Shown here in pieces: positions 1 through 64,000 of a DNA stretch of 64,000 bases. Origin of the DNA: an uncultured Gammaproteobacteria bacterium. Its GTDB lineage: Bacteria; Patescibacteriota; Microgenomatia; CAZETR01; Amesbacteraceae. The translations under genes were made by a program, and so were the position numbers. The DNA is taken from positions 5,266-69,265 of the forward strand of contig CAZWKN010000002.1 in assembly GCA_964633995.1 (NCBI GenBank), written 5' to 3'. Under the pieces are notes generated by a model. That model did no database searches, was not told where the DNA came from, and saw only the letters and a list, made by a program, of their open reading frames with translations. Within the stretch, counting starts at the first letter, position 1. The number at the start of each line of letters is the position of its first letter.

Positions 1-39
1 ATCATTTGGCCGCATGAGCGGATATCACTCTCTGAAGAT

Positions 40-336
40 ATGCAAAAGGTAGTGAGGAGATATGCCTGGTTTGGCGTGAATATACAAGTGAGAGGCAATA
101 CTGTTGATGTGTTCATTGAAGGTGAGCATATCTACCATTTGTATCTTGAAGATCCGCTGAGAGTCGAAAAAGTTGAAAATATGGAGTACAAAGATGAGGA
201 AGGCAAAAATGTCGGCAATTTGCAGGCTAGAAAGCTAAATGTTTTCAGTTATTCTCAGGGTCGAGTAGGTTTCAGATGTTCCCCCACTGAAGAACACGCT
301 CACATTAGAAAAGTCAGAGTAAAACCAACTTGGTAA
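40..336 (+). CDS. hypothetical protein
   Basis: 98-aa ORF in an otherwise unoccupied region. No recognisable motif. Confidence 0.3.
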   Translation: MQKVVRRYAWFGVNIQVRGNTVDVFIEGEHIYHLYLEDPLRVEKVENMEYKDEEGKNVGNLQARKLNVFSYSQGRVGFRCSPTEEHAHIRKVRVKPTW

Positions 337-661
337 GGCTCTAGTATTTTACTACCCATCTTGGACAATTGGTGAGTATCATGGAGTTTGAAAAGGAACT
401 TATGGCCAATGATCACACAGAAACTGGTATTACAAATAACTGAAAGGGGTGAAGTAGTAAACAACCTATGGTGTTGGTATCTTGGTCAAACCAAGCAAGT
501 TGGTTAGGATGGCTCCAGCAATAATAATGGCAACTCCAATCGCAAGCTGTCCCCACCATGTCTGGTACCAATGTTTTTTTTCTTCGACTTTACGATTGTC
601 AATCTTTACAGACGGACTACTGCCAGTTTGGGTGATTTTGTCTCTTCCAGTTATTTCCATA

Positions 662-1099
662 TCAATTTTTTATATCGACTGTTGGATTATCGCCATATTG
701 AACAATTTTATCTCTGCCTACAACCTCTACTTTGACATTGAACTCATTTCGAATATATCTATCGTACTCTGTTAGACGCTTGACCCAAGCCTCGTGTTTA
801 TTGATGATTTCATTCCAATCAACGTTTGTGTTCACTCTCATCAACGGGGAAACTGGGGCATCTCTGAACTCGTACAGCTCTTTTTGTGAGACAAAAAGAT
901 TCGCCAATTTTTTCAGACAATCATCTGCCCAAGCATGAGATTGATCTCGCCATCGTGTGATTTTTTCACCATTTACTGTCGACCTATCTTGGAAATATTC
1001 TGCGTTTATCTGGTCTTTGATTTTGTATCCGCTTACTATACACTCATCCAACACTTGTATTGCTTCTTCTGGTTGGACTTTCAAATAAGGTAATCCCAT
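662..1099 (-). CDS. hypothetical protein
   Basis: 145-aa ORF, no recognisable motif. A 64-aa ORF with a TM-like segment (466..660) lies immediately downstream on the same strand. Confidence 0.35.
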   Translation of the reverse strand: MGLPYLKVQPEEAIQVLDECIVSGYKIKDQINAEYFQDRSTVNGEKITRWRDQSHAWADDCLKKLANLFVSQKELYEFRDAPVSPLMRVNTNVDWNEIINKHEAWVKRLTEYDRYIRNEFNVKVEVVGRDKIVQYGDNPTVDIKN

Positions 1100-1116
1100 G
1101 GGTGTATTTTATCAGA

Positions 1117-1428
1117 TCACGGAGTTGATATCGTCGACTTTCTAGTGTCATTGAGTATGTCTTCCATAATTTTTGCAAACCTTGGGGATATGGTGTGGGT
1201 TAGTGGGGTAGGTGGAATATAATCCTCTCCCTCGCTTGCTCTCAGATCAGGAATTGTTTTATTTAGAATTGCCTTAGCGGCTCCGAGACGAATCCCTTCA
1301 TTTTGGGAATTCTTCATCAAGTCATACAGTGTCTCTATTGCTTCTTTGGAGTGAGCAGCGGCCACTGCATACAAACTACCTCTGTTAGGTACTCCCCCTG
1401 TTTTAGCCTGGTGACTGGTATCATTCAT
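1117..1428 (-). CDS. hypothetical protein
   Basis: 103-aa ORF. A 16-nt palindrome (TGCGACACATGTCGCA) lies 13 nt upstream of its start. Confidence 0.35.
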   Translation of the reverse strand: MNDTSHQAKTGGVPNRGSLYAVAAAHSKEAIETLYDLMKNSQNEGIRLGAAKAILNKTIPDLRASEGEDYIPPTPLTHTISPRFAKIMEDILNDTRKSTISTP

Positions 1429-1440
1429 AGTTTATAAAGT

Positions 1441-1456
1441 TGCGACACATGTCGCA
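1441..1456. promoter_or_regulatory. inverted-repeat candidate operator TGCGACA-CA-TGTCGCA
   Basis: 7-bp arms separated by 2 nt, 13 nt upstream of the start codon at 1428 (minus-strand gene). Followed by TTTATAAA. Confidence 0.3.
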
Positions 1457-1649
1457 GTTTTCCAACGATACCTTACTGTGATCTATACTTCGAATACTCA
1501 TACGGAGTAGCTTACAGGGGCAAATGCCATCTGACCTAGTCTATTAGAGAATAAGTTGAAGAGAGTAATGAGATCAGGGATAATATGATTCCGAACCTCG
1601 ACCCTTTGGGTCACCCTTCGACAAGCTCAGGGTAAACTTTTCTTTTGCC

Positions 1650-1937
1650 ATGACTTGGTATACATATATTCTTCTTTGCGATCGTAAAACTTATTACGTT
1701 GGGATCACCAACGATCTTTCGGAAAGATTAAATTCTCACAAAGCCAAGAAGAACATTGCTACCAAGGAGTTTTACGATCTAGAGCTAGTACATTCTGAAG
1801 AGTATGTAAATCAAACATTGGCGGCAAAACGCGAAAAACAACTCAAAGGCTGGAGTTGGGCAAAGAAGAACGCCTTGGTTAGTGGCAATATTGGTTTACT
1901 CAAGTACCTGTGCTTGTCTAAGGGCCTGCGGGAATAA
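1650..1937 (+). CDS. GIY-YIG nuclease family protein (UPF0213-like)
   Basis: N-terminal YILLCDRKTYYVGITNDLSERLNSHK matches the GIY-YIG motif. 95 aa. Confidence 0.65.
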   Translation: MTWYTYILLCDRKTYYVGITNDLSERLNSHKAKKNIATKEFYDLELVHSEEYVNQTLAAKREKQLKGWSWAKKNALVSGNIGLLKYLCLSKGLRE

Positions 1938-1985
1938 TGGTGAGCCTGTCGAACCATCCCCGTTGGGGTCACAATTTTATAAAAA

Positions 1986-2025
1986 TACCAAAGGTAGCAA
2001 GGCTATTTCACCTCTAAGGTGGAAA
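1986..2025 (+). repeat. REP-like palindromic element, copy 1
   Basis: TACCAAAGGTAGCAAGGCTATTTCACCTCTAAGGTGGAAA. Near-identical to the copies at 22788 and 24313. Hairpin TTCACCT/AGGTG(G)AA. Lies between convergent genes and abuts the stop codon at 2027. Confidence 0.7.
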
Positions 2026-2026
2026 A

Positions 2027-2350
2027 TTACCCTACCTGATAGGTGGGTTTGGAAGTTTTAACAAAGGCTTTAATATTTTCGACCACCATAGCGTTCATAC
2101 TAGTCTTGGCCTCCTTGGAGCCATAAGCGGTATGGGGAGTGATAATGAATTTGCTGTCCGGGAGCGACAGTAAACCCCAATAATCTTCTTGTGTTGTAGG
2201 AACGGGTTCTTTGTAATACGAGTCAAAAGCAGCACAAGCAATTTTGTTTTCTACCAAAGCTTTTTTCAAAGCCTCTGGGTCGACTAACTCAGCTCTAGAA
2301 GTACAAACAAGAACAGCGTGAGGTTTCATCTGGAGAGCCATATGATCCAT
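2027..2350 (-). pseudogene. C-terminal fragment of a D-isomer-specific 2-hydroxyacid dehydrogenase (truncated)
   Basis: 107 aa. Resembles only the C-terminal end of the NAD-binding domain plus the tail (ITPHTAYGSKEA ~ TPHIAG..EA). The N-terminal ~200 aa of the family are absent. REP copy abuts the 3' end. Confidence 0.45.
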
Positions 2351-2365
2351 GCATTATTAAATATT

Positions 2366-3016
2366 TCATAGATTAAAGGTAAGGTATTTTCCTTCACTAG
2401 CAATTTCAACTTTGCCATCAACTATTTTAAGTGCAGAATTATCATCCAGTGCGTATACGGGCTCATTTAGATCTTTGGATGCTTGCTGTAAGTTTTCTTC
2501 TCTAATCTTATCGAAATAAGGCGAATTTAGGTGGGGGATAAACTGAAAAGGTACTAAGCCTAACCCTTCCTTTATCTCTAGGGCATATTTCTCGCCAAAG
2601 AGATTTTGGACTGAGTTGTAAATGGTTGGCCCGGCAATACAACTCCCAGCACTAATTCCTGCATATACCCTGGTTTTTAAGAGTTCTGGTAATTCCTCTT
2701 TCAACCCAGATTGTTTGACCCAATGCATCAGATAAAAAGTATTCCCACCACCCAAAAACAACACGTCAGATTCATTTAATCGAGGTAGCCAAATCTCTTT
2801 TGGAACGGCGGAGATGTCGACAATATCTACTTCAAATCCAGCTTTCTTAAAGTTGTTAAGATCATCAACCATCCAACTTTTATCACCTGGTTCCACGTTG
2901 GCAGCAGTAGGAATAAAGGCTAGTTTTACTCTCTTGGCAGATTTTCCCAGTAAGTCTTCCAAAGCTTTAGTAATGGTTGGATTGGATAGTCCGGCTGATG
3001 TTAATAGTAATTTCAT
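2366..3016 (-). CDS. peptidase S51 family (dipeptidase E-like)
   Basis: MKLLLTSAG..., LFLGGGNTFYL, GISAGSCIAG (catalytic Ser context), as expected for peptidase E / cyanophycinase-type S51. Confidence 0.65.
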   Translation of the reverse strand: MKLLLTSAGLSNPTITKALEDLLGKSAKRVKLAFIPTAANVEPGDKSWMVDDLNNFKKAGFEVDIVDISAVPKEIWLPRLNESDVLFLGGGNTFYLMHWVKQSGLKEELPELLKTRVYAGISAGSCIAGPTIYNSVQNLFGEKYALEIKEGLGLVPFQFIPHLNSPYFDKIREENLQQASKDLNEPVYALDDNSALKIVDGKVEIASEGKYLTFNL

Positions 3017-3018
3017 GC

Positions 3019-3402
3019 TTAGACGTTTTTGTCGAGAAAAGATTTTAGACTTATTAAGTCCTTTTTATCTGGATCGTAGTAATGGGAAGCTATTCCTAGC
3101 GCTTGGGCGCTTTTGACCGCGTCCATATTATGTTCAAAATAGATGGCATCTTCAGGCTTTAATTTGAAATGCTCGAGCATTTGTTTGAAATATGAAGGAT
3201 CGGTTTTGTCTGGATTATGTTTAAGTGTGAAAAGCTCGTAAGGTAAGTCAGTTAAACCAAACTGAATAATTTGTTCATCGTTTGCGTTTGTCAGTATTAT
3301 TTTTGGATTGTTATATTGTTCTAATAAATCGTTGAGAGGTTTATAAATACCAATTCCTTCTAAAACAAATGTGTCTACGGCATCAACTAGTATTGTTTTC
3401 AT
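3019..3402 (-). CDS. HAD-like hydrolase (putative)
   Basis: N-terminal ILVDAVDTFV acid-residue motif and small size. Weak. Confidence 0.35.
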   Translation of the reverse strand: MKTILVDAVDTFVLEGIGIYKPLNDLLEQYNNPKIILTNANDEQIIQFGLTDLPYELFTLKHNPDKTDPSYFKQMLEHFKLKPEDAIYFEHNMDAVKSAQALGIASHYYDPDKKDLISLKSFLDKNV

Positions 3403-3503
3403 AGATGTATTTTACTTTAACTTGCCTAGTGGATAAAGGCGATAGTCAACAACAACGACGGGCTGATAAAATACATGGAGCGAAAGTTTACTAAAGCAAT
3501 GAA

Positions 3504-4235
3504 TTAGGAATGTGTCGCTTGATCGTATTTGGCCTGCTTTGCAAGAGCCGGACGAAGATCTAGGCGGAAGACAGGATCTACTTGTTTTTCCTGGCTGGCG
3601 ACCTCTAGAGAAGCCAAAACTGCCTCCGTTAACGAACCTATTTCCTGAGCCCTAAATTTATAGTGTTGTAGCACATGGCCGTCTTCCAATTCTTTTTGAA
3701 TAGCTGTCGACACCTTCGGTAGCATTTGTAAATCGGTATAGGGAAGGTGAGCATTTTCAGCTTCTAGTAATACGTTAGAAGTAATGTATCTGACGGTGAC
3801 GTTGGCAGTATGCCTAGCTTTTTCTTCGGCAGTTAATTGATCTTTCTGACTTAATGAATTTGCTTCCTCATGAGCAATCCTCTCGTTTAAATAATGTTGA
3901 ATATCTGAATACGGGGGACGCAAGGCTTCGGCCAATCTGTCAATGGCGGCTTGTCTGGTCTTTAATGCGTAGTAATAATCTGGATAGTCTTGCTCTAGTT
4001 GGGCTAATCTTTGAGCTCCTAGTTCTAAATACCCAGTGTCTCCAAGTGGAGCAACTTCAGTTTTCAAGTTTGGATAGTCATTAGCTGCAGATGTAACAGT
4101 TTTTTTTATTTCAGGCGCAATCTTATCGTGTAAAATTCTGGCTTCGTCGTAAGCTTTTTCAAGTCCCAATCTGTCTTCTGGCATACGACTAATTATATCG
4201 ATCTCGTTTTTAAATTCAAGCTTTTTTGACCACAA
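3504..4235 (-). CDS. hypothetical protein (helical, charged)
   Basis: 243-aa ORF. Overlaps the start of the downstream 173-aa ORF by 20 nt (operon-like). Confidence 0.4.
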   Translation of the reverse strand: MWSKKLEFKNEIDIISRMPEDRLGLEKAYDEARILHDKIAPEIKKTVTSAANDYPNLKTEVAPLGDTGYLELGAQRLAQLEQDYPDYYYALKTRQAAIDRLAEALRPPYSDIQHYLNERIAHEEANSLSQKDQLTAEEKARHTANVTVRYITSNVLLEAENAHLPYTDLQMLPKVSTAIQKELEDGHVLQHYKFRAQEIGSLTEAVLASLEVASQEKQVDPVFRLDLRPALAKQAKYDQATHS

Positions 4236-4737
4236 TCTCGGAGTTGTCTTCCAGAAGGGCCTTGGTAATTTGTGGAATAGCTGTAAATTTTACCGCAATT
4301 TTATCTGGCCATTTTAGATACTCTTCGCCATACTTACTTTTGAATAGAAGTTCTGTTAGCTTTGATTCCGGTATAACCGTAGACAGGATTTTATTTGTCA
4401 TAAATTCGAAATGCTGAAAACCCAGAGCGTAGTCATCGCTGCCGCCCGGTTCTGCAAATTCTAAATAGTGAAACTTGGCTCCCCCAAACTCTAGAGGTTT
4501 TCTTAGCACAAATGCATGAAAGTGTCGATCGTGAAACAACTTAGTTGTATATAAAACGCTTTGAGACTTAAAAAAATCAAACAGCTGAGTATATGTTTCC
4601 AGCGAGTCTGCTCGATAACAAACATGATCGAGAGGAAAACTGGAAAAAGTGAGCCCTATTGACGAATGTCGCTTGGCAAGATCCCCTACAAATTCTATGT
4701 ACTGCTGGTTAAACAGTTCTAGAGACAAACTCGTCAT
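4216..4737 (-). CDS. hypothetical protein, possible VOC/glyoxalase-like metalloenzyme
   Basis: His/Glu-containing beta-strand motifs (LDHVCYRADSLE, FHYLEFAEP, GFQHFEF). Weak. Confidence 0.3.
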   Translation of the reverse strand: MTSLSLELFNQQYIEFVGDLAKRHSSIGLTFSSFPLDHVCYRADSLETYTQLFDFFKSQSVLYTTKLFHDRHFHAFVLRKPLEFGGAKFHYLEFAEPGGSDDYALGFQHFEFMTNKILSTVIPESKLTELLFKSKYGEEYLKWPDKIAVKFTAIPQITKALLEDNSEIVVKKA

Positions 4738-4791
4738 GAGTAGATTATAGCCCTTAACCCATCCTTAATCATTAGCGTTTATAATGGAAAA

Positions 4792-6231
4792 ATGGAACCA
4801 TTTGTCTTGGTTATTTTTGGCGTTTCTGGTAACTTGAGCCAGATCAAGTTACTACCTGCTATTTACGATCTGGAGGCCAAGGGGTTGCTGCATCCCGACA
4901 CTAGAATTGTGGGTATTTCCCGCCAGCCTTTTTCCAAGGCTGATTTTGAAAAATATGTGGAAACAACCTTACATGATGGCTCTCACCGCCATCACCACAA
5001 AACCGACCCGCTAGTAATTTCTTCACTTCTAAAAAAGCTGCATTACATCCAGGGAGATTTTTCTGAAGGGTCTGATGATTTATTCCCTGAATTAAAGAGA
5101 TTTTTGGATGATTACAAACCGCTTACTTCAAACCACTTATTTTATTTTGCTACTTACCCCGACCATTATGCCGCTATCTTGGAATCATTAAATAAGCACG
5201 ACATGAATAAATCTTTGGATGGCTGGGTGAGACTAATGATCGAAAAACCAATAGGACGCGACTTACCAACTGCTGTCGAACTAAACAAATTACTGCATCG
5301 ATACTTTGAGGAAAACCAGATATACCGGCTGGATCATTATTTGGGCAAGGAAACGATCCAAAATATTTTGGTCTTTAGATTTGGCAATACTTTAATCGGG
5401 CCGTTGATGAGTAGTGAATATGTGGATCATATCCAAATTTTGGCAGGTGAAGAATTTGGGATTGGTAGCCGGGGTGGATATTATGACACCGTAGGCGCAC
5501 TAAGAGATGTGGGGCAAAACCACCTACTTCAGATGCTGGTAGTGGGCACAATGGAAGAACCAAAACAACTAGAGAACGCCGAGGTGACACAAAAGCGCAT
5601 CGACATTTTGACCAAATTAAAACCAGATCCCAACAAACTTATTTTTGGCCAATATAACGGGTATTTGTACGAAAAAGGGGTAGATCCCCTATCGACAACC
5701 GATACGTATTTTGCCTTTAAAACCCACATTGATAACAGCCGCTGGGCCGGGGTGCCTATTTATGTGCGGGGCGGGAAAAAATTGGCCATGACCGCTACTG
5801 AAATATCCATCGTTTTTAAACCAAACTTGAAATCTTTGTTCGGCTCACTATCTCCCACCAACAAACCCAACGTGCTTACTTACCGCATTACACCAAATGA
5901 GGGTATCGGTTTTGAAATACTGACTAAGAAACCGGATCATAAATTTGTACTTGAAAATAGCTACTTACAATATTGTTACCGCGATTCCAGTTCAAAACCT
6001 GCCGACGCATACGAGAAACTTCTTTACGATGCGATTGCTGGTGACGGAACTTTTTTTAATGACGCAGAAGAAGTGGAAGCTAGTTGGGCGTTTATAGACC
6101 AAATGGCTGTCCAAAAACCAAACACATATGCCTATGAACCTGGGACTTGGGGACCTGACGAAGCTAAAATCTTAATTGAAGCCGACGGACGTAAATGGAT
6201 AGATCCATCGGAAGCATTGTGTAGAATTTAG
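4792..6231 (+). CDS. zwf: glucose-6-phosphate 1-dehydrogenase
   Basis: N-terminal Rossmann FVLVIFGVSGNLSQIKLLPAIYDL. Diagnostic G6PD active-site peptide RIDHYLGKE. 479 aa. Confidence 0.9.
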   Translation: MEPFVLVIFGVSGNLSQIKLLPAIYDLEAKGLLHPDTRIVGISRQPFSKADFEKYVETTLHDGSHRHHHKTDPLVISSLLKKLHYIQGDFSEGSDDLFPELKRFLDDYKPLTSNHLFYFATYPDHYAAILESLNKHDMNKSLDGWVRLMIEKPIGRDLPTAVELNKLLHRYFEENQIYRLDHYLGKETIQNILVFRFGNTLIGPLMSSEYVDHIQILAGEEFGIGSRGGYYDTVGALRDVGQNHLLQMLVVGTMEEPKQLENAEVTQKRIDILTKLKPDPNKLIFGQYNGYLYEKGVDPLSTTDTYFAFKTHIDNSRWAGVPIYVRGGKKLAMTATEISIVFKPNLKSLFGSLSPTNKPNVLTYRITPNEGIGFEILTKKPDHKFVLENSYLQYCYRDSSSKPADAYEKLLYDAIAGDGTFFNDAEEVEASWAFIDQMAVQKPNTYAYEPGTWGPDEAKILIEADGRKWIDPSEALCRI

Positions 6232-6998
6232 CGAGGCAAATGAATGATTTTTTTGTAAAAAGTTAAGCCGTTTAACGAACCTTGGGTATAACCCGTAAGA
6301 CTTATGGTTATAGCGGTAAGATCCTCTGCCGGACCGGAGTCGTCGTAATAAAACTCAAGAACAAGATTGCCGTTATTTAAAAAAGTAAGCGTAGTTGTAC
6401 CATCCGATTGCAAAACTTCTGAGCCGGGATCGATCATACCGGTTGCCGACGGCTGAATGGTAATAAGTTGTTTGTACATAGGATCCCTGCTGAGATTGCC
6501 TTGCACTTCCAACATAAACTGTCCTGAATATTTTGAGTCAAAATTGGCTTTATATGGAGTCAGGGTAATGCTTACTTTTCTATTTGTTGTTTTGGGAACA
6601 ACTTGCGTAACCTGTTCAATCTTAAAAAAGTCTTTGTTCTTGGTCTGAATCGCTACCGACAAATTATTAAGGTCTTCTTTCGTCTGGATAAATTTAAATT
6701 GTTGATACTGGTTAATAGCATGTGACAGTGGATACCACAAGAAAGCAAAAAGCAGATAAAACACCAGGTGAGACTTGCGGACTTGCCTAATGAAGGCTAC
6801 CAGGCTAAAAAGACAAGATATCGAGACAAACAGAAACAGGGGATTTATTTCGGTAATGAATACCACAGCAATTAACAGACCCCAGGGATAAAAGTGGGTA
6901 AAATCCTGGAGGACTAGTGAGTAAATTTCCAAAACTAGCAACCCTAACACAAGGTGAATGATAATTAACACCCACGAGGTAAGTTTTCTCTTGTCCAC
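6228..6998 (-). CDS. membrane protein (N-terminal TM bundle + beta-rich C-terminal domain)
   Basis: Four hydrophobic helices in the first 110 aa, then a soluble Thr/Ser-rich domain. Confidence 0.4.
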   Translation of the reverse strand: MDKRKLTSWVLIIIHLVLGLLVLEIYSLVLQDFTHFYPWGLLIAVVFITEINPLFLFVSISCLFSLVAFIRQVRKSHLVFYLLFAFLWYPLSHAINQYQQFKFIQTKEDLNNLSVAIQTKNKDFFKIEQVTQVVPKTTNRKVSITLTPYKANFDSKYSGQFMLEVQGNLSRDPMYKQLITIQPSATGMIDPGSEVLQSDGTTTLTFLNNGNLVLEFYYDDSGPAEDLTAITISLTGYTQGSLNGLTFYKKIIHLPR

Positions 6999-7033
6999 AA
7001 CCCAATGTTAACACTAAGATATATAATTGATCC

Positions 7034-7303
7034 ATGGAAACAGGACAAAAACTTCATAAAGTCCCAAACGACTTGCAAGCAAGATTGAAATCGGACAACA
7101 ATTTGTCAAAACTTTGGAACGGGCTGACTCCGCTTGCTAGAAACGAATGGATTTGTTGGATAACCAGCGTAAAAAAAGCTGAAACACGACAGGAACACTT
7201 GAAACGGCTTTGCCAAGACCTACAAAACGGTAAGCGCCGTCCATGTTGTTGGCCCGGTTGCCCGCACCGTAACCCCAATGCGAAAAAGTGGTTTAAAAGC
7301 TAA
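7034..7303 (+). CDS. YdeI/OmpD-associated family protein (DUF1801-like)
   Basis: LTPLARNEWICWITSVKKAETRQEHLKRL matches the YdeI/OmdA signature. Cys-rich tail. Confidence 0.5.
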   Translation: METGQKLHKVPNDLQARLKSDNNLSKLWNGLTPLARNEWICWITSVKKAETRQEHLKRLCQDLQNGKRRPCCWPGCPHRNPNAKKWFKS

Positions 7304-8036
7304 CTACTTCGGCGATTTGTTTTAAAGTCTTGATGCGCACAACTTCTTGGCTAACCGGCAAATTGTGAATTGACCAGATAGCCGAGTTTTCTACTAGAAA
7401 ACAATGTTTGACTCCAACTGTTTGGGCGGGAATGATATCTGACCTGGGGCTGTCCCCAACTACGGCACACTGGGCGGGTTTCACTTTAAAATAGTGCATG
7501 GCCTGAAGCCATGATTCCGAGGTCTTGTGACCGTCCTCACTAACGATATAAACTTGATCCGGTCGCACAAACCTTTCCAAGTTTAACCAAGCGTATTTCT
7601 GGTTTGTCCAATCTCTATTTGCGTGGGTGACAATGCCTATGGGGATGCCTGTATTTTTAACAATTTGAAGCCCTTCTTCGGCACCGTCCTGCATTTTAAG
7701 CGGCGTGGTGTATATTTTCTTGAATATCTGTTTCATTTCGCCCTCTAAACCCTTTTGAAATCTGTTCTTTGCTGCCATCTCGTTTACCACAAAGTTCCAG
7801 CGAATAGGATTGACACCGATTTGTTCAAAAAGCCGGTTGTTTATTTCTTCAATGTAGGTTAGCCAATCGGCGCGAGTTTGGTGTGGAGCGTGCAAACTTA
7901 ACAAGTCAGCCGCCTCGGATAACGCTTCACTAAAAAGATGCCTGGTGGAGCAAATAGTATCGTCCAGATCAAACAAAAACCGCTTTATGTCATGTTTGGC
8001 ACACCACATACTCAAACTTGATTTCTTTTTTGACAT
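7293..8036 (-). CDS. HAD family hydrolase
   Basis: Motif I FLFDLDDTI (DxDxT) and downstream motifs (VGDS). 247 aa. Confidence 0.65.
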   Translation of the reverse strand: MSKKKSSLSMWCAKHDIKRFLFDLDDTICSTRHLFSEALSEAADLLSLHAPHQTRADWLTYIEEINNRLFEQIGVNPIRWNFVVNEMAAKNRFQKGLEGEMKQIFKKIYTTPLKMQDGAEEGLQIVKNTGIPIGIVTHANRDWTNQKYAWLNLERFVRPDQVYIVSEDGHKTSESWLQAMHYFKVKPAQCAVVGDSPRSDIIPAQTVGVKHCFLVENSAIWSIHNLPVSQEVVRIKTLKQIAEVVSF

Positions 8037-8066
8037 GGAGAGATTATACTAATTGTCACAGGCGAT

Positions 8067-10217
8067 ATGGGGTTGATTTCAATTTTGTTTCTGATATCGG
8101 TACCCGTGTTTTACGTGTATGGAGTAATTTGTTTTTTTAGACAGTTTGGTAACAAGAAAACTGTTGATCAAATTCCCACCACACCCACACCCAGCCCACT
8201 TCCCGTTTCGGCCCCGGTCCAAATAGTTAAACCTGAAAAACACATAGACAACGTTAATGTCGTTCTTTACTTGGGGGCATTTTTGATAATTGTCGCATGT
8301 GGGATATTTGCGACCTATTCTTATGCAAACATATCAGACTTAAGTAAGGCCCTATTGATGTTTCTGTTTGCCAGCGGCTTTTATTTGTCCGGACTGCTGA
8401 TGTACAAATCGTCTGAAAAAATAAAACCGGCTGCGATTGTGTTTTCCTGCATTGGTCTTATTAGCTATCCATTGGTCGGGCTGGTAGCAAGTAATTTGAG
8501 CCACGAGCCTGCATACTTACGGATGATTTGGTTTTTAACGTCTCTGGTGTGTGCGGGATTGTACTACTACGCCAATGGCGTAATCCGGCATACCCTGCTG
8601 GATTATTTGGTTGTGTTTACTTCGCTTTCACTTTTCCAGTCCACAATTGGCTTATTTAATTTGCCCGTCCACTACTATTATTGGGGCCTGGCCATTTTTG
8701 CCATGATTAACACAATATTGAATAAGACGAAACTTGAATCTGAACCCGGAAATCCCACTTTGGTAGTCTCTCAAGTCTTGTTGCCGGTAGCCTTGGTATT
8801 TAGCCTGACTGATGTTGTTAACCGAAATTTTTTGCAATCTGGAATTACATTTGCCCTGGCCACCGGCTACTATGGAATGCTGGCTTATATATACAAACCC
8901 CAGGATAAACAACAGATCTTTGCCGCCATTGCGGCTCTGACTGCCCCCATTTCGATAGGATTTATTGGTAAACAGGTACTTCCGAATTTATTTTCTGCAG
9001 AAGAGGGACTTATTTTTGTAGGATTAGGAATTACCTACGCTTTGATAGCTGAGCTGCTAAGACAGGCCAAAAGACCCGATTTGGAACTGTTATTTGCGGC
9101 ATTTGGAAGTGGATTAGCCGGGATGGCTACAGTATTCACTCTTGGTATTCCTGCCTGGTATTTGTCTACGACGGTTGCGTGGGTGGTGCTAAATTATTAT
9201 TTTTATTACCGAACCAAGCATATAATCAATTTTGGAGTGCTAATACTATCTGCATTGGTACTGCCACATGCAATCACCCAGTACTTGACGATGATACAAA
9301 GTGAAGTTGCTTTGGCCTGCATGTATTTAACGTTACTAGTAATCCCACTGAGTGTCCGCGAGCACCTAAACTCTTACTTAAAGATGGCTAGTTATGCCAT
9401 TTTTTTGATAGCTTCAATCTATTTCGCATTTTTAGGGCAGGTGCCGTTGGGATTATTGGTGATTTTAATATCAGGGGGCGTTTGGTATGGGTTGTGCCAA
9501 CTGGAAAATGAACCCAAATTAAAATTCATTTCTGTTTGGATTGGCTATATCGCTGTCGCAAGCGCCAGCATGATTTACAAGCTTACATTGATTGATACCG
9601 CCTTGGGTTATTTATTAACCGCTACTGCCGTGTATTTGATTAATTTGATCAAGCCTCAAAACGCACTTGTTATTAGCGCCTTATTTGGATCAATGCTTGG
9701 GTTTTACCTGTCTTGTTACTTGCCACTTGGCGGGTGGTTGGCCTCTATTGCTCTGGTGGTGACCGGCGGAATGATTGTAGTGGAAGGTATGACCAGAAAG
9801 ATGAAAGTTTATATTCAAACTGGAGTGGCAATCGTCTTGGCCGGAATTCAATTCTATGCCGGAAGAGTATTATTGGTTGATGAAATGCAATTTTACATGC
9901 TGGGCTGGGCGGCTTACGCCTGGTGGATTGATATTGAAATACTGGCACTCGCATTGGCTACAGTCCCCATGGGAGTTCAGGCTTTAACTAGTCAAGTTAG
10001 AGGAGTGGTGTTAATCGGAGAGGGTTTGGCGCTTGTATTTGCCGGATTACATTTTAGGAGGCCGAACGTCTGGAGGTGGGGGTGTGCGGTGTTGGTGGCT
10101 GAAGTTATTTACTATACCAGGGGAATCCTATTGAACCTACCTGGGTGGGTGATCTTTGGCACGTTGGGTATTTTATTACTATCGGGATCGATTTACATAC
10201 TTCAAAAAAGGAAGTAA
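8067..10217 (+). CDS. polytopic integral membrane protein (about 20 TM), function unknown
   Basis: 716 aa, almost entirely hydrophobic helices. Pro/Thr-rich segment PTTPTPSPLPVSAPV near the N-terminus. Confidence 0.5.
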   Translation: MGLISILFLISVPVFYVYGVICFFRQFGNKKTVDQIPTTPTPSPLPVSAPVQIVKPEKHIDNVNVVLYLGAFLIIVACGIFATYSYANISDLSKALLMFLFASGFYLSGLLMYKSSEKIKPAAIVFSCIGLISYPLVGLVASNLSHEPAYLRMIWFLTSLVCAGLYYYANGVIRHTLLDYLVVFTSLSLFQSTIGLFNLPVHYYYWGLAIFAMINTILNKTKLESEPGNPTLVVSQVLLPVALVFSLTDVVNRNFLQSGITFALATGYYGMLAYIYKPQDKQQIFAAIAALTAPISIGFIGKQVLPNLFSAEEGLIFVGLGITYALIAELLRQAKRPDLELLFAAFGSGLAGMATVFTLGIPAWYLSTTVAWVVLNYYFYYRTKHIINFGVLILSALVLPHAITQYLTMIQSEVALACMYLTLLVIPLSVREHLNSYLKMASYAIFLIASIYFAFLGQVPLGLLVILISGGVWYGLCQLENEPKLKFISVWIGYIAVASASMIYKLTLIDTALGYLLTATAVYLINLIKPQNALVISALFGSMLGFYLSCYLPLGGWLASIALVVTGGMIVVEGMTRKMKVYIQTGVAIVLAGIQFYAGRVLLVDEMQFYMLGWAAYAWWIDIEILALALATVPMGVQALTSQVRGVVLIGEGLALVFAGLHFRRPNVWRWGCAVLVAEVIYYTRGILLNLPGWVIFGTLGILLLSGSIYILQKRK

Positions 10218-10293
10218 TGTCTGTTGTCGCTTGCAATTTGATTTTGTACATGGTGTAATTTTTATTGTGAATTCTAATTTGAAGAACTATTTG

Positions 10294-13041
10294 ATGGTGT
10301 TGGGTGCTGTTTTGATTCTTCCGGTCATGGTTTTGTCTGTCCAAGGAGCAAAAAGGTTGTATACAAGCGCTGCTACTTCAAGTTTGCTTTATGGCCAGGT
10401 TGCTATTTCTCCCGAAGCGGACACTATGGTGTATAAAGATAGACCGTCCACCAACTATGGTTATTCCAAAACGTTAGAGGTAAGCGGGAGTCCCGTAAAA
10501 TCTTCATATCTTAGATTTGATCTCAATGATCCAAAATTGATCGGGAAGACAATAACCTCAGCTAAACTGAGATTTAAAGTTTTTGACGGTTCCACCAATA
10601 CGCAAAATGTAAAGTATGTTGACAATACAACCTGGTCCGAGATTTCAACCTCTTATAACAACAGACCCGCGAGTAACCCCACGGTTGTAGCATATATTAA
10701 GAGCTCTAGCGCCGGAAATTGGAACGAGGTTAATCTCACCAATTTTGTGACTAAATTTGTTTCATCGGTGGGGCTAAAAAAGTTCTCACTTGCAATAGAC
10801 TCTACTGGATCCGATGGTTTGATTTTTTATTCTAAGGAAAACCCCACCGACAAACCCCAGCTGGTAGTTTCATATTCTTACACTCCAGGTGGTCCTAGTG
10901 CCCCCACTGCGTGTACACCGACCACGACAGGTGGGTTGGATTACTCGGGAAATTATCTCGAAAAGAATGGAATAAAAGTTGTAAACCTGGCTGGACAGGA
11001 TTATTTATTCTCAGCTTTTTCTAAACCAACTTCTCCATCCGGCTACTATCAGCTTTGGGTCGCTAAACGAAACTTGACAAACATGACTACTGCTCCTGAG
11101 TATTATCCGATACAGTTGGTGGTACCGCTTACGTTTGGATCGGGTCAGAACTGGCATAGAGGAATGGCTTTCGATAACGGAAAGTTGTATGAGGCGGTTT
11201 CGTTTGGATCTGGCCTGAATTTTAATAGTTCAATAGCGGTCTTTGACCCACTGGTCCCTGGTTTATTGGATCCAAATTCTACCTCAAACATGGCGTCAAC
11301 AGGTAGACTGGCAAGTACATCTATGATTTCGGACATAGACGTGTCCTCTATTTCTGGAAAGACCTGGGCTTTTGTATCTGAAACTTCTTCATCCGGAACT
11401 AGCGGTAGGATCGTCGCTTATGATTTGACTAACTTTTCGGTCGGAATGATTCCTACACCAGTGGTGCTTAAAACTTACTCTACCGCCAGCAGACAAACAC
11501 CTTTGAGTATAAAGGTTGTGGGTCAAAGAATTTACATTATTGTTAAACAGATGCCTCCAAGCTCTAATTATTCTGGACCATTTGGAACTGGGGTGGAGGC
11601 GTATGACTTTACGTATACCGGAACCAATGGTGCTCCTACGGCCTTGGCTGCCACTTCGTTGCCCCTTATTAACAACGCTACGCTAACGGGCGGAGTCGAA
11701 AATGGCTACTTGGGATATGCAAGTGATTTGGATTACAACACTACTGATGGTTTGGTTATATCCGACACTAAGAATAATAGAGTGTTGTTTTATAACGTAG
11801 CAACAACGCCACATACTTTGGTTAATAAATTGGGATTGACTAGGGAATCCGAGGCAATTACAACTTACTCAGGTAATGTAGGTGTTTTGAATTACGCAGG
11901 GAACAGCTTTGAAACTTATTCCGGAACTGCTTGCAAGACTAGCCCGGACACTGTAGAGCCCACCGGTACACCGTCTTTGGTGGGATATTGGAATTTTGAT
12001 AATGGATTGGTGGACTCAGTAACTGGCACCAGTACTTTTGTGAGACCTGCCTCTCCACCCATACCAATCAACGTCCAGGTGACTCCAGCCAATTACTCCT
12101 GTGGAAATGCCAGACAAAATTCGTCAGTTCCGTCAACATATGGCCATCTTTCCATGAGTGGTCTATCGACCCTTACTAATCCACTTAATCTTAAACGATT
12201 TACGATATCTTTGTTTTATAACCCTCAATCAACCAATGCTCAAATAATAGATACTGATGTTTATGAAATTTATGGTTATAGTCTGAACTACTACAGCAGC
12301 AAGCTGACATTTTGTCTTGGCTACGGGAATTGTGCTAGTCCGACCATAACCTTGACTGCAAATACTTGGTATCACATGGTGGCAAGCTATGATGGCATGA
12401 CGATTAAGCTTACTGTTTATGATTTGTTGGGTAATCAGCTTGCCACTAGTTCGTTTAATTATGTGGGCGGCCTGACATATCTTGGGGCAAACAACAAGAT
12501 TAGTTTGGTCGATTATTCAAACGGCATTATTGATAACCTAAAAATATATAAGGATGTCTATACCAATGTGACAGACATGAGATCATGTTCTGTGGTTCCC
12601 ACGTCTACTCCAATCCCGACTATTGTTCCAACCTCTACGCCCGTACCGCCTACCTCTACTCCTATTCCTCCAACCTCAACACCAATTCCACCTACTTCTA
12701 CACCCGTTCCGTCTTATAACCTGAATATGATTATTTACGTCGGACCCACTGCGGGCCCGTGCCATATTAATGTACCATGTAGCAGTCCACTTGTTGGGGA
12801 AAGCATTGATATATATTCAACTTCTTCTGGTAAACCTGTGTGGACCACCACATTGGTAACAGATGCTAATGGCCAGACTCAAGCTAATTTGCCTCCCGGA
12901 AGTTATATTGCTCAGTCTAAAGGTTATGATCCCTTGGGTAGCACTTTTAAAAACTTGAGAAAGTTATATCCAACTCCGTTTTCTGTAGTGGCCGGACAGG
13001 TGACTAATTTGGAACTTTCTGTCGATTCCGGATTAAGATGA
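10294..13041 (+). CDS. large secreted multidomain protein: signal peptide, DNRLRE-like beta-sandwich, LamG_3 (concanavalin-like), PTSTP[IV]P repeat linker, C-terminal Ig/CarbopepD_reg-like domain
   Basis: Start moved to the ATG at 10294 (MVLGAVLILPVMVLSVQGAKR signal peptide). SSYLRFDL...AKLRFKVFDG motif. GYWNFDNGLVDSVTG and W-HMVASYDG typical of Laminin_G_3. 5x tandem PTSTPxP. C-terminal IDIYSTSSGKPVWTTTLVTDANGQ beta-sandwich. Confidence 0.6.
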   Translation: MVLGAVLILPVMVLSVQGAKRLYTSAATSSLLYGQVAISPEADTMVYKDRPSTNYGYSKTLEVSGSPVKSSYLRFDLNDPKLIGKTITSAKLRFKVFDGSTNTQNVKYVDNTTWSEISTSYNNRPASNPTVVAYIKSSSAGNWNEVNLTNFVTKFVSSVGLKKFSLAIDSTGSDGLIFYSKENPTDKPQLVVSYSYTPGGPSAPTACTPTTTGGLDYSGNYLEKNGIKVVNLAGQDYLFSAFSKPTSPSGYYQLWVAKRNLTNMTTAPEYYPIQLVVPLTFGSGQNWHRGMAFDNGKLYEAVSFGSGLNFNSSIAVFDPLVPGLLDPNSTSNMASTGRLASTSMISDIDVSSISGKTWAFVSETSSSGTSGRIVAYDLTNFSVGMIPTPVVLKTYSTASRQTPLSIKVVGQRIYIIVKQMPPSSNYSGPFGTGVEAYDFTYTGTNGAPTALAATSLPLINNATLTGGVENGYLGYASDLDYNTTDGLVISDTKNNRVLFYNVATTPHTLVNKLGLTRESEAITTYSGNVGVLNYAGNSFETYSGTACKTSPDTVEPTGTPSLVGYWNFDNGLVDSVTGTSTFVRPASPPIPINVQVTPANYSCGNARQNSSVPSTYGHLSMSGLSTLTNPLNLKRFTISLFYNPQSTNAQIIDTDVYEIYGYSLNYYSSKLTFCLGYGNCASPTITLTANTWYHMVASYDGMTIKLTVYDLLGNQLATSSFNYVGGLTYLGANNKISLVDYSNGIIDNLKIYKDVYTNVTDMRSCSVVPTSTPIPTIVPTSTPVPPTSTPIPPTSTPIPPTSTPVPSYNLNMIIYVGPTAGPCHINVPCSSPLVGESIDIYSTSSGKPVWTTTLVTDANGQTQANLPPGSYIAQSKGYDPLGSTFKNLRKLYPTPFSVVAGQVTNLELSVDSGLR
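12598..12711 (+). repeat. tandem 21-nt repeat encoding a PTSTP[IV]P linker
   Basis: ccaacctctacgcccgtaccg / cctacctctactcctattcct / ccaacctcaacaccaattcca / cctacttctacacccgttccg. Confidence 0.6.
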
Positions 13042-15046
13042 CAATTGCATAGATTAGAAGACTGATAGTAGATAGCAAACTTCCGACTAGTAATGAATTT
13101 GGATAATAGGTAATTTTTAATTGATTAGTAACTAAATTAGCGGGAATTTCGGCTGAAAGCAAAGTGTCTAAATATGGTTTGGGGTGATATATCTTCCCAC
13201 TGGATACAATCTTCCATCCGGAATCGTAATTTGTAGCAAAAACGACTTGCTTGAATCCAGGACGTGACGAGGCTTTCTCATACACAAAGGGCATGGCCAA
13301 AGGATCCTGGTAAACATCTACGCCTTCGTCGGAAAAGAGCTTGGTAAGCCCTGTGGGGACGGGTTGGCCGCTTTTGACTAAGTAATAGCCAACATTGGCC
13401 AGACGCATAAGAGTGAGGTTTGGTGAACTAATTTCGATAAACCTCCCCGGTGTGCTGGAGGCTGGTTGATTGTTGGCCAGCTGGGAAAATTTATTGAAAG
13501 ATAATAGATAGAGTGGATCATAGCCTCCAAACGACCTGATCTTGTACCACATCCACGAGTTTGGGGGCATGACATCCTTACTTAAACTAACAAAAGCGTA
13601 ATCCCTATGGCTTTGCAGGAACTTAGTGATTTTGGTATCCGGAAAAATTAGCCTGGCCGGCACGAAGGGATTGTATTTACGATAAAACCGCACCAAGTCA
13701 AAAGAAATCAAAAGTAAAAAGGCAAAATATACTAATTTGCGTGGATTTATCCCCGCGACCGCAACTATCAACATAGCCACCGGGATAAGCGAGTTTCGCA
13801 GAGAAACCGGTGATGGGTGGCGAATAAGGAAAGATCCTGTAAGAGCCAGGGTAACAAGACTAATGAATAAATAAGTTCGACGGGATGTAAAAGAGAAAGA
13901 CCTGGCAACCAGAAAACCTGCTGAAAACACGGTCAGAAAGTAAATCCTGGTGGCTAGCGAAAAAGTAAGTAGCGGCACCGGCTGACTGAAAATAAATCGG
14001 GTAATCGGAGTGTCGAAAGATAAAAATAGTGAACCTAAAAACGAGATTACGAAGACGGTGTCTGTTTTGTCGGTAAACTTATTTCTGATTATAGTTAAGG
14101 CTGCGTAACTGGCTAGAACTAATGAAATCGTCCCAAAAAACGGAGAATAATCGTGATATGGGTAATCGCTTGTAAAATTATTGGTAACCGGGTGGCCAAA
14201 AAAATCGGGAGCTATTAACCTAATTGCTTGGGAATAAGAGTTTAGACCATAATTGAAATGGGTAACATATTTATCCTCGGACCTGATTGATTTGGTATAT
14301 AAATCAATGGTGGGGACAAGCTGGATTGCAGAGAGACCTATTCCCAAAATCAAACAGCCCAGAAGCTTTAATAAGTTGTTGCGGGGTAGTATAAGCAAAC
14401 CATATAAACAAATAAAACCGGTGGCATATGTAAGCACCTGGACGTTGCCTGCTAGAATTAGGGCCAGAAAAAAGACTGGAATATTTTTGTATTTTTTGGT
14501 ATCTATGCTCCACAAGATTAGCGGCAACATGGCCATGGCCCAAACAGCTGTGCCAAATTCGGACCAGGTAGACATAGGTCCACCTAGGGCAAACACTACC
14601 GACCCCAACGCTCTTGCTATTGGACTTTGGACATGATTTCTCAAATACAAATACATGGATAAAAAGGCCGCAAGCGTAGAACTTATGATATACAGATTCC
14701 AGCCCCAGGGAATTGGAAGCACCATAAGAATGTTTGCCGGGTGTAATAGAGCAGAATGAAACGTGGCCAAAAACGGGGTTCCTAAAAATACATAGGGGTT
14801 CCAGGTGGGAACATGGCCAGAGAGAAGCTCTGCCACCCCTAAATGTTTCCAAATAAAGAACTGATCAAATACGTCGGATAAAAGGCCATTTTTGACCGGA
14901 ACGCCTGTCGAATAGCCCCAGTGATACGAAACCCATGGATAATAGGCTCCAACCAGTGTGTCTAATGGGGCCGCAACCAAACTTTTAAACCCTAAATCCC
15001 AAAATAAAAATCCAAATAATAAACAAACAAACAAAAGTTTTTTCAT
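13004..15046 (-). CDS. GT-C fold membrane glycosyltransferase-like protein (YfhO/PMT-like), function unknown
   Basis: 680 aa with more than 12 TM helices plus a C-terminal soluble domain and terminal TM. Adjacent to two further GT-C genes. Confidence 0.45.
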   Translation of the reverse strand: MKKLLFVCLLFGFLFWDLGFKSLVAAPLDTLVGAYYPWVSYHWGYSTGVPVKNGLLSDVFDQFFIWKHLGVAELLSGHVPTWNPYVFLGTPFLATFHSALLHPANILMVLPIPWGWNLYIISSTLAAFLSMYLYLRNHVQSPIARALGSVVFALGGPMSTWSEFGTAVWAMAMLPLILWSIDTKKYKNIPVFFLALILAGNVQVLTYATGFICLYGLLILPRNNLLKLLGCLILGIGLSAIQLVPTIDLYTKSIRSEDKYVTHFNYGLNSYSQAIRLIAPDFFGHPVTNNFTSDYPYHDYSPFFGTISLVLASYAALTIIRNKFTDKTDTVFVISFLGSLFLSFDTPITRFIFSQPVPLLTFSLATRIYFLTVFSAGFLVARSFSFTSRRTYLFISLVTLALTGSFLIRHPSPVSLRNSLIPVAMLIVAVAGINPRKLVYFAFLLLISFDLVRFYRKYNPFVPARLIFPDTKITKFLQSHRDYAFVSLSKDVMPPNSWMWYKIRSFGGYDPLYLLSFNKFSQLANNQPASSTPGRFIEISSPNLTLMRLANVGYYLVKSGQPVPTGLTKLFSDEGVDVYQDPLAMPFVYEKASSRPGFKQVVFATNYDSGWKIVSSGKIYHPKPYLDTLLSAEIPANLVTNQLKITYYPNSLLVGSLLSTISLLIYAIVILIRNRQKVPN

Positions 15047-17133
15047 TTGGGAACTACTGTAACTTTATAGGCAGATAATTGGCTTACGGAATAATTTTTG
15101 ACTACGCGAATCGGATCCGAATCTGAGACCAGGAGGGTGGTGCCAATACAACCCGGCACGTCGAGCTGGGACTTAAAAAGAGAAAAGTAGTCTTCGAGAT
15201 CAAGAATTAACGAGGAAGGGGCTTTGGTGTTGCAGCCTACGATATACCACAATCCCCTGTCTAGGGTAAAGGCATTGCCGGAAATGACGATTTTTTTAGG
15301 GAGTTTGGCAATCTGCAGGTCGTATTTTTCGACAGACGATACAAGCGGAGCAAATTGGTAGGCGGCAAATTTGTCTCCTATTAAATCGGGCTTGTTTTTC
15401 ATCTGATTAAAGATATAAAACCAAGGATTGACTCCTTTTTTGACCCACTCTTTTTGGGTAATCACAAAATAGTCAAATGGCGACCAGGCTAGATATTTTG
15501 CCAAATAACTCCAATATTCAAGTCGTGCCAAAATTACATCTGAGGGGGTCTTGCCAAAAACCGTACCCTCAAAAACATGCCTCCCCATGGTCTCAAAGAC
15601 TCCATGGTCTGACCCAATATTACCTGCAATATACACCCCCGAATCGTAAAGATGGGGACTTAATAACGTTTTCCACCCTAAGGGCGGAATATAAAAAGCC
15701 CAATTTTCTTTTTGATAGGCTGCGAGTTTGGTTTCTTTTGGAAGTTTTCTAGCCCAAGTAATCAACTGACTATCCTCGACGGTTAAAATCCGCCTGTCCT
15801 TCCAGGAATTGACATGCTCATACAAATAGCCATATGCACTAAATCCTAAGTTGATTGCAAGTATCAGTAAGAAAATAACACGGGCGGCAGGGCTTTTAAG
15901 CTTTTCGTAAATCATACCCACAGCCATAGGTACTAGTAGTTGAATAGGTAAAATACTACGCATACCAAAGTCGTTGGGCCCTGGGGTCCTGATAAACCAG
16001 GTGATAAGGATGGGAAGCAGCATGGCAAGTCCTATATATCCATTGGGTATGGCCAATAAACTAATCAGGGCAAGTGGTCCGTATTCTACGATTATGTTTA
16101 ATAGCCGGTTTAAAAGCGCTTGAGAAGTTATAAACGTATAAAACCCTGGCGTGTAGAAATAAAAAAGATTGGCCCGGTTACTAAGTTGTGATAAATAGGG
16201 TAATGCCAAAGCGAGCGCGCACACTCCTGACAAAATTAGGCAATATCTTTTTTCAGGATATTTTAGGAAAAAAAGTCCTAGCCAAAGTACCGCGGTGATG
16301 GCAACAAAAAAACTGGTAAGACCGATGTAGACTAGGCCCGTAGACACAAGAATGAAATTTAGAATAGTAAGTTTTTCTTTGTGAAGAAGATAGGCTAGAT
16401 AAATAAGGGCTAGTGCTGCCAACACGTGCTGGGGAACCCAAAGATAGGACATGAAAGTGTTGTTTACGATTAGGCCCAAATTTAGTTCCTGGGACCAGGA
16501 TTCGATGTGGCGAATATTGGGACTATTGATTTTTAGTGTGGGAACAATGTCTAAACCAGTACCAGTAATAAGCACAATGACCATGAGGATTCTGACCCAC
16601 TTTGAAGTGATAAAAAGTTTTGAAAGGGAATACAAAAAGGCTAATGTGAGGGCTATGGTAAGTGGCGGATATAACCACATAACCACGTTGTAGCCCACGC
16701 CAGTAACTTTGGCGATGGCGGCAGGGATAAGATAATAGCCATAGTAATAGGATAAATTGGCATTGGGATAATATGGGTGAACTGGAGGCAATCCCCTATT
16801 TAAAATGGCGGTGATGGCATAAACATGTTTGTAGTAATCATTGATACCCGTAAATTCGTAGAACTTAAATCCGTTGATAGTCTGGGTCAAAACTAACGGT
16901 GAGAGCACAAAAAGCAAAGTACAGATTTCGAAAAAAATTAAGCCTGTTACAACAAGATGTTCAGAAGTTATTTGCGTAAAGTGTATATCAAAATAACTAC
17001 GTAGTTTGAGGATGGCCAACAACGGCAAAAGCAGTATGGCCAAAAAAGCAAACCAGTCGATACCAAAGAAGCTCATCCAAAAATACAAGCCTACCGTGGT
17101 GGTAAACAGGTAGAAAAAACAAGCCTTCAACAT
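15043..17133 (-). CDS. GT-C fold membrane glycosyltransferase-like protein, function unknown
   Basis: 696 aa, polytopic N-terminal two-thirds and a soluble C-terminal domain. 4-nt overlap with the upstream gene. Confidence 0.45.
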   Translation of the reverse strand: MLKACFFYLFTTTVGLYFWMSFFGIDWFAFLAILLLPLLAILKLRSYFDIHFTQITSEHLVVTGLIFFEICTLLFVLSPLVLTQTINGFKFYEFTGINDYYKHVYAITAILNRGLPPVHPYYPNANLSYYYGYYLIPAAIAKVTGVGYNVVMWLYPPLTIALTLAFLYSLSKLFITSKWVRILMVIVLITGTGLDIVPTLKINSPNIRHIESWSQELNLGLIVNNTFMSYLWVPQHVLAALALIYLAYLLHKEKLTILNFILVSTGLVYIGLTSFFVAITAVLWLGLFFLKYPEKRYCLILSGVCALALALPYLSQLSNRANLFYFYTPGFYTFITSQALLNRLLNIIVEYGPLALISLLAIPNGYIGLAMLLPILITWFIRTPGPNDFGMRSILPIQLLVPMAVGMIYEKLKSPAARVIFLLILAINLGFSAYGYLYEHVNSWKDRRILTVEDSQLITWARKLPKETKLAAYQKENWAFYIPPLGWKTLLSPHLYDSGVYIAGNIGSDHGVFETMGRHVFEGTVFGKTPSDVILARLEYWSYLAKYLAWSPFDYFVITQKEWVKKGVNPWFYIFNQMKNKPDLIGDKFAAYQFAPLVSSVEKYDLQIAKLPKKIVISGNAFTLDRGLWYIVGCNTKAPSSLILDLEDYFSLFKSQLDVPGCIGTTLLVSDSDPIRVVKNYSVSQLSAYKVTVVPK

Positions 17134-17136
17134 AAA

Positions 17137-18804
17137 CTATTTTGTAAACGTGTAGAAGGCGGGGGTCGAATCGGGATAATGTATCTTTGAGATGACTGTC
17201 ATACGATCCAGTTGGGGCTGATCGGCCGCTGAAATGATCAAGTTGTTGCCATGGAATGAGCTATTCTGAAAAATGTCAAACCAATTTCTGCTTCCGGGAG
17301 ATAAAAAAAGCATATTGGAAAAGGCGATGCCTGAAATACCGGGCACGACCTCCACTTGGTTAAGAGGATGCATGGATTGAAAAGCAGCCGGGGCTAGTCG
17401 GGAATTAAAAAGATAAGCCATAAGGCCTGAGTCTTCGTGCAAGTCCACTATCACCCGATCGTAGGATTTTGAATTATTGACTGCTATGTTGACAACCTGG
17501 TCGAAACCATACTGAAACGGTTTGGCAGATTCAAAACGGTAAAAGCTGAAAAAATAATCAAATATAAATAGACCAGAGATAATAAACAAGAGACAATAAC
17601 CAAGAGACAAAAGTTTAAATTTGGAAAATAAATAGTTTATCCCAAGGGAAATTGTGAGAATGAAGGCTGGAAGCATCAAGAAAGTCCTGGCGGCATGCGG
17701 ACCCCCGTCACGTGTAAGCGCTGACGGAATCGGGCCTACTAGAAGCCAAAAAAACAACAACCTAGACGCTGGATGCTTGATACTAGATGCTAGGAGAAAG
17801 AGACCGAGTAGAAATGGGACAATTTCTATGAGATGAAACTGGCCGATGGAGTCTTTGCTTGGAGAATGGCGGAGTTGTTGATCCCCTTTTAAAAATAAGT
17901 ATTCCAGCGAAAAGGTGCGGGTGTAATTGCTTAAGAAGGTATTGAAAATAAATACGGGTTTATTGATTAATAATTTGTCGATTAATGACGGCTGCATGCC
18001 AACCTGTCTTTGAACCCCAGCCGATACGGCATGGTCCTCGCGCTTGAGATTAACACTGGCTGAAATCGTGGGGTCGGTAAAAATCGACACATCGTGAAAC
18101 CTGGTACCGGAAACCCCAAAGAAACCATCGTAAAGAATTGGCCCGGAAATAATAGCCAGTGCAAATGCAGCCAAGACAGATAGCCGAAGTGCCTGAGCCA
18201 AATGTTTTAAATTTTGGAGCATCAGAAGCAAGACTAAAAGTGGGACAAAAAACTTGGCCGGACTATACGAAGCGATGCTTAATCCAAAAGCCAGACCGGA
18301 AAGAATAAGCCAAGAGGGGCGGGTAAAAGATTTGTAGAAACCTACTAGCCCAAGAAGTAAAAACATTAACATGGCATTGCACTCTACACTTTGCCGGCCA
18401 TAGAGCACGTGCCAGGGAGATGCAGCCATTGATATGGCTGCGAAATTTCTAATTCCTAATGACAAATTTCTAAATAATAGGCCTGTCAGGATATAAATAA
18501 AAAAAACCGACAAAATGCCGTAGATGGCTGAGGGAAGGCGGACTGCAAGTGAAGTAAGACCGAGGAATTTAACAAACGGGACAACCGAATAAATAAAAAC
18601 CGGGGTGCGATAGTCTGCAAACGAATGCAAAAATAACGGAAGGGAGTTGCCAAAATAATCCTTGCCAGTGGTCAAGAGTGAATAGGCTTGATAACCAGTG
18701 TCTTGTTCGTCCCAATGCAGTCCATTTGGAAGATGTGGCAGGTCGTATAAACGAAGAAAAGCAGCCAAAAGGATTATGGCGGCAAGCAGGAGACGAATTT
18801 TCAT
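17137..18804 (-). CDS. glycosyltransferase family 39/83 (PMT_2 / ArnT-like dolichyl-phosphate-mannose protein mannosyltransferase family)
   Basis: Characteristic N-terminus LLLAAIILLAAFLRLYDL...HWDEQDTGYQAYSLL and the loop DYFGNSLPLF. 555 aa, polytopic. Confidence 0.7.
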   Translation of the reverse strand: MKIRLLLAAIILLAAFLRLYDLPHLPNGLHWDEQDTGYQAYSLLTTGKDYFGNSLPLFLHSFADYRTPVFIYSVVPFVKFLGLTSLAVRLPSAIYGILSVFFIYILTGLLFRNLSLGIRNFAAISMAASPWHVLYGRQSVECNAMLMFLLLGLVGFYKSFTRPSWLILSGLAFGLSIASYSPAKFFVPLLVLLLMLQNLKHLAQALRLSVLAAFALAIISGPILYDGFFGVSGTRFHDVSIFTDPTISASVNLKREDHAVSAGVQRQVGMQPSLIDKLLINKPVFIFNTFLSNYTRTFSLEYLFLKGDQQLRHSPSKDSIGQFHLIEIVPFLLGLFLLASSIKHPASRLLFFWLLVGPIPSALTRDGGPHAARTFLMLPAFILTISLGINYLFSKFKLLSLGYCLLFIISGLFIFDYFFSFYRFESAKPFQYGFDQVVNIAVNNSKSYDRVIVDLHEDSGLMAYLFNSRLAPAAFQSMHPLNQVEVVPGISGIAFSNMLFLSPGSRNWFDIFQNSSFHGNNLIISAADQPQLDRMTVISKIHYPDSTPAFYTFTK

Positions 18805-18809
18805 TGATG

Positions 18810-19136
18810 TTAGTGAGCTTGGGTGATGGAGGCCACTTGGCGCGCACTCTTTTGCCGGACATAATTAAGCTTGGCACGACGCACTTGACCGGCCTTTTTG
18901 ATTTCTATCTTTGAGATCCACGGGGAGAGAAGGGGGAAAATACGTTCGACTCCGACGTTGTTGGCTGCTATTTTACGGACTGTGAAACTCTTGTTTTCAC
19001 CACGCCCGCGGATGCCGATAACCATACCCTCGTAGACTTGAATGCGTTCCTTATCACCTTCCAAGACCCTAAGAGATACTTTGACCAGGTCCCCGACGTG
19101 AAATGAGGTTTCTTTGATAGTTGCTTGATTTGCCAT
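18810..19136 (-). CDS. rplS: 50S ribosomal protein L19
   Basis: FHVGDLVKVSLRVLEGDKERIQVYEGMVIGIRGRG matches the L19 core. 108 aa. Confidence 0.85.
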   Translation of the reverse strand: MANQATIKETSFHVGDLVKVSLRVLEGDKERIQVYEGMVIGIRGRGENKSFTVRKIAANNVGVERIFPLLSPWISKIEIKKAGQVRRAKLNYVRQKSARQVASITQAH

Positions 19137-19154
19137 GACGAGAGTGATTTTAAC

Positions 19155-22100
19155 CTAAACTGGCGAGTTTAACAACATATCTACTTTGGCCTTTAACTCG
19201 GCTGACCAGTTTAGGCCATAAGGTAAGGGTAGTGTCTTGGAACTACTAGATTTGGAAAAAATAAGGTCGGCCGGTTGATTACCTTTGTGTTCTTGAAGTA
19301 ACGAATTGAGACTAACCAACTTTGAGGCCGGTAAACCTTCGGGGATATAAATTGAGACTGGGGGTTTGGGTGCCGGTGGAGGAGGTGGTGAATAGGATGG
19401 GTTTTTGCGAACAACTTGAGGCAGAACTGTTTCAGGGCCTATGTATGCCGCAGCTGAATCCACAATAATCGTTAGTTCATGGGGTAAGTCGCTGGAATCT
19501 TCGGCAGAATCTTTGGATTTGTCCTGACGGGATTCGACTTTTCCCTCGAAAATAACCATATTGTCAGGCTGCCAAATGGTGGGTGATAAGGCATAAGTTT
19601 TGGGGAAAACTACAACTTCGACATTTTTTGAAAGATCGGAAATTTTGGCAAAACACATGGGCAGATTGCCGTTTTTGGTGACCACATTTCTACAGGACTC
19701 AATGATACCTCCGGTGATAACTGTTTTATTTGTGTAATCTTCTAAGTATAAGTCGCTGATGTGACATGTAATTAGATCCCCTATCTGAGCCATTTTTGCT
19801 GCATGCGGATGTTCGGTAAGATAAAAGCCCAGAAGCTCCTTTTCCAAAGCCAGTTTTTGATCCTTTTCAAATTCGGGAATGTCGGGAAGAGAGTCTTTGG
19901 TGTCTACCTCTTCTGATTCACCAAATAAAGTGGTTTGGCCAGAATTTTTTAATTTACTTATGGAAGTCCCCATGTCTCGAATTTTGTCTAGACCAGCCAA
20001 CATAGAGGCACGCTTGCCAAATAAATCTAGCGCGCCAGCTTTGATTAAACTCTCCAAAACTTTGCGGTTGACCTTTTGGCTATCTACCCTAAGACAAAAG
20101 TCTGTAAGCGACGTAAACTGACCAGCGCTTCTGGCATGTAGTATTGAAGAAATGGCGGCCTCACCCACGTTTTTTATAGCTGAAAAGCCAAACCTGATGC
20201 TTTTGCCTTCCTCGATAGTAAAACCGGTATCCGAACTATTTATATCCGGGGCGAGAACCTTTATTTTGATCCGGCGACATTCTTCGACCGCCTCGACAAT
20301 TTTTTCTGTATCCCCTGCTTCGGCGGTTAGTAATGCCGTCATATATTCCACTGGATAATTAGCCTTGAGATACGCCGTCTGATAAGACAATAAGCCGTAT
20401 GAAGCGGCGTGGGCTTTGTTGAAACCGTAACCCTGAAAAGGTACAAAAAGATCCCAGATTTTTTCGGCGTCTTCTTTGGTCATGCCTGAGGTCTTGACGC
20501 AACCATCAACAAAAATGACGTGCTGTTCGGCCATTTCTTTTGGTTTTTTCTTGCCTATGGCCTGACGAAGTGCATCGACACTACCCCAATCGTATCCCGC
20601 TAACTCAAGAGCGGTAAAAAGAATATCTTCCTGATAGACCAAAATGCCATAGGACTTGTCTAGAAAATTTGCCATTTTGGGGTGCAAATATGTAACCGGG
20701 CTTTTGCCATTTTTCCTGGAAATGAATTCAGGAATATTTGCCATAGGACCTGGCCTAAAAAGGGCGATCATAACCATGATATCTTCAACCCGATTGGGTC
20801 TAAGTTCCTTTAACCACTTGGTCATGCCCGAGCCTCCCAACTGAAAAGCTCCCATGGTTTCCCCGCGGGCAAGCATGGAAAATGTCTTTTTGTCGTCAAT
20901 AGGTAGGTTGGCTAAATCTATTTTGATGTTTCGCGATTTCTCTATGATGTCACGAGCAGCGCCTAATATCGACAAGTTCCTAATACCCAAAATATCGAAT
21001 TTGACCAGACCCACATCCTCACATGCATGCATTTCATATTGGGTAATTACTTTTTCACCATTGGGTTCCAATTGAAGCGGAGTGTAATCCGTCATAGGAC
21101 CTGGAGAAACGACGGTACCCGCTGCGTGAACAGAAGCGTGGCGGGCGTTGCCCTCTACGTCTTTGGCTAAGTCTAATATTTGTTTGGCCGACGGATCTGT
21201 ATCGTAGGCTAATTTTAATTCTGGGGAAATCTCAAGAGCGTGCTCCAAAGTCATCGGGAAGCCCTGAGAGCCCATGGGGATAAGCTTGGCGAGATGATCT
21301 CCTATTGAATACGGGTGACCCAGAACCCGGGCCACATCTCTGACTGCTGCTCGTGCCAACATCCGGCCAAATGTACAAATCTGGGCCACTTTGTCTTTTC
21401 CGTATTGAGTTGTTATATAACGAATGAGGTCCTCGCGCCGATCGTCGGCAATATCCAAATCAATATCAGGAGCTTTGGGACGAAGTGGATTTAAGAAACG
21501 CTCAAATGGCAAGGCGTAACGGAGTGGATCTACACTCGTAATACCCAAGACGAACGACACCAACGAACCCGCTGCAGAACCCCTGGTGTTGGTGATAATG
21601 CCATTGTCAGTACACCAATTGACCATGTCTGACATCATCAAAAAATATGAGGCATAACCTTTGGAAATAATAACTTCGAGCTCGTAATCAAGCCGCTTGA
21701 GAGTTTGATCGTCGGTATTAGGAAATTTTAACGGTAGTCTGGCGTGAGCTAGCTCCCGTAAATAACCCTGGGCGGTTTTATTGTCTGGTATTTCGAAATT
21801 TGGAAAATACCATTTACCAAGCTCTATTTGGACATCTACCGCTTCGGCGACTTTTAGAGTGTTTGTGAGCGCATCTGGAAAGTCCGGAAAATTGGAGGAC
21901 ATTTCTTCTTGGGTCGTGAGATAAAAAGTGGGCGTGTCCACGTACCTTAACCGGTCAATGTCCGAAACGTTTTTGCCAGTGGAAATACAAACCAAGGCAT
22001 CTTGAGCGGTAGCATCGCTTTGTTTGATATAGTGGGCATCATTGGTTGCAACCAATGGGATACCCAGTTCCCGGCTTAATTTGGTAATTCCAGACACCCA

Positions 22101-22715
22101 AATGTCTTCACTTTTTTGGATTGCCACAAGTTTGTCGTAAAGCCTTGAATTTGATTTGACTGCGTCCCAATAATCGCGGTAGTGGTGCCTTTGAATTTCA
22201 AGAAAATAATTTTCCTGACCGAAGGTGTCCTGATACCAGGCAATTGTCTCTTTGGCTTTGTCCATATTGCCTGAGACAATCAGCTCGGCAATTTCACCTT
22301 TTGGACAGGCAGATAAACAAATTATGCCTTCGCTGTATTGTCTTAGTACGTCCTTACTAACACGAGGGCGGTAATAAAAACCCTCGAGGTGGGCAATTGT
22401 GGTTAATTTCATCAGGTTTTTATAACCTGTGTAATTTTTGGCTATTAAAACCAAATGATTATTTTCACCTTTACCGGCTTTTTCTTTATGGTCGCGATTT
22501 ACCACGTAACCCTCCATCCCAATTAAGGGCTTCACGCCTTCTTTTTGGCAATTTTTGTAAAATTCGATGGCTCCATACATGGTGCCATGGTCAGTCAAAG
22601 CGATGGCAGACATTTCCAACTCTTTGGCACGAGCAACCATTTTTTTGGTCTTGGATAGACCATCTAGAAGTGAATATTCGGAGTGGTTGTGGAGATGGAT
22701 AAAGTTTGAGGCCAT
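19155..22715 (-). CDS. dnaE: DNA polymerase III subunit alpha
   Basis: PHP domain start FIHLHNHSEYSLLDG. Full-length 1186 aa with palm, fingers and OB regions. Pro-rich insert near the C-terminus. Confidence 0.95.
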   Translation of the reverse strand: MASNFIHLHNHSEYSLLDGLSKTKKMVARAKELEMSAIALTDHGTMYGAIEFYKNCQKEGVKPLIGMEGYVVNRDHKEKAGKGENNHLVLIAKNYTGYKNLMKLTTIAHLEGFYYRPRVSKDVLRQYSEGIICLSACPKGEIAELIVSGNMDKAKETIAWYQDTFGQENYFLEIQRHHYRDYWDAVKSNSRLYDKLVAIQKSEDIWVSGITKLSRELGIPLVATNDAHYIKQSDATAQDALVCISTGKNVSDIDRLRYVDTPTFYLTTQEEMSSNFPDFPDALTNTLKVAEAVDVQIELGKWYFPNFEIPDNKTAQGYLRELAHARLPLKFPNTDDQTLKRLDYELEVIISKGYASYFLMMSDMVNWCTDNGIITNTRGSAAGSLVSFVLGITSVDPLRYALPFERFLNPLRPKAPDIDLDIADDRREDLIRYITTQYGKDKVAQICTFGRMLARAAVRDVARVLGHPYSIGDHLAKLIPMGSQGFPMTLEHALEISPELKLAYDTDPSAKQILDLAKDVEGNARHASVHAAGTVVSPGPMTDYTPLQLEPNGEKVITQYEMHACEDVGLVKFDILGIRNLSILGAARDIIEKSRNIKIDLANLPIDDKKTFSMLARGETMGAFQLGGSGMTKWLKELRPNRVEDIMVMIALFRPGPMANIPEFISRKNGKSPVTYLHPKMANFLDKSYGILVYQEDILFTALELAGYDWGSVDALRQAIGKKKPKEMAEQHVIFVDGCVKTSGMTKEDAEKIWDLFVPFQGYGFNKAHAASYGLLSYQTAYLKANYPVEYMTALLTAEAGDTEKIVEAVEECRRIKIKVLAPDINSSDTGFTIEEGKSIRFGFSAIKNVGEAAISSILHARSAGQFTSLTDFCLRVDSQKVNRKVLESLIKAGALDLFGKRASMLAGLDKIRDMGTSISKLKNSGQTTLFGESEEVDTKDSLPDIPEFEKDQKLALEKELLGFYLTEHPHAAKMAQIGDLITCHISDLYLEDYTNKTVITGGIIESCRNVVTKNGNLPMCFAKISDLSKNVEVVVFPKTYALSPTIWQPDNMVIFEGKVESRQDKSKDSAEDSSDLPHELTIIVDSAAAYIGPETVLPQVVRKNPSYSPPPPPAPKPPVSIYIPEGLPASKLVSLNSLLQEHKGNQPADLIFSKSSSSKTLPLPYGLNWSAELKAKVDMLLNSPV

Positions 22716-22787
22716 ATTTTTGTTGCCAGTCGACCAGCGACTGTTTCAGTTTTTATGATATACCGCTGGAAGTGTCATAACAAGTAA

Positions 22788-22827
22788 TACCAAAGGTCGC
22801 AAGGCTATTTCACCTCTAAGGTGAAGG
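22788..22827 (+). repeat. REP-like palindromic element, copy 2
   Basis: TACCAAAGGTCGCAAGGCTATTTCACCTCTAAGGTGAAGG. In the dnaE upstream gap, abutting the stop at 22829. Confidence 0.7.
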
Positions 22828-22828
22828 A

Positions 22829-23596
22829 TTAACGATACCCTTCTCCACAGGAGATGTTGGTAAAGGAAAAATTTGTGGTGTCTAATTTTCCCGTGCACCC
22901 ACCTTCAAAATGCCATGCCGTATTTACGGTACATACTAAATCGACTCCGCACTTTACGGCGAATGGCACTCCGCTAAAGTTGGTTGGAAGTTGTAATGTT
23001 TTTAGGGGCGTAAAGGTTTTTTCTTGCTGGAACTGGTCGTTAATAGCGTAAATGCTGATCGAGTTGGAAATGGCGTTAATCGAGACTAGTTTATTACCGG
23101 CGATGTCAGACAAATTTTCGTCTCCATACAGCGGACTTTTTGTGGAAATGACTGCGTACGAATAAGAACCGTCTTTACCCCAGTCTGACGACGGGCTGTT
23201 TTCTTGTTTTACATAGTAAATCCCGTCCAGATTTTGGTCTGAATATGTGTAAATATTTAAATTTATGCCCTTAAATTTTAGGGTTTTGACAATTCTTGTG
23301 TGCACTTGTTGTGGGGTGGGTATTATTTCTTGAGTTAGTTGAGCATTCCTTGGTTTAGTTAAAGCCGTAATTTGCCTGTTTAAGGATTTAATAACCATTG
23401 AGTAATAAAGTGAACCTCCGATTGCTGCGAAAGCGACCAGAGTAAGAAGGAAGGGAATAAACTGACTAAACTGGAATCTGGGTTTTGGATTGGTGTTCAC
23501 ATCGGGTTCCATGGGTTTATTGCTTTGATTTTGTTTTTGTAATTTACTATACAACCACCGGTTTGGAATTACTATCTCTATCTGATTTCTTTCCAC
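22829..23596 (-). CDS. hypothetical exported or membrane-anchored protein
   Basis: 255-aa ORF with an N-terminal TM/signal segment. The annotated GTG start lies inside the inverted REP hairpin. An alternative ATG start is at 23512. Flanked by REP copies. Confidence 0.4.
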   Translation of the reverse strand: MERNQIEIVIPNRWLYSKLQKQNQSNKPMEPDVNTNPKPRFQFSQFIPFLLTLVAFAAIGGSLYYSMVIKSLNRQITALTKPRNAQLTQEIIPTPQQVHTRIVKTLKFKGINLNIYTYSDQNLDGIYYVKQENSPSSDWGKDGSYSYAVISTKSPLYGDENLSDIAGNKLVSINAISNSISIYAINDQFQQEKTFTPLKTLQLPTNFSGVPFAVKCGVDLVCTVNTAWHFEGGCTGKLDTTNFSFTNISCGEGYR

Positions 23597-23629
23597 CTTG
23601 AAGGTGGAAAGTTAAGTTGCGTGGTATCC
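23591..23629 (-). repeat. REP-like element, inverted and degenerate copy
   Basis: TTCCACCT-TGA-AGGTGGAA hairpin followed by GTTAAGTTGCGTGGTATCC. Approximates the reverse complement of the REP consensus. 8 nt upstream of the RAYT start. Confidence 0.55.
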
Positions 23630-23636
23630 TTTATAT

Positions 23637-24311
23637 ATGCCCGGGCGCGAGATTCCCCTGGTGACTGGTGAGTATTACCACGTGCTTAACAGAGGGGTAA
23701 ATAGTGTACCCACCTTTTCTACTTCAAAAGACTATTTACAATTTCTATTTAGTTTAGAGTACTACAACTTTACTAGTCCACCTGTAAGACTATCAAGATT
23801 TAAGGTTATGCCAAGACCCGAAAAGGAAGACTTACTTGATCAGCTTCGAAGCAATTCTGCTAAATACGTCGAATTACTCGCTTATACGTTAATGCCCAAC
23901 CATTTTCACCTGCTACTAAGACAGATTAAAGATGGTGGAATTTCTAAATTTACCGGAAAACTCGTAAACAGTTATACGAGGTATTTTAATACTATTCACC
24001 ACAGAACAGGACCCTTGTTCCAAGGAAAGTTTAAAGCTGTGTTAGTTGAATCCGAAGAACAGCTTATCCATCTATCAAGATATATTCACTTAAATCCGTT
24101 TGTATCTTCGGTGGTAAAGAAGGATCAATTGGAAGCGTACTTGTGGTCATCCTTGTCTGAGTATTTGACGGGAAAGGCGCAAAGATGTGAAATTAATACG
24201 GTCATGAATAGTTTTAAAAACTCGGAGGCGTACAGATCGTTTGTGTTTGATCACGCCGATTATGCAGCGAGAATTTCAATAGTTAAGCATTTAGCTTTGG
24301 AAAATGAGTAG
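23637..24311 (+). CDS. REP-associated tyrosine transposase (RAYT; IS200-like Y1 HUH transposase)
   Basis: YHVLNRG, HUH motif LMPNHFHLLL, catalytic Tyr context LSRYIHLNP. 224 aa. Flanked by inverted REP copies. Confidence 0.8.
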   Translation: MPGREIPLVTGEYYHVLNRGVNSVPTFSTSKDYLQFLFSLEYYNFTSPPVRLSRFKVMPRPEKEDLLDQLRSNSAKYVELLAYTLMPNHFHLLLRQIKDGGISKFTGKLVNSYTRYFNTIHHRTGPLFQGKFKAVLVESEEQLIHLSRYIHLNPFVSSVVKKDQLEAYLWSSLSEYLTGKAQRCEINTVMNSFKNSEAYRSFVFDHADYAARISIVKHLALENE

Positions 24312-24312
24312 G

Positions 24313-24353
24313 TACCAAAGGTCGCAAGGCTATTTCACCTCTAAGGTGAAAGG
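24313..24353 (+). repeat. REP-like palindromic element, copy 3
   Basis: TACCAAAGGTCGCAAGGCTATTTCACCTCTAAGGTGAAAGG. Starts 2 nt after the RAYT stop. Confidence 0.7.
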
Positions 24354-24365
24354 TATGTTACAAAC

Positions 24366-25631
24366 TTAACTGTTGATAAGTGAGGAAAGGGTTTGGTGAA
24401 TCAATTGGGCGTCGATGTTACCGAGTTCTTTTTTGACTAGGCCGATTAGAAAGCCCATGACTTGGGTTTTGCCGGCTTTAATACTGGCAACTGCCGAAGG
24501 ATTAGTTGTAAGTATTTTTTCACATGTTTCACGAAGAACAGATGAGTCGATTTGGGGTTGTGAATCGGTGGTCACTAAAGGTCGTTTATTGATTAGGGAA
24601 TCGGCAATTTGTTTTGCAGTATGATTGCCAATTGCAAGAGTTTGAGTAAATAAAGTATACATATCTTTATTTTCGCTTATTATCTTTGCATAATCTGAAG
24701 ATAGAGAATAGTTTGTAATCAATTCTTGCCGAATTTCGGCTGGTAATTTGGGAAGCTGATCACGCCAGGCCCTAATCTGGTCAGAAGTAAAGACTACTGG
24801 CGGGATATCTGGGTCTGGGAAATATCTGTAGTCGTGAGCCTGTTCCTTGGTGCGTTGACTGAAAGTCTCCCCTGTTGTTTCTTTGAATCCCCGGGTTTCC
24901 CTTTGTGGCTTGGTTCCTGCTTTGAGAAGCTCAATTTGGCGGCCAACCTCGTAGTCGATGGCTTTTTTGATAAACCTAAACGAATTTACATTTTTTATTT
25001 CGACCTGAAAATCCGGCAGTTCAACTTGATCCTCTAGCCTAACTGAAATATTGGCCTCCAGACGCATGGAGCCTTTTTCCATATCTGCGGTTGAGATCCC
25101 CAAAGCCCTAACAATAGTTTGAAGTTCCTTGAGAAACTCATCAGATTCTTGTGACGAGGCAAAGTCTGGCTCCGTAACTACTTCTACCAAAGGAACTCCA
25201 GAACGATTGAAATCTATGAGCGTAGACCCACCCACATGTTGGAGTTTGCCTGTATCCTCTTCCATGTGAACCCTGCGGATCCTGATCGGTTTGCCCGATC
25301 CAGGAAGACTAAGCACCCCTGAATGGCAAAACGGCAGATCGAACTGGCTGATTTGATAACCTTTGGGTAAATCTGGGTAAAAATAGTTCTTGCGATCAAA
25401 TTTGGAAAACAGATTTATTTGGCAACCCAAAGCGAGTCCAAGCTTGATACACCATTCGATAGCTTTGGCGTTTGGTACAGGAAGAGCTCCGGGAAGCCCT
25501 AAACAGACCGGGCAGGTTTGGGTGTTTGGGGTTTTGCCAAAATGATCTGCCGGACAACCGCAAAACATCTTGGAGGCCGTAGCTAACTCGATGTGGATTT
25601 CGAATCCGATAACAGGATTGTAGTTTGGCAT
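24366..25631 (-). CDS. gatB: Asp/Glu-tRNA(Asn/Gln) amidotransferase subunit B
   Basis: MPNYNPVIGFEIHIELATASKMFCGC. 421 aa. Confidence 0.9.
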   Translation of the reverse strand: MPNYNPVIGFEIHIELATASKMFCGCPADHFGKTPNTQTCPVCLGLPGALPVPNAKAIEWCIKLGLALGCQINLFSKFDRKNYFYPDLPKGYQISQFDLPFCHSGVLSLPGSGKPIRIRRVHMEEDTGKLQHVGGSTLIDFNRSGVPLVEVVTEPDFASSQESDEFLKELQTIVRALGISTADMEKGSMRLEANISVRLEDQVELPDFQVEIKNVNSFRFIKKAIDYEVGRQIELLKAGTKPQRETRGFKETTGETFSQRTKEQAHDYRYFPDPDIPPVVFTSDQIRAWRDQLPKLPAEIRQELITNYSLSSDYAKIISENKDMYTLFTQTLAIGNHTAKQIADSLINKRPLVTTDSQPQIDSSVLRETCEKILTTNPSAVASIKAGKTQVMGFLIGLVKKELGNIDAQLIHQTLSSLINS

Positions 25632-26923
25632 TATGATGAATGATTATTTAATAAAAAATCACCCCGACGGTTAATAAAAACAAATACTCCCAAGAGAATT
25701 GATCCCAAAATAGCGACCAGTGAGGACACTCCTAAGGCGTCGGCTATTGAGGCGGAAATAAGCAGTGGCAAGGTGGTCGACAAAATAAGTAAAAAGCTAA
25801 GTTGGCCATAAACCCGGCCACGAAGCCAAGCAGGAGTGTGCTGTTGGATGAGCGTCTGGGTGGGAATAATTATGACGGCAATTGATACCCCAATACCAAT
25901 CGAAGACAGGATGGCTAATGCTACTTTTATGGATGGGAACATGCCCAAAACGGCCAATGACAAAAGCGATAAGCCGCTAACTACAAAACCAGCTTCTATT
26001 ATTTTTTTCTTGCGGTATTTTTTGGCAAGCCTCGGAAAAAGATAGGTGATAATTAATGCCCCAATCGTGCCAGGAACCAACATAATAACTCCGGCGTGAT
26101 TGAGGTTTACACCCAACACATTTTGGGTGTAAGACGGAATGGTGGTAGCAATAATGGATATAAAAATCTGAGAAAGAATTATGGTAGCTAGTGGCAACAT
26201 GACCGATCGATGATTTTTTATAAATTCATAACCATCTTTGAACTCTTCAAAAAATTGGAACAGATCTTTTTCAAATAACTCTGTCTTTGGCCGATCTGAC
26301 GGTAAGAAATAAACAGAAAATGAGGCCAAAAGTAGGTTTATGGTGATAGCAACCACGGTAAGCACTGGCCCCAAAAGCGAAAGCAATACTCCGCCTAGTC
26401 CCATACCAATGAGAAATGATGTTTGCTGGGTGAGCAAAAACAGACCATTGGCGGCATCTAAATAATTCTTGTCTACCAGATAAGGAACACTGGCTTGCTG
26501 ACTGGGTAAATACAGCTGATCAAAAGCCCAGTAGAAAAACACAATCACATATAGAGCAAAAACGTGACTTCCCACGAATAAAGCACAAAAAACAGTTAGA
26601 GCCTGAAGAAGGTTCGTAACAATTAGGATTTTTCTCCTGCTAAAACTATCCACAACAGCCCCGGAAAACGGCCCAAACAATAGGGCCGGCAGAGACCCGG
26701 CTAACCACATCAACGATACAGCGATTGAGGAACCTGTTACGGAAAAAATCCGGGTCAAGACATAAAAATTCATAATATTGATAGTCAACTGAGACAATGT
26801 ATGGGAAATCCACAACCTGACGAAGTTTTTGTTTTTGAAAAGTTGCCTATATTGCGGGTTTTTCATGGTGCCATGAGGTAGATAACTGATAGGCGTTGGC
26901 CGCCTGAATAACCAACTGTTCAC
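25631..26923 (-). CDS. MFS transporter
   Basis: 12 predicted TM helices. The GTG start at 26923 overlaps the gatA 3' end by 77 nt. An in-frame ATG at 26866 (MKNPQYRQLF...) may be the real start. Confidence 0.7.
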   Translation of the reverse strand: MNSWLFRRPTPISYLPHGTMKNPQYRQLFKNKNFVRLWISHTLSQLTINIMNFYVLTRIFSVTGSSIAVSLMWLAGSLPALLFGPFSGAVVDSFSRRKILIVTNLLQALTVFCALFVGSHVFALYVIVFFYWAFDQLYLPSQQASVPYLVDKNYLDAANGLFLLTQQTSFLIGMGLGGVLLSLLGPVLTVVAITINLLLASFSVYFLPSDRPKTELFEKDLFQFFEEFKDGYEFIKNHRSVMLPLATIILSQIFISIIATTIPSYTQNVLGVNLNHAGVIMLVPGTIGALIITYLFPRLAKKYRKKKIIEAGFVVSGLSLLSLAVLGMFPSIKVALAILSSIGIGVSIAVIIIPTQTLIQQHTPAWLRGRVYGQLSFLLILSTTLPLLISASIADALGVSSLVAILGSILLGVFVFINRRGDFLLNNHSS

Positions 26924-28232
26924 TAAATTGCGGGCCGATTATTTGCATTCCTATCGGAAGCCCATCCACAAAACCACAAGGAACATTTATACCAGTCAAA
27001 CCAGCAACGCTGGATGGTTCTACCAAAACGTCTTCCATTTCTCCGAACATTGGAGAATCTAAGCTTGCTCCAACTTTTAAAGCCGGGCCCGGGGATGTGG
27101 GGCCGACTATCAGATCAACTTTTTTGTACGCTTGTGAAAAATCATTTATGATTTGGGTTCTTACCTTTTGAGCTTTATTGTAATATTGATCATAATATCC
27201 CGAAGATAGGGCATATGTTCCCAACATTATTCTTCTTTTAGCCTCCTGACCGAACGAATCCCTGCCATGTCCATATCTAACGCCATCGTATCTGGCTAAA
27301 TTCGAAGAAACTTCTGATCTCTGCACTATGGTGTAGACACCAATTGCATATTGGGGGTCGATTAGTGAGATTTCTTCGATTAAAGCTCCAAGCTCAGTAA
27401 ATTTCTTGGCAGCATTTAGAATTAAATCCTTCACGTCTTGCCGCATATTTTTTAATAAATATTCTTTGGGCAAACCAATTCTAAGCCCCGAAACACCAGT
27501 AGATAGTCCGGCTATCATGTTCTGTACCGGGTTTTTTGACGTAGTGGCGTCATGAGGATCATGACCAGAAATAATCTGAGCAATTAGAGCTGAATCTTCT
27601 ACTGACTTTGTAAGTGGCCCCGGAGAATCGGTTGATGAAGCCATTGCCACAACCCCATATCGTGACACCCTACCATATGTTGGCTTGAAGCCAGTGACTC
27701 CACACCAAGCTGCCGGTTGACGAATTGAACCCGCCGTTTCACTGCCAATTGCCGCAATACACATATCTGACGCAACTGCGGCAGCTGACCCCCCAGACGA
27801 CCCGCCAGGTAGATGGTTTGTATTCCAGGGATTGAACGTAGGTCCAAAATCTGACGTCTCTGTTGAACTCCCATGAGCCCATGCATCCATGTTTGTCTTT
27901 CCCAAAAACAATGCACCTGCCTCGTTTAATTTTGTAGTGACCGTCGATTCATACACCGGCATATAACCATCTAACACATTTGACGACGCCGTGGTTGGAA
28001 GCCCGATTGTTAAAAAATTGTCTTTTATAGCCAAAGGAATACCACCAAGCGGTTTTGAAACATCGGCTTTTTCTGCTTCTGCAAGCACGTTATTGTTTAG
28101 GCTTAAAAACGCGTGGATTTTGGGATCGTATTTTTTAATTTGGTCCAGACAAGCTTGAACCAACTCCCTGCTGGAAAATTTTTTGGAACGAAGGCCTTGT
28201 TGAGCCTGGGCGAGAGTCAAATTGTTTAGCAT
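26847..28232 (-). CDS. gatA: Glu-tRNA(Gln) amidotransferase subunit A (amidase)
   Basis: Amidase signature GGSSGGSAAAVA. 461 aa. Confidence 0.9.
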   Translation of the reverse strand: MLNNLTLAQAQQGLRSKKFSSRELVQACLDQIKKYDPKIHAFLSLNNNVLAEAEKADVSKPLGGIPLAIKDNFLTIGLPTTASSNVLDGYMPVYESTVTTKLNEAGALFLGKTNMDAWAHGSSTETSDFGPTFNPWNTNHLPGGSSGGSAAAVASDMCIAAIGSETAGSIRQPAAWCGVTGFKPTYGRVSRYGVVAMASSTDSPGPLTKSVEDSALIAQIISGHDPHDATTSKNPVQNMIAGLSTGVSGLRIGLPKEYLLKNMRQDVKDLILNAAKKFTELGALIEEISLIDPQYAIGVYTIVQRSEVSSNLARYDGVRYGHGRDSFGQEAKRRIMLGTYALSSGYYDQYYNKAQKVRTQIINDFSQAYKKVDLIVGPTSPGPALKVGASLDSPMFGEMEDVLVEPSSVAGLTGINVPCGFVDGLPIGMQIIGPQFSEQLVIQAANAYQLSTSWHHEKPAI

Positions 28233-28233
28233 G

Positions 28234-28527
28234 TCAAAAAATTGCGGGGACGACGAAATAACCGTTTTTGGCTGAGGGGGAGTTTGATAATGCCTGCTTT
28301 TGGGTCAAGACCCGGGAAGTATCCACCACATCTTCTCTTAATACATTGGTCAAACCGGTAACCTGGGAGGTGGGCTCGACCCCGGTAGTATCTAAGCTAT
28401 TGATTAAATCGACCGTCTTTAGTGTGTCTGCAAATTGAGAAGCTAATTTTTCTTCCTCCCCTGGCTTTAAGACCAGATTGGCCAGTTTTGCAATATGCTT
28501 AACGTCCATTAGCCTCAAGTTTAGCAC
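28234..28527 (-). CDS. gatC: Glu-tRNA(Gln) amidotransferase subunit C
   Basis: 97 aa, VKHIAKLANLVLKPGEEEKL, sits immediately upstream of gatA. Confidence 0.8.
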   Translation of the reverse strand: MLNLRLMDVKHIAKLANLVLKPGEEEKLASQFADTLKTVDLINSLDTTGVEPTSQVTGLTNVLREDVVDTSRVLTQKQALSNSPSAKNGYFVVPAIF

Positions 28528-29873
28528 AAAATTTCCTGATTGAGAGTGGGGAGCGAGATGTCCTGAATGGCTAAATCCGATTTAATTTTTTCTGCCAACG
28601 CCATTCTTGGTACATCTTCACCATGTGTCAGTATGACTTTTTTTACACCACGGATGTGTGAAAGCCATGCCATAAGCTGGGATTGATCCGCATGTGAACT
28701 CATAGCTTGGGTATTGGAGATAGTAGCCGAAACCTGGATGTTTTGACCGTAAATATCTACATTTTTTGCTCCTTCTAATAACTGTCTACCCAGTGTCCCC
28801 TCACCCTGAAAACCAACTATTAAGAACCGGGCCGAGGAATCCGGAAGATAGAAAGCCGCGTGACTTACAATTCTTCCTCCTGCCATCATGCCACTGCCGG
28901 CCATAATTATCTTGGCTCCGGTGACATCATGAATAGCCTGACTTTCCGCGCGGGTTTTTGTATATTTTAGACCCTCAAAATCGAATGGGTCGCCGATTTT
29001 AATATCATCCCTGATGTGAGAATTAAAAATTTGGGGATAGTGGGTGTAAATAGTTGTCGCTTTTTCGGCCATGGGACTGTCGAGAAAAACCGGCAAGTCG
29101 CGTGCTATTTGATTGATTTTTTTAAGATGCATAATCATGTGCAATAATTCCTGGGTCCGCTCTAGTGAAAAAGCCGGAATAAGTAAGGTGGCGGACGTGC
29201 TTTGGATTTTTTTTATTTCCGATAACAGAATCTCCATGGGATTGTCTTTTGGGTGCAGGCGATCGCCATAGGTCGATTCCATAACTACGACGTCTGAACT
29301 ACCAATTGTTTCGGTTTCGGCTAATAAGGCTTCCGGGGAATTACCCAAATCGCCGCTAAAAACAATCTTTTTATATTCCGAATCGGGCTTTAGATCCTCG
29401 ATCTCCAAGATAGCCGAGCCCAAAATATGGCCAGCGTCTCTAAAAACTACTGAGAAATCACCCAGAGTAGTTTTTTGGTGATAACTGGTAGTGACGAACC
29501 GTTTGACGACCTGGGCCACCAATTCCTTGTCATACAGAACCTGTTTTTGATCTTCCTGTGCAATTTTGGCGCTATCTAAAAGTGATAATTCCGTAAGATC
29601 CAGGGTGGGAGCGGTCATCCAGAAGTAGCCGGCAAAACCTTTTGGCACTATTATCGGCAGACGTCCACAATGATCCAAATGTGCGTGGGTAAGAAGTGCC
29701 GCCGAAAGTTGGCTGGGATCGTAGTCGAAAGGAAGATAATTTAATTTTTCAATATCAGGACCCCCCTGAAACATACCCAAATCAATCAAAATAGATTGTC
29801 CTGAACCAGAGGTTAGGACATAAGACGAACCAGTCACAGTACCCGCCGCACCTAAAAATTTTATTTTCATCAA
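28521..29873 (-). CDS. MBL-fold beta-CASP ribonuclease (CPSF/Ysh1-like RNA-processing exonuclease family)
   Basis: HAHLDHCG (HxHxDH). beta-CASP motifs downstream. 450 aa. Confidence 0.75.
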   Translation of the reverse strand: MMKIKFLGAAGTVTGSSYVLTSGSGQSILIDLGMFQGGPDIEKLNYLPFDYDPSQLSAALLTHAHLDHCGRLPIIVPKGFAGYFWMTAPTLDLTELSLLDSAKIAQEDQKQVLYDKELVAQVVKRFVTTSYHQKTTLGDFSVVFRDAGHILGSAILEIEDLKPDSEYKKIVFSGDLGNSPEALLAETETIGSSDVVVMESTYGDRLHPKDNPMEILLSEIKKIQSTSATLLIPAFSLERTQELLHMIMHLKKINQIARDLPVFLDSPMAEKATTIYTHYPQIFNSHIRDDIKIGDPFDFEGLKYTKTRAESQAIHDVTGAKIIMAGSGMMAGGRIVSHAAFYLPDSSARFLIVGFQGEGTLGRQLLEGAKNVDIYGQNIQVSATISNTQAMSSHADQSQLMAWLSHIRGVKKVILTHGEDVPRMALAEKIKSDLAIQDISLPTLNQEILC

Positions 29874-29877
29874 TAAA

Positions 29878-30822
29878 TTATGACATGTTTTGGAGGACTT
29901 TTATACGTTCGGCCAAGGGGGGGTGAGTATTGAAAAGGCCGGCCATTTTGTCTAAGGCTCCATGAACATCTTTGAAAGGATTAACTATGTATAGGTGGGC
30001 AGTAGCCTTGTTGGCCACTTCTAATGGTTCTTTGTCTGCCCCCAGTTTTGCGAGGGCTGAAATAAGACCTCCGGGTTGCCTAGTAAGTTTGACTGACGAT
30101 GCGTCCGCCAAAAACTCTCGCCTCCTGGAAATAGCTAATTGAATGAGCTGGGCGACAATTGGAGATAAAATGGCAAACAGAATGCCAAGTATCAAAAAAA
30201 TAGCCCCGGCATTGCCCTCATCCCGATCTCTACTTTTGCCAGATCTACCCCAATACATAGACCTTAAGAACCAATCACCCAAAAGAGTAATTAAACCTAC
30301 CAAAATAGTCACAACGGACATTAGCCTGGTGTCATAGTTGGCTACATGCGATAACTCATGACCAATAACCCCTTCAAGTTCGGTGCGGTTTAAACTAGCT
30401 AGCAAACCCGTGGTCGCACAGACTACTGCGTGAGCGGGATCCCTGCCGGTGGCAAAAGCGTTCATGGCGGTGTCGTCTACGGTGTACAGCTTTGGCATTG
30501 GCAAACCTGCTGCCAAACATAAATTTTCGGTAACAGTGTAAAACAAAAAATCCGACTTACGGTCTGCGGGTCTGGCTCCTGACATGCCTAAAATAATTTT
30601 GTCGCTCCAATAATATGACGCAAAACTCATAATCCCAGAAAAAACCAAGCCCAACCCCATAAATTCCAAACCCGTTGATTGGTAACCATAATATGCCGCC
30701 ATGCCTTTGGAGATAAAAAACGACGCAAGAAGAACGAAGAGTGAAAAAAGCACTACGATTAGAGCGCTTTTGCGCTTGTTGGCATCGACTGATTCGTAAA
30801 TGTTTACCATGATTAAACTCAC
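29878..30822 (-). CDS. htpX: protease HtpX (M48 family zinc metalloprotease)
   Basis: HELSHV zinc motif. Four TM helices. 314 aa. Confidence 0.8.
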   Translation of the reverse strand: MSLIMVNIYESVDANKRKSALIVVLFSLFVLLASFFISKGMAAYYGYQSTGLEFMGLGLVFSGIMSFASYYWSDKIILGMSGARPADRKSDFLFYTVTENLCLAAGLPMPKLYTVDDTAMNAFATGRDPAHAVVCATTGLLASLNRTELEGVIGHELSHVANYDTRLMSVVTILVGLITLLGDWFLRSMYWGRSGKSRDRDEGNAGAIFLILGILFAILSPIVAQLIQLAISRRREFLADASSVKLTRQPGGLISALAKLGADKEPLEVANKATAHLYIVNPFKDVHGALDKMAGLFNTHPPLAERIKVLQNMS

Positions 30823-30867
30823 CCCTTCTATTCCCCTCTCTTTATTTAAAGAGAGGGGCGGAGGTAG

Positions 30868-31419
30868 TTAAAGGGATACTTTTGGGGTTTTGGTCTCGGA
30901 TTCGGAGACTGTTAAAAATTCTCCCGCAACAGGAGCTTTTAGGCCGTCTGCCGGCTTGAACCCAAAAGAACTGGCGACTAAATTGCTTGGGAAAGTAACC
31001 AATTGGGTATTGTAGTCCGCAGAAAGATCGATAAGAGTCCTTCTGGAATACATTACCTTGTCAGAAGTATCGCGCAACTCGTCCATGAGTTTGGAAATAA
31101 CATCTGCTCCCTTTAGCTGTGGATTGCTTTCAACTACGACTTGTAGCTTGGGCAACAACTCAGAAACTTTGGCGCTGGCATCTTTACCCTGCGATGTTAG
31201 TTTTCGGGCATCAGCTAACAACTCCAAAATGCCTTTTTCGTGTTTTAAATAGGCCTTGGCTGAAGTTTCCAAATTGGGAATCAGATCCGACTGACGTTTC
31301 AGTTGGTTAGCGATTTCCTGGATCGAAGCTGAAATCCGGGTTTTAATCCTGACTAGTCCGTTGTATACGGATATGACGTAAAGTACAATGGCGACAATGA
31401 TAAGTGGAAATAACCACAT
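30868..31419 (-). CDS. LemA family protein
   Basis: N-terminal TM plus LemA-type coiled region (VYNGLVRIKTRI...). Classic LemA-HtpX gene pair. Confidence 0.7.
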   Translation of the reverse strand: MWLFPLIIVAIVLYVISVYNGLVRIKTRISASIQEIANQLKRQSDLIPNLETSAKAYLKHEKGILELLADARKLTSQGKDASAKVSELLPKLQVVVESNPQLKGADVISKLMDELRDTSDKVMYSRRTLIDLSADYNTQLVTFPSNLVASSFGFKPADGLKAPVAGEFLTVSESETKTPKVSL

Positions 31420-32635
31420 AGATGTAAATCACCTCCTTTATAAACCTGATCCTATCATTTTACACCGATATGCAAAGGTGTTGGTAAACTTTGCCCTGAA
31501 TTCCGGCCTGGGGGTAAGGCCCGGCGAGGTGGTAAGACTTGTGGTTTCCGAATCTGCCAAACCCTTACTGGTTGAACTTCGAAACCAAGTATTGCGATCC
31601 GGGGCGATTCCCTTGATTCATTTTCAACCGGACGACATGCAAAAAGAATATTTTGAATTGGCGAGTGAAACCCAACTTAAATTTTTTCCCAAAAAATATC
31701 TAAGGGGCTTGGTTGATCAAATAGACCATTCAATCTCCATAATCTCCGAAACCAATAAGCACGAACTTGAAGGCATTGACCCTGAGAAGATAATGACCAG
31801 ATCGGCGAGTTTTCGGAAGCAACGAGAGTGGCTGGATAAAAAAGAAAACATGGGGAAGTACACCTGGAGTTTGGCTTTGTACGGTACGCCTGCCATGTCC
31901 TCTGAAGCCGGGATGAGCCTATCTGAGTATTGGGACCAAATTACTAAAGCCTGTTTTTTGGACAGAGAAGATCCGATTGAGAGCTGGAGGCAGGTTAGTA
32001 AAGAAACTGAGAGATTAAGAGACAGGCTTGACGAGCTAAAAATAGAAAGGCTGCACGTGGCGGGAAAGGGAGTGGATCTGTGGGTAAAAATAGGTCCGGG
32101 GAGAAAGTGGCTGGGCGGATCTGGGAGAAATATCCCGTCGTTTGAGGTGTTTATTAGCCCTGATTGGAGGGGAACCGAGGGACACATCGAGTTTGACCAG
32201 CCCCTCTACCGATATGGTAATTTAATAAATGGAATTTCTTTGGATTTTGAAAACGGGAGAGTAGTGAAGAGTTCTGCCAAAACGAATTACGAGGTGCTAA
32301 GACAAATGATAAGCCAAAAAAATGCGGATAAAATCGGCGAGTTTTCTTTGACTGATAAAAGATTATCCAGAATTGACCGGTTTATGGCTGAGACCTTGTT
32401 TGACGAAAACATATCGGGGCCGTATGGGAATACCCACATTGCCTTGGGAAATGCCTATAACGATTCGTTTGACGGCGACCCAGCTAAGGTAAGTAAAAGT
32501 GAATGGAAGACGATGGGGTATAACTCCTCGGTGGTTCATACCGATATGGTGTCCACCACTCCAAGAACGGTCACGGCATACTTGGGTAATGGAACAGAAA
32601 AAGTGATCTACAAGGACGGAGAATTTACGATATAA
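31388..32635 (+). CDS. aminopeptidase, M29 (AmpS/PepS) family
   Basis: About 410 aa. N-terminal YAKVLVNFALN...GEVV and C-terminal GNTHIALGNAY resemble thermophilic metalloprotease M29. Start uncertain because the 5' end overlaps the lemA start (divergent). Confidence 0.55.
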   Translation: MATMISGNNHIDVNHLLYKPDPIILHRYAKVLVNFALNSGLGVRPGEVVRLVVSESAKPLLVELRNQVLRSGAIPLIHFQPDDMQKEYFELASETQLKFFPKKYLRGLVDQIDHSISIISETNKHELEGIDPEKIMTRSASFRKQREWLDKKENMGKYTWSLALYGTPAMSSEAGMSLSEYWDQITKACFLDREDPIESWRQVSKETERLRDRLDELKIERLHVAGKGVDLWVKIGPGRKWLGGSGRNIPSFEVFISPDWRGTEGHIEFDQPLYRYGNLINGISLDFENGRVVKSSAKTNYEVLRQMISQKNADKIGEFSLTDKRLSRIDRFMAETLFDENISGPYGNTHIALGNAYNDSFDGDPAKVSKSEWKTMGYNSSVVHTDMVSTTPRTVTAYLGNGTEKVIYKDGEFTI

Positions 32636-34424
32636 GCTTGTGTAAATCTGAAAACGATAGGGTATTTATTACGTCTGATTTGGTACACCAGGCACGCCTG
32701 GCAACGCTGATACCGTAGCGCATGTAAGTAAGCTGGCTTGCCGCATGGCTATCAGTGTCTACTACCAATTTAATTCCGTACTTGATGGCATCGTGAGCAA
32801 CTACGTCCGGTAAATCAAGCCTATTTGGCCAGCCGTCTATTTCCAACCATTTGCCGTTTTTCAGACAAAAATCAAAAATCGTATCCCAGTCCAGATCTAC
32901 TCCCTCTCTTTGATTTAACAATCTGCCGGTGGGGTGGGCTAAAAACTTTACTTTTGGGTGGGATAATGCCCGGACCACCCTTAGGGTGGCCAGTTTTTTT
33001 GATTGCCTGAAACTACTATGAATACTGACACAAGCGTAGTCGAGTAGATCCAAACACGCATCGGGGAGAGCTAATTTGCCATCTGGCTGAATATCTATCT
33101 CCATGCCATTTAATATGTGAAACTTGTCGTGAAAAGATTGAATAAGTTCTGTCCTCTTTTGTACCAGGCTTAATATTTGACCTTGCGTGTGACCCGAAAC
33201 CGATGGATTGTGGTCTGTTAGACCGATGTAGGAGTAACCCTGGTCTTTGGCGGCCTGAATAAGATCTGAGATTGAGCTTTGGCCTAGATCATGGCTAGGC
33301 TCGATATTAAAATCACTATGCACATGTAAGTCCCCCTTTATGTCGCCGGTCTCAATTAGCTGGGGCAGGGTGTGATTTTTGGCAGCTTCTATCTCCCCTT
33401 TGCCTTCACGAAGTTCTGGGGGAATGTAATCCAGACCCAGAAAATTGTAAAACTTTTGCTCGGAGTCAAAAACCTTAACCTCACCCCCAACCCCCTCCAA
33501 TACCACCCCTTTTCGTTCCCCTCCTAAATTAGGAGGGGAATTTAGGATCTTGATACCGTGTTCGGAAAGAGATAAACCTTTTTTTAATGCGTACTCACGA
33601 AGGGCGATGTTGTGATGCTTTGAACCGGTAAAATGCTGAAGAAGTGATCCGTAGGATTCGGGGGGCTGAACCATAAGATCGACCTGGCGATCCCCGGGGA
33701 GAATCAACGAGGCAGACTGCGTGCCAGCTTCCAACACTCTGGATTTGAGGGGGTATTTACAAAAATAATCGATAACCGCTTTGGGATTTTTTGTAGATAC
33801 TGAGAGATCTATGTCCCCCACTGTACTGGCCTGACGGCGTAGTGACCCTAGATAGTCCGCACACAAAACGTCTGAGTTTTTTCTAAGATAAGTAAGCAAT
33901 GAATCGACAATGGCATGGGCTGAATCCAGAAGTAGTCTTTGGGTCCTGCCTGAAAACTCGGTTATGCCCTGCAAAACCCGGGTTTGAGAATCTTCTCCAA
34001 AGCCTTCCAACTTGGCAATCAGGCCTTTTTTGGCTGCTTTTTCCAATTTTGCAATTGCGCCATGTGCGCGGGTGATACCAAAAGCTTTGCAAAACTTGAG
34101 AGCGTTTTTGGGGCCGATACCCGGGACTTCCATGAGCTCAAATAAGGCTTTTGGAAAGGGCTTAAGAATGCTTTCTAAATGCGGGCTTTTACCTGTAGTA
34201 ATAATGTCGTTAAGATGTGCCGCAATGGCTTGCCCAATACCTGCCAAATCTTTGAGTTTGCCGGCATCCCATAAATCTTTGACCTCGGAAGACGAATGCT
34301 CGATGGCGTCGGCTGCCCGATCGTAAGCTATTATACGAAAACGATTGTCCCCTGCCGATAAACTCAAGGCGGCTGAAACAGAACGGAACAATTTGGCAAG
34401 TTCGAGATTAGTAGGATAGGTCAT
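32625..34424 (-). CDS. polX: DNA polymerase/3'-5' exonuclease PolX (family X polymerase with C-terminal PHP domain)
   Basis: Start placed at MTYPTNLELAKLF (ATG 34424). It overlaps the upstream Nudix stop as ATGA. HhH GIGPKNALKF. YIPPELRE. PHP DLHVHSDFN. Confidence 0.8.
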   Translation of the reverse strand: MTYPTNLELAKLFRSVSAALSLSAGDNRFRIIAYDRAADAIEHSSSEVKDLWDAGKLKDLAGIGQAIAAHLNDIITTGKSPHLESILKPFPKALFELMEVPGIGPKNALKFCKAFGITRAHGAIAKLEKAAKKGLIAKLEGFGEDSQTRVLQGITEFSGRTQRLLLDSAHAIVDSLLTYLRKNSDVLCADYLGSLRRQASTVGDIDLSVSTKNPKAVIDYFCKYPLKSRVLEAGTQSASLILPGDRQVDLMVQPPESYGSLLQHFTGSKHHNIALREYALKKGLSLSEHGIKILNSPPNLGGERKGVVLEGVGGEVKVFDSEQKFYNFLGLDYIPPELREGKGEIEAAKNHTLPQLIETGDIKGDLHVHSDFNIEPSHDLGQSSISDLIQAAKDQGYSYIGLTDHNPSVSGHTQGQILSLVQKRTELIQSFHDKFHILNGMEIDIQPDGKLALPDACLDLLDYACVSIHSSFRQSKKLATLRVVRALSHPKVKFLAHPTGRLLNQREGVDLDWDTIFDFCLKNGKWLEIDGWPNRLDLPDVVAHDAIKYGIKLVVDTDSHAASQLTYMRYGISVARRAWCTKSDVINTLSFSDLHKLIS

Positions 34425-34858
34425 TGCATCGCAAAATATGCCTGTTTGATTTCGGCACTGGCTATTGGATACAGCGAACAAAGTGAGTCGAATTCACTCA
34501 TGGGTACCCAGGTAAGTATATACTGATTATCTGCCGAGTTGTTTTTACTCTCTGGGCCATCCCCCAAACAGGGTTCTCCAACTGTGTCACAGATAAAAAA
34601 TGGGTAGATGTCCGTCTTGGCAGTTATTTTGTTGACCATAATTTTGCCGGTGTAGTCGAATGCCTTGGTAAACGAAAGTAGCTTTAGACTAGTTTCTTCT
34701 AATACCTCCCGCCTAAGAGCCGTTTCTATATCCTCCCCATCTTCCACTCCACCACCCGGAACCGTCCAGTATTCTTTACCGTATCTAAACCGGTGAATTA
34801 ATAGAATTTTGCCGTCTCGAAAAATCAGAGCTGATACGCGAACATTTGTCCTGGCCAT
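34421..34858 (-). CDS. Nudix hydrolase
   Basis: Nudix box GGGVEDGEDIETALRREVLEETSL. 145 aa. Confidence 0.75.
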   Translation of the reverse strand: MARTNVRVSALIFRDGKILLIHRFRYGKEYWTVPGGGVEDGEDIETALRREVLEETSLKLLSFTKAFDYTGKIMVNKITAKTDIYPFFICDTVGEPCLGDGPESKNNSADNQYILTWVPMSEFDSLCSLYPIASAEIKQAYFAMQ

Positions 34859-34870
34859 ATGTTAAATATT

Positions 34871-35314
34871 TTAATTTGGTTTGTGCATTTTGGAAATGGC
34901 CCAATTACCGGCCATTGTTAAAACAAATCCCACGGCCACTTTGGCAATCAGATTTTCCCAGGCAAACCTAGCCCCAGTTAGAGCTATCCCATCTACCGGA
35001 TTGAGTCCCAAAATCCAGCCTTTGAGAGTTCCAAAAATAATTGCCGGGGCCATGCGATGTGTTTTTTGATAATAGGCGGTGGCCACCAGATCACAACAAC
35101 CTTCTGTCTCCCGCATGACTTTCACCTGGTACGAGGTGCCTGCCAAGAATGCCAACCCAACGGCTGCCAGTCCAATGACGGGCAACCAGTTTGTTTCGAT
35201 GCCCCGCCCTAACTCGTGAACAGCACTAAATACCACGGCCTGTGCCCCAATCGCAGAGACCGCTTTGGCAACCTCCGCTCCGGCTGAAAGTTTGAGTACA
35301 TCTGGCTTGATCAT
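34871..35314 (-). CDS. small integral membrane protein
   Basis: 147 aa, four hydrophobic helices. Confidence 0.4.
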   Translation of the reverse strand: MIKPDVLKLSAGAEVAKAVSAIGAQAVVFSAVHELGRGIETNWLPVIGLAAVGLAFLAGTSYQVKVMRETEGCCDLVATAYYQKTHRMAPAIIFGTLKGWILGLNPVDGIALTGARFAWENLIAKVAVGFVLTMAGNWAISKMHKPN

Positions 35315-35347
35315 GTAGTGGGCGAATTATATTACTGATGCCAAGTA

Positions 35348-35629
35348 TTGTGGTGCTATAATCCGGACATGGCCTGGATAAAAGAATTGTTTAACAAGCC
35401 GGTCGGATCAGAGGCTCAAATAAATGCAGCGCAAAGCACAAAAAATGCTTTAGTCACCGGGGAAGCGATGTTGACAATGGCTGCTTTGGTAAGCTTGGGA
35501 CTCGTGGACCGAGAGCTGATAATACCGGTTATCCACTTATATTTAGCTCAACTGCTTTTGGTAAGTAGTTTTGTTTTTGGATACGTTGAACCCAGGTTAG
35601 ATGAACTAAAACAAAAAAGAAAAAAATAA
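35348..35629 (+). CDS. hypothetical small membrane protein
   Basis: 93 aa, two hydrophobic segments. Confidence 0.3.
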   Translation: MWCYNPDMAWIKELFNKPVGSEAQINAAQSTKNALVTGEAMLTMAALVSLGLVDRELIIPVIHLYLAQLLLVSSFVFGYVEPRLDELKQKRKK

Positions 35630-35633
35630 GTAT

Positions 35634-35882
35634 ATGATTGAAACAAATTATAGATCCAGAGCAACAAATGAAGTTAAAAATATAGCGCTGGGTGGTATTA
35701 ACTTAGTAGTAACCCTGACCGCAAGCCTCGGGAGGAGTGAAAAAATTGACTTTGATCTGGCGCATTTGATTGGAATGGCCAAACAGTTGGGTGCTACTGG
35801 GACAGAATTACGGCTGGCTTTGGGTTTGCCTGATCTGAAAGAACGAAAAAAGTTTTACCATACTGGAAAAGGCTCAATCTAG
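35634..35882 (+). CDS. hypothetical protein
   Basis: 82 aa. 4-nt spacing from the upstream ORF. Confidence 0.3.
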   Translation: MIETNYRSRATNEVKNIALGGINLVVTLTASLGRSEKIDFDLAHLIGMAKQLGATGTELRLALGLPDLKERKKFYHTGKGSI

Positions 35883-36008
35883 CTCTTTGGGATAAGCTGT
35901 GGATCGAATCCCATCCATCGAGGGCTTGCTCAAGCCGGAATAAAAGCTTAATCCCAACATTCGCGACACCAGATTAAAATGGCTTGAACTGAATTATGCT
36001 AGAGAATT

Positions 36009-36557
36009 TTATAGAAGATTGATTAGTTGGGTTTGGAACATTTCAAAAATTGCTTTATTTTTTGTTCTTCCATTGGGGTTTATTGGCGAAGGGTGAAAAA
36101 TTGCCAATATTGAGTATTTTTTACTCCCAACAAAAACTTGGTCCAATTTTCCAATTTGCAAATTTAACCCAGAAATCAGATTAAATATTCTTAGCGTCTC
36201 CACTCCCAAAATAATCAGTAATTTGTAGTCAGTAGAGGCTAGCTGATTCAAAAAGATCGGCCAACATTTTTGACTGCACGACAATAATTGGTGCCTGTTT
36301 TTACCGACAAAACATTTGGAAAGCTCCGTAAAACCACAAACTTCGACTGACAGCCCTAAACCCGAAAGTAATTCATTGAGCCGTTTGCCGGTTGGCAATA
36401 GCTTTCCTTCCGGGGCATAACACGCCTTGCCGGATTTCCTCCAACCGTTGGGAGCAGGTGACTCGCCTACCAACAAAACATATTTACCCTTGCCAACTCC
36501 TCTTTGATGAAACTTATTAATTGGAAACTCGTTCGGGGATTCACAATAGTGTTCCAT
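36009..36557 (-). CDS. uracil-DNA glycosylase superfamily protein (family 4/5-like)
   Basis: VLLVGESPAPNGW (GExPG-type motif A) and C-terminal IFHPSPINPNG (HPSP motif B). 182 aa. Confidence 0.55.
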   Translation of the reverse strand: MEHYCESPNEFPINKFHQRGVGKGKYVLLVGESPAPNGWRKSGKACYAPEGKLLPTGKRLNELLSGLGLSVEVCGFTELSKCFVGKNRHQLLSCSQKCWPIFLNQLASTDYKLLIILGVETLRIFNLISGLNLQIGKLDQVFVGSKKYSILAIFHPSPINPNGRTKNKAIFEMFQTQLINLL

Positions 36558-36653
36558 TTCCGAATTATATGCCCTTGCCGTGTGGGCTTAGTATAGCGAA
36601 AAAAGCTTGCCTTGTTTCCAGACGGCAGTATCATTGGTTTATAATTAGCTGTA

Positions 36654-37277
36654 ATGATACCGTTAAAGGAAAAGATTAACCCCAAAGATACAGCATTGGT
36701 TGTTATTGATGTTCAAAACGACTTTGCCTCACCGGATAAGAGATTTTTTCGGGCAAGTAGAAATGGCGATTTGTCTCTGGTTGACCCCATGATAGACAAG
36801 ATGGAGAAAGTAATCCCTGAGGCTGAAAAAGCCGGAGTGTTGGTAATCTATACTCAGCAGATTTATGACCGAAGTAAGCTAAATGATTTACAAAAAGAAC
36901 AATATGATTTGGATGGAAAATTAGTCACTTGCGATTTTTCATCTAATGGATATAGGTTTTACCGGCTTAATCCTCCTCAAGATATGGTTTTTCCCAAATA
37001 CAACTTCAATATTTTCTCAAATAAAGAATTGGTCGGCTTGCTAGAAGCCAGAAGGATAAAAACGCTAGTTATTAGCGGAATGGACACGATTTTCTGTGTC
37101 GAGACAGCGATAAGAAACGGCTATGATTTAGGTTACAAAATTGTGGTTCCTGCAGACATGGTTGCGGGGAATGCTAAAGCAAAGGAAATGAACGACAGGA
37201 CACTAGATTTAGTGAAAAAAACCTATGGAGTACTCACTACTTCTGATGAGTTAATTAAACTTTGGAAAGTGGCATAA
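36654..37277 (+). CDS. isochorismatase family cysteine hydrolase (nicotinamidase-like)
   Basis: ALVVIDVQNDF and VISGMDTIFCVETAIRNG (catalytic Cys). 207 aa. Confidence 0.7.
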   Translation: MIPLKEKINPKDTALVVIDVQNDFASPDKRFFRASRNGDLSLVDPMIDKMEKVIPEAEKAGVLVIYTQQIYDRSKLNDLQKEQYDLDGKLVTCDFSSNGYRFYRLNPPQDMVFPKYNFNIFSNKELVGLLEARRIKTLVISGMDTIFCVETAIRNGYDLGYKIVVPADMVAGNAKAKEMNDRTLDLVKKTYGVLTTSDELIKLWKVA

Positions 37278-37387
37278 CCTTTATTCCATATAACCGGACT
37301 GAAACTCTTTTAGCTTCAATGCGGGCAGCCTGAACGAAATTCGGAGCTGGTGGTTAATTAACTCATCCGAACAACTAAGGCTAAAGG

Positions 37388-38047
37388 CTATTTTAAACTT
37401 AACTCCTTCTGATTCAGGTGCGGCCTTGCCGCGTAAATAAGAGAAATCAGCCAGCCAAACGTAATCACCATGATTATTTTTTGAAAGACGCCCAAGTATT
37501 GGTAAAAATCACCTTTTATAAACCAATACGTCCAAAGATAACAAAGAATTGAACTTATATATCCCGATATTGCAGTAAATTTGGCTAAGTGAGCAAATTT
37601 AGGTTCACCTTTTAATGCTTTTTGCAGGTGGTATATTCCCAAGGGAGCTAGCAGGAAGAAAGCTGCTAAAGCTGACAAGTGGACTACTCCCATAACCGTA
37701 AGATGAGTGTGGGTAATTGGGATTTGGCCAACTAAGTCAGTTGGAAAAATGATTACAACCGCTACGAATGCGATGCAAAAAAGCACAATTCTATTCCAAA
37801 CATTCTGTGCATATTTGCTTGCCAGTTTGTGATTAACCATAAATCCAGCAATCACCAGACCAATGCCTATTTGCATAAAATTTAGTTGTTGGATGATGCC
37901 ATATTTCATGATTGCTAAAATGCTTATTGTATCTCGTAGGTGATCATATCCAGGCGTTATTAACCCCAACACAAGCACAATTACAAAAAAAACAATGGGG
38001 CTTAAAATCGCGTAACACCAACTGATTATCGATATTTTTCTGTTCAT
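37388..38047 (-). CDS. integral membrane protein
   Basis: 219 aa, six hydrophobic helices. Confidence 0.4.
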   Translation of the reverse strand: MNRKISIISWCYAILSPIVFFVIVLVLGLITPGYDHLRDTISILAIMKYGIIQQLNFMQIGIGLVIAGFMVNHKLASKYAQNVWNRIVLFCIAFVAVVIIFPTDLVGQIPITHTHLTVMGVVHLSALAAFFLLAPLGIYHLQKALKGEPKFAHLAKFTAISGYISSILCYLWTYWFIKGDFYQYLGVFQKIIMVITFGWLISLIYAARPHLNQKELSLK

Positions 38048-38121
38048 GGGATGATTATATCTCCAAAGTAGTCAATTGCAGTCGACTATACAGGGCAAAT
38101 ATTCGGGGAGATAATACCGTC

Positions 38122-38835
38122 ATGGATGAACTTCACCCGATTCAAATGAAGATTTTGACCAAACTGCTGTTTAATCCTTCACTTCGCTATTCGGAAATGA
38201 AGCCAGATAAAGAAATGGAAAACAACACATTTCAGTTCCACTTAGACCAACTAACCAAATTAGGTTTAGTTGAAAAGGCGGATAACGCCTATATTCTCAC
38301 AAAAGACGGCAAGAAATTTGCCTTACGGATTAAGGCTGAAAATTCAAAGTTGGTCGTCCAGGCAAAGATTGGAGTATCCATGGGATGTGTCAGGAAGAGC
38401 GAAGGTAAAGCCCAAGTACTCATCTATACCCGCCTCAAACACGCTTATTACGGTTGCCAGGGCTTTCCAGCTGGAAAGATAGAACAAGGAGAAGCTTTCC
38501 TTGATGCTGCCAGGAGAGAGTTGCAAGAGGAAACTGGCTTGATTGGTAATCCAAAACTGGCTGGAATCATTCATTACCGTATTTTTAACCAGGAAGGGAC
38601 AGAGCTACTTGACGACCTACTTCCCTTTTTATGCCGTTTTGATGACCCCACGGGGGAATTAGTCAGTAGCCGTGAAGGAAAGTACGAATGGATTGATATA
38701 GAATCTGTCAGTGATTTCATTACTAAACCTTTCCAAAGCAAAGAATGGTTTATGGAAGAGGTTAAAACTATTACAGACTTCAAAAAGATGCCAACTTTTG
38801 TTGAAAAGACATATCACGACTTCAAGAACTTCTAA
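38122..38835 (+). CDS. winged-helix DNA-binding domain fused to Nudix hydrolase domain
   Basis: N-terminal HTH (IQMKILTKLLFNPSLRYSEM...LTKLGLVEK), then Nudix box GKIEQGEAFLDAARRELQEETGL. 237 aa. Confidence 0.65.
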   Translation: MDELHPIQMKILTKLLFNPSLRYSEMKPDKEMENNTFQFHLDQLTKLGLVEKADNAYILTKDGKKFALRIKAENSKLVVQAKIGVSMGCVRKSEGKAQVLIYTRLKHAYYGCQGFPAGKIEQGEAFLDAARRELQEETGLIGNPKLAGIIHYRIFNQEGTELLDDLLPFLCRFDDPTGELVSSREGKYEWIDIESVSDFITKPFQSKEWFMEEVKTITDFKKMPTFVEKTYHDFKNF

Positions 38836-38970
38836 ACGGATATCCTTGGTTGCTTGGGTTATGGATGACACGTATTCTATTAATCCCTATAGCGAAAATG
38901 GAACCCTTGGTAAAGGAGATTACGGCGATTTACTATATCTTGGGTAAACTTAACTTACTTCGAGATAATT

Positions 38971-39075
38971 TTATTCAAGCCAGTTTGTAATCTTTGAAAA
39001 ATCTCTTTGTTCCTTACTCTTCCGGTGGGATTTATGGGCGAAGGATGAAATATTGCCAGTACATAATCCATAGAT
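38971..39075 (-). pseudogene. decayed remnant of a UDG-superfamily gene 3' end (paralogue of 36009..36557)
   Basis: About 80% nt identity over the last ~50 nt to the 3' end of the UDG gene (cttccggtgggatttatgggcgaaggatgaaatattgcc vs cttccattggggtttattggcgaagggtgaaaaattgcc). Translation IS.FAHKSHRKSKEQ ~ IFHPSPINPNGRTKNK. Truncated by the adjacent hydrolase gene. Confidence 0.45.
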
Positions 39076-39630
39076 CTACCCAAACATCTTCTTCAAACTG
39101 TCCAAAACTTCTTTAAATGTGAAATAGCCGCTGGCGCTATTGAAGTGGCCGCCGCCCGAGACAATGGTAAGTTCGCCATTTAATTCTTTGGAAAGAATTT
39201 GGGCATTTTCAATTGGCACATATGGGTCGTTGTCGCTGTGAATTATTGCGAAATGGTCTGCCATTGATTTGATCTTGGGAAAATTGAACGGTTTTTCCAG
39301 AAAAGAGTCAATGCTCCTATTGTCATTTTTCATACACGGCCCGGAAACAAGAACCGCACCTGATATGTGTTTTGCATCTGATGATTCTAGATATCTCAAA
39401 ATCGCGGTTGCCCCCAAACTATGACCCACTAAATACACATCGGCGTCTGGATCCATGACCACCTGGTGAGCTATCTCGTCAACCCACGCCCCGGGAACAG
39501 GGCTATTTGGACTGGGCAATGCAATTGAGGCCGCATATATATCTAATTTCTCAAGTTCGGACAAAATCCACGGCTTCCAATTACCGTTTGGGGTGCCACA
39601 AAAGCCGTGAAGTAACAGTACTTTTTTCAT
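39076..39630 (-). CDS. alpha/beta serine hydrolase, YdeN/RBBP9 family
   Basis: MKKVLLLHGFCGTPNGNW and nucleophile elbow VGHSLGA. 184 aa. Confidence 0.6.
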   Translation of the reverse strand: MKKVLLLHGFCGTPNGNWKPWILSELEKLDIYAASIALPSPNSPVPGAWVDEIAHQVVMDPDADVYLVGHSLGATAILRYLESSDAKHISGAVLVSGPCMKNDNRSIDSFLEKPFNFPKIKSMADHFAIIHSDNDPYVPIENAQILSKELNGELTIVSGGGHFNSASGYFTFKEVLDSLKKMFG

Positions 39631-40775
39631 TTATCTTTAAACCCGTTTTGAAAGTAATCCATAATTATTTGTCTTTTTTTTTCTGGAGTGTCTGACCCAG
39701 CTATTTTAGTTTGCAAGTCAACTATATCCAAATTTGGATCACGATCAAAATAATGATATCCGCTGGTTGCGTATTTGGCAAAGGCCACCGCCCTTATGTG
39801 GTGAGTACTTTCTCCTGCCATAGATTTAAATACCATTGCAATAACTTCATCTCTGGCGTTTCTTGTTGCGTCTTTTAGGTACGCGTGTCCAGCTTGTGGA
39901 TCATCGCCAATGGCATTTACGACCGCATTCATCAATCTGTGGTTAATTTGAACAAGCTCATCATTTGTGATTTCTTTTTCTGTTTTATCAGCGACAGAGT
40001 CGTATTTGACCGTAAGGGGTTCATCAGTAAAAAATTGTGTCCTAAGTGTTTCAACTCGTTTTAATAATTCTTCATCAGGTAAATGAGTAGGAAAATTTCG
40101 ATCGTTAACAAAATGGGTCCTTTCGTGGACTTCGATATTGATCGCTCCAGCCGCAATTGACCCCCCCTCGCCTTCCATTGTGGTTATTGCGAACTGAGAA
40201 CCAGCTAGTGCCAAACCATAAATTGACCTATATATTTTTTGCCTCTGTAATTTGTCAACAACGCCGGCTTCGACCAGCTCTTGTACTTGACTAAAGCCCA
40301 AAAATGATAAGTTTTTAAAGTCTTGGGATCCAAACTGCACCGCCATTGGATCGCTAGCCAAATCCATGGCAATTTCTAATAATTGGGGTCTAATATTTAC
40401 AGGCAATTTTTCGCCTACGCACAATTCTTCCAAAGTTGTTCTGACAGTGGCCCTACATGCCAAAGCGTCAGGATTGGAACGTGCCATGTACTTCATTTCG
40501 TTTTCAACATGACCCACATCCAAAGTAATTGTGATATTTTTTGTCGCTGGGTCAAAACCATTGTTTGGCTCATCCTTATCCCAGCCATATTTATAGAAAA
40601 CTTGTGCTAATCCTGCTTCCGGATAAATCTCTGTTAGAAGTCTCATCCCGTTCGAATTTCTCGCATCGAATCTAATCCTACTTTCGACTAACGCGTCTGG
40701 GTTTGAAAGGAGCTTTGTTTCAGTTGGTAAGGGTGTATTGATCTCAAAATCGGATGCGGACGGTCCTGAATACAT
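39627..40775 (-). CDS. hypothetical protein with HExxH motif (possible zincin-like metallopeptidase)
   Basis: 382 aa. GAINIEVHERTHFV contains HExxH. 4-nt overlap with the downstream hydrolase gene. No further family assignment possible by eye. Confidence 0.4.
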   Translation of the reverse strand: MYSGPSASDFEINTPLPTETKLLSNPDALVESRIRFDARNSNGMRLLTEIYPEAGLAQVFYKYGWDKDEPNNGFDPATKNITITLDVGHVENEMKYMARSNPDALACRATVRTTLEELCVGEKLPVNIRPQLLEIAMDLASDPMAVQFGSQDFKNLSFLGFSQVQELVEAGVVDKLQRQKIYRSIYGLALAGSQFAITTMEGEGGSIAAGAINIEVHERTHFVNDRNFPTHLPDEELLKRVETLRTQFFTDEPLTVKYDSVADKTEKEITNDELVQINHRLMNAVVNAIGDDPQAGHAYLKDATRNARDEVIAMVFKSMAGESTHHIRAVAFAKYATSGYHYFDRDPNLDIVDLQTKIAGSDTPEKKRQIIMDYFQNGFKDK

Positions 40776-40804
40776 CTTAATATTTCGATAGACAACAAGT
40801 GTGC

Positions 40805-40881
40805 TGGCGGGACCGACGGGGCTCGGACCCGCGACCTCGGCCTTGACAGGGCCGCGCTCTAACCAACTGAGCTACGATCCC
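40805..40881 (-). tRNA. tRNA-Asp (GTC)
   Basis: Reverse complement GGGATCGTAGCTCAGTTGGTTAGAGCGCGGCCCTGTCAAGGCCGAGGTCGCGGGTCCGAGCCCCGTCGGTCCCGCCA folds as a cloverleaf. Anticodon loop CTGTCAA. CCA encoded. T-loop TCCGAGC. Confidence 0.8.
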
Positions 40882-40909
40882 AGCTTACATGTAGTATTTT
40901 ACATTACTC

Positions 40910-40938
40910 TTGCAATTTTGGCTGGGAGGATTTATATT
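40910..40938 (+). promoter_or_regulatory. candidate sigma70-like promoter for the LysM gene
   Basis: TTGCAA-17 nt-TATATT, 37 nt upstream of the TTG start at 40975, which has a GGAAG Shine-Dalgarno. Confidence 0.3.
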
Positions 40939-40974
40939 CGCACTTAACTCAAACCTGCCCGGAAGTGGAAGAAA

Positions 40975-41445
40975 TTGAAGATAAATCAAAAATTATTAAT
41001 GAATTTGGCAGGTGTCGCAATCGTAGTCGGTACGGTGTGGGGATTGTTTTCGTATCTAGTGTCTGTAAATTCTGTCGGCAAAATAGCATCCGGGGTGAAT
41101 ACAGAACTTGAAAACGTAGGAAAATTTGAGTACGTCGTGGCTAAGGGCGACACTTTGTGGGCAATCGCTGAAAAAAACCTGGGAACAGGGTATGGATGGG
41201 TGGAAATTGCCAACACTAACAAATCAGTGATAAGTAATCCCGACGTGCTTGAGGCTGGGATGAAAATTACAATACCGGCTCCAAAAATAACCGACCATAC
41301 CGTAGTTTTGGGTGATAACTTGTGGGATTTGGGGGTCAGATATTGCAATAACGGCTTTGCCTGGACAAACATTGCCACATTCAACAACTTGGAGAATCCG
41401 AGAGTAATAGAGATCGGACAATTGCTTAAGATTAAGTGCATTTAG
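40975..41445 (+). CDS. LysM domain-containing protein (two LysM repeats, N-terminal membrane anchor)
   Basis: YVVAKGDTLWAIAEKNLG and HTVVLGDNLWDLGVRY are LysM cores. 156 aa. Confidence 0.7.
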   Translation: MKINQKLLMNLAGVAIVVGTVWGLFSYLVSVNSVGKIASGVNTELENVGKFEYVVAKGDTLWAIAEKNLGTGYGWVEIANTNKSVISNPDVLEAGMKITIPAPKITDHTVVLGDNLWDLGVRYCNNGFAWTNIATFNNLENPRVIEIGQLLKIKCI

Positions 41446-41484
41446 GTGAGGTTGTTGTAAAATGATAATTGCGCTACGCGCTGC

Positions 41485-41512
41485 GGGATATTGAACTTTT
41501 GGTTCATATCCC
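41485..41512 (+). terminator. candidate intrinsic terminator hairpin
   Basis: GGGATATTGAAC-TTTTG-GTTCATATCCC (11-bp stem, one bulge) followed by a T-rich stretch, 40 nt after the LysM stop. Confidence 0.35.
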
Positions 41513-41573
41513 TTAGATTGCTTAGTTGCTCAATGCTCAAGCTAAAGCTTTCCGCTTTCGCAAGTCACAATCT

Positions 41574-41647
41574 GCGGGATTAGTTCACCGGTAGAATGCG
41601 TCCTTCCCAAGGATGAGAAGGGGGTCCGATTCCCCTATCCCGCTCCA
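41574..41647 (+). tRNA. tRNA-Gly (CCC)
   Basis: GCGGGATTAGTTCACCGGTAGAATGCGTCCTTCCCAAGGATGAGAAGGGGGTCCGATTCCCCTATCCCGCTCCA. Perfect 7-bp acceptor. Anticodon loop TTCCCAA. CCA encoded. T-loop TCCGATT. Confidence 0.65.
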
Positions 41648-41691
41648 AAAGTAACAGAAATGTACATAAAGTTACTAGAAACTTACATAAA

Positions 41692-42165
41692 ATGACAATA
41701 ATACACAATCACGAACCCAAAAATTACGATTGTCCTTTTTGTAGATTAGTTCACGGTCAAGATGATGAGATTAATAAACAAGAATATATTGTTTATCAAG
41801 ATAGCAAAACTGTTGCATATGTAGCACCTAAATGGTGGGATAAGAATCCGGGACATGTTTTAGTTGTTCCGAAAGAGCATATTGAAAATATTTACAATAT
41901 CCCGGACGAATTATTGGCCGACGTTTATAAAACAGTAAAAAAGGTCGCCATTGCAATCAAAGAAACATATAAATCTGATGGCACTTCAACTCGTCAGCAC
42001 AATGAACCTGCAGGTAATCAAGACGTTTGGCATTTCCATGTCCACGTTTTTCCAAGATATGAAAATGATGAATTATATAAGAATCATGATAATAAAAGAT
42101 GGGTTAATCACGAAGAAAGGTTAGAATTTGTCAACAAGCTCAAAAAATACTTTGCAAATAAATAG
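41692..42165 (+). CDS. HIT family protein (histidine triad nucleotide hydrolase/transferase)
   Basis: Histidine triad WHFHVHVFPR. Zinc-ribbon-like CPFC near the N-terminus. 157 aa. Confidence 0.75.
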   Translation: MTIIHNHEPKNYDCPFCRLVHGQDDEINKQEYIVYQDSKTVAYVAPKWWDKNPGHVLVVPKEHIENIYNIPDELLADVYKTVKKVAIAIKETYKSDGTSTRQHNEPAGNQDVWHFHVHVFPRYENDELYKNHDNKRWVNHEERLEFVNKLKKYFANK

Positions 42166-42282
42166 CTAAACTCTACTTCTGTGCTGCTTACCAAATACTT
42201 CCAGAAACAAAAATGGGTTGATTTTCTCCAGGTAGCCCTTAAGAACTGTAAGTTGTAAAATTAATTCAGGAGAAATAAGACG

Positions 42283-42705
42283 GTGCAGGTTCGAGCTGAG
42301 TACCGTCTCCAGCTCCATAAGGGACTTACACAAATGACAAAAACAGTCAAAACAATAAAGGAAGCACAAAAGTTGGTAAGAGATTTTGCTAAACGCAACA
42401 ATTGGAAAGATTTACCAAATGTTGATAAATTTGATCATCTTCATGAAGAATTAATAGAAATGTCCCAGTATCTTAGGTATAAAACGGAAGAGGAAAGAAC
42501 AATGTGTGTTAAAGAAAATAAAGAAGCGTTTAAAGATGGTATCGGTGACTTATTTTTTGGAACTTGCCGTTTGGCTAACCAATTAGGTGTTGATATTGAA
42601 GACGCTTTTAATATGGTTCAAAAAGAAATTCTGGCAAAATATAATCATAAAAACCCTGAAAATAACATCGTCAAACTCGAGTTGGTCCATAAGCAACCTG
42701 GCTGA
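42283..42705 (+). CDS. MazG-like nucleoside triphosphate pyrophosphohydrolase domain protein
   Basis: HLHEELIEMSQ...KDGIGDLFFGTCRLANQLGVDIEDAF (EExxE / D motif). GTG start at 42283 with an AGGAGA SD 9 nt upstream. An alternative ATG is at 42334. Confidence 0.55.
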   Translation: MQVRAEYRLQLHKGLTQMTKTVKTIKEAQKLVRDFAKRNNWKDLPNVDKFDHLHEELIEMSQYLRYKTEEERTMCVKENKEAFKDGIGDLFFGTCRLANQLGVDIEDAFNMVQKEILAKYNHKNPENNIVKLELVHKQPG

Positions 42706-43800
42706 TTCACCATAATTGGCGGCTAGTTCTGTAGATATATCTTTTACTAGTACTTCGGGCTTGTTTAAAAAGTTATCTGGTTCTTTACCCCGATTGAATA
42801 AATCAATGATGCCGGCGTGTAATATCTCCAGTTCCTGTTCTTTTGATTCCTTTTGGGGAACGCTATTTAGCGACTCGCGACGAAATAAATCCTGAGCATA
42901 TTTGGAACTATGATGATAAATAACTGCGTCATTTTGTTTGGCCTGTAATAAAATTAAGGCTAGAGAATCGGAATCCTCATGACTTTGGTCGACCATGTGT
43001 TCGAGAATGCTCCCGTTATTATGAGCTAGCGTGTGAGAAGCGTTTATTAAACTTAAACTTGAATCCGCGGTGAATTGCGTGGTAAATCGGTTGGTTCTGA
43101 AATTTGCCAAAAGGGATACCCCGCCCTGCCAACCATCTACCTTGCCTATTTGATCATTGGCTACACTACCAACGTCTTGAACCACTAGTGAGATTGCCTG
43201 GCTTAGAGCTTCTTCATCCCGACCCAGAGATTTTAAATATTTTCCATATAGATCTGCCAGCGCGTCTTTGTGATACCCATACCTAGTGCCAATAGCGTGA
43301 ATTTTATAAGTTAGATGCTCGCGGATGATGGCCTGGGCTAGCGCGTCATAATATTGCTGGCCCATAAAAGAAAGGTATTTAGTCACTTCCGGATCACAAT
43401 CAGGCCTCCTGACTAACGGCTCGAGCAAGGCGACGTCATATGGATCGGACGGCTTTACCGATCCGCACTCGTTTTTTAATGCATAGGCAGCCGCACAAAC
43501 CTCCTTATCGTTATTAAACTTTGGCTTCGAATCCCAAGTTTTGTCCGTGAAAACTTGACCAGATAGGTGAAGACCGAACATGTCCGGAACTTCGCCCCTG
43601 ACAACCGCCGAGGCAAAACCGTCAAATCCCCCCCGGGAGCAAAGCAGGCCTATGGCAGCTTTTTGCTCTGGCCTACGACTGACCTCAGTGTGGATTTCTC
43701 CATCTCCGACTGGCATGTGAAAAATTATACACCGCGAAAATAGTTTATAATTAAACCATGACGAAATATAAACAAGCGGTCGCAGACATGCTGGCTGCAC
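42583..43800 (-). CDS. hypothetical protein
   Basis: 405-aa ORF. A likelier start is the ATG at 43716 (MPVGDGEIH...). The 3' end overlaps the MazG-like gene by ~120 nt (convergent), so one of the two ends may be miscalled. Confidence 0.4.
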   Translation of the reverse strand: MQPACLRPLVYISSWFNYKLFSRCIIFHMPVGDGEIHTEVSRRPEQKAAIGLLCSRGGFDGFASAVVRGEVPDMFGLHLSGQVFTDKTWDSKPKFNNDKEVCAAAYALKNECGSVKPSDPYDVALLEPLVRRPDCDPEVTKYLSFMGQQYYDALAQAIIREHLTYKIHAIGTRYGYHKDALADLYGKYLKSLGRDEEALSQAISLVVQDVGSVANDQIGKVDGWQGGVSLLANFRTNRFTTQFTADSSLSLINASHTLAHNNGSILEHMVDQSHEDSDSLALILLQAKQNDAVIYHHSSKYAQDLFRRESLNSVPQKESKEQELEILHAGIIDLFNRGKEPDNFLNKPEVLVKDISTELAANYGESARLLMDQLEFDDVIFRVFMIIFCQNFFLNHIKSVFNINT

Positions 43801-44027
43801 ACAAAAACGAGTTTGATGAATTTAAAAAATACGGCGTAGAAGACCCGGAGTTTAATGAGTTGGGCAAACCGTTGCTTCGGATAATTTCCGAAACCGAAAA
43901 TAGATTGTGCGGAAAGATGGAGGGAGCTGGGAAGGGGTCGTATTCTGCCAATCTAGCTGAAAAATTCCGCCAGGAGTTACGAATTCACATCCCCTTGGTG
44001 GACATGATTGGCGTGGTGTTTAAATAA
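43758..44027 (+). CDS. hypothetical protein
   Basis: 89-aa ORF filling the gap between convergent genes. Confidence 0.3.
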   Translation: MTKYKQAVADMLAAHKNEFDEFKKYGVEDPEFNELGKPLLRIISETENRLCGKMEGAGKGSYSANLAEKFRQELRIHIPLVDMIGVVFK

Positions 44028-44847
44028 CGTACACGTCCTGGCCGAAATCGTTGACGCCCACAAATTTGCCCTTGCCGGAGGCGGCAGCTTCTAGAGGCAA
44101 ACAGTCGCGACATCCTGAGATTTTTGGGCATTGGAAATGATTTAATTTACGGGCTAAAGCAACTTTTTTGGCGACAGATAATACCCGGGCAAGCGCTTCC
44201 TGAGTATCGGGCAAATTCACCGGAGTGGGGGCATTGTCGCGACCCAGGTACCAATAGGAAACGCCCTCGACGGTTCTGCTTTGACACTTGGAAGCCAAGA
44301 GAAGATAAATCGGGAGTTGAAGGGAATCGGGATCTTCGTCGTATTTGCCGGTTTTGAAATCTAAAATTCTCACCCCGTCGGTAGCTTCGTCGTACTCTAA
44401 CCAATCGATCTTGCCACAGAGAATAATATTATCTTCCTCGGATAGCCAAAAATACGGAAGTTCCTGGCGGATTTTGACTGTCTTCCTTAAAATAGGACCA
44501 GGGTGATCTGTAACTCGTTGGAGCATATCCAGGCCCTTTAAATGAGTTTCTGCTTCTTGGGACGAGTCTTTGAAGCCACCTTTTTGACCTTCTACCTTGG
44601 CCCATGCCTGGTTAAATTTTTCTGCCAGAGGGACGGAAAACCGTTCTGAGACTGGAAGAATAGAAAGTGATTCGATAACTTCGTGAACCGATTGGCCCAG
44701 GGCTAGTGCAGGTGACATGATACTTATTTTATGATGGGTCTTGGGGTCTTTGTAGACATTTTTTAGATAATAAGCCCGAGGGCACTTGAGATAATCCCCC
44801 ATGGAGGAGTGCGAGACCCAAACAGCTGAAAATTTATCCCTGGTCAT
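44020..44847 (-). CDS. PD-(D/E)XK nuclease superfamily protein (Cas4/RecB-like with Cys cluster)
   Basis: N-terminal Cys (DYLKCPRAYYLK). DFKTGK and QLPIY motifs of RecB-family nucleases. C-terminal Cys pair CPKISGCRDC. 275 aa. Confidence 0.55.
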   Translation of the reverse strand: MTRDKFSAVWVSHSSMGDYLKCPRAYYLKNVYKDPKTHHKISIMSPALALGQSVHEVIESLSILPVSERFSVPLAEKFNQAWAKVEGQKGGFKDSSQEAETHLKGLDMLQRVTDHPGPILRKTVKIRQELPYFWLSEEDNIILCGKIDWLEYDEATDGVRILDFKTGKYDEDPDSLQLPIYLLLASKCQSRTVEGVSYWYLGRDNAPTPVNLPDTQEALARVLSVAKKVALARKLNHFQCPKISGCRDCLPLEAAASGKGKFVGVNDFGQDVYVI

Positions 44848-45406
44848 GAATTAATTGCGCTAGTTTTAACTCTATTTCATCTAATTGAGCTACTAAACGT
44901 CCTTTGAGTTTAGATTTAATAATTGATATTCTTTTGGAATCGGCATCCAAATATTGTTGTGGGTTGGCTTTGAATGGTGCCCAGGTTGAAATACCTTTTG
45001 TTTCAAGACTAATTAATAAAGTCAGCCTATTGGCCAATAAATCGGCTGCTGAAATGGCCAACACTTCTCTGGATTGCTTTTTTAGGTGGTCGCGGTAATC
45101 TTGTTTGCGTTTTTCCCAGTTGTCGGTCTTATTTTTTTCAGTAACACCAGAAACAAGATTGGCAATTCGCTTACCAAATTTGCTTTCGATATCCAAGAGA
45201 GTCGTTGGGGTGTCCTCGACCAAGTCATGAAAAAGCCCGGCTATAACCACGTCTTCGCTAAAACCACAATCCGCCAAGATATGGGCAACAATGTACGGGT
45301 GTGAAACATAGGGTACATTTTTGGGGACCTTACGATATTGACCTCGATGGGTGACTGCTGTAAATTCTACAGCTAAAAGAAATTTTTTTGAAAGCGCTTG
45401 TTTCAT
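44834..45406 (-). CDS. HD domain protein, RelA/SpoT-type (p)ppGpp hydrolase-like (small alarmone hydrolase candidate)
   Basis: YVSHPYIVAHILA...GLFHDLVEDT matches the SpoT-type HD hydrolase core. 190 aa. 14-nt overlap with the downstream nuclease gene. Confidence 0.6.
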   Translation of the reverse strand: MKQALSKKFLLAVEFTAVTHRGQYRKVPKNVPYVSHPYIVAHILADCGFSEDVVIAGLFHDLVEDTPTTLLDIESKFGKRIANLVSGVTEKNKTDNWEKRKQDYRDHLKKQSREVLAISAADLLANRLTLLISLETKGISTWAPFKANPQQYLDADSKRISIIKSKLKGRLVAQLDEIELKLAQLIHDQG

Positions 45407-45481
45407 TGGAGCCGGGGGGGAGATTCGGACTCCCGACCCGCGGTTTACGATACCGCTGCTCTACCCCTGAGCTACCCCGGC
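45407..45481 (-). tRNA. tRNA-Thr (CGT)
   Basis: Reverse complement GCCGGGGTAGCTCAGGGGTAGAGCAGCGGTATCGTAAACCGCGGGTCGGGAGTCCGAATCTCCCCCCCGGCTCCA. Anticodon loop ATCGTAA. CCA encoded. T-loop TCCGAAT. Confidence 0.8.
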
Positions 45482-45512
45482 TTGTTAGCGTAGTATAATT
45501 AATTTTAGCATT

Positions 45513-46229
45513 ATGTATAGATCCAGGCTGCAGAGATTGGAAGAAAAGAGAAATATCCGTACGGCGTCACTACTGGGAATAGGGGCAGTAGTTGTGGTGA
45601 TTCTAGTGGTTATATTGGGTGTGCCGGCGTTGGTCAGGTTGGCGGTTTTTTTGGGCGACCTTAAGTCCACCCATAGTCCTGTCGACAAAAACGACCTCAT
45701 ATCCCCTGCTCCGCCAAGGCTTTTTTCTGAATACGAAGCCACGAATAGCGCCGAACTCACAATTTCCGGATCTGCCGAACCAGGATCCACTGTGTTTTTA
45801 ACAAAAAACAGTAAATCGGTGGGAAACGTGGTAGTCAGGGACGATGGGGGCTTTGAGTTTAATGCCGTTAAATTGGATGATGGAAATAATGAGTTTGCTG
45901 CGATTGCCGTTGACCAATCCAGCAACAAGAGTCCAACGTCGGAAAAGTTGGCCGTAGTGTACACAACCAAGAGTCCAGATTTGAAGATCGATAGCCCTAC
46001 TGATCAACAAAAAATAACCACAAAAGAAGGCATGGTTGATATCCGTGGATCCAGTAATTCTGATTTGAGATCACTAACTTTGAACGATCGATTTATTGTC
46101 TTGTCTTCTGAGGGCAGATTTAATACAACCTATAAACTAAATTCAGGTGACAATACGATGGTTTTTGTCGCCACGGACAAAGCTGGTAATACTACCCGAC
46201 GCGAGATGATAGTAAACTGGAGTCCTTAG
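45513..46229 (+). CDS. membrane-anchored protein with tandem Ig-like beta-sandwich domains
   Basis: N-terminal TM (LLGIGAVVVVILVVILGV), then two repeats resembling bacterial Ig-like domains. 238 aa. Confidence 0.4.
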   Translation: MYRSRLQRLEEKRNIRTASLLGIGAVVVVILVVILGVPALVRLAVFLGDLKSTHSPVDKNDLISPAPPRLFSEYEATNSAELTISGSAEPGSTVFLTKNSKSVGNVVVRDDGGFEFNAVKLDDGNNEFAAIAVDQSSNKSPTSEKLAVVYTTKSPDLKIDSPTDQQKITTKEGMVDIRGSSNSDLRSLTLNDRFIVLSSEGRFNTTYKLNSGDNTMVFVATDKAGNTTRREMIVNWSP

Positions 46230-47304
46230 ATACAAGCAGGGCCAACCAAACCAAAACAAAAGGGTAGAACTGGGAATTTAAGAACAAACTGTGAAAGAAA
46301 AGTGCCAGTAAACTGGCCCTAAGAATGGGGTCAGATTTGGAGAATCGCCAATAAGACTTGATATATGAACCATAGAAAAAAAGACCCACAACGCCTGTCG
46401 TGGCCGCGACAAAAAGCAATGACGAATCGGCGCCCGCTCCAGCATGCGTAGTGACCCAATCATTAGAGCCTAAAAATCCGTACTCATTTTGGGCATAGCG
46501 GTAAGTATTGAAGCCCACCCCCAAAATTGGATGATCAATAAAGATTGTCAAAGAGTTCTTCCAATTAATCAGCCGGGCCAATATGGAATTTGTGCGTTCC
46601 AGCCGGACGCCCTCCCCGGTAGGCTTGGGCAAAAGGGGTAAGGTAATTGCCAAGAGTATCCAAGTAAGTAGAAGCAACCTAACACTTTTTCTGTGCCAAG
46701 AGACTGCTCCCATGGCAATTAAATATGCCAGATACGAGCTCCGAGAATAGGTCAGGGCCATAGTAATAAAGGTAATAAACCAAGAAAGAGGTTTGTTGCG
46801 ATAATAAAAATAAATTAATAAAAAGACCAACATCAGGCCCGTAAATCCCGGATCTAGTAAAGATCCTACTACACGATAGTAGTGAGGGTCCCATCCAAGA
46901 GGGATCAGGAAATTAATTTTGGGTATAAAGAAATATTGAAAAAGGCCGGACAGAACTAAGACCCATCCCACCTTTGACAATGAAGGAAGGTTTGGAACTA
47001 GGAGCAAACTCGAGTATGCCCAAAACCGAAACAAGTAAGCTAAACCCACTAGCATCGCGGTCGACCCATAAGCATGCCCAGAGATGAATAACGAAAATAG
47101 GGCAATAACAGAAAAAATGGACACTGATTTGGTAACCGGATGTGTGAAAATACTCGTGAAAATATATTTGACATTTAGAAGCAGGACAATGCACACGGAG
47201 ATATCTAACAGAGAAAGCCTTAGACTGTCAGAAAAAAAACTAATTTTGTATATATTGCCCACCACAAAGGCGGCGATAAAGAATAGGGTGCTCAAATTAA
47301 GCAT
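46192..47304 (-). CDS. O-antigen ligase/polymerase-like (Wzy_C-type) membrane protein
   Basis: 370 aa, about 10 TM helices with a larger periplasmic loop. Located in a glycan cluster. Family assignment is tentative. Confidence 0.4.
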   Translation of the reverse strand: MLNLSTLFFIAAFVVGNIYKISFFSDSLRLSLLDISVCIVLLLNVKYIFTSIFTHPVTKSVSIFSVIALFSLFISGHAYGSTAMLVGLAYLFRFWAYSSLLLVPNLPSLSKVGWVLVLSGLFQYFFIPKINFLIPLGWDPHYYRVVGSLLDPGFTGLMLVFLLIYFYYRNKPLSWFITFITMALTYSRSSYLAYLIAMGAVSWHRKSVRLLLLTWILLAITLPLLPKPTGEGVRLERTNSILARLINWKNSLTIFIDHPILGVGFNTYRYAQNEYGFLGSNDWVTTHAGAGADSSLLFVAATTGVVGLFFYGSYIKSYWRFSKSDPILRASLLALFFHSLFLNSQFYPFVLVWLALLVSKDSSLLSSRVG

Positions 47305-48055
47305 GTTTGGAGGGAATGCCCTTTTTCAACAAATAGAGCTTGGAGGCAACCAGGTAAGCATACATTGCCATAAGCATGGCGTGGACAAACCCGGCGGTAC
47401 CATCTAAAAAGCCTAGTTTAATTATATAAAGTTGTAGAAAACGAGCAATTGGGGCGAAAATTATCTCAAATACATTGCTGGATCGACCGCGTGAAAAGAA
47501 TTCGTCAGCTTTCAGGGTTGAATAATAATTCAAATGAGACAAAAAATCTGATACTGTCTGGTGGGGAGTGTGTATTAGGGGTGATGATAAGCTCAGAACT
47601 TGACCTGAAACTTGCCAAGACTCGTGTACCTTGCCTGTCCAAGTACCCGAATTTAAGTTTGCTAAACGCAATAACCTAGTGTTTCCCGAGTCCCCGTGAA
47701 AAAGAGGTTTGCCCCACATAATGTCACGCCTTGGAATTAAAAACCCTTTTGCGGTTTTGAAATGCTTAATTGAGTATAAAATTTCTTCAGAAAGAGCCGG
47801 TGACACAATTTCGTCGGCGTCCACAAATAAAACCCACCCCGATTTGACTTGGGAAAGGGCAAAATTTCTTTGGGCAGAAAAATCGTTTGCCAGAGGGTGA
47901 GCAACAATTTTGGCTTTATATTTTTTGGCAATTGCCAAAGTGTCATCGCTCGATCCTCCATCTACAACTAAAATGGAATCGCAAAATTTAAGACTTTTTA
48001 AACAATTGACTAAGCATTCAGATTCGTTGTAGGTAAGAATTATTGCTGTAAGCAT
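47297..48055 (-). CDS. glycosyltransferase family 2
   Basis: MLTAIILTYNE...VVDGGSSDDT and FVDADE (DxD). 252 aa. Confidence 0.75.
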   Translation of the reverse strand: MLTAIILTYNESECLVNCLKSLKFCDSILVVDGGSSDDTLAIAKKYKAKIVAHPLANDFSAQRNFALSQVKSGWVLFVDADEIVSPALSEEILYSIKHFKTAKGFLIPRRDIMWGKPLFHGDSGNTRLLRLANLNSGTWTGKVHESWQVSGQVLSLSSPLIHTPHQTVSDFLSHLNYYSTLKADEFFSRGRSSNVFEIIFAPIARFLQLYIIKLGFLDGTAGFVHAMLMAMYAYLVASKLYLLKKGIPSKHA

Positions 48056-48059
48056 ATGG

Positions 48060-49133
48060 TTATTTTAGCACTGTAACTGTCGACGAAGACTCATTGATCG
48101 TGAAGTGAGAATAACTGCCTGAGAGCTTGGTATTTCGCGATAACATCCAAATTAAATAGTTGTATGGCATAGTGGACGAGGCAAACTGGGAACCTGGCCC
48201 AGACAGTGTTATCTTGGGTGTGGGCGTATTTGACTTTGTGAAAACGTACCGTGAAATCCCCAGGCGATGAGCATAAGAAAGGCCGTAATGATTTGGAGTA
48301 AGAAAATAATGGTAGTAAATTATGGCTACAGTACTGCCGATACCGCCCAACACCAACAGGGAGGTCGTTAATATCTTTGGCATCTTTGATAAAACCAACC
48401 CCACCAAAAGAGCAACCGGAGCAATAAATAAGGCTAAGTAGGACTCGGAAAACGGAGTAATGCCAGATGCTCCCACCAAAATTCTCCTGGCAACCCAGGC
48501 AAATACTCCAAGAGTTTGAACTGGGCCAGATAGTAAAAAGGGCAGGATGCCAAAGCTAAATCCAAGTATAAATAGTAGGGTTGCTTTAGATTTTGTGGGG
48601 AGCAATAAGATTGCCACCGGCCAAAGAATAAAAGTGAGAAGATGTAATTGGTATAAAAATCCCAAAAACAGACCTGATAATAAATAACGTTTTTTAATCA
48701 TCAAAATACCAAAAATAGTCATAAAAAGAGGAATAGGGGAAGTGTGATATGCCATACGAGAATGAAGCACTGCATGAGGAGCAAAAGCGATGACCACTGC
48801 CGAGAACAACCCGGCTTTTCGGCCAAACAAAGTGCTTGAGAAAGAATAAAGCATAATAATAGTTAACAAACCAAGGATTGATGTAAAAATAACACCGAAC
48901 TGGAGACTGGGTCCTGTGGGTATGAGTAGATATGTCCAAAGAGGACCTTGGTGCAACCAGGTGATACTACTTGTGATTCCCAATAACGGAAGTTTGGAAG
49001 TTTGAACTGCATCCCTGGCTGATAAATAGAACCAAGCCATATCCCCAAAGAAAGGAACTTCTGTCGTAATACGGTAAAAGCGAACTGGAAAACTTAGTAA
49101 AATGATTATTATCAGTGGGGCGAAACGTTTCAT
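48060..49133 (-). CDS. polytopic membrane protein, GT-C-like
   Basis: 357 aa, N-terminus FPVRFYRITTEVPFFGDMAWFYLSARDA resembles PMT/ArnT-like GT-C starts. Confidence 0.4.
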   Translation of the reverse strand: MKRFAPLIIIILLSFPVRFYRITTEVPFFGDMAWFYLSARDAVQTSKLPLLGITSSITWLHQGPLWTYLLIPTGPSLQFGVIFTSILGLLTIIMLYSFSSTLFGRKAGLFSAVVIAFAPHAVLHSRMAYHTSPIPLFMTIFGILMIKKRYLLSGLFLGFLYQLHLLTFILWPVAILLLPTKSKATLLFILGFSFGILPFLLSGPVQTLGVFAWVARRILVGASGITPFSESYLALFIAPVALLVGLVLSKMPKILTTSLLVLGGIGSTVAIIYYHYFLTPNHYGLSYAHRLGISRYVFTKSNTPTPKITLSGPGSQFASSTMPYNYLIWMLSRNTKLSGSYSHFTINESSSTVTVLK

Positions 49134-50359
49134 GGTGAAATCTCGTTTATGGTTTTGACGACCAAGAAAACCGCGACCGGAACTGCCAAAAACGACCCAA
49201 TTATTGCTGCAATACCAGCTCCGATTAGTCCATAACTATTGACCAATGGCACAATAGAGACCGAAAGTCCCAGGATACTGGCCAGAGTAACCCAAGTCAC
49301 AAAGGACTGTTTTTTTAAAGCCAAAAACAAGGGCAATGATGTCTGGGAAATGGATTTGGCTATTCCATATATCGATAATATCTTTAAAACGGGTATTGCG
49401 GCAGTCCAGTTTGGACCAAAACCAATAGTTACGATGGGAACCGCTAACAAATACACGCCGATTCCACTTGCGACAGCAATGACAACCTGGACAAAGGCCG
49501 TACGCAAAAATGCCGATTTTAGACGATTTTTCTCACTTGATATCTGGGAGTAAATTGGGAAAGTAACCCTACCAAATACGTCTGAGATTTCTGAAATTGG
49601 GATGCTACTAACTTTATAAGCAATATCGTATATACCCAAAGATGATTTGCCCAACAATCTACCGACGACGATGTTGTCCAGATTTTGATAGAGATAGTTA
49701 AAAATGCCGGCAACTGTGATCCATTTTCCTCGCCCAAGAATTTTTCTGGCACGTAGGTTGTCGAAGTGAACCCTGGGAACAGGTGAAAAAAGTTTCCAGG
49801 ACAGAAGGACTTCTAATAATGCTCCAGCTATCATCCCCCAGACTAAACTAGAGGCGGATTTGGTGATTAGGGCAGCAAGTACTGAGACTAAACACTCGAC
49901 CAAAAATAATACTGATTTGAATCCGAATTCTTTGCCAAACAATAGATTTTTTTGAAGCTTTATTGACGAAGGATTGATAAACCCCCTAATTAACGGGACT
50001 ACACTAATAAGGTAAATAACAGCCAAAGAATCTGGGTTTTTGAAAAATAAAGAAACGAAAGGCGCACATATAAGAACAACCAAGAAAACGAGAACTCCAC
50101 GAATGATAGAAATAAGCCAAGCCGTATCAATGTAGGCGTCAATATCCCCTTTTTCCTGAACTAAAAAAATGTTTACCCAGGTCTCGGTGAAAATTTCCAA
50201 AAAGGCTAAAACCAAATTTGCTACACCAAAGGTCCCAAATTGAGCCGGAATAAGCAATCTCGCTAATATGGCGGTCCGAACGACTGTTATCCCCCGCATA
50301 AACATGCGAAGCGACATCGTCCAAGATAGGCCATGAAATGTTTTTTTGAAATAACTCAT
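49130..50359 (-). CDS. polysaccharide (Wzx-type) flippase, MOP superfamily
   Basis: Start moved to the ATG at 50359 (MSYFKKTFHGLSW...), directly abutting the upstream GT2 stop. 12-14 TM helices. Confidence 0.5.
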   Translation of the reverse strand: MSYFKKTFHGLSWTMSLRMFMRGITVVRTAILARLLIPAQFGTFGVANLVLAFLEIFTETWVNIFLVQEKGDIDAYIDTAWLISIIRGVLVFLVVLICAPFVSLFFKNPDSLAVIYLISVVPLIRGFINPSSIKLQKNLLFGKEFGFKSVLFLVECLVSVLAALITKSASSLVWGMIAGALLEVLLSWKLFSPVPRVHFDNLRARKILGRGKWITVAGIFNYLYQNLDNIVVGRLLGKSSLGIYDIAYKVSSIPISEISDVFGRVTFPIYSQISSEKNRLKSAFLRTAFVQVVIAVASGIGVYLLAVPIVTIGFGPNWTAAIPVLKILSIYGIAKSISQTSLPLFLALKKQSFVTWVTLASILGLSVSIVPLVNSYGLIGAGIAAIIGSFLAVPVAVFLVVKTINEISP

Positions 50360-51267
50360 TTTAAAGTGGAAAACAAACCGACAGCAGATCCAAATAATAC
50401 CGACAAATCCGCCGTTATTTGTAATATCGGAAGCCAGATAATTGCTCGGATATCTTTGACGTAACGATAATTTTTTCGAATCGAAAGTAGTAGATAGCAA
50501 ATCGCAAGTAGGATAATAAATGGTTTTAGAATAGTTAACTCAAATGATAAAAAGAAAAGATAGACAAACACTAAATAACGCATGGCTAGGCGCTTAACCT
50601 GAGGTCGAATTATTTTGGCTTGAATGTCACCAATAGCAAATCGCATAAACATCCAGGCTGCTTGAATTAATGTTTTACGCGGAATCCAGGAAACAACGGC
50701 GAGTGGGGCGAAAGTAAATGAATAGCCTAATGATTTTAGTCGATGGGCATAAGCATAATCTTCATTGTGATATAACGTCGGATCGAAACCCCCTGACTTG
50801 TCCCAGACTACACGCCTTAGAGCCATGGATCTAGTGGATGGATAAAACTCTGATTTGTTGGCAACATCGGGCATAACTAAGACGTATGGAATTAGACATT
50901 TTTGGAAAATGTTTTTTGATTCGCCGCGATAATAACCACTAACAACTGAAACCGCGGAGTCGGCAAAGGGTTTCAATAACTCTTCTAACCAATTTAAATC
51001 TGGCACACACCCTGCGTCTGTAAAGGCAATTAATGGGTATTTCGATTTTGATACACCAAAATTTCGCCCTACTGATCTGTTTCCTGGATTTTGAAAGTAC
51101 CTAACACCTTTTGTTTTTTGAAGCAGTTTCCAGGTGGAGTCCGTAGATCCACCGTCGACGATAATTATTTCGGTAGCAGAAGATGTCTGGTTGGTCAGCG
51201 CTTTAATGAGGGGGAGTAGCGTGTCTTCTTCGTTAAAAACCGTCACTATTACCGATACTTTTGCCAT
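50356..51267 (-). CDS. glycosyltransferase family 2
   Basis: VSVIVTVFNEEDTL...IIIVDGGSTDST. 303 aa with C-terminal TM helices. Confidence 0.75.
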   Translation of the reverse strand: MAKVSVIVTVFNEEDTLLPLIKALTNQTSSATEIIIVDGGSTDSTWKLLQKTKGVRYFQNPGNRSVGRNFGVSKSKYPLIAFTDAGCVPDLNWLEELLKPFADSAVSVVSGYYRGESKNIFQKCLIPYVLVMPDVANKSEFYPSTRSMALRRVVWDKSGGFDPTLYHNEDYAYAHRLKSLGYSFTFAPLAVVSWIPRKTLIQAAWMFMRFAIGDIQAKIIRPQVKRLAMRYLVFVYLFFLSFELTILKPFIILLAICYLLLSIRKNYRYVKDIRAIIWLPILQITADLSVLFGSAVGLFSTLK

Positions 51268-52170
51268 AATCTTTCGTATTGAGATGCAAGATTGTCCCAG
51301 GTTTGTTTTTTGGCCCAGGCTTGAGCATCCTTGACCATTTTAGCCTTTTGAGGCATCGAAAGCGACAATAACTTATTTGTAAGTTCTGAAACCGATCCTC
51401 CTATCACCATGCTTGAGTTTTGGGGGTGGGTTAACAAATAGTCCTTTCTAAGGGGGTTTGAGTAAGAAGCTATTACTAATTTTCCGACTAGCATTGCCTC
51501 CAAGATTGTGAGATAGCCCGACGCAAAAACTAGATCTGATTTGTTAAAAAAACTTGTGACATCGCTGGTTTGACCGGTAAGTTCCGTTAATTGCAACCTT
51601 AGTTTGATGGATAATTCACGGCAAATATCGTAGCCAGTGTCTGGGTCTAGTCTTCCAACAAATAGAATTTTTTTAAACTGCGCCATATGTGATTGCGGTG
51701 GGCTTTGTGCCATACCAAGTAGAAATAAATGTGCCCACACAAATGTTGGCATTTGCCATAACTTCGGTAATTTTGCGAATAATTCTATTTTTTAACGGGA
51801 TAGGGAATTTGCCTTCCCAGCCATGATAGGTTACAAAGGTGTTTTTGAATGGATATATTATTTTGAAAGGAATGATCCAGAAATAAACATCGTGGGCGTG
51901 AATTACATCTGCATTATTTAGAAGTTGTTCGTGGGATTTTAACCATTTCCAAATAAACCATTTTTTAGACGATGTTGACGCATTTTTTGTGGGAATTCGA
52001 TAAATCTCGAGACCGTCTATCACTTCATGTTCTGGTAGTTTTGGGTCGTGCTGTTCGGTAATAATTGCTATTTTGTGATGTTTTTTTAATATTTGGGAAA
52101 TGCCATAAACATGTTTTTCCACCCCGCCGATGTGGGGATAAAATAACCTGGTCAGGAAAACGACATTCAT
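51249..52170 (-). pseudogene. glycosyltransferase family 4 (GT1 fold) gene split by a frameshift
   Basis: N-terminal domain ORF 51673..52170 (FYPHIGGVEKHV, HAHD). C-terminal domain ORF 51249..51752 (FVGRLDPDTG, ILEAMLVGKLVIA). The two are in different frames and overlap by about 80 nt. Confidence 0.5.
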
Positions 52171-52913
52171 GGTTTTTGGGCAATGAGAATGAGATCTGAC
52201 TCACTAAATATATTTAGCGACAAATTGTCGAGTATTGTAACTACGTCTGAGATTGGTCCTCTGATGAATCTTATGATCCACCCCAATGATGGCTGAGTAA
52301 ATAATAAAATTCTGATAATTCCTTCGTTTTTTATTATCTTTTTAACAACATACCCTGATTTTTCGACTTGAAGTTTCAACTTTGTTTCGTTATACCTTCT
52401 TAAATGTCCAACTTGTTTATCGAAAGAATTAAGTAGCCCTAGTTTGTATAATGGTGAATTTAAACTTGGAGTAGACAAAAACAGAAAAGCATTTCTTTTG
52501 CTTAAACTGAAAAGAACCTTTAGTGTGCTAATTGGGTCTTTAATGTGCTCTATTACCTCTGTACAAAGTACTAAATCATATTGCTTTTTTTGAGCAATAT
52601 CGAACTCTCCATTGAGGAAGAATCTACAATTATTTGAGAGCTTGAGATGCTCTGCTGAACTTTTTGCTATTTGGATTGCTTTAGAAGAGATATCTACTCC
52701 ATCAACCATATTTCCCATTTTTCCCAAATAAAGATCTAACGTCCCAACTCCGCAACCATAATCTAAAACGGACAACTTCTCATTGTCTGCGATTATTCCA
52801 TTTGAATAAAGAACCGACAAAATATTTCTGTACGTAAAATTTTTACGACCAATAATTGATCCAGACTTCCTACTAGATCGATGAAATATATTGTAGAAAA
52901 TTGAAGTCTTCAT
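52167..52913 (-). CDS. class I SAM-dependent methyltransferase
   Basis: Motif I VLDYGCGVGTL. Motif post-I DGVDIS. 248 aa. Confidence 0.7.
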   Translation of the reverse strand: MKTSIFYNIFHRSSRKSGSIIGRKNFTYRNILSVLYSNGIIADNEKLSVLDYGCGVGTLDLYLGKMGNMVDGVDISSKAIQIAKSSAEHLKLSNNCRFFLNGEFDIAQKKQYDLVLCTEVIEHIKDPISTLKVLFSLSKRNAFLFLSTPSLNSPLYKLGLLNSFDKQVGHLRRYNETKLKLQVEKSGYVVKKIIKNEGIIRILLFTQPSLGWIIRFIRGPISDVVTILDNLSLNIFSESDLILIAQKP

Positions 52914-52969
52914 AGTAGTATTTTACCGTAATGTTGATTCAGTTACCAAACCAGGTGTAGACTTAATTT

Positions 52970-55543
52970 GTGATCAAGTTGTGTCGAGCGTTATTGGTGG
53001 TATTTGTTTTAGAATTTACACTTCTAATATCTTCATCATATTTCTCTATCGGAGCATTTGTAGATAGTTCCTCGTGGATAACGACCACCTCTATGCCATA
53101 CTTGTTGGCCAGCCATGTTTCGTTTGAGGATGCAGGTTATTTATATGTCTTGGGTGGTTCGGCCAGGATTGGAAATAGTCGATCCGAGATTATTCGTTCA
53201 CTAGCTCAGCTTGACGGATTATTGCCCCCATGGCAAATTGATTCACATTTTCCATTAAGACTTATCTATCACTCCATTGCTAAACAGGACGATAGTGTTT
53301 ATGTTCTTGGGGGTTACTTTGATAACATAGATGGCCTAATTGGTTTTAATAACAAGGTTTACCTTGCTAAATTACAAGCTGGAGGAGGAGTGGGGGCATG
53401 GCAGGAGGTGGCCAGTCTGCCAATGGGACTCGGGCTGGGGGGGTCGGTGATTATAAATAACCGACTTTATTACGCTGGGGGAACATATGGAAGCCAAAAC
53501 CAAAATGTATACGTGACCAACATAAACGCCGATGGAACTTTGACTGGGTGGACCGTGGCCGGTACGCTTCCCTACTCTCTTGAGGGTTTCGGAATGATGG
53601 GAATTGACGGCAGAATATTAATTGCTGGGGGTCGAAGTGACAATTCAGGCGGGTATATGAGTAAGGTTCAATTGGGAATTGTTAATTCGGATGGCACCAT
53701 AGCTTCTTGGGTTGAACAACCCGAATTGCCTGCTTCTTCATACCGGGGAGGTTTGGCCAGGGTAGGAAATCAACTAATATTCTCCGGCGGAGTAAATGGT
53801 TCCGGGTATTCTGACAAAGTTTATTTAGCTGATATACTGGAGAACGGAGATATTTCTGATTGGACACTTTCAACAAACAAACTGCCTTCTGGAAATTGTT
53901 GTTTTTCGACTGCTGTCTCTGGAAATTATTTGTACATCTTTGGTGGTCACGATGGCGGTCAATACTTGGATACCGTATGGAGATCGTCTGTCGGTCCCAT
54001 TCCCACTTCCTCGCCATTGCCTTCTCCCACTATCAATCCCACCCCAACCCCGACTCTTATTCCGACCCCAACCCCACTCCCGTTATTGATATTAATCCCG
54101 GGTGGAGGGGCGAGTTGGAATTCGGAAGCAATGCTACACAACAAAACCAACATTCCGGATGCCCAGTGGAAAATTCCCAGCTTTATTAAAACGTATGATG
54201 GTTTAATTAAGACTATTAAAGATCTCGGTTATTCAGAGGGAAAAAATTTCTTCGTTTATGCTTACGATTGGAGAAGGCCAATCAATATAACAGGAACTTA
54301 TTTTGCAAATTTTGTCATCAATTCGGTATTGACTGGAAGGCCAGATGGCACTAAGGTGAATATAGTTGGCCACAGTGAGGGTGGTTTGGTGGCGAGAAAA
54401 TTTGGTCAATTGAATTCCGACAGGGTTAATAAGCTAATTACTGTTGGCACTCCCCATGAGGGTGTTGCTAATTTTTATAATACATGGGAAGGGGGCTTAA
54501 TAGAGGGATTATCATGGGATAGACTGTTTGGAATTGAGATTATTTTGGGAGTAAATAGATCCCGATACCCAAGTAGAGTGTCCGAGATTCAAAACATGGT
54601 CCCCAGCTTGAAACAGATGCTTCCTGTTGAAAATTACTTAATGAGGCCCAATGGGTCTTACATTAATATTGGCGACATGGTGGTTAAAAATACTTTTTTA
54701 CCTGCCTTAAATGACGACCTCTTTTACATACTTCCAAAACTATCAACCCTGTCGGGTAAAGGATTTACCACCCTTAGGAGCTTGATTGTTGTACCTAGAA
54801 ATTCAATCGACAAACTGGCTGATAAATGGGTCGACGGGAAACCGGTAAATAGACTGTCTTCCGATGGCGATAATACTGTACTTTTGGGTAATGGACTGTT
54901 TCAGAATGGCTTTGAAAACGTAATCATGGAAGGATTGGACCATGAGGGTTTGGTTCAAAAGGCCACCGGAATTAGTAATATTTTGCAATTGTTGGATTTG
55001 CCTGAAAACTCCCAAGAACAACCTTTTTACAAAAACAAAAAGATGATTATAGTGACAGTTCTTTCACCAGCAACTTTTGTCGTAGTTGATCCAGATGGTT
55101 TAACAACATCCCCAACTGACGGTGTCGTTGTTATTCCCGACCCAAAGGATGGTAACTATTTGGTCAAATTAACCTCGACAGGAAGAGGACAATATACTGT
55201 TTTATTTGGAAGAACCAATGGAGCAACTGACGGTTGGAGTGAAGACTTTGGATTTTTTTCCAAGAAAGGTCAACAAGCAAGTTATGAATTTAAAGTAAAA
55301 TATTTGCTACCAAAGTTGGGAGCCGATCCATATTCTGACATCATAAAAAGACTGAAAAAGTTTAGAAAATACGAAGTATGTAGACTCCTGGAAAAATATT
55401 TCGAGGTCTCCCGAGGGCGTAGGGAAATTCCTGAATGGATGATAAAATCTTTAGATAATCTGACCGAGAAGGTTGTTGACCAGACTGAAAAAAGTGAGTT
55501 TAAAGTAATAAGGCGTGATATTGAAAGATATTTGGAAGATTAG
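52970..55543 (+). CDS. secreted fusion protein: Kelch-repeat beta-propeller + Pro/Thr linker + LCAT/PGAP1-like alpha/beta-hydrolase (lipase/acyltransferase) + C-terminal beta-sandwich
   Basis: N-terminal signal/TM. Repeated Kelch cores (YVLGG, YYAGG, LIAGG, IFSGG, YIFGG). Linker IPTSSPLPSPTINPTPTPTLIPTPTPLP. YAYDWRRP (LCAT-family YDWR motif) and VNIVGHSEGGLVARKF (GHSxG nucleophile elbow). Confidence 0.6.
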   Translation: MIKLCRALLVVFVLEFTLLISSSYFSIGAFVDSSSWITTTSMPYLLASHVSFEDAGYLYVLGGSARIGNSRSEIIRSLAQLDGLLPPWQIDSHFPLRLIYHSIAKQDDSVYVLGGYFDNIDGLIGFNNKVYLAKLQAGGGVGAWQEVASLPMGLGLGGSVIINNRLYYAGGTYGSQNQNVYVTNINADGTLTGWTVAGTLPYSLEGFGMMGIDGRILIAGGRSDNSGGYMSKVQLGIVNSDGTIASWVEQPELPASSYRGGLARVGNQLIFSGGVNGSGYSDKVYLADILENGDISDWTLSTNKLPSGNCCFSTAVSGNYLYIFGGHDGGQYLDTVWRSSVGPIPTSSPLPSPTINPTPTPTLIPTPTPLPLLILIPGGGASWNSEAMLHNKTNIPDAQWKIPSFIKTYDGLIKTIKDLGYSEGKNFFVYAYDWRRPINITGTYFANFVINSVLTGRPDGTKVNIVGHSEGGLVARKFGQLNSDRVNKLITVGTPHEGVANFYNTWEGGLIEGLSWDRLFGIEIILGVNRSRYPSRVSEIQNMVPSLKQMLPVENYLMRPNGSYINIGDMVVKNTFLPALNDDLFYILPKLSTLSGKGFTTLRSLIVVPRNSIDKLADKWVDGKPVNRLSSDGDNTVLLGNGLFQNGFENVIMEGLDHEGLVQKATGISNILQLLDLPENSQEQPFYKNKKMIIVTVLSPATFVVVDPDGLTTSPTDGVVVIPDPKDGNYLVKLTSTGRGQYTVLFGRTNGATDGWSEDFGFFSKKGQQASYEFKVKYLLPKLGADPYSDIIKRLKKFRKYEVCRLLEKYFEVSRGRREIPEWMIKSLDNLTEKVVDQTEKSEFKVIRRDIERYLED

Positions 55544-55544
55544 G

Positions 55545-56795
55545 ATGAGAAGATATTTTGCAGTTTGGATAGTGTGTTCTTTGATTTTTTTGATTCATTA
55601 TCGATTTACTGGTCAGGCGGTATACGGTGACGGAATCGATTACTGGGCATATCTACATAGTGTGTATTTTGATAAGGATTTAGATTTTTCGAACGAATAC
55701 CGGCACATCTACAATCCCACTAATAACAATTCTCGTATTGAGACCTTATACGAAACTATTCATAAAACCTGGAAGACAGACAAAGGGTTGACTGACAACC
55801 TTCACCCACCGGGAACGGCGATATTATTGGCGCCGTTTTATATCCTTTCCGACCATGTAGTGCGGGTTCTTAATTTCTTTGGGGCCCATTTGGCAAGAAA
55901 TGGATACTCTGACACCTATCAAATAATCTGTGGGCTGGGGGCAATAGGATATGTCGTTGCTGGTCTCGCATTTATGGAACGGACGCTTCGGATTTTTCAA
56001 TTCGAAAAAAAAACAAGCTTTCTCGCAACTGTGGGGATGTTACTTACCTCTCCACTGCTTTACTACAGCTCAATCGATGTTTTGAATTCACATTTCGCTT
56101 CCTTTTTTTGGGTTTGCGCTTTTTGGGCAATATGGTTATCACCAAAATATAATACAGGGCTATTAGCTGGCCTAATTGCGGGTATGGCCATACTGAGTCG
56201 AAATCAGGAATTTATTTTAATTGTTCCTGTTCTTATCCGGGATCATGGTTTAAAACTTGTTACGTTTTTTATAGGGCTACTTATTGCACTATTGCCCATG
56301 TTTTATACGTGGAGTGTTTTGTATCAATCAATCTTTCACCACACATACTTACATACATTTATTTACAAAGGAATTATTGGTAGTTTGATTCACCCAATAA
56401 ACGGCCTACTTACCAAAACCCCCCTACTGTTGTTTCTTGTGTTTAGCATCCCCCTGGCCTGGAAGAAAGTTGTTGGAAGCTGGAAATACTTATTACTGTT
56501 TGGAATCATACAAATGGTTATTATCACCATTCAGGGCGGATGGGTTGCGGCTGCTTACGGAGGGAGAATGTATATTTCCAGTTTACCTTTGTTTGCTGCA
56601 TTGTTGGCGAATCTTATTCGCATTAAATCGCGTGTTTTTGTAGTCTTGAGCCTGTTTGCGGTTCTTAACGTCTTCAGTATATTGAATTTTGGTTTATTTG
56701 AAAAAGAAAGTGGAAATATGGAGGGAAGAGGGCTGGAAAACTCGACAAGGTATCGTCTGGAGCGATTGTGGACCCGACAGGGCTCGAACCTGTGA
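55545..56795 (+). CDS. polytopic membrane protein, GT-C-like (mannosyltransferase-like)
   Basis: Start moved to the ATG at 55545 just after the upstream stop (GGAAG SD). 416 aa, more than 10 TM helices. The 3' end overlaps tRNA-Val on the opposite strand by 27 nt. Confidence 0.45.
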   Translation: MRRYFAVWIVCSLIFLIHYRFTGQAVYGDGIDYWAYLHSVYFDKDLDFSNEYRHIYNPTNNNSRIETLYETIHKTWKTDKGLTDNLHPPGTAILLAPFYILSDHVVRVLNFFGAHLARNGYSDTYQIICGLGAIGYVVAGLAFMERTLRIFQFEKKTSFLATVGMLLTSPLLYYSSIDVLNSHFASFFWVCAFWAIWLSPKYNTGLLAGLIAGMAILSRNQEFILIVPVLIRDHGLKLVTFFIGLLIALLPMFYTWSVLYQSIFHHTYLHTFIYKGIIGSLIHPINGLLTKTPLLLFLVFSIPLAWKKVVGSWKYLLLFGIIQMVIITIQGGWVAAAYGGRMYISSLPLFAALLANLIRIKSRVFVVLSLFAVLNVFSILNFGLFEKESGNMEGRGLENSTRYRLERLWTRQGSNL

Positions 56796-56840
56796 CCCCA
56801 CGCATGTGAAGCGTGTGCTCTACCACTGAGCTACGGATCC
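56769..56840 (-). tRNA. tRNA-Val (CAC)
   Basis: Reverse complement GGATCCGTAGCTCAGTGGTAGAGCACACGCTTCACATGCGTGGGGTCACAGGTTCGAGCCCTGTCGGGTCCA. Anticodon loop TTCACAT. CCA not encoded. Canonical TTCGAGC T-loop. Confidence 0.8.
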
Positions 56841-56887
56841 TTTTGATCTAAATTGTAGACAAATTTTATCATAAGCTTCATAATGAC

Positions 56888-57445
56888 TTGATGCGACGAG
56901 GAAGTATTGCGATCTTAGATGCTTTGGAACCAGTGGTAGTAGCTTTTGCCATCTTTATGATGGTTTACTTGTTTCTATTTCAACCTCACAAGGTTGACGG
57001 AAGGTCAATGTATCCTAATTTTTACGATAAGGAATATATATTGACCGATAAAGTTAGTTATCAGCGAGGCGATCCACGCAGGGGCGATGTGGTCGTTTTC
57101 CATGCTCCACCGCCTTATGACAGTGATTTTATCAAGCGAATCATAGGCATGCCCGGGGAGTCGATAATGGTTAAGGGTGGAAAGATATTTTTGAATGGTA
57201 GTATGTTGGACGAAGAGTACCTACCGGGTGATTATGTTACAACTGAAAAATCATTTTTAAGAGAGGGCGTTCCGTATACTATCCCCATAGGTTACTACAT
57301 GGTTTTTGGAGACAACAGAAGCTTTAGTTCAGACTCCAGAGAATGGGGCCCTATTTCACGTAAGTCAATTGTAGGGAAAGCCTGGATTAGATATTGGCCA
57401 ATAAACCGAATCGGAATAACTCCACACCAAACGTATACTAATTAG
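56888..57445 (+). CDS. lepB: signal peptidase I
   Basis: Catalytic Ser box GRSMYPNF. Box D/E YMVFGDNRSFSSDSREWGPI. 185 aa. Confidence 0.8.
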   Translation: MMRRGSIAILDALEPVVVAFAIFMMVYLFLFQPHKVDGRSMYPNFYDKEYILTDKVSYQRGDPRRGDVVVFHAPPPYDSDFIKRIIGMPGESIMVKGGKIFLNGSMLDEEYLPGDYVTTEKSFLREGVPYTIPIGYYMVFGDNRSFSSDSREWGPISRKSIVGKAWIRYWPINRIGITPHQTYTN

Positions 57446-58269
57446 TTGGCAACTGATTTGAATATCTTTTGCAACCGACCCTCTGTATCTTCGAGATTTC
57501 CCTTGAGGATGAAGGTAAGTCTGGTTTCGGCACGCGACCTAGACAAACGTACAATCGAACCGGCGGATTTTCCACCCAACCCCTCCTCCATTTTTTGCCG
57601 TAAATTGTCTATGGCCTCACTTACTTCATGTGCAGGCCTGAAACCAACAGTCTTAGGTTTATTTCCTATCTGGCTGCGCATTTTTCTGGCAAGCTCTTCG
57701 GCCCGCCGTACAGAACCAGACTCGCGAAGAATTATCTTGTAAGCCTCTACTATCAGTTTGGGATCTTCGATGGCCGCTAGAGCCCTTGCATGACCTTCTG
57801 AAATCAAGCCAGTAAGTAATCCATCTTTTAGGGCATCGGGTAGGCTTAGAAGCCGAAGTGAATTACTAATATAGGCAGGACTTTTGCTTATTCGTTGAGA
57901 AATTTCACTATTTGACAGACCAAACTCACTAATCAGCCTCTCAAAGGCCTTGGCTCGATCGATAGAATTTAAGTCGGTTCTTTGAACATTTTCTACGATG
58001 GCCATTTCCAACATCCCTTGGGGAGTTGTCTCTTTTATTATCGCCGGAACCATTTTTATCCCTGCTAGTTTTGAAGCCCTCCATCGGCGTTCACCTGCAA
58101 TGATTTGATACCCAGCCGGAGTTTTAGCTACCACCAAGGGCTCTAATATTCCGTGCTCTCGAATTGAATCCACTAAGTCTACAAGTGATTCTGGGGTAAT
58201 TATCCCTCGCGGCTGAAGTGGATTTGGCTGAAGGGAATCAATTTCTAAGTCAACTATTTGTTGAATCAT
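57442..58269 (-). CDS. parB: chromosome partitioning protein ParB/Spo0J
   Basis: LQPNPLQPRG, GILEPLVV, YQIIAGERRWRASKLAG (ParB box). 275 aa. Confidence 0.85.
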   Translation of the reverse strand: MIQQIVDLEIDSLQPNPLQPRGIITPESLVDLVDSIREHGILEPLVVAKTPAGYQIIAGERRWRASKLAGIKMVPAIIKETTPQGMLEMAIVENVQRTDLNSIDRAKAFERLISEFGLSNSEISQRISKSPAYISNSLRLLSLPDALKDGLLTGLISEGHARALAAIEDPKLIVEAYKIILRESGSVRRAEELARKMRSQIGNKPKTVGFRPAHEVSEAIDNLRQKMEEGLGGKSAGSIVRLSRSRAETRLTFILKGNLEDTEGRLQKIFKSVAN

Positions 58270-58514
58270 TACTTTACCGCAATAAGCATCCGGCCAAGAC
58301 GTTTAACAAACTCTACGGTGCCATTCTTAATCGCGTACAAAGTGAAATCTTTACCAGTTTTTACCCCAGGACCAGCATGATACGTACTTCCACGCTGTCT
58401 GACGATAATGTTTCCAGAAACTACTTTTTGCCCACCATAAACCTTTACACCGAGACGTTTGCCCCTACGATTACCTTTTTGCCTTGTGCTTCCACCAGCT
58501 TTTGTATGTGCCAT
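58269..58514 (-). CDS. rpmA: 50S ribosomal protein L27
   Basis: [29 protein letters not shown]. 81 aa. Confidence 0.9.
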
Positions 58515-58554
58515 ATGTTGTTATATTTAATTATAAGTTTTCACGAATGTCAAG

Positions 58555-58920
58555 TTACTTTACACGAGTCTTTTTGCTTGTAGTTTTTTGAGGTTGCTGA
58601 TCCGCTTGTTTTTCAGTCGTAATAGTATTTATTCTTAACCTAGTTAATTGAGGTCTAAAACCTATAGTTTTTCGGTACCTACTTTTGGCTTTAAATTTCG
58701 AGACGGCAAGTTTCTTGCCTTTAATGTTTGCCAAAATTGTGGCTGAAATCGCTGCGTTTGGAACGGTGGGTTGCCCAACCAAGGTTTGGCTCTCGGAGAC
58801 GATAAGCAATATTTGATCCAACGTTATCTCTGGGCTAGATGCCGGAAGTCGGTCAACAACGATTTCTTCGCCTGGGCTGACCAAATACTGACTTGACCCT
58901 ATCTTTACAACAGCTTGCAT
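58555..58920 (-). CDS. rplU: 50S ribosomal protein L21
   Basis: MQAVVKIGSSQYLVSPGEEIVVDRL. 121 aa with a basic C-terminal extension. Immediately upstream of rpmA. Confidence 0.85.
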   Translation of the reverse strand: MQAVVKIGSSQYLVSPGEEIVVDRLPASSPEITLDQILLIVSESQTLVGQPTVPNAAISATILANIKGKKLAVSKFKAKSRYRKTIGFRPQLTRLRINTITTEKQADQQPQKTTSKKTRVK

Positions 58921-58938
58921 AGTTTGGATATTATAACA

Positions 58939-60000
58939 TTAGTGAATTTGGATGGAAAGATGGCGCTGGTTCTGAGAGATTGAATTGATTATGCCCATTA
59001 AAATACCCAATGACAGGAGCGATGATCCTCCGTACGATAAAAAGGGGAGGGTGATACCTGTAATTGGAACCACCCCAACATTCATACCCATATTTACAAA
59101 AGCTTGAAAACCAAGCATGGCCATTGAAGCCAGACAGTACAAGGTGGCAGTACGACCACTACAACGCTGCGAAATAGTAAAAATCTTATATAACAACAGG
59201 GTGATCAAAACAATAGTTAAGGAGGTCCCAACAAATCCCAATTCTTCGGCCAGGGAGGCAAAAATAAAATCTGTGTGATGCTCTGGAAGAAATCGGAGTT
59301 GAGACTGAGTCCCCTGGCCTAGGCCCTTTCCAGTTAAACCGCCTGATCCGGTAGCTATGATCGACTGAATTACATGATATCCCCTTCCAAGTGGATCTGA
59401 ATATGGATTGATAAAGGTCATTATTCGCTCTTTTTGGTAAGTCTTGAGACCAAAATTGTAAAAAGGAAATACCAAAAGCATCAGACCCAAAGCACTTAAT
59501 ATTACGGTTTTTAGCCTTAATTGATACAATAAGGTGGCCGCCCAGCCTGCTGCTAGTACCAAAGCAGATCCTAAGTCGGGTTGATTAAAAATGAGAAAAA
59601 TTGGAATGAACCCCAAACTCAAAGTAATTAATGTCTTATGTTTATAGTCAGAAGTGGCTATTACGGCAAAAAAAGCGATTAAAAATGGCTTGACGAGCTC
59701 TGATGGTTGAAGTGTTAGTTGGCCTATTTGTATCCACCGCAAGGCTCCCCTGCTTGCCAAACCAAAAACAGCAGGGGTTAGTAAGAATATATTTGACAGT
59801 ACGTAGATCGGCGCGTGAAGAGCAAATATAACCTGATAGTCTAGTGATGAAAACAATAAAAAAGCACTAGCTGAAATCCCAATAAAGACTGCTTGATAGA
59901 TGGTTAACTGAGGAGCGACACTGCGAATAATCGTAAGACCTAGCATTAGTAAGAGAATGATAGGGAGTACGAAAGACCATTCAAACTTTGGTCGAAACAT
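58939..60000 (-). CDS. ftsW: SEDS family cell-division/elongation protein (FtsW/RodA)
   Basis: 353 aa, 10 TM helices, conserved NQPDLGSA and GLTGKGLGQG motifs. Confidence 0.75.
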   Translation of the reverse strand: MFRPKFEWSFVLPIILLLMLGLTIIRSVAPQLTIYQAVFIGISASAFLLFSSLDYQVIFALHAPIYVLSNIFLLTPAVFGLASRGALRWIQIGQLTLQPSELVKPFLIAFFAVIATSDYKHKTLITLSLGFIPIFLIFNQPDLGSALVLAAGWAATLLYQLRLKTVILSALGLMLLVFPFYNFGLKTYQKERIMTFINPYSDPLGRGYHVIQSIIATGSGGLTGKGLGQGTQSQLRFLPEHHTDFIFASLAEELGFVGTSLTIVLITLLLYKIFTISQRCSGRTATLYCLASMAMLGFQAFVNMGMNVGVVPITGITLPFLSYGGSSLLSLGILMGIINSISQNQRHLSIQIH

Positions 60001-60001
60001 A

Positions 60002-62842
60002 TTAAAGTAAATCCAAAGCTAGGGTGTCACCGGGTTTTATGTTCTTTGCTAGGGTATGGCGTTTTAAGTAGTCTATTAGTTTGGAGTTTTGTGGAAGGTA
60101 TGGAGAACTAATTGAAACAAACTGGTCAGTTTTCGCGCCCATTGATTTGCGCAATTCTTGAATATCTCTAATCAGATCACGTGTTTTTCCCTCCTCAACC
60201 AACTCTGGAGTAAGTTCCGAATTAAATTGAACCGAAAACTCTTCTGCCTTGGTCCAATGAATGTTTTTTACGTTGAGTTCATCTAGTATCAACTCAAGCA
60301 AGTCGTGGTCCTCCAAACTCCAAGGTGCCTTGATGGTAATTTCGGAAAGAGGTTGTCTTACTTTTAGGTTAAGTGACTTGCGTTGAGATAGACCGGCTTC
60401 GGTAATTTTTCTTACTAATTTCATTTGCTCAATTATTAATTTGTCGCCTTTAGTAATCTTTTTAGCGACTGGCCAGCTTGAGAGATGAACAGATTCCAGT
60501 TGGGAAATATTTTTAAATATTTCTTCAGAAATAAATGGGGTAAACGGCGCTAGAAGTTTGGATAGCGTAACAAGAACACTATATAGAGTATCAAAACAAA
60601 CCATTTTATCTTTCATGTTTTCAGCGGAGGGTCCAACTCTGTCTCTAGATCTTCGCACATACCAAAGTGACAAGTCTGATACCAATTCCTCGATTGATTT
60701 ACTAGATGTGTATGGGTCAAATTTGTTTAACGCAGTTGTGGTATTCAAAACTGTCTGATTTAGGCGGGCGAGAATCCACCTATCTAGACTTGTAAGTGCT
60801 TGTCTGCTTGTGATTTGTTTGGGCGAGTAACCATCAATATTCGCATACGTAACAAAAAAATTATATACATTCCAGAGAATCAGGTGAAATTTTCTGCGGG
60901 TTTCATCGGCCAATTTATATCCAAAAAGCATGTTGTCGTTGGGGTTGTGAGTAACAAACATCCATCTCATTACATCAGACCCAATTTTATCTGCACCTTC
61001 ATTAAACTCTATCGAGTTCCCCCACGACTTGTGCATAGGCCTACCATCTTCGGCAAGAAGTGAGGCGTAACCCAAAACAGTTTTGAATGGGTTTGTTTTG
61101 GACAAAACAGTACTCATAGCTATCATGGAATAAAACCAATTTTTAAATTGACCTGGAAATGATTCGGTAATGAAATCTGCGGGAAACCAACCTGCTGGTA
61201 GTGTCGAAAATGGGACTATACCCGCGTCCAACCACACATTTCCTACGTCTTCAATTCTCGAAACTTGATTCTTACAATTTGAACATAATATTTTTACGTT
61301 ATCCACCCAAGGCTTGTGTGGGGAATTTCCTAAGAATTCGGACCAACCTGCTATGGCGCGCTTTTCCAGCTCTTGTTTTCCGCCAATAACCTCAAAGTGG
61401 TGACAATTGGAACATTCATAAATAGGGAGTGCGAGGCCCCAGTATCGATTTTTTTTAGATATAAGCCAATCGTGCATATTTTTCAACCAATCAAGTTCCC
61501 TTTCTAAACCAAATGCTGGTAGCCATTTTATTTTTTTTGCAACCTTGATCATTTGTTTGCGTAAGCTCAGTCCGCTCGAATCTGGTATGTCCATGGCTAT
61601 GTACCACTCATCAGCTATTTTCCAAACTAACTCGGTTTTACAACGCCAACATGCAGGATATCTGTGGGTATAATTTTCTATCCTAAGTGACCAACCGCCT
61701 GAAACCAGATAATCTAGAATAATTTCGGGGTGTTTTTTTGCATTTTGTCCCGTAAGATCTCCTAAATCAGAGAGATAGTCGGCGTTGTCAGCAATGATTG
61801 GTATCATTGGCAAACCCAACTTTTTTCCTAATTTAAAATCTTCTATTCCCGCCGAAACAGCAGTATGAACTAGTCCGGTACCATCGGTGGTGGTAATGGG
61901 CAAGATGCGGGAATCCGTAGCGACAACTACATGGAAATTTTTGTGTGAGGCAATGTCCTTAACACGAGCCAAGTGGTCATATGGCCCGGTATATCTTAGG
62001 CCAACCAATTTTTTTCCAGGGACAGTTTTTGCGATAACCGCCTTTTCTCCAAATACTCTTGTCACCGCATCGGTCGCAATCCAACAATTTTCTACCAATG
62101 AATAATTTATTTTTGAGTCGACTGCTACGGCTATATTTGCCGGAATGGTCCATGGAGTAGTGGTCCAAATCAACAGAAATTCATCCTTTCGACCGGAAAT
62201 GGGAAATTTAAGAAAAACTGATTTATGGGTAAGTTCTTTATAGTCTTCAGTAAGCATTTCGTGTTGAGAAATTGCGGTTTCACAACGAGGACACCAAGGT
62301 ACTGAGTCGTGACCTTTATACAACCATCCCCTCTGCCAACAAACTTTGAGAAAATTCCAAATGGCGTAATTATTTTCGTCTGACATGGTGTAATACGAGT
62401 TGTCCCAATCCATAAAATTACCCAAGCGTTTAGACTGCTCTGTTTGAATAGAAGAATACTTAATGACACGTTCTTTACATTTGTTAATAAAATTTGCTAC
62501 CCCGTAATTTTCGATATCTTTTTTTGACTTAAAGCCAAGCTCCTTTTCTACTTCTACTTCAACCCATAGGCCCTGACAGTCAAATCCATTCTGGTACCTT
62601 CCCGCGTCTCCTTTCAGAGTGTGATATCTCTGCCAAAGATCCTTATATGTCCGACCCCAAGCATGGTGCACCCCCATGGGATTGTTGGCAGTAATAGGAC
62701 CATCTTGAAAAGAAAATTTTGTGTTGGAGTCTTTGTTTTTTTCTAGATATTTTTTCGCTATTCCAGAACCATACCACCACGCCAACAGCTCTTTCTCCAT
62801 TTCCGGAAAGTTTATTTGGGGGTTGACCGGCCTAAATGACAT
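60002..62842 (-). CDS. ileS: isoleucine--tRNA ligase
   Basis: HIGH-region PITANNPMGVHHAWGRTYKD. Editing and anticodon-binding regions present. KMSKS-like PMHKSWGNS. 946 aa. Confidence 0.9.
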   Translation of the reverse strand: MSFRPVNPQINFPEMEKELLAWWYGSGIAKKYLEKNKDSNTKFSFQDGPITANNPMGVHHAWGRTYKDLWQRYHTLKGDAGRYQNGFDCQGLWVEVEVEKELGFKSKKDIENYGVANFINKCKERVIKYSSIQTEQSKRLGNFMDWDNSYYTMSDENNYAIWNFLKVCWQRGWLYKGHDSVPWCPRCETAISQHEMLTEDYKELTHKSVFLKFPISGRKDEFLLIWTTTPWTIPANIAVAVDSKINYSLVENCWIATDAVTRVFGEKAVIAKTVPGKKLVGLRYTGPYDHLARVKDIASHKNFHVVVATDSRILPITTTDGTGLVHTAVSAGIEDFKLGKKLGLPMIPIIADNADYLSDLGDLTGQNAKKHPEIILDYLVSGGWSLRIENYTHRYPACWRCKTELVWKIADEWYIAMDIPDSSGLSLRKQMIKVAKKIKWLPAFGLERELDWLKNMHDWLISKKNRYWGLALPIYECSNCHHFEVIGGKQELEKRAIAGWSEFLGNSPHKPWVDNVKILCSNCKNQVSRIEDVGNVWLDAGIVPFSTLPAGWFPADFITESFPGQFKNWFYSMIAMSTVLSKTNPFKTVLGYASLLAEDGRPMHKSWGNSIEFNEGADKIGSDVMRWMFVTHNPNDNMLFGYKLADETRRKFHLILWNVYNFFVTYANIDGYSPKQITSRQALTSLDRWILARLNQTVLNTTTALNKFDPYTSSKSIEELVSDLSLWYVRRSRDRVGPSAENMKDKMVCFDTLYSVLVTLSKLLAPFTPFISEEIFKNISQLESVHLSSWPVAKKITKGDKLIIEQMKLVRKITEAGLSQRKSLNLKVRQPLSEITIKAPWSLEDHDLLELILDELNVKNIHWTKAEEFSVQFNSELTPELVEEGKTRDLIRDIQELRKSMGAKTDQFVSISSPYLPQNSKLIDYLKRHTLAKNIKPGDTLALDLL

Positions 62843-62863
62843 GAAGCTATTCTAGCACAAGGA

Positions 62864-64000
62864 CTATCGACCCTGTCTTAAAAATGCTGGAATGTCGTAG
62901 TCATCTTCCTGTGGCTTATCTTCATTTTGAACTGGAGGTTGAACAGTCTGGGGCTGGGGATTAGATTGGAATTGACCGAGCTCCTCCTTCATTTCAACTT
63001 TTTCGGTATATGTTTTAGGTTTTTCGCTTACTAAGCCCGTAGAAACCTGGCTGCCTGAATGCACTGGGCGATTTGTTCTTGTCATCATGCTGGCAAGCCT
63101 AGATCTTGTTTCATCAAACCCGGTAGCGATAACGGTAATTTTCATCTGATCGATTAACTTATCATTGATTGCTGAACCAAAAATTATATTTGCGTCGGCG
63201 TCTGCAGCTTCGGCAATTATTTTTGCCGCCTCGTCTACCTCTGACATGGTCATGTCAGGACCTCCAGTTATATTAAACAAAACCCCCTTTGCGCCCTCAA
63301 TTGAAACCTCAAGAAGTGGCGAAGAAACAGCTGCTCTAGCAGCCATCTGGGCTCTATTGTCTCCGACCCCGGTTCCAATACCCATTAACGCAGAACCAGC
63401 ATCTTTCATTATGGTCTTAACATCGGCAAAATCGACATTAATAAGCCCCGGAACAGTAATGATATCCGAAATACCCTGAACGCCCTGTGTAAGGACTGAA
63501 TCTGCTACCCTAAATGCCTCTAGCAATGTCATCTTTCGATCGACAACATCGAGTAGCCTTTGATTGGGAATAACTATGAGAGTGTCTACTTTTGTTTTTA
63601 ACTTTTCTATGCCATCTTCGGCGTTTACTAATCGCCTTGTCCCCTCGAAGGCAAATGGCTTGGTGACAATAGCTACTGTAAGTGCGCCTTGTTCTTTTGC
63701 TATTTCGGCTATAACTGGCGCTGCGCCGGTCCCAGTACCTCCGCCCATACCCGCTGTGATAAAAACCATGTCTGAATCTATCAAATATTCCTTGATTTTT
63801 TCTCTTGATTCTTCGGCTGCTTGTCCACCAATATCCGGATTTCCACCTGATCCTAGCCCACGAGTAAGATTATCCCCTATTTGCAGCTTGGTCTGTGCGA
63901 GATTTGTTAGAAGAACTTGGGCATCTGTATTGACAGCAATGAAGTCGACTCCACTGATATTATTGCTCCCAATCATCGAGTTGAGGGCATTGCCCCCACC
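62864..64000 (-). CDS. ftsZ: cell division protein FtsZ (5' end beyond window edge)
   Basis: [14 protein letters not shown] tubulin signature. The reading frame continues to the window end ([11 protein letters not shown]...), so the N-terminus is truncated by the window. Confidence 0.9.

Follow-up and report, generated by a model that had tools for sequence, protein, structure and literature searches.

The 64-kb stretch of DNA analyzed here (64,000 nucleotides; hereafter "the window") encodes three different GT-C-type integral membrane glycosyltransferases in tandem, which we refer to as C3, C4, and C5. We lean towards the reading that this trio works at the outer face of the membrane, where it would take sugars from polyprenyl-phosphate donors and add them to a surface glycan. 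The acceptor is most likely a cell-envelope glycan, i.e., a secondary cell-wall or surface polysaccharide or a lipid-linked precursor of either, because relatives of the three enzymes are embedded in clusters of GT2, GT4, and Wzx genes, often with four to seven PMT_2 paralogues. The trio adjoins a gene for a secreted protein with a Pro/Thr-repeat (PT) linker, B, an adjacency that is best read as fortuitous. The genes of this region are as follows.

A: 8067..10217, plus strand, 716 aa; polytopic membrane protein, TM1 followed by a PTTPTPSPLP loop; lies upstream of B, which is also on the plus strand
B: 10294..13041, plus strand, 915 aa; CBM96, an unassigned stretch of ~380 aa, Laminin_G_3, PT-repeat linker, and a C-terminal beta-rich domain
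C3: 13004..15046, minus strand, 680 aa; divergent YfhO-family GT-C glycosyltransferase
C4: 15043..17133, minus strand, 696 aa; predicted GT-C fold, family without a Pfam model
C5: 17137..18804, minus strand, 555 aa; GT-C glycosyltransferase of the PMT_2 (GT39/GT83-like) type
rplS: 18810-19136, minus strand; Ribosomal_L19 match (1.2e-34)
dnaE: 19155-22715, minus strand; PHP, DNA_pol3_alpha, and related domains

Three dissimilar GT-C enzymes

By its sequence, C5 alone of the trio is PMT/ArnT-like. It matched PF13231 (PMT_2) at 2.6e-8 with 34.7 bits, above the Pfam gathering threshold of 26.1 bits, and its assignment to the GT-C class rests on this match. The D32-E33 pair that follows TM1, like R137, R235, and R373, is invariant in all 19 family members. 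PF02366 (PMT) gave no match in Pfam for C5, C4, or C3 at E ≤ 0.1, and weak PMT matches occurred in some paralogues of related loci.

C3 had no direct Pfam match at E ≤ 10, PF09586 (YfhO) included, and no NCBIfam match. Its homologues (best E 2.3e-135; 38-43% identity at 84-98% query coverage) reveal its family: PF09586 is carried by 58 of the 64 among the matches listed, and several are named YfhO family by NCBI. In the alignment, D58 is invariant (27/27) and D29 is found in 22 of 27 sequences. The AF2 model of C3 (pLDDT 84, pTM 0.89) returned GT-C proteins as its top 13 Foldseek matches, with ArnT (5ezm) in first place at 3.5e-6, and its fold matches comprise ArnT, PglB, AftD, STT3, ALG12, ALG9, DPY19, and PimE. 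C3 is thus a YfhO-family relative with, as modeled, a GT-C fold.

The family of C4 has no Pfam model. C4 itself matched nothing in Pfam or NCBIfam, in Pfam not even at E ≤ 10, and hhalign gave a weak relationship to YfhO (E 2.4e-4, probability 43%). Its AF2 model (pLDDT 84, pTM 0.82) has a C-terminal domain of alpha/beta plus beta-sandwich structure (residues ~450-696), and its nine best Foldseek matches in the PDB are all GT-C; the GT-C fold matches include DPY19, AglB, AftA, PglB, AftD, EmbA/B, Pmt4, and ALG9. For C3 and C4 alike, the top Foldseek matches had a probability of 0.84-1.00, a TM score of 0.28-0.46, and about 10-13% identity, which places these comparisons at the superfamily level only. 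Judged by its model, C4 is a membrane glycosyltransferase of the GT-C fold. Its conserved motifs are GDYYKH (D99), GxGxD195, E211xW, PQH236, and ND388; across 19 aligned sequences, D99 is present in at least 90%, and D195 and D388 are invariant. In the model, helix parity and the positive-inside pattern place these conserved polar motifs all on the side of the C-terminal globular domain. At E ≤ 1e-3, an exhaustive search yielded 1012 representatives, and at E ≤ 1e-30 it yielded 47. The C4 family is a concrete target for curation (Pfam, CAZy) and biochemistry. One distant member of the C4 superfamily contains TPR repeats, a protein-binding module.

In C3, C4, and C5 alike, the first loop, for which helix parity and the positive-inside pattern predict an outward orientation, carries conserved acidic residues. 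The initial annotation had looked to this GT-C loop signature as a point on which its proposal could fail, and the proposal is not refuted there. It had also taken all three membrane proteins to be PMT/ArnT-like. This was borne out for the last gene, C5, with its PMT_2 match above the cut-off and its invariant D32-E33, but not for C3 and C4, which lack any Pfam or NCBIfam match. Of the HMM searches it had suggested, PF13231 was positive on C5 only; PF02366 on all three proteins and PF09586 directly on C3 were negative.

Neighboring genes and gene layout

The exported neighbor B combines a CBM96 domain (the DNRLRE domain; Pfam 3.4e-28, NCBIfam DNRLRE_dom 7e-23) with Laminin_G_3 (1.2e-9) and a linker of five PTSTP[IV]P units that are encoded by a 21-nt tandem repeat at 12620-12710. 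As read from the sequence, its hydrophobic N-terminus is consistent with a signal peptide. The 380-aa mid-region gave a faint NHL match only. Among 5.8 billion proteins, we found no full-length homologue of B, and its CBM96 part alone recurs, at 17-23% query coverage. For A, which carries PTTPTPSPLP at residues 38-47, the matches were all sub-threshold: DUF2157 at 21.5 bits (cut-off 32.4) and FixQ at 17.1 (cut-off 29). We found no relatives of A near any of the GT-C loci compared. The initial description of both proteins, with DNRLRE-like and LamG_3 domains and five repeats in B and a PTTPTPSPLP segment in the polytopic A, agrees with these results, except that the Ig-like domain it placed at the end of B was not recovered, the sole signal there being a sub-threshold SpaA prealbumin-like match (16.8 bits, cut-off 23.1).

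As first described, 13004-18804 consists of three large polytopic reading frames (680, 696, and 555 aa). They directly follow dnaE and rplS in the same direction, in a tightly packed minus-strand order: dnaE, an 18-nt gap, rplS, a 5-nt gap, C5, a 3-nt gap, and C4, which then overlaps C3 by 4 nt. Accordingly, the trio and dnaE-rplS probably share a transcription unit, a linkage that is not kept in relatives. B had been described as immediately followed by the trio. The two are indeed adjacent, but the trio lies on the minus strand and is convergent with B, the 3' ends overlapping by 38 nt (13004-13041), so they do not form one transcription unit.

Relatives reside in glycan-type gene clusters

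In related loci, the C3, C4, and C5 families are found among GT2, GT4, and Wzx genes, often along with methyltransferases and extra PMT_2 paralogues. These clusters often hold 4-7 PMT_2 paralogues, and some loci also have epimerase and methyltransferase genes. Three loci (L005, L011, and L012) cluster C4, YfhO, and PMT_2 paralogues with GT2 and GT4, while three others (L006, L007, and L015) combine C3 relatives with Wzx, two or three GT2, one GT4, and 5-6 PMT_2 paralogues; one further locus has a C3 relative with GT4 and two GT2. C4 relatives are surrounded by GT2, GT4, epimerase, radical-SAM, and methyltransferase genes, and Polysacc_synt is matched weakly there. The C4-C3 pair, in this order, is retained in L011 and in the closest relative, L010 (55% and 58-70% identity), which keeps only this pair and has a nuclease gene upstream.

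The neighbors of the trio do not recur in this setting. None of the 14 related loci has a CBM96, Laminin_G_3, A-like, or PT-linker gene near the C3, C4, or C5 relatives, and ~200 kb of related loci contain no B-like, A-like, or PT-linker gene. The conservation of gene order that the initial annotation proposed to check, a pairing of PT-linker with GT-C genes, was thus seen in 0/14 related loci.

A second glycan cluster in the window

Two further features of the window may bear on the trio.

Second glycan cluster: 46192..52913, minus strand; Wzy_C, GT2, a 357-aa polytopic protein, Wzx/MOP flippase, GT2, split GT4, and methyltransferase
Kelch-lipase protein: 52970..55543, plus strand, 857 aa; Kelch propeller, PT-rich linker, and LCAT/PGAP1-like lipase domain

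The GT-C genes here are separate from the GT2, Wzx, and Wzy genes at 46-53 kb: no GT2 or flippase gene lies beside the trio, the nearest being ~27 kb away. The Wzx/MOP flippase (49130-50500; Polysacc_synt_3, 1.2e-62) is ~30 kb from the trio, and the GT2 at 50356-51267 has two C-terminal hydrophobic helices, with all of its NCBIfam matches far below cut-off. There is no GtrA-type gene among the annotated neighbors of the trio, and we identified no polyprenol-phosphate-mannose synthase beside C5. The kinds of genes in the second cluster also flank C3, C4, and C5 relatives in other genomes, and we infer that this cluster supplies lipid-linked donors and a flippase to the trio.

Apart from B, the window has just one PT-linker protein, the Kelch-lipase protein, which divergently adjoins the second glycan cluster. 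Both secreted PT-linker proteins of the window adjoin GT-C or glycan blocks, a coincidence that a surface glycan as acceptor does not explain. With A included, P/T-rich segments are found in three proteins of the 64 kb, two of them clearly exported and beside glycan/GT-C genes.

The probable acceptor of the trio

From established GT-C biochemistry, we propose that membrane GT2 enzymes would load sugars onto polyprenyl phosphate at the cytoplasmic face, that a flippase would then carry the lipid-linked sugar outward, and that each GT-C enzyme would pass its sugar to an outer-face acceptor by means of the conserved acids of the first external loop. YfhO and other GT-C enzymes, together with GT-A enzymes and a flippase, decorate teichoic acids and wall polysaccharides (PMC8035078, PMC5836110). 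These Gram-positive multicomponent transmembrane systems (CsbB/GtrB as GT-A, GtcA/GtrA or Wzx, and YfhO/GtlB as GT-C) resemble the present case in that C3 is likewise a YfhO relative, the trio is GT-C with conserved acids in external loops, and relatives have GT2 genes at their flanks, joined in several loci by a gene for a Wzx-type flippase. They differ in that the window has three dissimilar GT-C genes in tandem, with no adjoining GT-A or flippase gene and no GtrA-type gene seen nearby; in addition, the relatives' clusters contain up to 7 GT-C paralogues, C3 lies below the detection limit of PF09586, and the host, as judged from the names of homologues, would be a bacterium of the CPR/Microgenomates type. 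Several GT-C paralogues do cooperate on one wall glycan in mycobacteria (EmbA/B/C, AftA, AftD, and PimE), where, as here, a transmembrane GT-C core carries a beta-rich domain outside the cytoplasm; AftD ranks high among the fold matches of both C3 and C4, and AftA among those of C4. Similarity to these enzymes does not extend to the sequence level (about 10-13% identity), the trio proteins are far smaller than AftD/Emb, and decaprenyl-phosphoarabinose pathway genes were not seen.

Actinobacterial Pmt enzymes O-mannosylate the Pro/Thr-rich linkers of exported proteins with polyprenol-phosphate sugar donors. In streptococci, PgtC2, a member of the YfhO family, glycosylates, by adding glucose, Ser/Thr-rich intrinsically disordered regions (IDRs; PMC11092751 / PMC12041528). 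Since PgtC2 and the actinobacterial Pmt enzymes both act on proteins, family membership does not tell the acceptors apart, and the chemistry of the initial annotation is plausible in view of PgtC2. It is therefore conceivable, though on balance unlikely, that at least one enzyme of the trio puts single sugars from polyprenyl-phosphate donors on Ser/Thr of exported Pro/Thr-rich linkers in general, akin to Pmt or GtrB/PgtC2. B and the Kelch-lipase protein would be among the substrates, with the external loop of A as a further possibility, and the gene adjacency would be without meaning. Such a role would suit a PMT_2-type C5 with an invariant DE motif, the place of C3 in the family of an enzyme that glucosylates Ser/Thr-rich IDRs (PMC11092751), the three P/T-rich proteins of the window with two clearly exported beside glycan/GT-C genes, and the TPR repeats of the distant C4-superfamily member. 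However, the relatives of all three families sit in polysaccharide-type clusters (Wzx, GT4, and sometimes methyltransferases), and arrays of 4-7 PMT_2 paralogues fit the building of a glycan better than one single modification of proteins; PT-linker proteins are, moreover, absent near the GT-C arrays of relatives.

The two protein-directed precedents themselves match in part. C5 shares with actinobacterial Pmt and eukaryotic PMT (GT39, PF02366/PF13231) the PMT_2 match, the Asp-Glu pair after TM1, and Pro/Thr-rich exported proteins nearby, but it has neither a PF02366 match, which counts against a general O-glycosylation role, nor a MIR domain, and its family is rich in paralogues that are arrayed in glycan clusters, unlike a single housekeeping pmt. 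The initial idea has its best precedent in the streptococcal GtrB/PgtC2 system (PMC12041528), where a YfhO-family GT-C enzyme modifies S/T-rich segments of low complexity outside the cytoplasm. That system differs in its gene context and in its poly-Ser/Thr tails, in place of which the window has linkers rich in Pro and Thr. A broader proposal, that the GT-C arrays of CPR/Microgenomates, including the C4 family (about 1000 representative clusters), are O-glycosylation machinery for Pro/Thr-rich linkers on exported proteins with carbohydrate-binding or hydrolytic functions (for instance B and the Kelch-lipase protein), strikes us as rather improbable. If true, it would give the CPR radiation its first described protein glycosylation system and make C4 a new GT-C family directed at proteins.

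The initial annotation went further than a general system and envisaged a dedicated one, in which the trio would specifically glycosylate the Pro/Thr linkers of the neighboring A and B and yield an S-layer-like or adhesin glycoprotein. We regard this as very doubtful. The trio does physically adjoin B, which is exported with a five-unit PT repeat, and the acidic motifs of the three GT-C enzymes are all intact. Against this stand the convergent orientation with overlapping 3' ends and the packing of the trio behind dnaE-rplS. The pairing also cannot be conserved, because B has no full-length homologue; 0/14 related loci have a CBM96, LamG, A-like, or PT-linker neighbor, and the closest relative retains only C4-C3, next to its upstream nuclease gene. 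The claim of Pro/Thr-linker glycosylation for B would be interesting if true, and adjacency is at present its sole basis.

There is little to recommend the idea that the GT-C enzymes decorate a membrane lipid or a lipid-anchored polymer, as ArnT does lipid A and PimE phosphatidylinositol mannosides: the structure closest to C3 is ArnT, and PimE and ALG enzymes match too, but these fold matches are at the superfamily level only (TM 0.3-0.45, about 10-13% identity), C3 and C4 each end in a large beta-rich extracytoplasmic domain that is more like the carbohydrate-binding modules of AftD/Emb than like ArnT, and the Wzx/GT4 context points to polyprenyl-linked oligosaccharides.

To our knowledge, the cell envelopes of CPR/Patescibacteria are almost uncharacterized, and we found no literature that links these organisms to YfhO/GT-C enzymes or to protein glycosylation. 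In the related genomes, conserved islands combine YfhO with several PMT_2 paralogues and the C4 family. Despite their tiny genomes, these organisms thus seem to assemble glycans on a substantial scale outside the cytoplasm, which bears on the CPR surface, host attachment, and phage recognition.

Gene layout around the trio

A six-frame ORF listing reproduced all gene coordinates of the initial annotation, with B running from an ATG that gene callers also choose.

Genes of the trio and its surroundings (coordinates, strand, description)
8067-10217, plus: A, 716 aa, polytopic
10294-13041, plus: B, 915 aa, CBM96/LamG protein with a Pro/Thr-rich (PT) linker
13004-15046, minus: C3, 680 aa, large polytopic ORF
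15043-17133, minus: C4, 696 aa, large polytopic ORF
17137-18804, minus: C5, 555 aa, large polytopic ORF
18810-19136, minus: rplS, between dnaE and C5
19155-22715, minus: dnaE, head of the co-directional string

Three consecutive polytopic genes (the trio) are indeed present after B, but they do not continue in its direction: all three lie on the minus strand, convergent with B. They form the end of a tight string in which dnaE is followed by an 18-nt gap, rplS, a 5-nt gap, C5, a 3-nt gap, C4, a 4-nt overlap and C3. At their 3' ends, B and C3 share 38 nt (13004-13041), which leaves no room for an intergenic terminator between them. Scans for consensus promoters and terminators gave site counts within ~1 standard deviation of shuffled expectation and are thus uninformative on operon boundaries. 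We also considered whether the linkage of rplS and dnaE to the trio is meaningful and rejected this, as it is not kept in relatives.

The description of A as a polytopic protein with a PTTPTPSPLP segment was borne out, the segment sitting after the first hydrophobic helix; we discarded A as a fourth GT-C (membrane glycosyltransferase fold class) enzyme, its Pfam matches being solely sub-threshold (DUF2157, FixQ). For B, the DNRLRE-like domain corresponds to CBM96 (Pfam 3.4e-28, NCBIfam 7e-23), the LamG_3 domain was recovered as Laminin_G_3 at 1.2e-9, and the five PTSTP[IV]P units correspond to a 21-nt tandem repeat in the DNA (12620-12710). The proposed Ig-like C-terminal domain could not be confirmed, the sole signal from the last 109 aa being prealbumin-like (SpaA) and below threshold. 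The middle ~380 aa, with a faint NHL match only, probably form a propeller. Among 5.8 billion proteins we found no full-length homologue of B: all 21 other matches are confined to the CBM96 domain (17-23% of the query), and neither the middle region nor the C-terminal domain has relatives there. B is an orphan architecture, and its pairing with GT-C genes therefore cannot be a conserved arrangement.

Three distinct GT-C-fold enzymes

The window encodes three distinct GT-C-fold enzymes. The GT-C identity assigned to all three membrane proteins was correct, as evidenced by a PMT_2 match, YfhO homology and AF2 fold matches, while the common label "PMT/ArnT-like" was wrong in detail: C5 alone matches PMT_2, and none of the three, C5 included, matches PF02366, the model of bona fide Pmt enzymes. 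The acidic loop signature, whose loss had been named as counter-evidence, is not absent, since conserved acidic residues were found in C5, C3 and C4 alike; these residues lie in loops predicted to face outward.

By sequence, C5 is a PMT_2 member, matching PF13231 with 34.7 bits against a gathering threshold of 26.1. In an alignment of C5 with 18 paralogues or orthologues from related loci (L005-L007, L012), the D32-E33 pair directly behind TM1 shows no variation, nor do G37, Y38, D49, R137, R235 and R373.

C3 gave zero matches to Pfam and NCBIfam, even at E<=10. PF09586 (YfhO) is present in 58 of its 64 database homologues (best E 2e-135; 38-43% identity across 84-98% of the query), several of which are named "YfhO family" and come from Daviesbacteria, Curtissbacteria or Microgenomates, so that C3 is classed as a divergent YfhO relative by transitive homology, not by direct model match. 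Within the family, all 27 sequences share D58, and 22 of them have D29. The AF2 model (pLDDT 84, pTM 0.89) matched ArnT, PglB, AftD, STT3, ALG12, ALG9, DPY19 and PimE in the PDB, with no non-GT-C protein among the top 13 structural matches. At the level of PDB sequences, phmmer and profile searches with C3 and C4 returned chance matches only (e.g., TCR alpha, RPL19).

C4 likewise matched nothing in Pfam or NCBIfam at E<=10. A word-index search yielded only 19 homologues, 0 with a Pfam domain. With an exhaustive profile search the set grew to 1012 cluster representatives at E<=1e-3, of which 47 reach E<=1e-30; a GT-C Pfam model was found in 0 of 10 distant members scanned from this wider superfamily. 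The top nine PDB matches of the AF2 model (pLDDT 84.4, pTM 0.82) were DPY19, AglB, AftA, PglB, AftD, EmbA/B, Pmt4 and ALG9. Judged from this model, C4 qualifies as a GT-C through its fold alone, in a sizeable family without a Pfam model. The family displays invariant or near-invariant polar motifs, namely GDYYKH (D99), GxGxD195, E211xW213, P234-Q-H236 and N387-D388, which, from helix parity and the positive-inside distribution of Lys/Arg in short loops, are predicted to share the extracytoplasmic side with a C-terminal alpha/beta plus beta-sandwich domain. Alignment of the C4 and YfhO families by hhalign (E 2.4e-4, probability 43%) suggests that the two are distantly related.

Genomic neighbours of the C3 and C4 families

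We compared 14 loci in which other genomes or metagenomes encode relatives of C4 or C3, using precomputed Pfam annotation, tblastn of the window proteins and family HMMs for C3, C4 and C5. In genome contigs, the C4 alignment retrieved only 2 loci, and in metagenome contigs only 3, since few of its back-translated patterns found a match. The closest relative, L010, retains the C4-C3 pair (55% and 58-70% identity), with a nuclease gene upstream in place of C5 or rplS; L011 retains the pair as well.

The loci of C3 and C4 relatives are glycan-assembly islands. C4, YfhO and 1-7 PMT_2 paralogues cluster together in L005, L011 and L012, joined in L005 and L011 by GT2 and GT4 genes, and in L006, L007 and L015, the last from Daviesbacteria, C3 relatives stand beside Wzx, two or three GT2, a GT4 and 5-6 PMT_2 paralogues. 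In five Microgenomates-type loci (L005, L006, L007, L012, L015) a YfhO gene accompanies 4-7 PMT_2-like paralogues arrayed in tandem, with GT2 and GT4 in all of these except L012 and Wzx in L006, L007 and L015; we refer to this conserved arrangement as the "multi-GT-C island." In a distant C4 clade (L002-L004, L014), the C4-family gene belongs to a conserved cluster that includes GT2 and methyltransferase genes, with uncharacterised proteins of 772-823 aa and ~530 aa downstream. L002-L004 add a small ferredoxin, a B12-binding radical-SAM enzyme, two to four methyltransferases, epimerases and GT4, and L014, examined by tblastn alone, showed GT2 and methyltransferase matches. Such clusters suggest a sugar polymer with heavy methylation or other modification.

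Two MAG records with C4-family genes, L008 (CAZYTL010000010.1) and L009 (CAYTOI010000005.1), bear the titles "uncultured Gammaproteobacteria" and "uncultured Pseudomonadales." For the C3 (YfhO) family that clusters with C4, every named relative closer than E 1e-25 is Microgenomates-type, and the titles may reflect mis-binning or mislabelling.

Acceptor of the trio

Judging by the neighbours of these families in relatives, we lean, with some reserve, towards a surface or wall glycan as the acceptor of the trio. A general protein O-glycosylation by the GT-C enzymes is a less likely reading, with precedents for two of the families. PMT_2 relatives include protein O-mannosyltransferases, and membership of the YfhO family is compatible with protein acceptors as well, given that in streptococci the YfhO-family enzyme PgtC2 attaches glucose to disordered regions rich in Ser/Thr (PMC11092751 / PMC12041528).

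A module dedicated to the PT linkers of A and B, as the initial annotation had proposed, appears improbable. Beyond the convergent orientation of the trio and B, the comparative context disfavours it: a CBM96 or Laminin_G_3 gene occurred in 0 of the 14 related loci, as did any relative of A or B, and the only PT-rich ORF was a 98-aa shadow ORF in L008. Conserved gene order, which had been suggested as a check, hence gave the pairing of a PT-linker protein with GT-C genes in none of the 14, and the dedicated module is left unsupported. Lipid modification by the trio we regard as very improbable.

In our literature search, no paper connected CPR/Patescibacteria with YfhO/GT-C enzymes or with protein glycosylation. 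The parts worth following are the C4 family and the multi-GT-C islands that recur in Microgenomates.

A second glycan cluster in the window

GT-C enzymes use polyprenyl-phosphate-linked sugars as donors, which are made by membrane-associated GT-A/GT2 enzymes and flipped by a GtrA- or Wzx-type protein, after which transfer by the GT-C takes place on the outer face. For the trio, donors and flippase would be provided by genes elsewhere in the genome, the visible candidate being a cluster at 46-53 kb (46192-52913, minus strand).

Second glycan cluster and adjoining gene (coordinates, strand, description)
46192-47304, minus: Wzy_C protein
47297-48055, minus: GT2
48060-49133, minus: polytopic protein, 357 aa, no Pfam match, weak NCBIfam archaeal-STT3 match (5e-7)
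49130-50500, minus: Wzx/MOP flippase
50356-51267, minus: GT2 with two C-terminal hydrophobic helices
51249-51752, minus: GT4, C-terminal Glycos_transf_1 half, overlapping ORF
51673-52170, minus: GT4, N-terminal Glyco_transf_4 half, overlapping ORF
52167-52913, minus: methyltransferase
52970-55543, plus: Kelch-PT linker-lipase protein, 857 aa, with a Kelch beta-propeller and an LCAT/PGAP1-like alpha/beta-hydrolase domain

The apparent split of GT4 into two overlapping ORFs (51249-52170) could stem from a frameshift or an assembly error, or mark a pseudogene. The 357-aa polytopic protein is possibly a fourth GT-C, to which only the archaeal-STT3 match points; BLASTP against C5 showed no significant similarity.

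The Kelch-lipase protein, whose PT-rich linker reads PIPTSSPLPSPTINPTPTPTLIPTPTPLPL, is the sole further PT-linker protein in the window. Because it divergently adjoins the second glycan cluster, both clear PT-linker exported proteins of the window neighbour glycan or GT-C genes. We estimate the probability of this adjacency by chance at well under 5%, a post hoc figure from two cases that is not reproduced in relatives.

Other genes in the window

DnaE carries at residues ~1106-1125 a proline-rich insertion, SYSPPPPPAPKPPVS, that precedes a C-terminal extension and is unusual in a cytoplasmic replicase. The same window encodes a family-X DNA polymerase (DNA_pol_B_thumb, HHH_8, PHP; 32625-34481, minus strand). 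Just past dnaE and a 255-aa uncharacterised protein lies an IS200-like Y1 transposase (PF01797, 1.4e-8; 23637-24311, plus strand).

Follow-up and report, generated by a model that had tools for sequence, protein, structure and literature searches.

A probable REPtron/TIRtron-type unit of Patescibacteria: a single-copy Y1 HUH transposase-like gene and its flanking hairpin elements

The stretch of DNA analysed here, 64 kb in length and referred to as the window, carries on its plus strand, at 23637-24311, a gene for a 224-aa Y1 HUH tyrosine transposase-like protein that Pfam, motifs and fold assign to the RAYT/TIRYT type. It is the sole copy in the window. The HUH motif is NHFH (residues 88-91, in NHFHLL, with H89 and H91), the catalytic tyrosine is Y149 in YIHLNP (Y149-P154, within SRYIHLNP), and F128-Q129 and a WSS tail motif (W170-S171-S172) are also carried. 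H89, H91 and Y149 are invariant across 35-37 homologues. The original prediction of a Y1-type ORF with an HUH motif and the catalytic-tyrosine context is borne out by these motifs and intact residues, and the Pfam model that it proposed as a check, PF01797 (Y1_Tnp), matches residues 54-151 at 35.3 bits, above the cutoff of 23. The score for the NCBIfam equivalog for REP-associated tyrosine transposases, NF047646, is 43.1 bits, below its cutoff of 80. Structural comparison points the same way as the motifs. The AF2 model (pLDDT 89) has a TnpA-type fold, and Foldseek matches it best in the PDB to 4ER8 (E 7e-7, TM 0.76 over the target), a structure of the E. coli RAYT in complex with a REP hairpin. 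This entry ranks ahead of IS608 and ISDra2 TnpA; a profile search likewise puts 4ER8 first (E 0.007). The top 30 PDB matches are mainly RAYT, IS608, ISDra2 and IS200 transposases, with a few tRNA-His guanylyltransferase chains. Residues 162-222 form a helical C-terminal region in the model; a search for an HTH-like domain there (Bac_DnaA_C, HTH_23, HTH_28) gave no Pfam match at E<0.1 beyond Y1_Tnp. The ORF encodes a Y1 HUH enzyme that is intact, and cleavage and mobilisation by it would be expected by homology.

Around this gene, and once far from it, lies an element of about 45 nt with the layout TACCAAAGGTMGCAAGGCTAT followed by the hairpin TTTCACCT-CTA-AGGTGRAA. There are four copies in the window, three of them around the transposase gene; neither nhmmer nor a covariance model found further ones there. 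A full copy (22783-22831, plus strand; covariance-model score 48.7 bits) stands 0.8 kb upstream of the transposase gene, flanked by the stop of a minus-strand 227-aa ORF and the start of dnaE. The downstream copy (24307-24356, plus strand; 45.4 bits) begins 1 nt after the transposase stop codon and is forward in orientation, with the 5' motif TACCAAAGGTCGCAAGGCTAT and then the hairpin TTTCACCT-CTA-AGGTGAAA. The solo copy (1981-2029, plus strand; 52 bits), 21 kb from the transposase gene, sits where a GIY-YIG ORF and a truncated fragment of a 2-hydroxyacid-dehydrogenase gene converge, and was also recovered in an independent Logan contig (L093). Directly 3' of it, sequence and fold reveal a degenerate second hairpin, CCTACCT-GAT-AGGTGGG (2031-2047, plus strand), so that the two form a doublet. 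The shared hairpin, with a stem of 7-8 bp and a 3-nt loop, is as had been described, and so are the three same-strand copies of a 40-nt element on the plus strand: the 40-mer is exact at 22788-22827 and has one mismatch at 24313-24352 (the end had been placed one position too far, at 24353), with none expected from shuffles, while the copy at 1986-2025 is more diverged, with 91% identity to that at 22786-22831 over 46 nt. All three intact copies are on the G-rich plus strand of the window.

The remaining copy, assigned from alignment, palindrome fold and family comparison, is upstream of the transposase gene (23586-23634, minus strand), inverted and degenerate. It comprises a palindrome, CTTTCCACCT-TGA-AGGTGGAAAG (23589-23611; 10-bp stem, dG -9.9, z -5.4), followed by GTTAAGTTGCGTGGTAT, and is about 13 nt under the family norm, the TTGACA/-10 segment being missing. 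A degenerate inverted copy had been proposed here; the palindrome is present, but the inversion is only weakly resolvable within the window, with nhmmer giving E 2.5e-5 on the minus strand vs 3.1e-4 on the plus strand. The further claim that every copy abuts a stop codon holds for three of the four, the exception being the copy at 23589-23634, which sits between two start codons.

Together with the full copy at 22783-22831, the 23589 palindrome makes an inverted pair that encloses the 227-aa ORF (22829-23512, minus strand). This ORF, which is membrane-anchored, was delimited by an independent gene call on Logan contig L001. A GTG start at 23596, inside the hairpin, had been taken to mean that a REP is used at the 5' end of this gene, but it is a longest-ORF artefact: the gene call gives 227 aa from an ATG at 23512, which is most likely the true start. 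The ORF has no Pfam or NCBIfam match, and no relatives of it were found beside any other RAYT locus. A role as passenger gene or conserved partner was rejected on both counts. Contig L001 terminates close to both repeat copies, and repeats of this sort break short-read CPR assemblies.

The presence of such a gene in a CPR-like genome had been thought unusual. This is refuted by the abundance of the family, with 5,936 homologues of the 224-aa protein and at least 582 metagenome stretches encoding a relative; the named sources among the top matches are Patescibacteria/Microgenomates. Literature searches on RAYT, IS200 or TnpA-REP in CPR/Patescibacteria returned nothing relevant. Among plasmids, the search yielded no more than 12 relatives, all of them distant (43% identity or less) and from proteobacteria or firmicutes, and no sign of plasmid carriage of the CPR clade.

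The association of gene and hairpin was assessed in the 73 relatives whose flanks are long enough on either side of the gene, a perfect hairpin being defined as a stem of at least 6 bp with a 3-nt loop. Such a hairpin is present upstream in 37 of the 73 loci against a background expectation of 6.8%, downstream in 35 (5.2% expected) and on both sides in 26 (0.35% expected). Enrichment over background hairpin density was used instead of a formal covariation test, which was set aside because it is circular on hairpins chosen for being hairpins. The two hairpins of one gene share their sequence, and that sequence differs from gene to gene. In covariance-model matches the upstream copies are almost always inverted (minus strand), with some 16 nt between their end and the ATG, and the downstream copies are forward; of the 30 loci analysed whose two flanking hairpins match, 7 have flanks that look direct, not inverted. 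The family consensus at the hairpin foot is nnCTATT-CCACCT, the unpaired 5' sequence is conserved over 20 nt, and the element has three AGGTG/CACCT half-sites, its 5' motif co-varying with the hairpin arm. Arm duplications adjoin many of the hairpins.

Copies away from the gene are present in several genomes, at about one per 100 kb (some 8-10 matches in 0.84 Mb of related loci); the window itself has two in 64 kb if that at 22783-22831 is counted with the one at 1981-2029. A scan of genome contigs for CAAGGCTATTTCACCTNNNAGGTG gave one match, a related Gottesmanbacteria MAG with 2 exact sites. In contig L057 two paralogues share about 45% identity, and each has a hairpin to itself. Where protein identity is 69-77%, the gene contexts of the unit are unrelated, but in another clade it is syntenic at 71-75% identity. 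In these relatives, then, the hairpins co-vary with their gene, solo copies exist and the unit has relocated between related genomes. Proliferation on the large scale seen with REPs is not evident in the window and the relatives, where the copy number is low.

The upstream region merits separate attention. TTGAC is found at -34 to -39 in 33 of 81 upstream regions of relatives, with TAnnnT 17 nt downstream. In most relatives the inverted upstream copy brings with it a TTGACA -35 box whose spacing from the ATG is fixed, and binding of the enzyme to that copy could autoregulate the transposase gene. In relatives with the TTGACA-17-TAnnnT-6-ATG geometry, a promoter borne on the element would yield a near-leaderless mRNA. 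At the window locus the promoter part of the upstream copy has decayed: the TTGACA segment, promoter-like and characteristic of the family, has been lost. This bears on the suggestion of an active or recently active element: recent activity is plausible because the repeat copies are near-identical, but in the window the upstream copy is itself degenerate and has no such segment.

Among domesticated transposases that have a population of short mobile repeats of their own, RAYT/REP systems are the prime case, and the hairpin-flanked RAYT layout is already known in Proteobacteria; to our knowledge, such systems have been studied almost only there. The locus is probably a REPtron/TIRtron-type unit of Patescibacteria (Microgenomates-like), in which a single-copy Y1 HUH enzyme is flanked by its inverted cognate elements of about 45 nt. 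The element can be written as 5' ACC-NN-AGGTG(K)CAA, about 6 nt ending in GCTAT, and an 8-bp hairpin with the core CACCT-N3-AGGTG. The enzyme would bind the hairpin when it is extruded in single-stranded DNA, e.g. on the lagging-strand template, and the HUH-bound metal and Tyr149 would cut and rejoin DNA beside it. Cutting and rejoining may occasionally copy or move the short element, giving solo copies, and more rarely the whole hairpin-gene-hairpin unit may move. Single-stranded DNA binding, cleavage chemistry and mobilisation are proposed here from the homology to IS608 TnpA and to the TnpA-REP of E. coli; autoregulation is likewise a proposal. There is mechanistic precedent (PMC8266576, PMC3479197).

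A different view of the same layout takes the gene with its two hairpins, some 770 bp in all, for a minimal IS200-like insertion sequence that moves autonomously, and the solo hairpins for its scars or for one-ended remnants. The size does resemble that of IS200, hairpins lie directly at both gene ends in most relatives, the occurrence of the unit in unrelated contexts among genomes with 69-77% identical proteins would be natural for a transposon, and the minority of loci with direct flanks (7 of 30) have the IS200/IS605 arrangement. However, the inverted arrangement dominates, each locus, like the window, has a single copy, and paralogues are only about 45% identical with hairpins of their own. 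Synteny is kept in one clade at 71-75% identity, and the solo copies are near-identical with the full 45-nt element rather than decayed scars. The protein itself also speaks against it, since Y---NP and NHFH mark class 2 (TnpA-REP) and IS200 has Y---Q and DH[VI]H, and its fold is nearer to the RAYT 4ER8 than to IS608 or ISDra2. An insertion sequence of this kind is accordingly considered unlikely.

Slightly less likely still is that the palindromes serve as double-stranded operators and that the protein, domesticated to bind or nick DNA, acts chiefly as a regulator of its own promoter and of a small number of further sites, not as an agent of DNA mobilisation. The overlap of the upstream copy with a TTGACA -35 box of constant spacing from the ATG, the three half-sites per element with co-variation of 5' motif and hairpin arm, and the low copy number would all suit an operator, and a perfect palindrome fits a dimer-bound duplex equally well. 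Against this, the HUH histidines and the catalytic tyrosine are invariant across the family, an argument that the chemistry of cleavage has been kept; no regulatory role is obvious for the downstream copy; and near-identical solo copies in unrelated intergenic sites, together with relocation of the unit, need a mobility mechanism. Operator function is compatible with a REPtron/TIRtron-type unit rather than exclusive of it. That the repeats arose when a terminator, or another RNA hairpin with no relation to the ORF, was duplicated locally has a negligible claim, as has chance similarity: three of the four copies do abut stop codons, but no T-tract follows any hairpin and the terminator scan misses every copy, the Rfam scan of the window found tRNAs only and no known RNA family at the repeats, the 20 nt of unpaired 5' sequence are conserved, no repeat matches are expected by chance, and the association of gene and hairpin recurs, with co-variation, in dozens of unrelated contigs.

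Beyond the single locus, a broader reading is put forward tentatively, and we hold it to be somewhat doubtful: that Patescibacteria possess a large Group-1-like RAYT clade, undescribed in the literature searched and with thousands of members in public data, each gene of which co-evolves with a three-arm CACCT/AGGTG hairpin that is both its substrate and the carrier of its promoter. The arm duplications beside many hairpins could then be footprints of cutting and rejoining. If true, the most widespread of the RAYT groups would gain the cognate DNA partner that has been missing for it, and DNA recognition and autoregulation in Group 1 would become directly testable. For subclass 2.1 / Group 1, the largest RAYT group, which is reported to lack REPs, a clear candidate DNA substrate is gained, and the known host range of RAYT/REP-type architecture is extended to tiny, repeat-poor CPR genomes. 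The perfect 8-bp hairpin with its conserved 5' motif offers a compact model for how such an enzyme may choose its target.

Comparison with characterised systems begins with the E. coli REPtron, i.e. TnpA-REP (RAYT, subclass 2.2 / Group 2) with its GTAG REPs and BIMEs (PMC3333891, PMC3479197, PMC8266576). Common to both are a single-copy Y1 HUH gene between inverted palindromic elements that are also found elsewhere, the Y---NP motif, the element itself (an unpaired conserved 5' motif plus a hairpin) and the structural match, 4ER8 being the best. The E. coli REP, however, has GTAG, a long bulged stem and hundreds of copies, whereas the window has no GTAG, a perfect 8-bp stem and a handful of copies; the sequence similarity to the E. 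coli RAYT is marginal, as the profile E value of 0.007 and the subthreshold NCBIfam equivalog score attest. At the 5' foot of the window hairpin GGCTAT is followed by TTCACCT, and the tetranucleotide GT[AG]G is absent. Of the original prediction of a REP-RAYT unit, what stands is a Y1 HUH gene bracketed by inverted palindromic repeats, plus solo copies; a canonical GTAG REP/RAYT pair is rejected on the lack of GT[AG]G, the low copy number, the failure to reach the equivalog cutoff, and the placement by motifs and hhalign with subclass 2.1 / Group 1 / TIRYT.

With IS200/IS605 (IS200, IS608, ISDra2; subclass 1.1) the unit shares the Y1 HUH fold, subterminal hairpins, small size and presumably the single-strand chemistry. 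The motifs there are DH[VI]H and Y---Q as opposed to NHFH and Y---NP (Table 1, PMC6006769), the structural match is weaker (E about 3e-4), and the flanks are direct where those of the window family are mostly inverted. IS200/IS605 elements often have a tnpB partner and multiple identical copies; the window gene is single-copy, and no tnpB-like neighbour was found at its locus or at the related loci compared.

The closest kin, on sequence, are subclass 2.1 of TnpA-Y1 (Quentin et al. 2018, PMC6006769), equivalent to Group 1 RAYTs (Bertels et al. 2017, PMC5581495) and to the TIRYTs of TIRtrons (Di Nocera et al. 2013, PMC3733652), an assignment made because of the motifs (NHFH, FQ, YIHLNP, WSS) and profile comparison by hhalign. 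The second variant of the subclass 2.1 signature in Table 1 of PMC6006769 reads NH[YF]H, FQ, Y[IV]HLNP and an SS tail; this motif set is common to the 224-aa protein, and lengths in TIRYT/subclass 2.1 are about 225-238 aa. A proteobacterial TIRYT member, from an Iodobacter plasmid, aligns with it by hhalign at a probability of 99.2% (E 2e-19), although the window protein has an insertion of about 29 aa after helix A. As in TIRtrons, inverted repeats flank the gene, lying some 35-60 nt ahead of the ATG on one side and a few nt past the stop on the other (such flanks were confirmed in two proteobacterial plasmid members), the flanking repeat is at low to moderate copy number, and paralogues are diverged, not identical; for Group 1 about 12 occurrences of the flanking repeat are given (PMC5581495). 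The repeats themselves differ. Proteobacterial TIRs carry GGGGWSAS, and GGGGTCAGA is present in the proteobacterial members L094 and L095; in the CPR inverted repeats GGGGWSAS is absent, with AGGTG(K)CAA and a CACCT hairpin instead, and the window repeat pairs its CACCT/AGGTG-core hairpin with a AGGTGTCAA motif; the CPR motif matches GGGGWSAS at 6 of 8 positions. Automatic and manual searches found no REP-like structures in subclass 2.1 (PMC6006769), unlike the CPR clade with its clear cognate hairpins, and Patescibacteria are absent as a host lineage from surveys of subclass 2.1 / Group 1 / TIRYT. The locus is best regarded as a genuine new representative of the established REPtron/TIRtron kind, in a lineage new to it.

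The 224-aa ORF at 23637-24311 has, as originally predicted, the motifs NHFHLL and SRYIHLNP, and scores 35.3 bits with Pfam Y1_Tnp (cutoff 23); H89, H91 and Y149, and also N18, Q96, N153 and P154, are invariant across 35-37 aligned homologues. The AlphaFold2 model is confident (pLDDT 89.2, pTM 0.85) and among PDB structures is closest to 4ER8, a complex of the E. coli REP-associated tyrosine transposase with a REP hairpin (E 7e-7, TM 0.76 over target), with the IS608, ISDra2 and IS200 transposases ranking after it (E of about 3e-4 or weaker). Searching PDB sequences by profile again places 4ER8 first, weakly (E 0.007), and the NCBIfam equivalog for REP-associated tyrosine transposases gives 43 bits, below its cutoff of 80. 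The motif set (NHFH, FQ, YIHLNP, WSS) and the length are those of the second variant of subclass 2.1 in Table 1 of Quentin et al. 2018 (PMC6006769), a subclass corresponding to Bertels' Group 1 RAYTs (PMC5581495) and Di Nocera's TIRYTs (PMC3733652). Profile-profile comparison with a proteobacterial member of it from an Iodobacter plasmid (motifs NHVH, WE and YIELNP) gives a probability of 99.2%, E 2e-19 and 32% identity, the CPR proteins differing by an insertion of about 29 aa. That such a gene would be unusual in CPR bacteria can no longer be maintained: the family is common in Microgenomates-type CPR genomes, with 5,936 homologues (the best 50-57% identical, the named sources among the top ones being Microgenomates, Amesbacteria, Gottesmanbacteria or 'Patescibacteria group') and at least 582 encoding stretches in a metagenome scan. 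It is very probable that the window, too, belongs to a genome of this type. Among 72,556 plasmids there are only 12 relatives, all distant.

The 40-nt element of the original prediction matches exactly at 22788-22827 and with 1 mismatch at 24313-24352 (its end had been put one nucleotide too far, at 24353, the other positions being right), with no match expected by chance in 100 shuffles. A repeat finder groups with these a third copy, 1984-2029, which over 46 nt is 91% identical to 22786-22831 and 83% identical to 24311-24356. All three are on the + strand, in the common orientation and at the places claimed, and folding confirms the 7-8 bp hairpin, TTTCACCT-CTA-AGGTGRAA, at the 3′ end of each. 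A fourth, shorter relative at 23589-23611 is a perfect 10-bp palindrome, CTTTCCACCT-TGA-AGGTGGAAAG (dG -9.9 kcal/mol, z = -5.4); lying between two start codons, it is the exception to the otherwise correct statement that every copy abuts a stop codon. Beyond these four sites neither a profile HMM nor a covariance model finds a copy in the 64 kb, T-tails are absent at the hairpins and no Rfam family matches the repeats. GC skew of the + strand is positive in seven of eight 8-kb bins (1-64000), and the intact copies (3/3) are on that strand, as they would be with the lagging-strand template as the active strand (n = 3).

The copy at 1984-2029 and a second degenerate hairpin (2031-2047) directly adjoin a minus-strand gene fragment, a 107-aa ORF (2027-2350) that amounts to no more than the C-terminal portion of a D-2-hydroxyacid dehydrogenase (PF02826 by the Logan gene call); on the other side is a GIY-YIG nuclease-family ORF (1650-1937). 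On the minus strand between the other copies the longest ORF, 22829-23596, extends with its GTG start into the palindrome, from which the repeat had been thought to shape the gene's start; in a Logan contig, where it was called independently, the gene instead has 227 aa and starts at the ATG at 23512. With no family match in Pfam or NCBIfam, and no relative beside any other family member, this ORF is a bystander between two repeat copies, and gives no evidence of a gene start shaped by the repeat. The Logan contig of SRR8893623 (L001), an independent short-read assembly equivalent to about 22799-24345, starts inside copy 22788-22827 and ends inside copy 24313-24352, the assembler apparently having stopped at the repeat; CPR assemblies may be fragmented by elements of this kind.

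Across the family, 83 distinct genes with flanks were collected, and perfect hairpins (stem at least 6 bp, 3-nt loop) were counted at 73 loci, with the expectation taken from the same loci. They occur within 130 nt upstream at 37/73 (expected 6.8%), within 98 nt downstream at 35/73 (5.2%) and on both sides at 26/73 (0.35%). The two hairpins of one gene have a common sequence, which differs from gene to gene (e.g. arm pairs TTCCACCT/AGGTGGAA, TACACCTC/GAGGTGTA, TCAACACC/GGTGTTGA, TCAAGGCC/GGCCTTGA and TCACTTGGCGG/CCGCCAAGTGA), the pattern expected of an enzyme co-evolving with its DNA substrate. Alignment of the better-conserved elements gives the full unit as ACC-NN-AGGTG(K)CAA followed by the hairpin, with a short spacer between them whose last bases are GCTAT; the 5′ AGGTG motif is a repeat of the 3′ arm and co-varies with it (e.g. 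AGGTT with AGGTTG in L020, AGGTTGAAA with AGGTTGAT in L052, both stretches carrying relatives). The covariance model puts the upstream copy almost always on the strand opposite the gene, with its end about 16 nt short of the ATG, and the downstream copy on the same strand as the gene. The two are thus usually inverted, the hairpins lying outermost and the motifs nearest the gene. A rougher comparison of the flanks at 30 loci gave 11 inverted and 7 direct. Many hairpins have one of their arms duplicated in tandem next to them, once to six times, mostly on the side facing away from the gene and often together with some of the loop and a few outer bases (e.g. L002 6170-6260, with AAGGTGGAAAAAGGTGGAAAACTCCAAGGTGGAAAAGTGGAAAAAAAGTGGGAAAAC; L003 2690-2740; L004 10680-10730; L009 9925-9975; L011 9945-9990; L022 5975-6010 and 6760-6800; L049 9900-9960, with TACCTGAGACACTCCGGG repeated twice; L089 5425-5470). 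These duplications may have arisen by slippage at the hairpin, or may be traces left by cleavage and rejoining.

TTGAC(A), which is the GTCAA motif of the element in reverse complement, is at -34 to -39 from the ATG in 33/81 distinct upstream regions, followed 17 nt on by a TAnnnT hexamer and then, 5-8 nt on, by the ATG, with no Shine-Dalgarno in these regions (e.g. L016 1017-1051, L022 6014-6048, L045 9966-10000). Judged from spacing only, the geometry would fit a sigma-70-type promoter with the transcript start at or beside the start codon; the inverted repeat seems to contain a promoter, from which the mRNA would be leaderless or nearly so. In the window itself the upstream copy is shorter by about 13 nt (hairpin centre at -37 versus about -50 in relatives) and has no TTGACA/-10 segment; its promoter portion appears to have decayed.

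Solo elements away from family genes (1981-2029 and 22783-22831 in the window; a Gottesmanbacteria MAG, L003; L017, L049, L050 and L051, among others) total about 8-10 in 0.84 Mb, many within a few kb of the gene; the Gottesmanbacteria MAG has the exact repeat core at two sites, one immediately upstream of a family member, the other on its own. Depending on the genome, the gene follows gyrB or rpsI, or lies in a type IV pilus cluster or a copper-resistance cluster. Pairs of proteins with 69-77% identity (L007/L013, L004/L007, L022/L033) have unrelated flanks, and synteny is kept in one clade (71-75% identity). Over evolutionary time, therefore, the unit changes its location; it is not a high-copy insertion sequence. 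On L011 a P-type ATPase coding region contains the cognate hairpin, TTCCACCT-GAG-AGGTGGAA, at 12946-12964, perhaps inserted within the gene, perhaps similar by chance. Two family genes on L057, 7431-8081 (+) and 10934-11587 (-), about 45% identical, 3 kb apart and oppositely oriented, each have their own cognate hairpin (ACACACCT-TAA-AGGTGT versus TTGACACCT-GGA-AGGTGAA), which is typical of RAYTs.

Onto the observed anatomy, family, fold, co-variation, solo copies and relocation a mechanism can be projected from IS608 and E. coli TnpA-REP biochemistry (PMC8266576, PMC3479197): the enzyme would recognise the hairpin in single-stranded DNA, Tyr149 would cut near it to form a 5′-phosphotyrosine link, and rejoining would occasionally copy the element. 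In position, GCTAT at the foot of the hairpin corresponds to the canonical GTAG guide.

The REP-RAYT reading is right at its core, though 'REP' needs qualifying since GTAG is lacking and copy number is low, comparable to the ~12 occurrences of flanking 16-mers for Group 1 RAYTs (PMC5581495) and unlike the hundreds of copies of GTAG REPs. Relatives on Iodobacter and Rhodospirillum rubrum plasmids have inverted-repeat flanks containing GGGGTCAGA, at distances similar to those of CPR loci (L094 472-497 / 1317-1342; L095 546-564 / 1312-1330), and the architecture is therefore that of the known TIRtron/REPtron. The R. rubrum repeat, GGGGTCAGACCCC, is itself palindromic, and self-complementary flanks may therefore be commoner in subclass 2.1 than reported. 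GGGGTCAGA is the GGGGWSAS motif of Di Nocera's TIRtrons, whereas the repeat here has a CACCT hairpin and a AGGTGTCAA motif matching GGGGWSAS at 6/8 positions. REP-like structures were not found for subclass 2.1 by Quentin et al. (PMC6006769); by contrast the hairpin here is clear. A literature search found no paper linking RAYT or TnpA-REP with CPR bacteria. The lineage differs as well from that of known TIRtron/REPtron members: the locus is a real, well-formed RAYT/TIRYT unit of known type, from a new one.

Follow-up and report, generated by a model that had tools for sequence, protein, structure and literature searches.

Small nucleotide-cleaning enzymes gathered among three conserved tRNA genes and PolX in a Microgenomates-group bacterium: a probable gene-turnover hotspot

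Small nucleotide-cleaning enzymes are gathered among three conserved tRNA genes and the gene of the repair polymerase PolX in a block of about 11 kb (34421-45481) from an ultra-small, Microgenomates-group CPR bacterium, whose PolX is 65% identical to that of Candidatus Amesbacteria. The block and the adjoining PolX gene were studied in a window of 64,000 nt, which is the whole stretch of DNA analysed (GCA_964633995.1, contig CAZWKN010000002.1, positions 5,266-69,265 of the forward strand). The block consists of two layers, a conserved scaffold and window-specific cargo in two variable slots, and is probably (about 0.65) a chromosomal gene-turnover hotspot that lacks an integrase and whose cargo is house-cleaning and accessory enzymes independent of one another. 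It cannot be recognised as an anti-phage defence system. Each gene listed in an earlier, sequence-only reading of this DNA was found at its place in the ORF list and by Pfam, the MazG and wHTH calls falling below curated cut-offs (Table 1).

Table 1. Features of the block and of the adjoining PolX gene, in window coordinates.
Feature	Position	Strand	Support and remarks
PolX (pol-beta-like polymerase with PHP domain)	32625..34424	-	Pfam DNA_pol_B_thumb, HHH_8, PHP; ATG at 34424
Nudix hydrolase (MutT-like)	34421..34858	-	Pfam NUDIX E 1.3e-18
147-aa hydrophobic protein	34871..35314	-	No family; called as gene in Logan contig L091
Two small ORFs (93/86 aa, 82 aa)	35348..35882	+	No family; called as genes in L091
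Divergent UDG-superfamily glycosylase	36009..36557	-	Pfam UDG E 1.8e-11
Isochorismatase-family amidohydrolase	36654..37277	+	Pfam Isochorismatase E 2.5e-30
DUF998 membrane protein	37388..38047	-	Pfam DUF998 E 1.5e-18
wHTH-Nudix fusion	38122..38835	+	Pfam NUDIX E 2.8e-13
Decayed UDG gene 3' fragment	38958..39092	-	58% aa identity over 36 aa, E 3e-11
YdeN-type serine hydrolase	39076..39630	-	Pfam Ser_hydrolase E 3.3e-26
382-aa HExxH protein	39627..40775	-	Very rare family
tRNA-Asp(GTC)	40805..40881	-	ARAGORN and Rfam; edge of slot 2
LysM-domain protein	40975..41445	+	Pfam LysM E 1e-20
tRNA-Gly(CCC)	41574..41647	+	ARAGORN and Rfam; edge of slot 1
HIT-family nucleotide hydrolase	41692..42165	+	Pfam HIT E 4.5e-18; HxHxHxx present
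MazG-like NTP pyrophosphohydrolase (weak call)	42283..42705	+	Pfam MazG-like 19.9 bits vs cut-off 27
377-aa near-ORFan	42583..43716	-	No Pfam family
PD-(D/E)XK nuclease	44020..44847	-	Pfam PDDEXK_1 E 8.8e-21
HD_4 SpoT-type small alarmone hydrolase	44834..45406	-	Pfam HD_4 E 1.6e-18
tRNA-Thr(CGT)	45407..45481	-	ARAGORN and Rfam; right edge of block

The scaffold runs in the order BigGluco, tRNA-Thr, PD-(D/E)XK nuclease, tRNA-Gly/LysM, tRNA-Asp, (Nudix-)PolX, LemA and M48, and its proteins are common to Microgenomates relatives at 63-72% protein identity. When synteny was compared by tblastn and ARAGORN in five related loci (L006, L007, L009, L015 and L016), the flanks, the tRNAs, LysM and PolX were found in equal order in all of them, and the nuclease also in L009, L015 and L016. 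One flank is unk357-GT2-Wzy-BigGluco and the other PolX-LemA-M48-GatA-GatB. PolX, the left anchor of the block, is 63-65% identical at the equivalent position in L006, L007, L009 and L015. The tRNA-Thr gene adjoins BigGluco in all five loci, the tRNA-Asp gene holds its relative place in the same five and in L040, and the LysM protein is syntenic and 38-47% identical in the five. The three interspersed tRNA genes are confirmed, and the block is bounded by a tRNA gene, as had been proposed, at its right edge; the left boundary is Nudix-PolX, with no tRNA. The TGA of the Nudix gene overlaps the ATG of PolX as ATGA, which bears out the translational coupling read earlier. A Nudix homologue in L009 (40% identical) has an equal 4-nt overlap with PolX and another lies close to PolX in L007; the Nudix gene upstream of PolX is a semi-conserved scaffold gene. 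The nuclease carries a cysteine set, C...Cx5Cx2C, of the Cas4/AddB-type 4-Cys cluster. This "Cas4-like" nuclease is not CRISPR-associated. It is a widely conserved Patescibacteria gene with over 6000 homologues, of which the top 120 (the genome's own copy excluded) are 61-72% identical, and it directly follows tRNA-Thr in L009 and L015.

In contrast to this scaffold, the slots hold something different in each of the related genomes examined, and relatives with both flanks have slots that are empty or hold different genes. Slot 1, from tRNA-Thr to tRNA-Gly, is 3.8 kb long in the window versus 2-60 bp in L006 and L007; in L009 it spans 8 kb and contains the nuclease together with S26/CAP, Crp, GrpB, PDF and AAA_15/21 ATPase genes. 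Slot 2, from tRNA-Asp to PolX, measures 6.4 kb in the window versus 0.35 kb in L006, holds only a Nudix gene in L009, and in L007 comprises 4.8 kb with DUF2268, a DEAD helicase, two Nudix genes and Bro-N. The slot genes of L015 and L016 are YgjP-like, SNase, abhydrolase, GNAT, HD/DUF4202, APH and HAD. Most of the block is accessory, as the sequence-only reading had suggested, but it is a scaffold with two slots rather than one island; the synteny comparison gives a conserved scaffold order with cargo absent or replaced, and at the distance of these relatives (63-72% protein identity) gain here is inseparable from loss or relocation there. The flanks show single-gene differences too, M29 peptidase, beta-CASP and MFS genes being absent from L006. 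Nor does base composition point to a foreign origin of the cargo, except for the low GC3 of the HIT and MazG-like genes.

The cargo of slot 1 in the window comprises the HD_4, ORFan, MazG-like and HIT genes. The HIT gene was not found at the equivalent site of relatives in the related-loci comparison. The best PDB match of the MazG-like protein is 5ie9 (E 5e-4), and the 3' end of its gene is overlapped by 123 nt by the near-ORFan. The latter matched only itself among 5.8e9 proteins, and a search of 1.84e9 representatives gave three remote homologues, 450-473 aa long; it is without a Pfam or PDB relative, and its AlphaFold model has a pLDDT of 38. Judged by the length of these homologues, it is probably C-terminally truncated. 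The HD_4 protein, which has no PADLOC match, is closest in the PDB to Lmo0812, the SAHs 7qoc/7qoe and Mesh1, and its gene sits between tRNA-Thr and the nuclease gene, overlapping the latter by 14 nt.

Slot 2 contains the HExxH protein, Ser_hydrolase, wHTH-Nudix, DUF998, isochorismatase, UDG and small ORFs. Neither the 147-aa hydrophobic protein nor the two small ORFs have a Pfam or PADLOC match, and the former is absent from all related loci. The UDG-like protein lies far under the family-4 cut-off (TIGR00758, 39 bits vs 125), has no PDB relative and is absent from related loci. A decayed gene duplicate, noted earlier, is indeed present: the fragment aligns with 36 aa at the C-terminus of this protein (residues 153-188), and the DNA identity is about 69%. 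The isochorismatase-family protein scores under all NCBIfam equivalog cut-offs (RutB 75 bits, PncA 29 bits). The wHTH-Nudix fusion has a MutT/MTH1-like Nudix domain (best PDB matches MutT and MTH1), and its translation shows the entire Nudix box, G-x5-E-x7-REUxEExGU; its N-terminal wHTH is weak, both HTH_45 (21.6 bits) and DUF7347 (24.4 bits) being below gathering scores. The Ser_hydrolase gene and the 382-aa gene upstream of it overlap by 4 nt, and the product of the latter is a putative metallohydrolase with an HExxH motif (H217-E218-x-x-H221) invariant in five of five known family members. A search of 5.8e9 proteins yielded only four homologues of it, each in an unrelated context and none beside a Ser_hydrolase; it has no Pfam, PDB, phage or viral relatives, and its AlphaFold model has a pLDDT of 46.

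Small self-contained genes would be gained, lost and rearranged at the two slots, likely through recombination for which the highly conserved tRNAs and the core sequences beside them serve as anchors, or through mobile elements no longer present. Such turnover would have left the UDG fragment and the truncated ORFan as scars. Many HGT hotspots contain neither integrases nor mobile elements, their turnover proceeding by recombination at the core genes that flank them (PMC5635113), and the block likewise has no integrase. The block genes switch strand eight times and therefore form no operon-like system; the cargo genes presumably act independently as separate transcription units. Only three pairs look co-expressed, namely Nudix-PolX, the 382-aa protein plus Ser_hydrolase, and HD_4 plus the nuclease, and of these only Nudix-PolX recurs in a relative. 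The MutT-like Nudix, HIT and MazG-like enzymes would clean or recycle non-canonical nucleotides, UDG would remove uracil, the HD_4 enzyme would degrade (p)ppGpp-type alarmones, and the Fe-S PD-(D/E)XK nuclease would process DNA ends. A plausible reason for the predominance of house-cleaning enzymes is that CPR bacteria do not synthesise nucleotides de novo and live on salvaged ones, which can carry damaged or modified bases. Genomic islands and transferred genes are numerous in Patescibacteria, which lack nucleotide biosynthesis (PMC12455944; PMC7304191), and damaged nucleotides can enter the pool through nucleotide salvage (PMC12887539).

The clustering of nucleotide-enzyme families is statistically real. 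Nudix, HIT, MazG, HD_4 and UDG genes occur six times in the 11-kb block, whereas a Pfam scan of about 38 genes in the window's other 53 kb gave none (Fisher p ~3e-4). The isochorismatase and Ser_hydrolase, listed with them earlier, are not nucleotide-directed. In 746 kb of 74 other CPR loci with unrelated context the same five families occur five times, a background rate that is underestimated because it was measured only with queries taken from the window. Nucleotide-directed or house-cleaning enzymes of differing families also lie in the region of every relative (Ham1 in L006, two Nudix in L007, Nudix in L009, SNase in L015, HD/DUF4202 in L016). The density, which is far above background, and this recurrence leave room for selection on co-location with PolX, since a neutral hotspot alone predicts neither. 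Pool-sanitising and base-excision-repair enzymes (MutT-like Nudix, UDG, HIT, MazG, nuclease) might then be kept near PolX in a selected genome-integrity neighbourhood, where co-location or co-regulation with the gap-filling polymerase would benefit a salvage-dependent cell. The Nudix-PolX coupling kept in L009 and the Nudix genes near PolX in L007 fit this proposal, which is nevertheless unlikely: beyond Nudix-PolX no pair or order is conserved, the genes alternate in strand, half of the cargo has no nucleotide link (isochorismatase, Ser_hydrolase, DUF998, membrane and ORFan proteins), and relatives' slots also carry GNAT, APH, Crp, PDF and glycosyltransferase genes.

A gene-turnover hotspot is also preferred over what is left of one or several integrative elements whose entry points were the 3' ends of tRNA-Thr, -Gly or -Asp and whose integrase and att sites were later lost. 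The 3' ends of tRNA-Thr and tRNA-Gly face each other with slot 1 exactly between them, and in L006 and L007 these two tRNA genes are neighbours; GC3 is deviant in the HIT (0.27, the lowest in the window) and MazG-like (0.30) genes; Bro-N in L007 and the AAA_15/21 ATPase in L009 are typical mobile or defence cargo; and the UDG fragment and truncated ORFan would be rearrangement scars. Such an origin is nonetheless quite doubtful. The block holds neither an integrase nor a recombinase, the sole transposase-like gene of the window being an IS200-like gene 10 kb outside it, and phage records and IMG/VR contigs contain no relatives of the cargo. Att-like repeats, which were to be looked for at the block edges, did not appear: no tRNA 3' end is duplicated over 13 nt or more, and direct repeats do not flank the block. 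GC and codon use, proposed as a test of islandness, are typical of the window apart from the two low-GC3 genes. It is highly improbable that the block is an uncharacterised system for phage defence or nucleotide signalling, such as an alarmone hydrolase and nuclease with HIT/MazG/Nudix effectors. The overlap of HD_4 with the nuclease gene and the two proteins of unknown function (the 382-aa protein and the ORFan) would suit such a system, but the PADLOC scan gave domain-level matches only (HIT to ThsC, E 3.6e-17; Nudix to PDC-S07; Cas4 models) and no complete system, with no TIR or SIR2 partners, SAS synthetase, cas1/cas2 or CRISPR array; the defence function once suggested is not supported. 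Moreover, the nuclease is found in core contexts in Patescibacteria, the homologues of the 382-aa protein have unrelated neighbourhoods, strands alternate, and co-occurrence of block genes in other genomes was largely not seen. Among 85 related loci (L006-L090), HD_4-nuclease adjacency occurs only in L008, which is from the same genome; in L048 an HD_4-like gene with 30% identity lies downstream.

The block at positions 34421-45481 is best read as a hotspot of gene flux in the chromosome, with no mobile element recognisable in it; the phenomenon is a known one, of which the block adds a new example. The window is chromosomal DNA of a Microgenomates-group CPR bacterium. Its PolX is 65% identical to those of two Candidatus Amesbacteria MAGs, and the genes around the block are housekeeping ones (DnaE, GatA/GatB, an HtpX-type M48 peptidase, LemA, an M29 aminopeptidase, a polysaccharide cluster, ParB, FtsW, IleRS and FtsZ). 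All genes that the sequence-only reading had named in the block are present by Pfam, although neither the MazG-like protein nor the winged helix of the wHTH-Nudix protein reaches the curated cut-offs and the UDG-like protein is highly divergent. The translations retain both Nudix boxes, the HIT triad HxHxHxx, HDxxED and the PD-(D/E)XK motif with its 4-Cys set, and EExxE and GESP/HPSP are likewise intact among the house-cleaning and repair enzymes; enzyme functions are assigned from domains, and all score below the NCBIfam equivalog cut-offs. The three tRNA genes are real, and an Rfam scan returned these three tRNAs and nothing else. What had been described as a decayed gene duplicate proved to be a fragment of the UDG 3' end, and the three gene overlaps also hold (Nudix/PolX ATGA; 382-aa protein/Ser_hydrolase, 4 nt; HD_4/nuclease, 14 nt). 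The 19 features of the block undergo eight strand switches, and a promoter and terminator scan performed no better than on shuffled sequence. An NrtR-like regulator was considered for the wHTH-Nudix gene beside the isochorismatase and rejected: the two domains come in reverse order, the match of the Nudix domain is to MutT/MTH1 and the isochorismatase is not a PncA equivalog. In exact-protein look-ups, matches were limited to contigs of one sample from the same population.

Coordinates of features in the window and in related or matching contigs
Contig	Position (strand)	Feature	Remarks
Window	8067-10217 (+)	Large ORF	One of three large ORFs of 680-716 aa; no Pfam match
Window	13004-15046 (-)	Large ORF	As above
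Window	15043-17133 (-)	Large ORF	As above
Window	23637-24311 (+)	IS200-like Y1 gene	Flanked by the DnaE region and gatB; no other transposase-like gene was seen in the window
Window	38958-39092	UDG 3'-end fragment	
Window	39627-40775 (-)	382-aa HExxH protein	
Window	42583-43716 (-)	ORFan, 377 aa	
Window	42583-42705	3' overlap of the converging ORFan and MazG-like genes	123 nt
Window	45400-45481	Junction of tRNA-Thr and HD_4	HD_4 ATG follows the CCA end with 0 nt spacer
Window	51249-52170 (-)	GT4-family glycosyltransferase	Two overlapping ORFs: Glyco_transf_4 N-terminal and Glycos_transf_1 C-terminal parts
Window	52970-55543 (+)	857-aa fusion of Kelch repeats and LCAT/PGAP1-like lipase	Same position in L009 (1-705)
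L001/L002	9703-10804	Split homologue of the 382-aa protein	Two NCBI MAGs; 86-aa ORF = residues 3-94, 267-aa ORF = residues 103-379
L007	8471-9301	Bro-N protein	Slot 2
L008/L092		Same-population contigs	Equal to window 41601-45463
L091		Same-population contig	Ends at window 40856
L009	9923-10003	Junction of tRNA-Thr and PD-(D/E)XK	PD-(D/E)XK ATG 4-6 nt downstream of the tRNA
L015	9921-10003	Junction of tRNA-Thr and PD-(D/E)XK	PD-(D/E)XK ATG 4-6 nt downstream of the tRNA
L009	16424-17809	AAA_15/AAA_21 (AbiEii/OLD-like) ATPase	Slot 1
L015	10797-11345	YgjP-like HExxH metallopeptidase	Overlaps 3' end of nuclease gene
L016	10803-11357	YgjP-like HExxH metallopeptidase	Overlaps 3' end of nuclease gene
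L039	6716-7680	HIT and Nudix genes, 4-nt overlap	2.3 kb upstream of a PD-(D/E)XK homologue; rmlB/rmlD-like genes belong to the same co-directional run; more distant CPR genome

The anatomy of the hotspot emerges from synteny. Loci were anchored on PolX (genome contigs) and on the nuclease (metagenome contigs; 80 loci and one more locus), and tblastn and ARAGORN were then run over all loci. Five relatives (L006, L007, L009, L015 and L016) share a common framework with the window. Read with PolX on the plus strand, it opens with the syntenic flank unk357-GT2-Wzy-BigGluco(-) and closes with the syntenic flank PolX-LemA-M48-GatA-GatB, and between the two lie tRNA-Thr(+), [PD-(D/E)XK], LysM(-) and tRNA-Gly(-), tRNA-Asp and, before PolX, [Nudix]. 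The conserved scaffold therefore consists of the three tRNAs, LysM, the nuclease and Nudix-PolX, and all other block genes are specific to the window genome, where, because the relatives are distant (63-72% protein identity), gain is not separable from loss or relocation elsewhere. Single genes differ in the flanks as well, L006 lacking M29, beta-CASP and MFS. A further sign of local rearrangement is that the two groups of relatives have tRNA-Gly and LysM in opposite order.

The variable genes occupy two slots, slot 1 between tRNA-Thr and tRNA-Gly and slot 2 between tRNA-Asp and PolX, and across loci these range from 2 bp to 8 kb with unrelated gene contents. In the window, slot 1 (3.8 kb) holds HD_4, the nuclease, an ORFan, MazG and HIT, and slot 2 (6.4 kb) holds the 382-aa HExxH protein, Ser_hydrolase, the UDG fragment, wHTH-Nudix, DUF998, the isochorismatase, UDG, two small ORFs, a membrane protein and Nudix. 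Slot 1 is reduced to 60 bp in L006 and to 2 bp in L007; slot 2 of L006 spans 0.35 kb, with Ham1/ITPase adjoining tRNA-Asp, and that of L007 spans 4.8 kb with DUF2268, a DEAD helicase, two Nudix genes, Bro-N and an unknown. L009 carries 8 kb in slot 1 (nuclease, S26/CAP, Crp, GrpB, PDF and the AAA_15/21 ATPase) and one Nudix gene in slot 2. The order in L015 and L016 is slightly different, and their variable stretches, hence not assigned by slot, include a YgjP-like peptidase after the nuclease as well as SNase, an alpha/beta hydrolase, GNAT, HD/DUF4202, APH and HAD. The nuclease and YgjP-like genes form a conserved pair there, and the position of the latter is held by the ORFan in the window. 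The ATPase of L009 and the Bro-N protein of L007 are of kinds typical of defence or mobile cargo. Logan contigs from the same population (SRR8893623) break off within tRNA-Thr, tRNA-Gly and tRNA-Asp, so that slot 1 came out of the assembly on its own, as a 3.9-kb contig; these breaks could reflect tRNA sequences common to genomes that occur together or differences between strains at the slots.

The nucleotide-directed families are concentrated in the block to a degree that exceeds chance. When small HMMs built from the Nudix, HIT, MazG, HD_4 and UDG proteins of the window were used as queries, there were six matches in the 11-kb block, none in the other 53 kb and five in 746 kb of 74 CPR loci with unrelated contexts, the background rate being underestimated because the queries came from the window itself. 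The Poisson tail, corrected for ~90 windows per genome, stays below 1e-4 even at a several-fold higher assumed background. CPR bacteria are generally unable to make nucleotides (PMC7304191; PMC12455944), and salvage can bring in damaged or modified ones (PMC12887539). This salvage lifestyle may be the reason why house-cleaning enzymes dominate the cargo. A real rival is that selection may keep sanitising and repair enzymes near PolX as a 'genome-integrity neighbourhood'. The Nudix-PolX coupling, which is shared with a relative, speaks for it, as does the fact that the slots of relatives also hold house-cleaning genes, though of different families; however, no other linkage is conserved and many cargo genes are unrelated. 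The coupling itself, an ATGA overlap, occurs in the window and L009, while Nudix is near PolX and not adjacent in L007 and none lies at the site in L006 and L015.

The notion of an accessory island stood in part: the cargo is accessory, but the conserved nuclease, LysM and tRNAs split the block, which is thus not a single island. Neither base composition nor codon use sets it apart, GC being 0.38-0.46 within a window range of 0.37-0.46 and codon z-scores being typical of the window; the exceptions are the low GC3 of HIT (0.27) and MazG (0.30) against a mean of 0.41 (sd 0.05). No integrase or recombinase was matched by Pfam in the listed block ORFs. The att-like copies of tRNA 3' ends that had been proposed as a check were not found, since blastn-short with all four tRNAs gave none longer than 12-13 nt outside tRNA genes, and a repeat search over 30-50 kb returned chance-level repeats only and no flanking direct repeats. 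Among 50,697 phage records, MazG and the 382-aa protein had no match and HIT only generic ones (31-38%); IMG/VR scans with alignments of the 382-aa and ORFan families returned nothing.

The possibility of defence, also raised from sequence, is the least supported. Scanning of 19 proteins against PADLOC-DB v2 yielded no complete system, with single-domain matches only (HIT to ThsC, Nudix to PDC-S07, wHTH to Csa3, and Cas4 models) and no match for HD_4. Among the genes scanned from 19 to 63 kb, Pfam matched no TIR or SIR2 partner of Thoeris, no cas genes were matched by Pfam and no CRISPR array was found in the 64 kb, and the neighbours of HD_4 are tRNA-Thr and the PD-(D/E)XK nuclease, with no synthetase domain of a toxSAS partner. 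The 'Cas4-like' nuclease turned out to be a conserved Patescibacteria gene with >6000 homologues, the best 120 of which (its own copy aside) are 61-71% identical and spread across Patescibacteria; the best named ones belong to Gottesmanbacteria and other Patescibacteria. It directly follows tRNA-Thr in L009 and L015, and in distant genomes it lies within the same glycosyltransferase/Wzy cluster (L034-L036, L040 and L042) or beside rml genes (L039). Its motifs as read in translation (D147, D162-x-K164, QxxxY, C22 and C240-x5-C246-x2-C249) are not diagnostic of CRISPR Cas4, because PD-(D/E)XK and 4-Cys features are common to AddB/RecB-type nucleases, and TIGR00372 scored 27.9 bits against a cut-off of 65. 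The defence reading is thus not supported, and a more specific version is very improbable. It takes slot 1 as a CPR-specific nucleotide/alarmone immunity or antitoxin module, running from tRNA-Thr through a small alarmone hydrolase to an Fe-S PD-(D/E)XK nuclease and then a near-ORFan, MazG and HIT, with the 382-aa HExxH/Ser_hydrolase pair as a second module. If it were true, the tRNA-flanked position would mirror the defence hotspots of better-studied bacteria.

The HD_4 gene encodes 190 aa (Pfam HD_4, E 1.6e-18) with HDxxED present as 'HDLVED' and without a synthetase domain, and its best PDB matches are Lmo0812, 7qoc/7qoe and Mesh1. These features, including a length within ~180-200 aa, are those of a predicted stand-alone SpoT-type small alarmone hydrolase. 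Its adjacency to the nuclease occurs in the window genome only, L008, which also has it, being a same-population contig. Between tRNA-Thr and the following start codon, a leader or Shine-Dalgarno sequence would fit only within the tRNA itself; these junctions suggest a tRNA-mRNA co-transcript that would be processed into a leaderless mRNA.

The hotspot resembles the integrase-less HGT hotspots of Oliveira, Touchon and Rocha 2017 (PMC5635113) in that accessory genes lie between conserved core flanks, cargo varies by genome, tRNA genes occur at the site and no mobile element or integrase is recognisable. In other bacteria, most hotspots carry no integrase and about half of them no mobile element of any kind (PMC5635113). 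However, those hotspots were defined within species or clades of cultured bacteria, whereas the comparison here spans genus- or family-level CPR relatives. The hotspot reading also fits reports that islands and transferred genes are abundant in Patescibacteria (PMC12455944). Like tRNA-associated islands and integrative elements, the block lies at tRNA gene 3' ends and is present or absent among related genomes, but it lacks an integrase, att direct repeats and a compositional shift, and it is not contiguous. House-cleaning hydrolases (MutT/Nudix, MazG, HIT and Ham1/ITPase) and PolX/UDG base-excision repair are matched in intact motifs and in the translational coupling of Nudix to PolX, but not in the divergent UDG-like protein or in the clustering, which is lineage-specific and not a conserved operon. 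With defence islands, Thoeris, CRISPR-Cas4 and toxSAS-SAH the block has domain families in common (HIT, Nudix, Cas4-like PD-(D/E)XK and SpoT-type HD hydrolase), but it lacks TIR/SIR2, Cas1/Cas2 with an array, an alarmone synthetase toxin and conserved gene linkage. As the locus shows, 'defence-flavoured' domains (Nudix, HIT, MazG, HD and Cas4-like) can be strikingly concentrated in a CPR genome without forming a defence island; the concentration seen here combines a repair/tRNA scaffold that is conserved with accessory genes, specific to the lineage, in two variable slots. As a clean, well-delimited integrase-less hotspot in an ultra-small bacterium, the locus is useful as an anchor for pangenome studies of the gain and loss of house-cleaning functions in streamlined, salvage-dependent genomes. 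Its interest comes mainly from this clean anatomy in a CPR genome, from the tRNA-abutting start codons and from two very rare protein families.

The 382-aa family has four homologues among 5.8 billion proteins; HExxH is invariant, and the homologues lie in unrelated contexts, never beside Ser_hydrolase. The split homologue of L001/L002 suggests a frameshifted copy. A word-indexed search with the ORFan found itself alone, and an exhaustive phmmer search of 1.84 billion cluster representatives turned up three homologues (28-32% identity). These are 450-473 aa long, the window copy being ~80-100 aa shorter with homology lost near residue 350. Together with the overlap with the MazG-like gene and the lowest GC3 of the block in HIT and MazG, this suggests that the ORFan was C-terminally truncated when a low-GC3 HIT-MazG segment arrived. 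Paralogy of the 382-aa protein and the ORFan (in its 405-aa form) was rejected (BLASTP E above 1), as was membership of the 382-aa family among the positional metallopeptidases of relatives (DUF2268 in L007, YgjP-like in L015) and of the ORFan family among YgjP-like proteins (profile comparison probability <1% in each case). PDB profile searches with both families gave nothing below E 0.2. Judged by predicted confidence, both structure models are too poor for a fold search, the 382-aa protein (5-sequence alignment) reaching pLDDT 46 with <35 in the HExxH region and the ORFan pLDDT 38. Outside the block, the split GT4-family glycosyltransferase is likely a frameshift or pseudogene.
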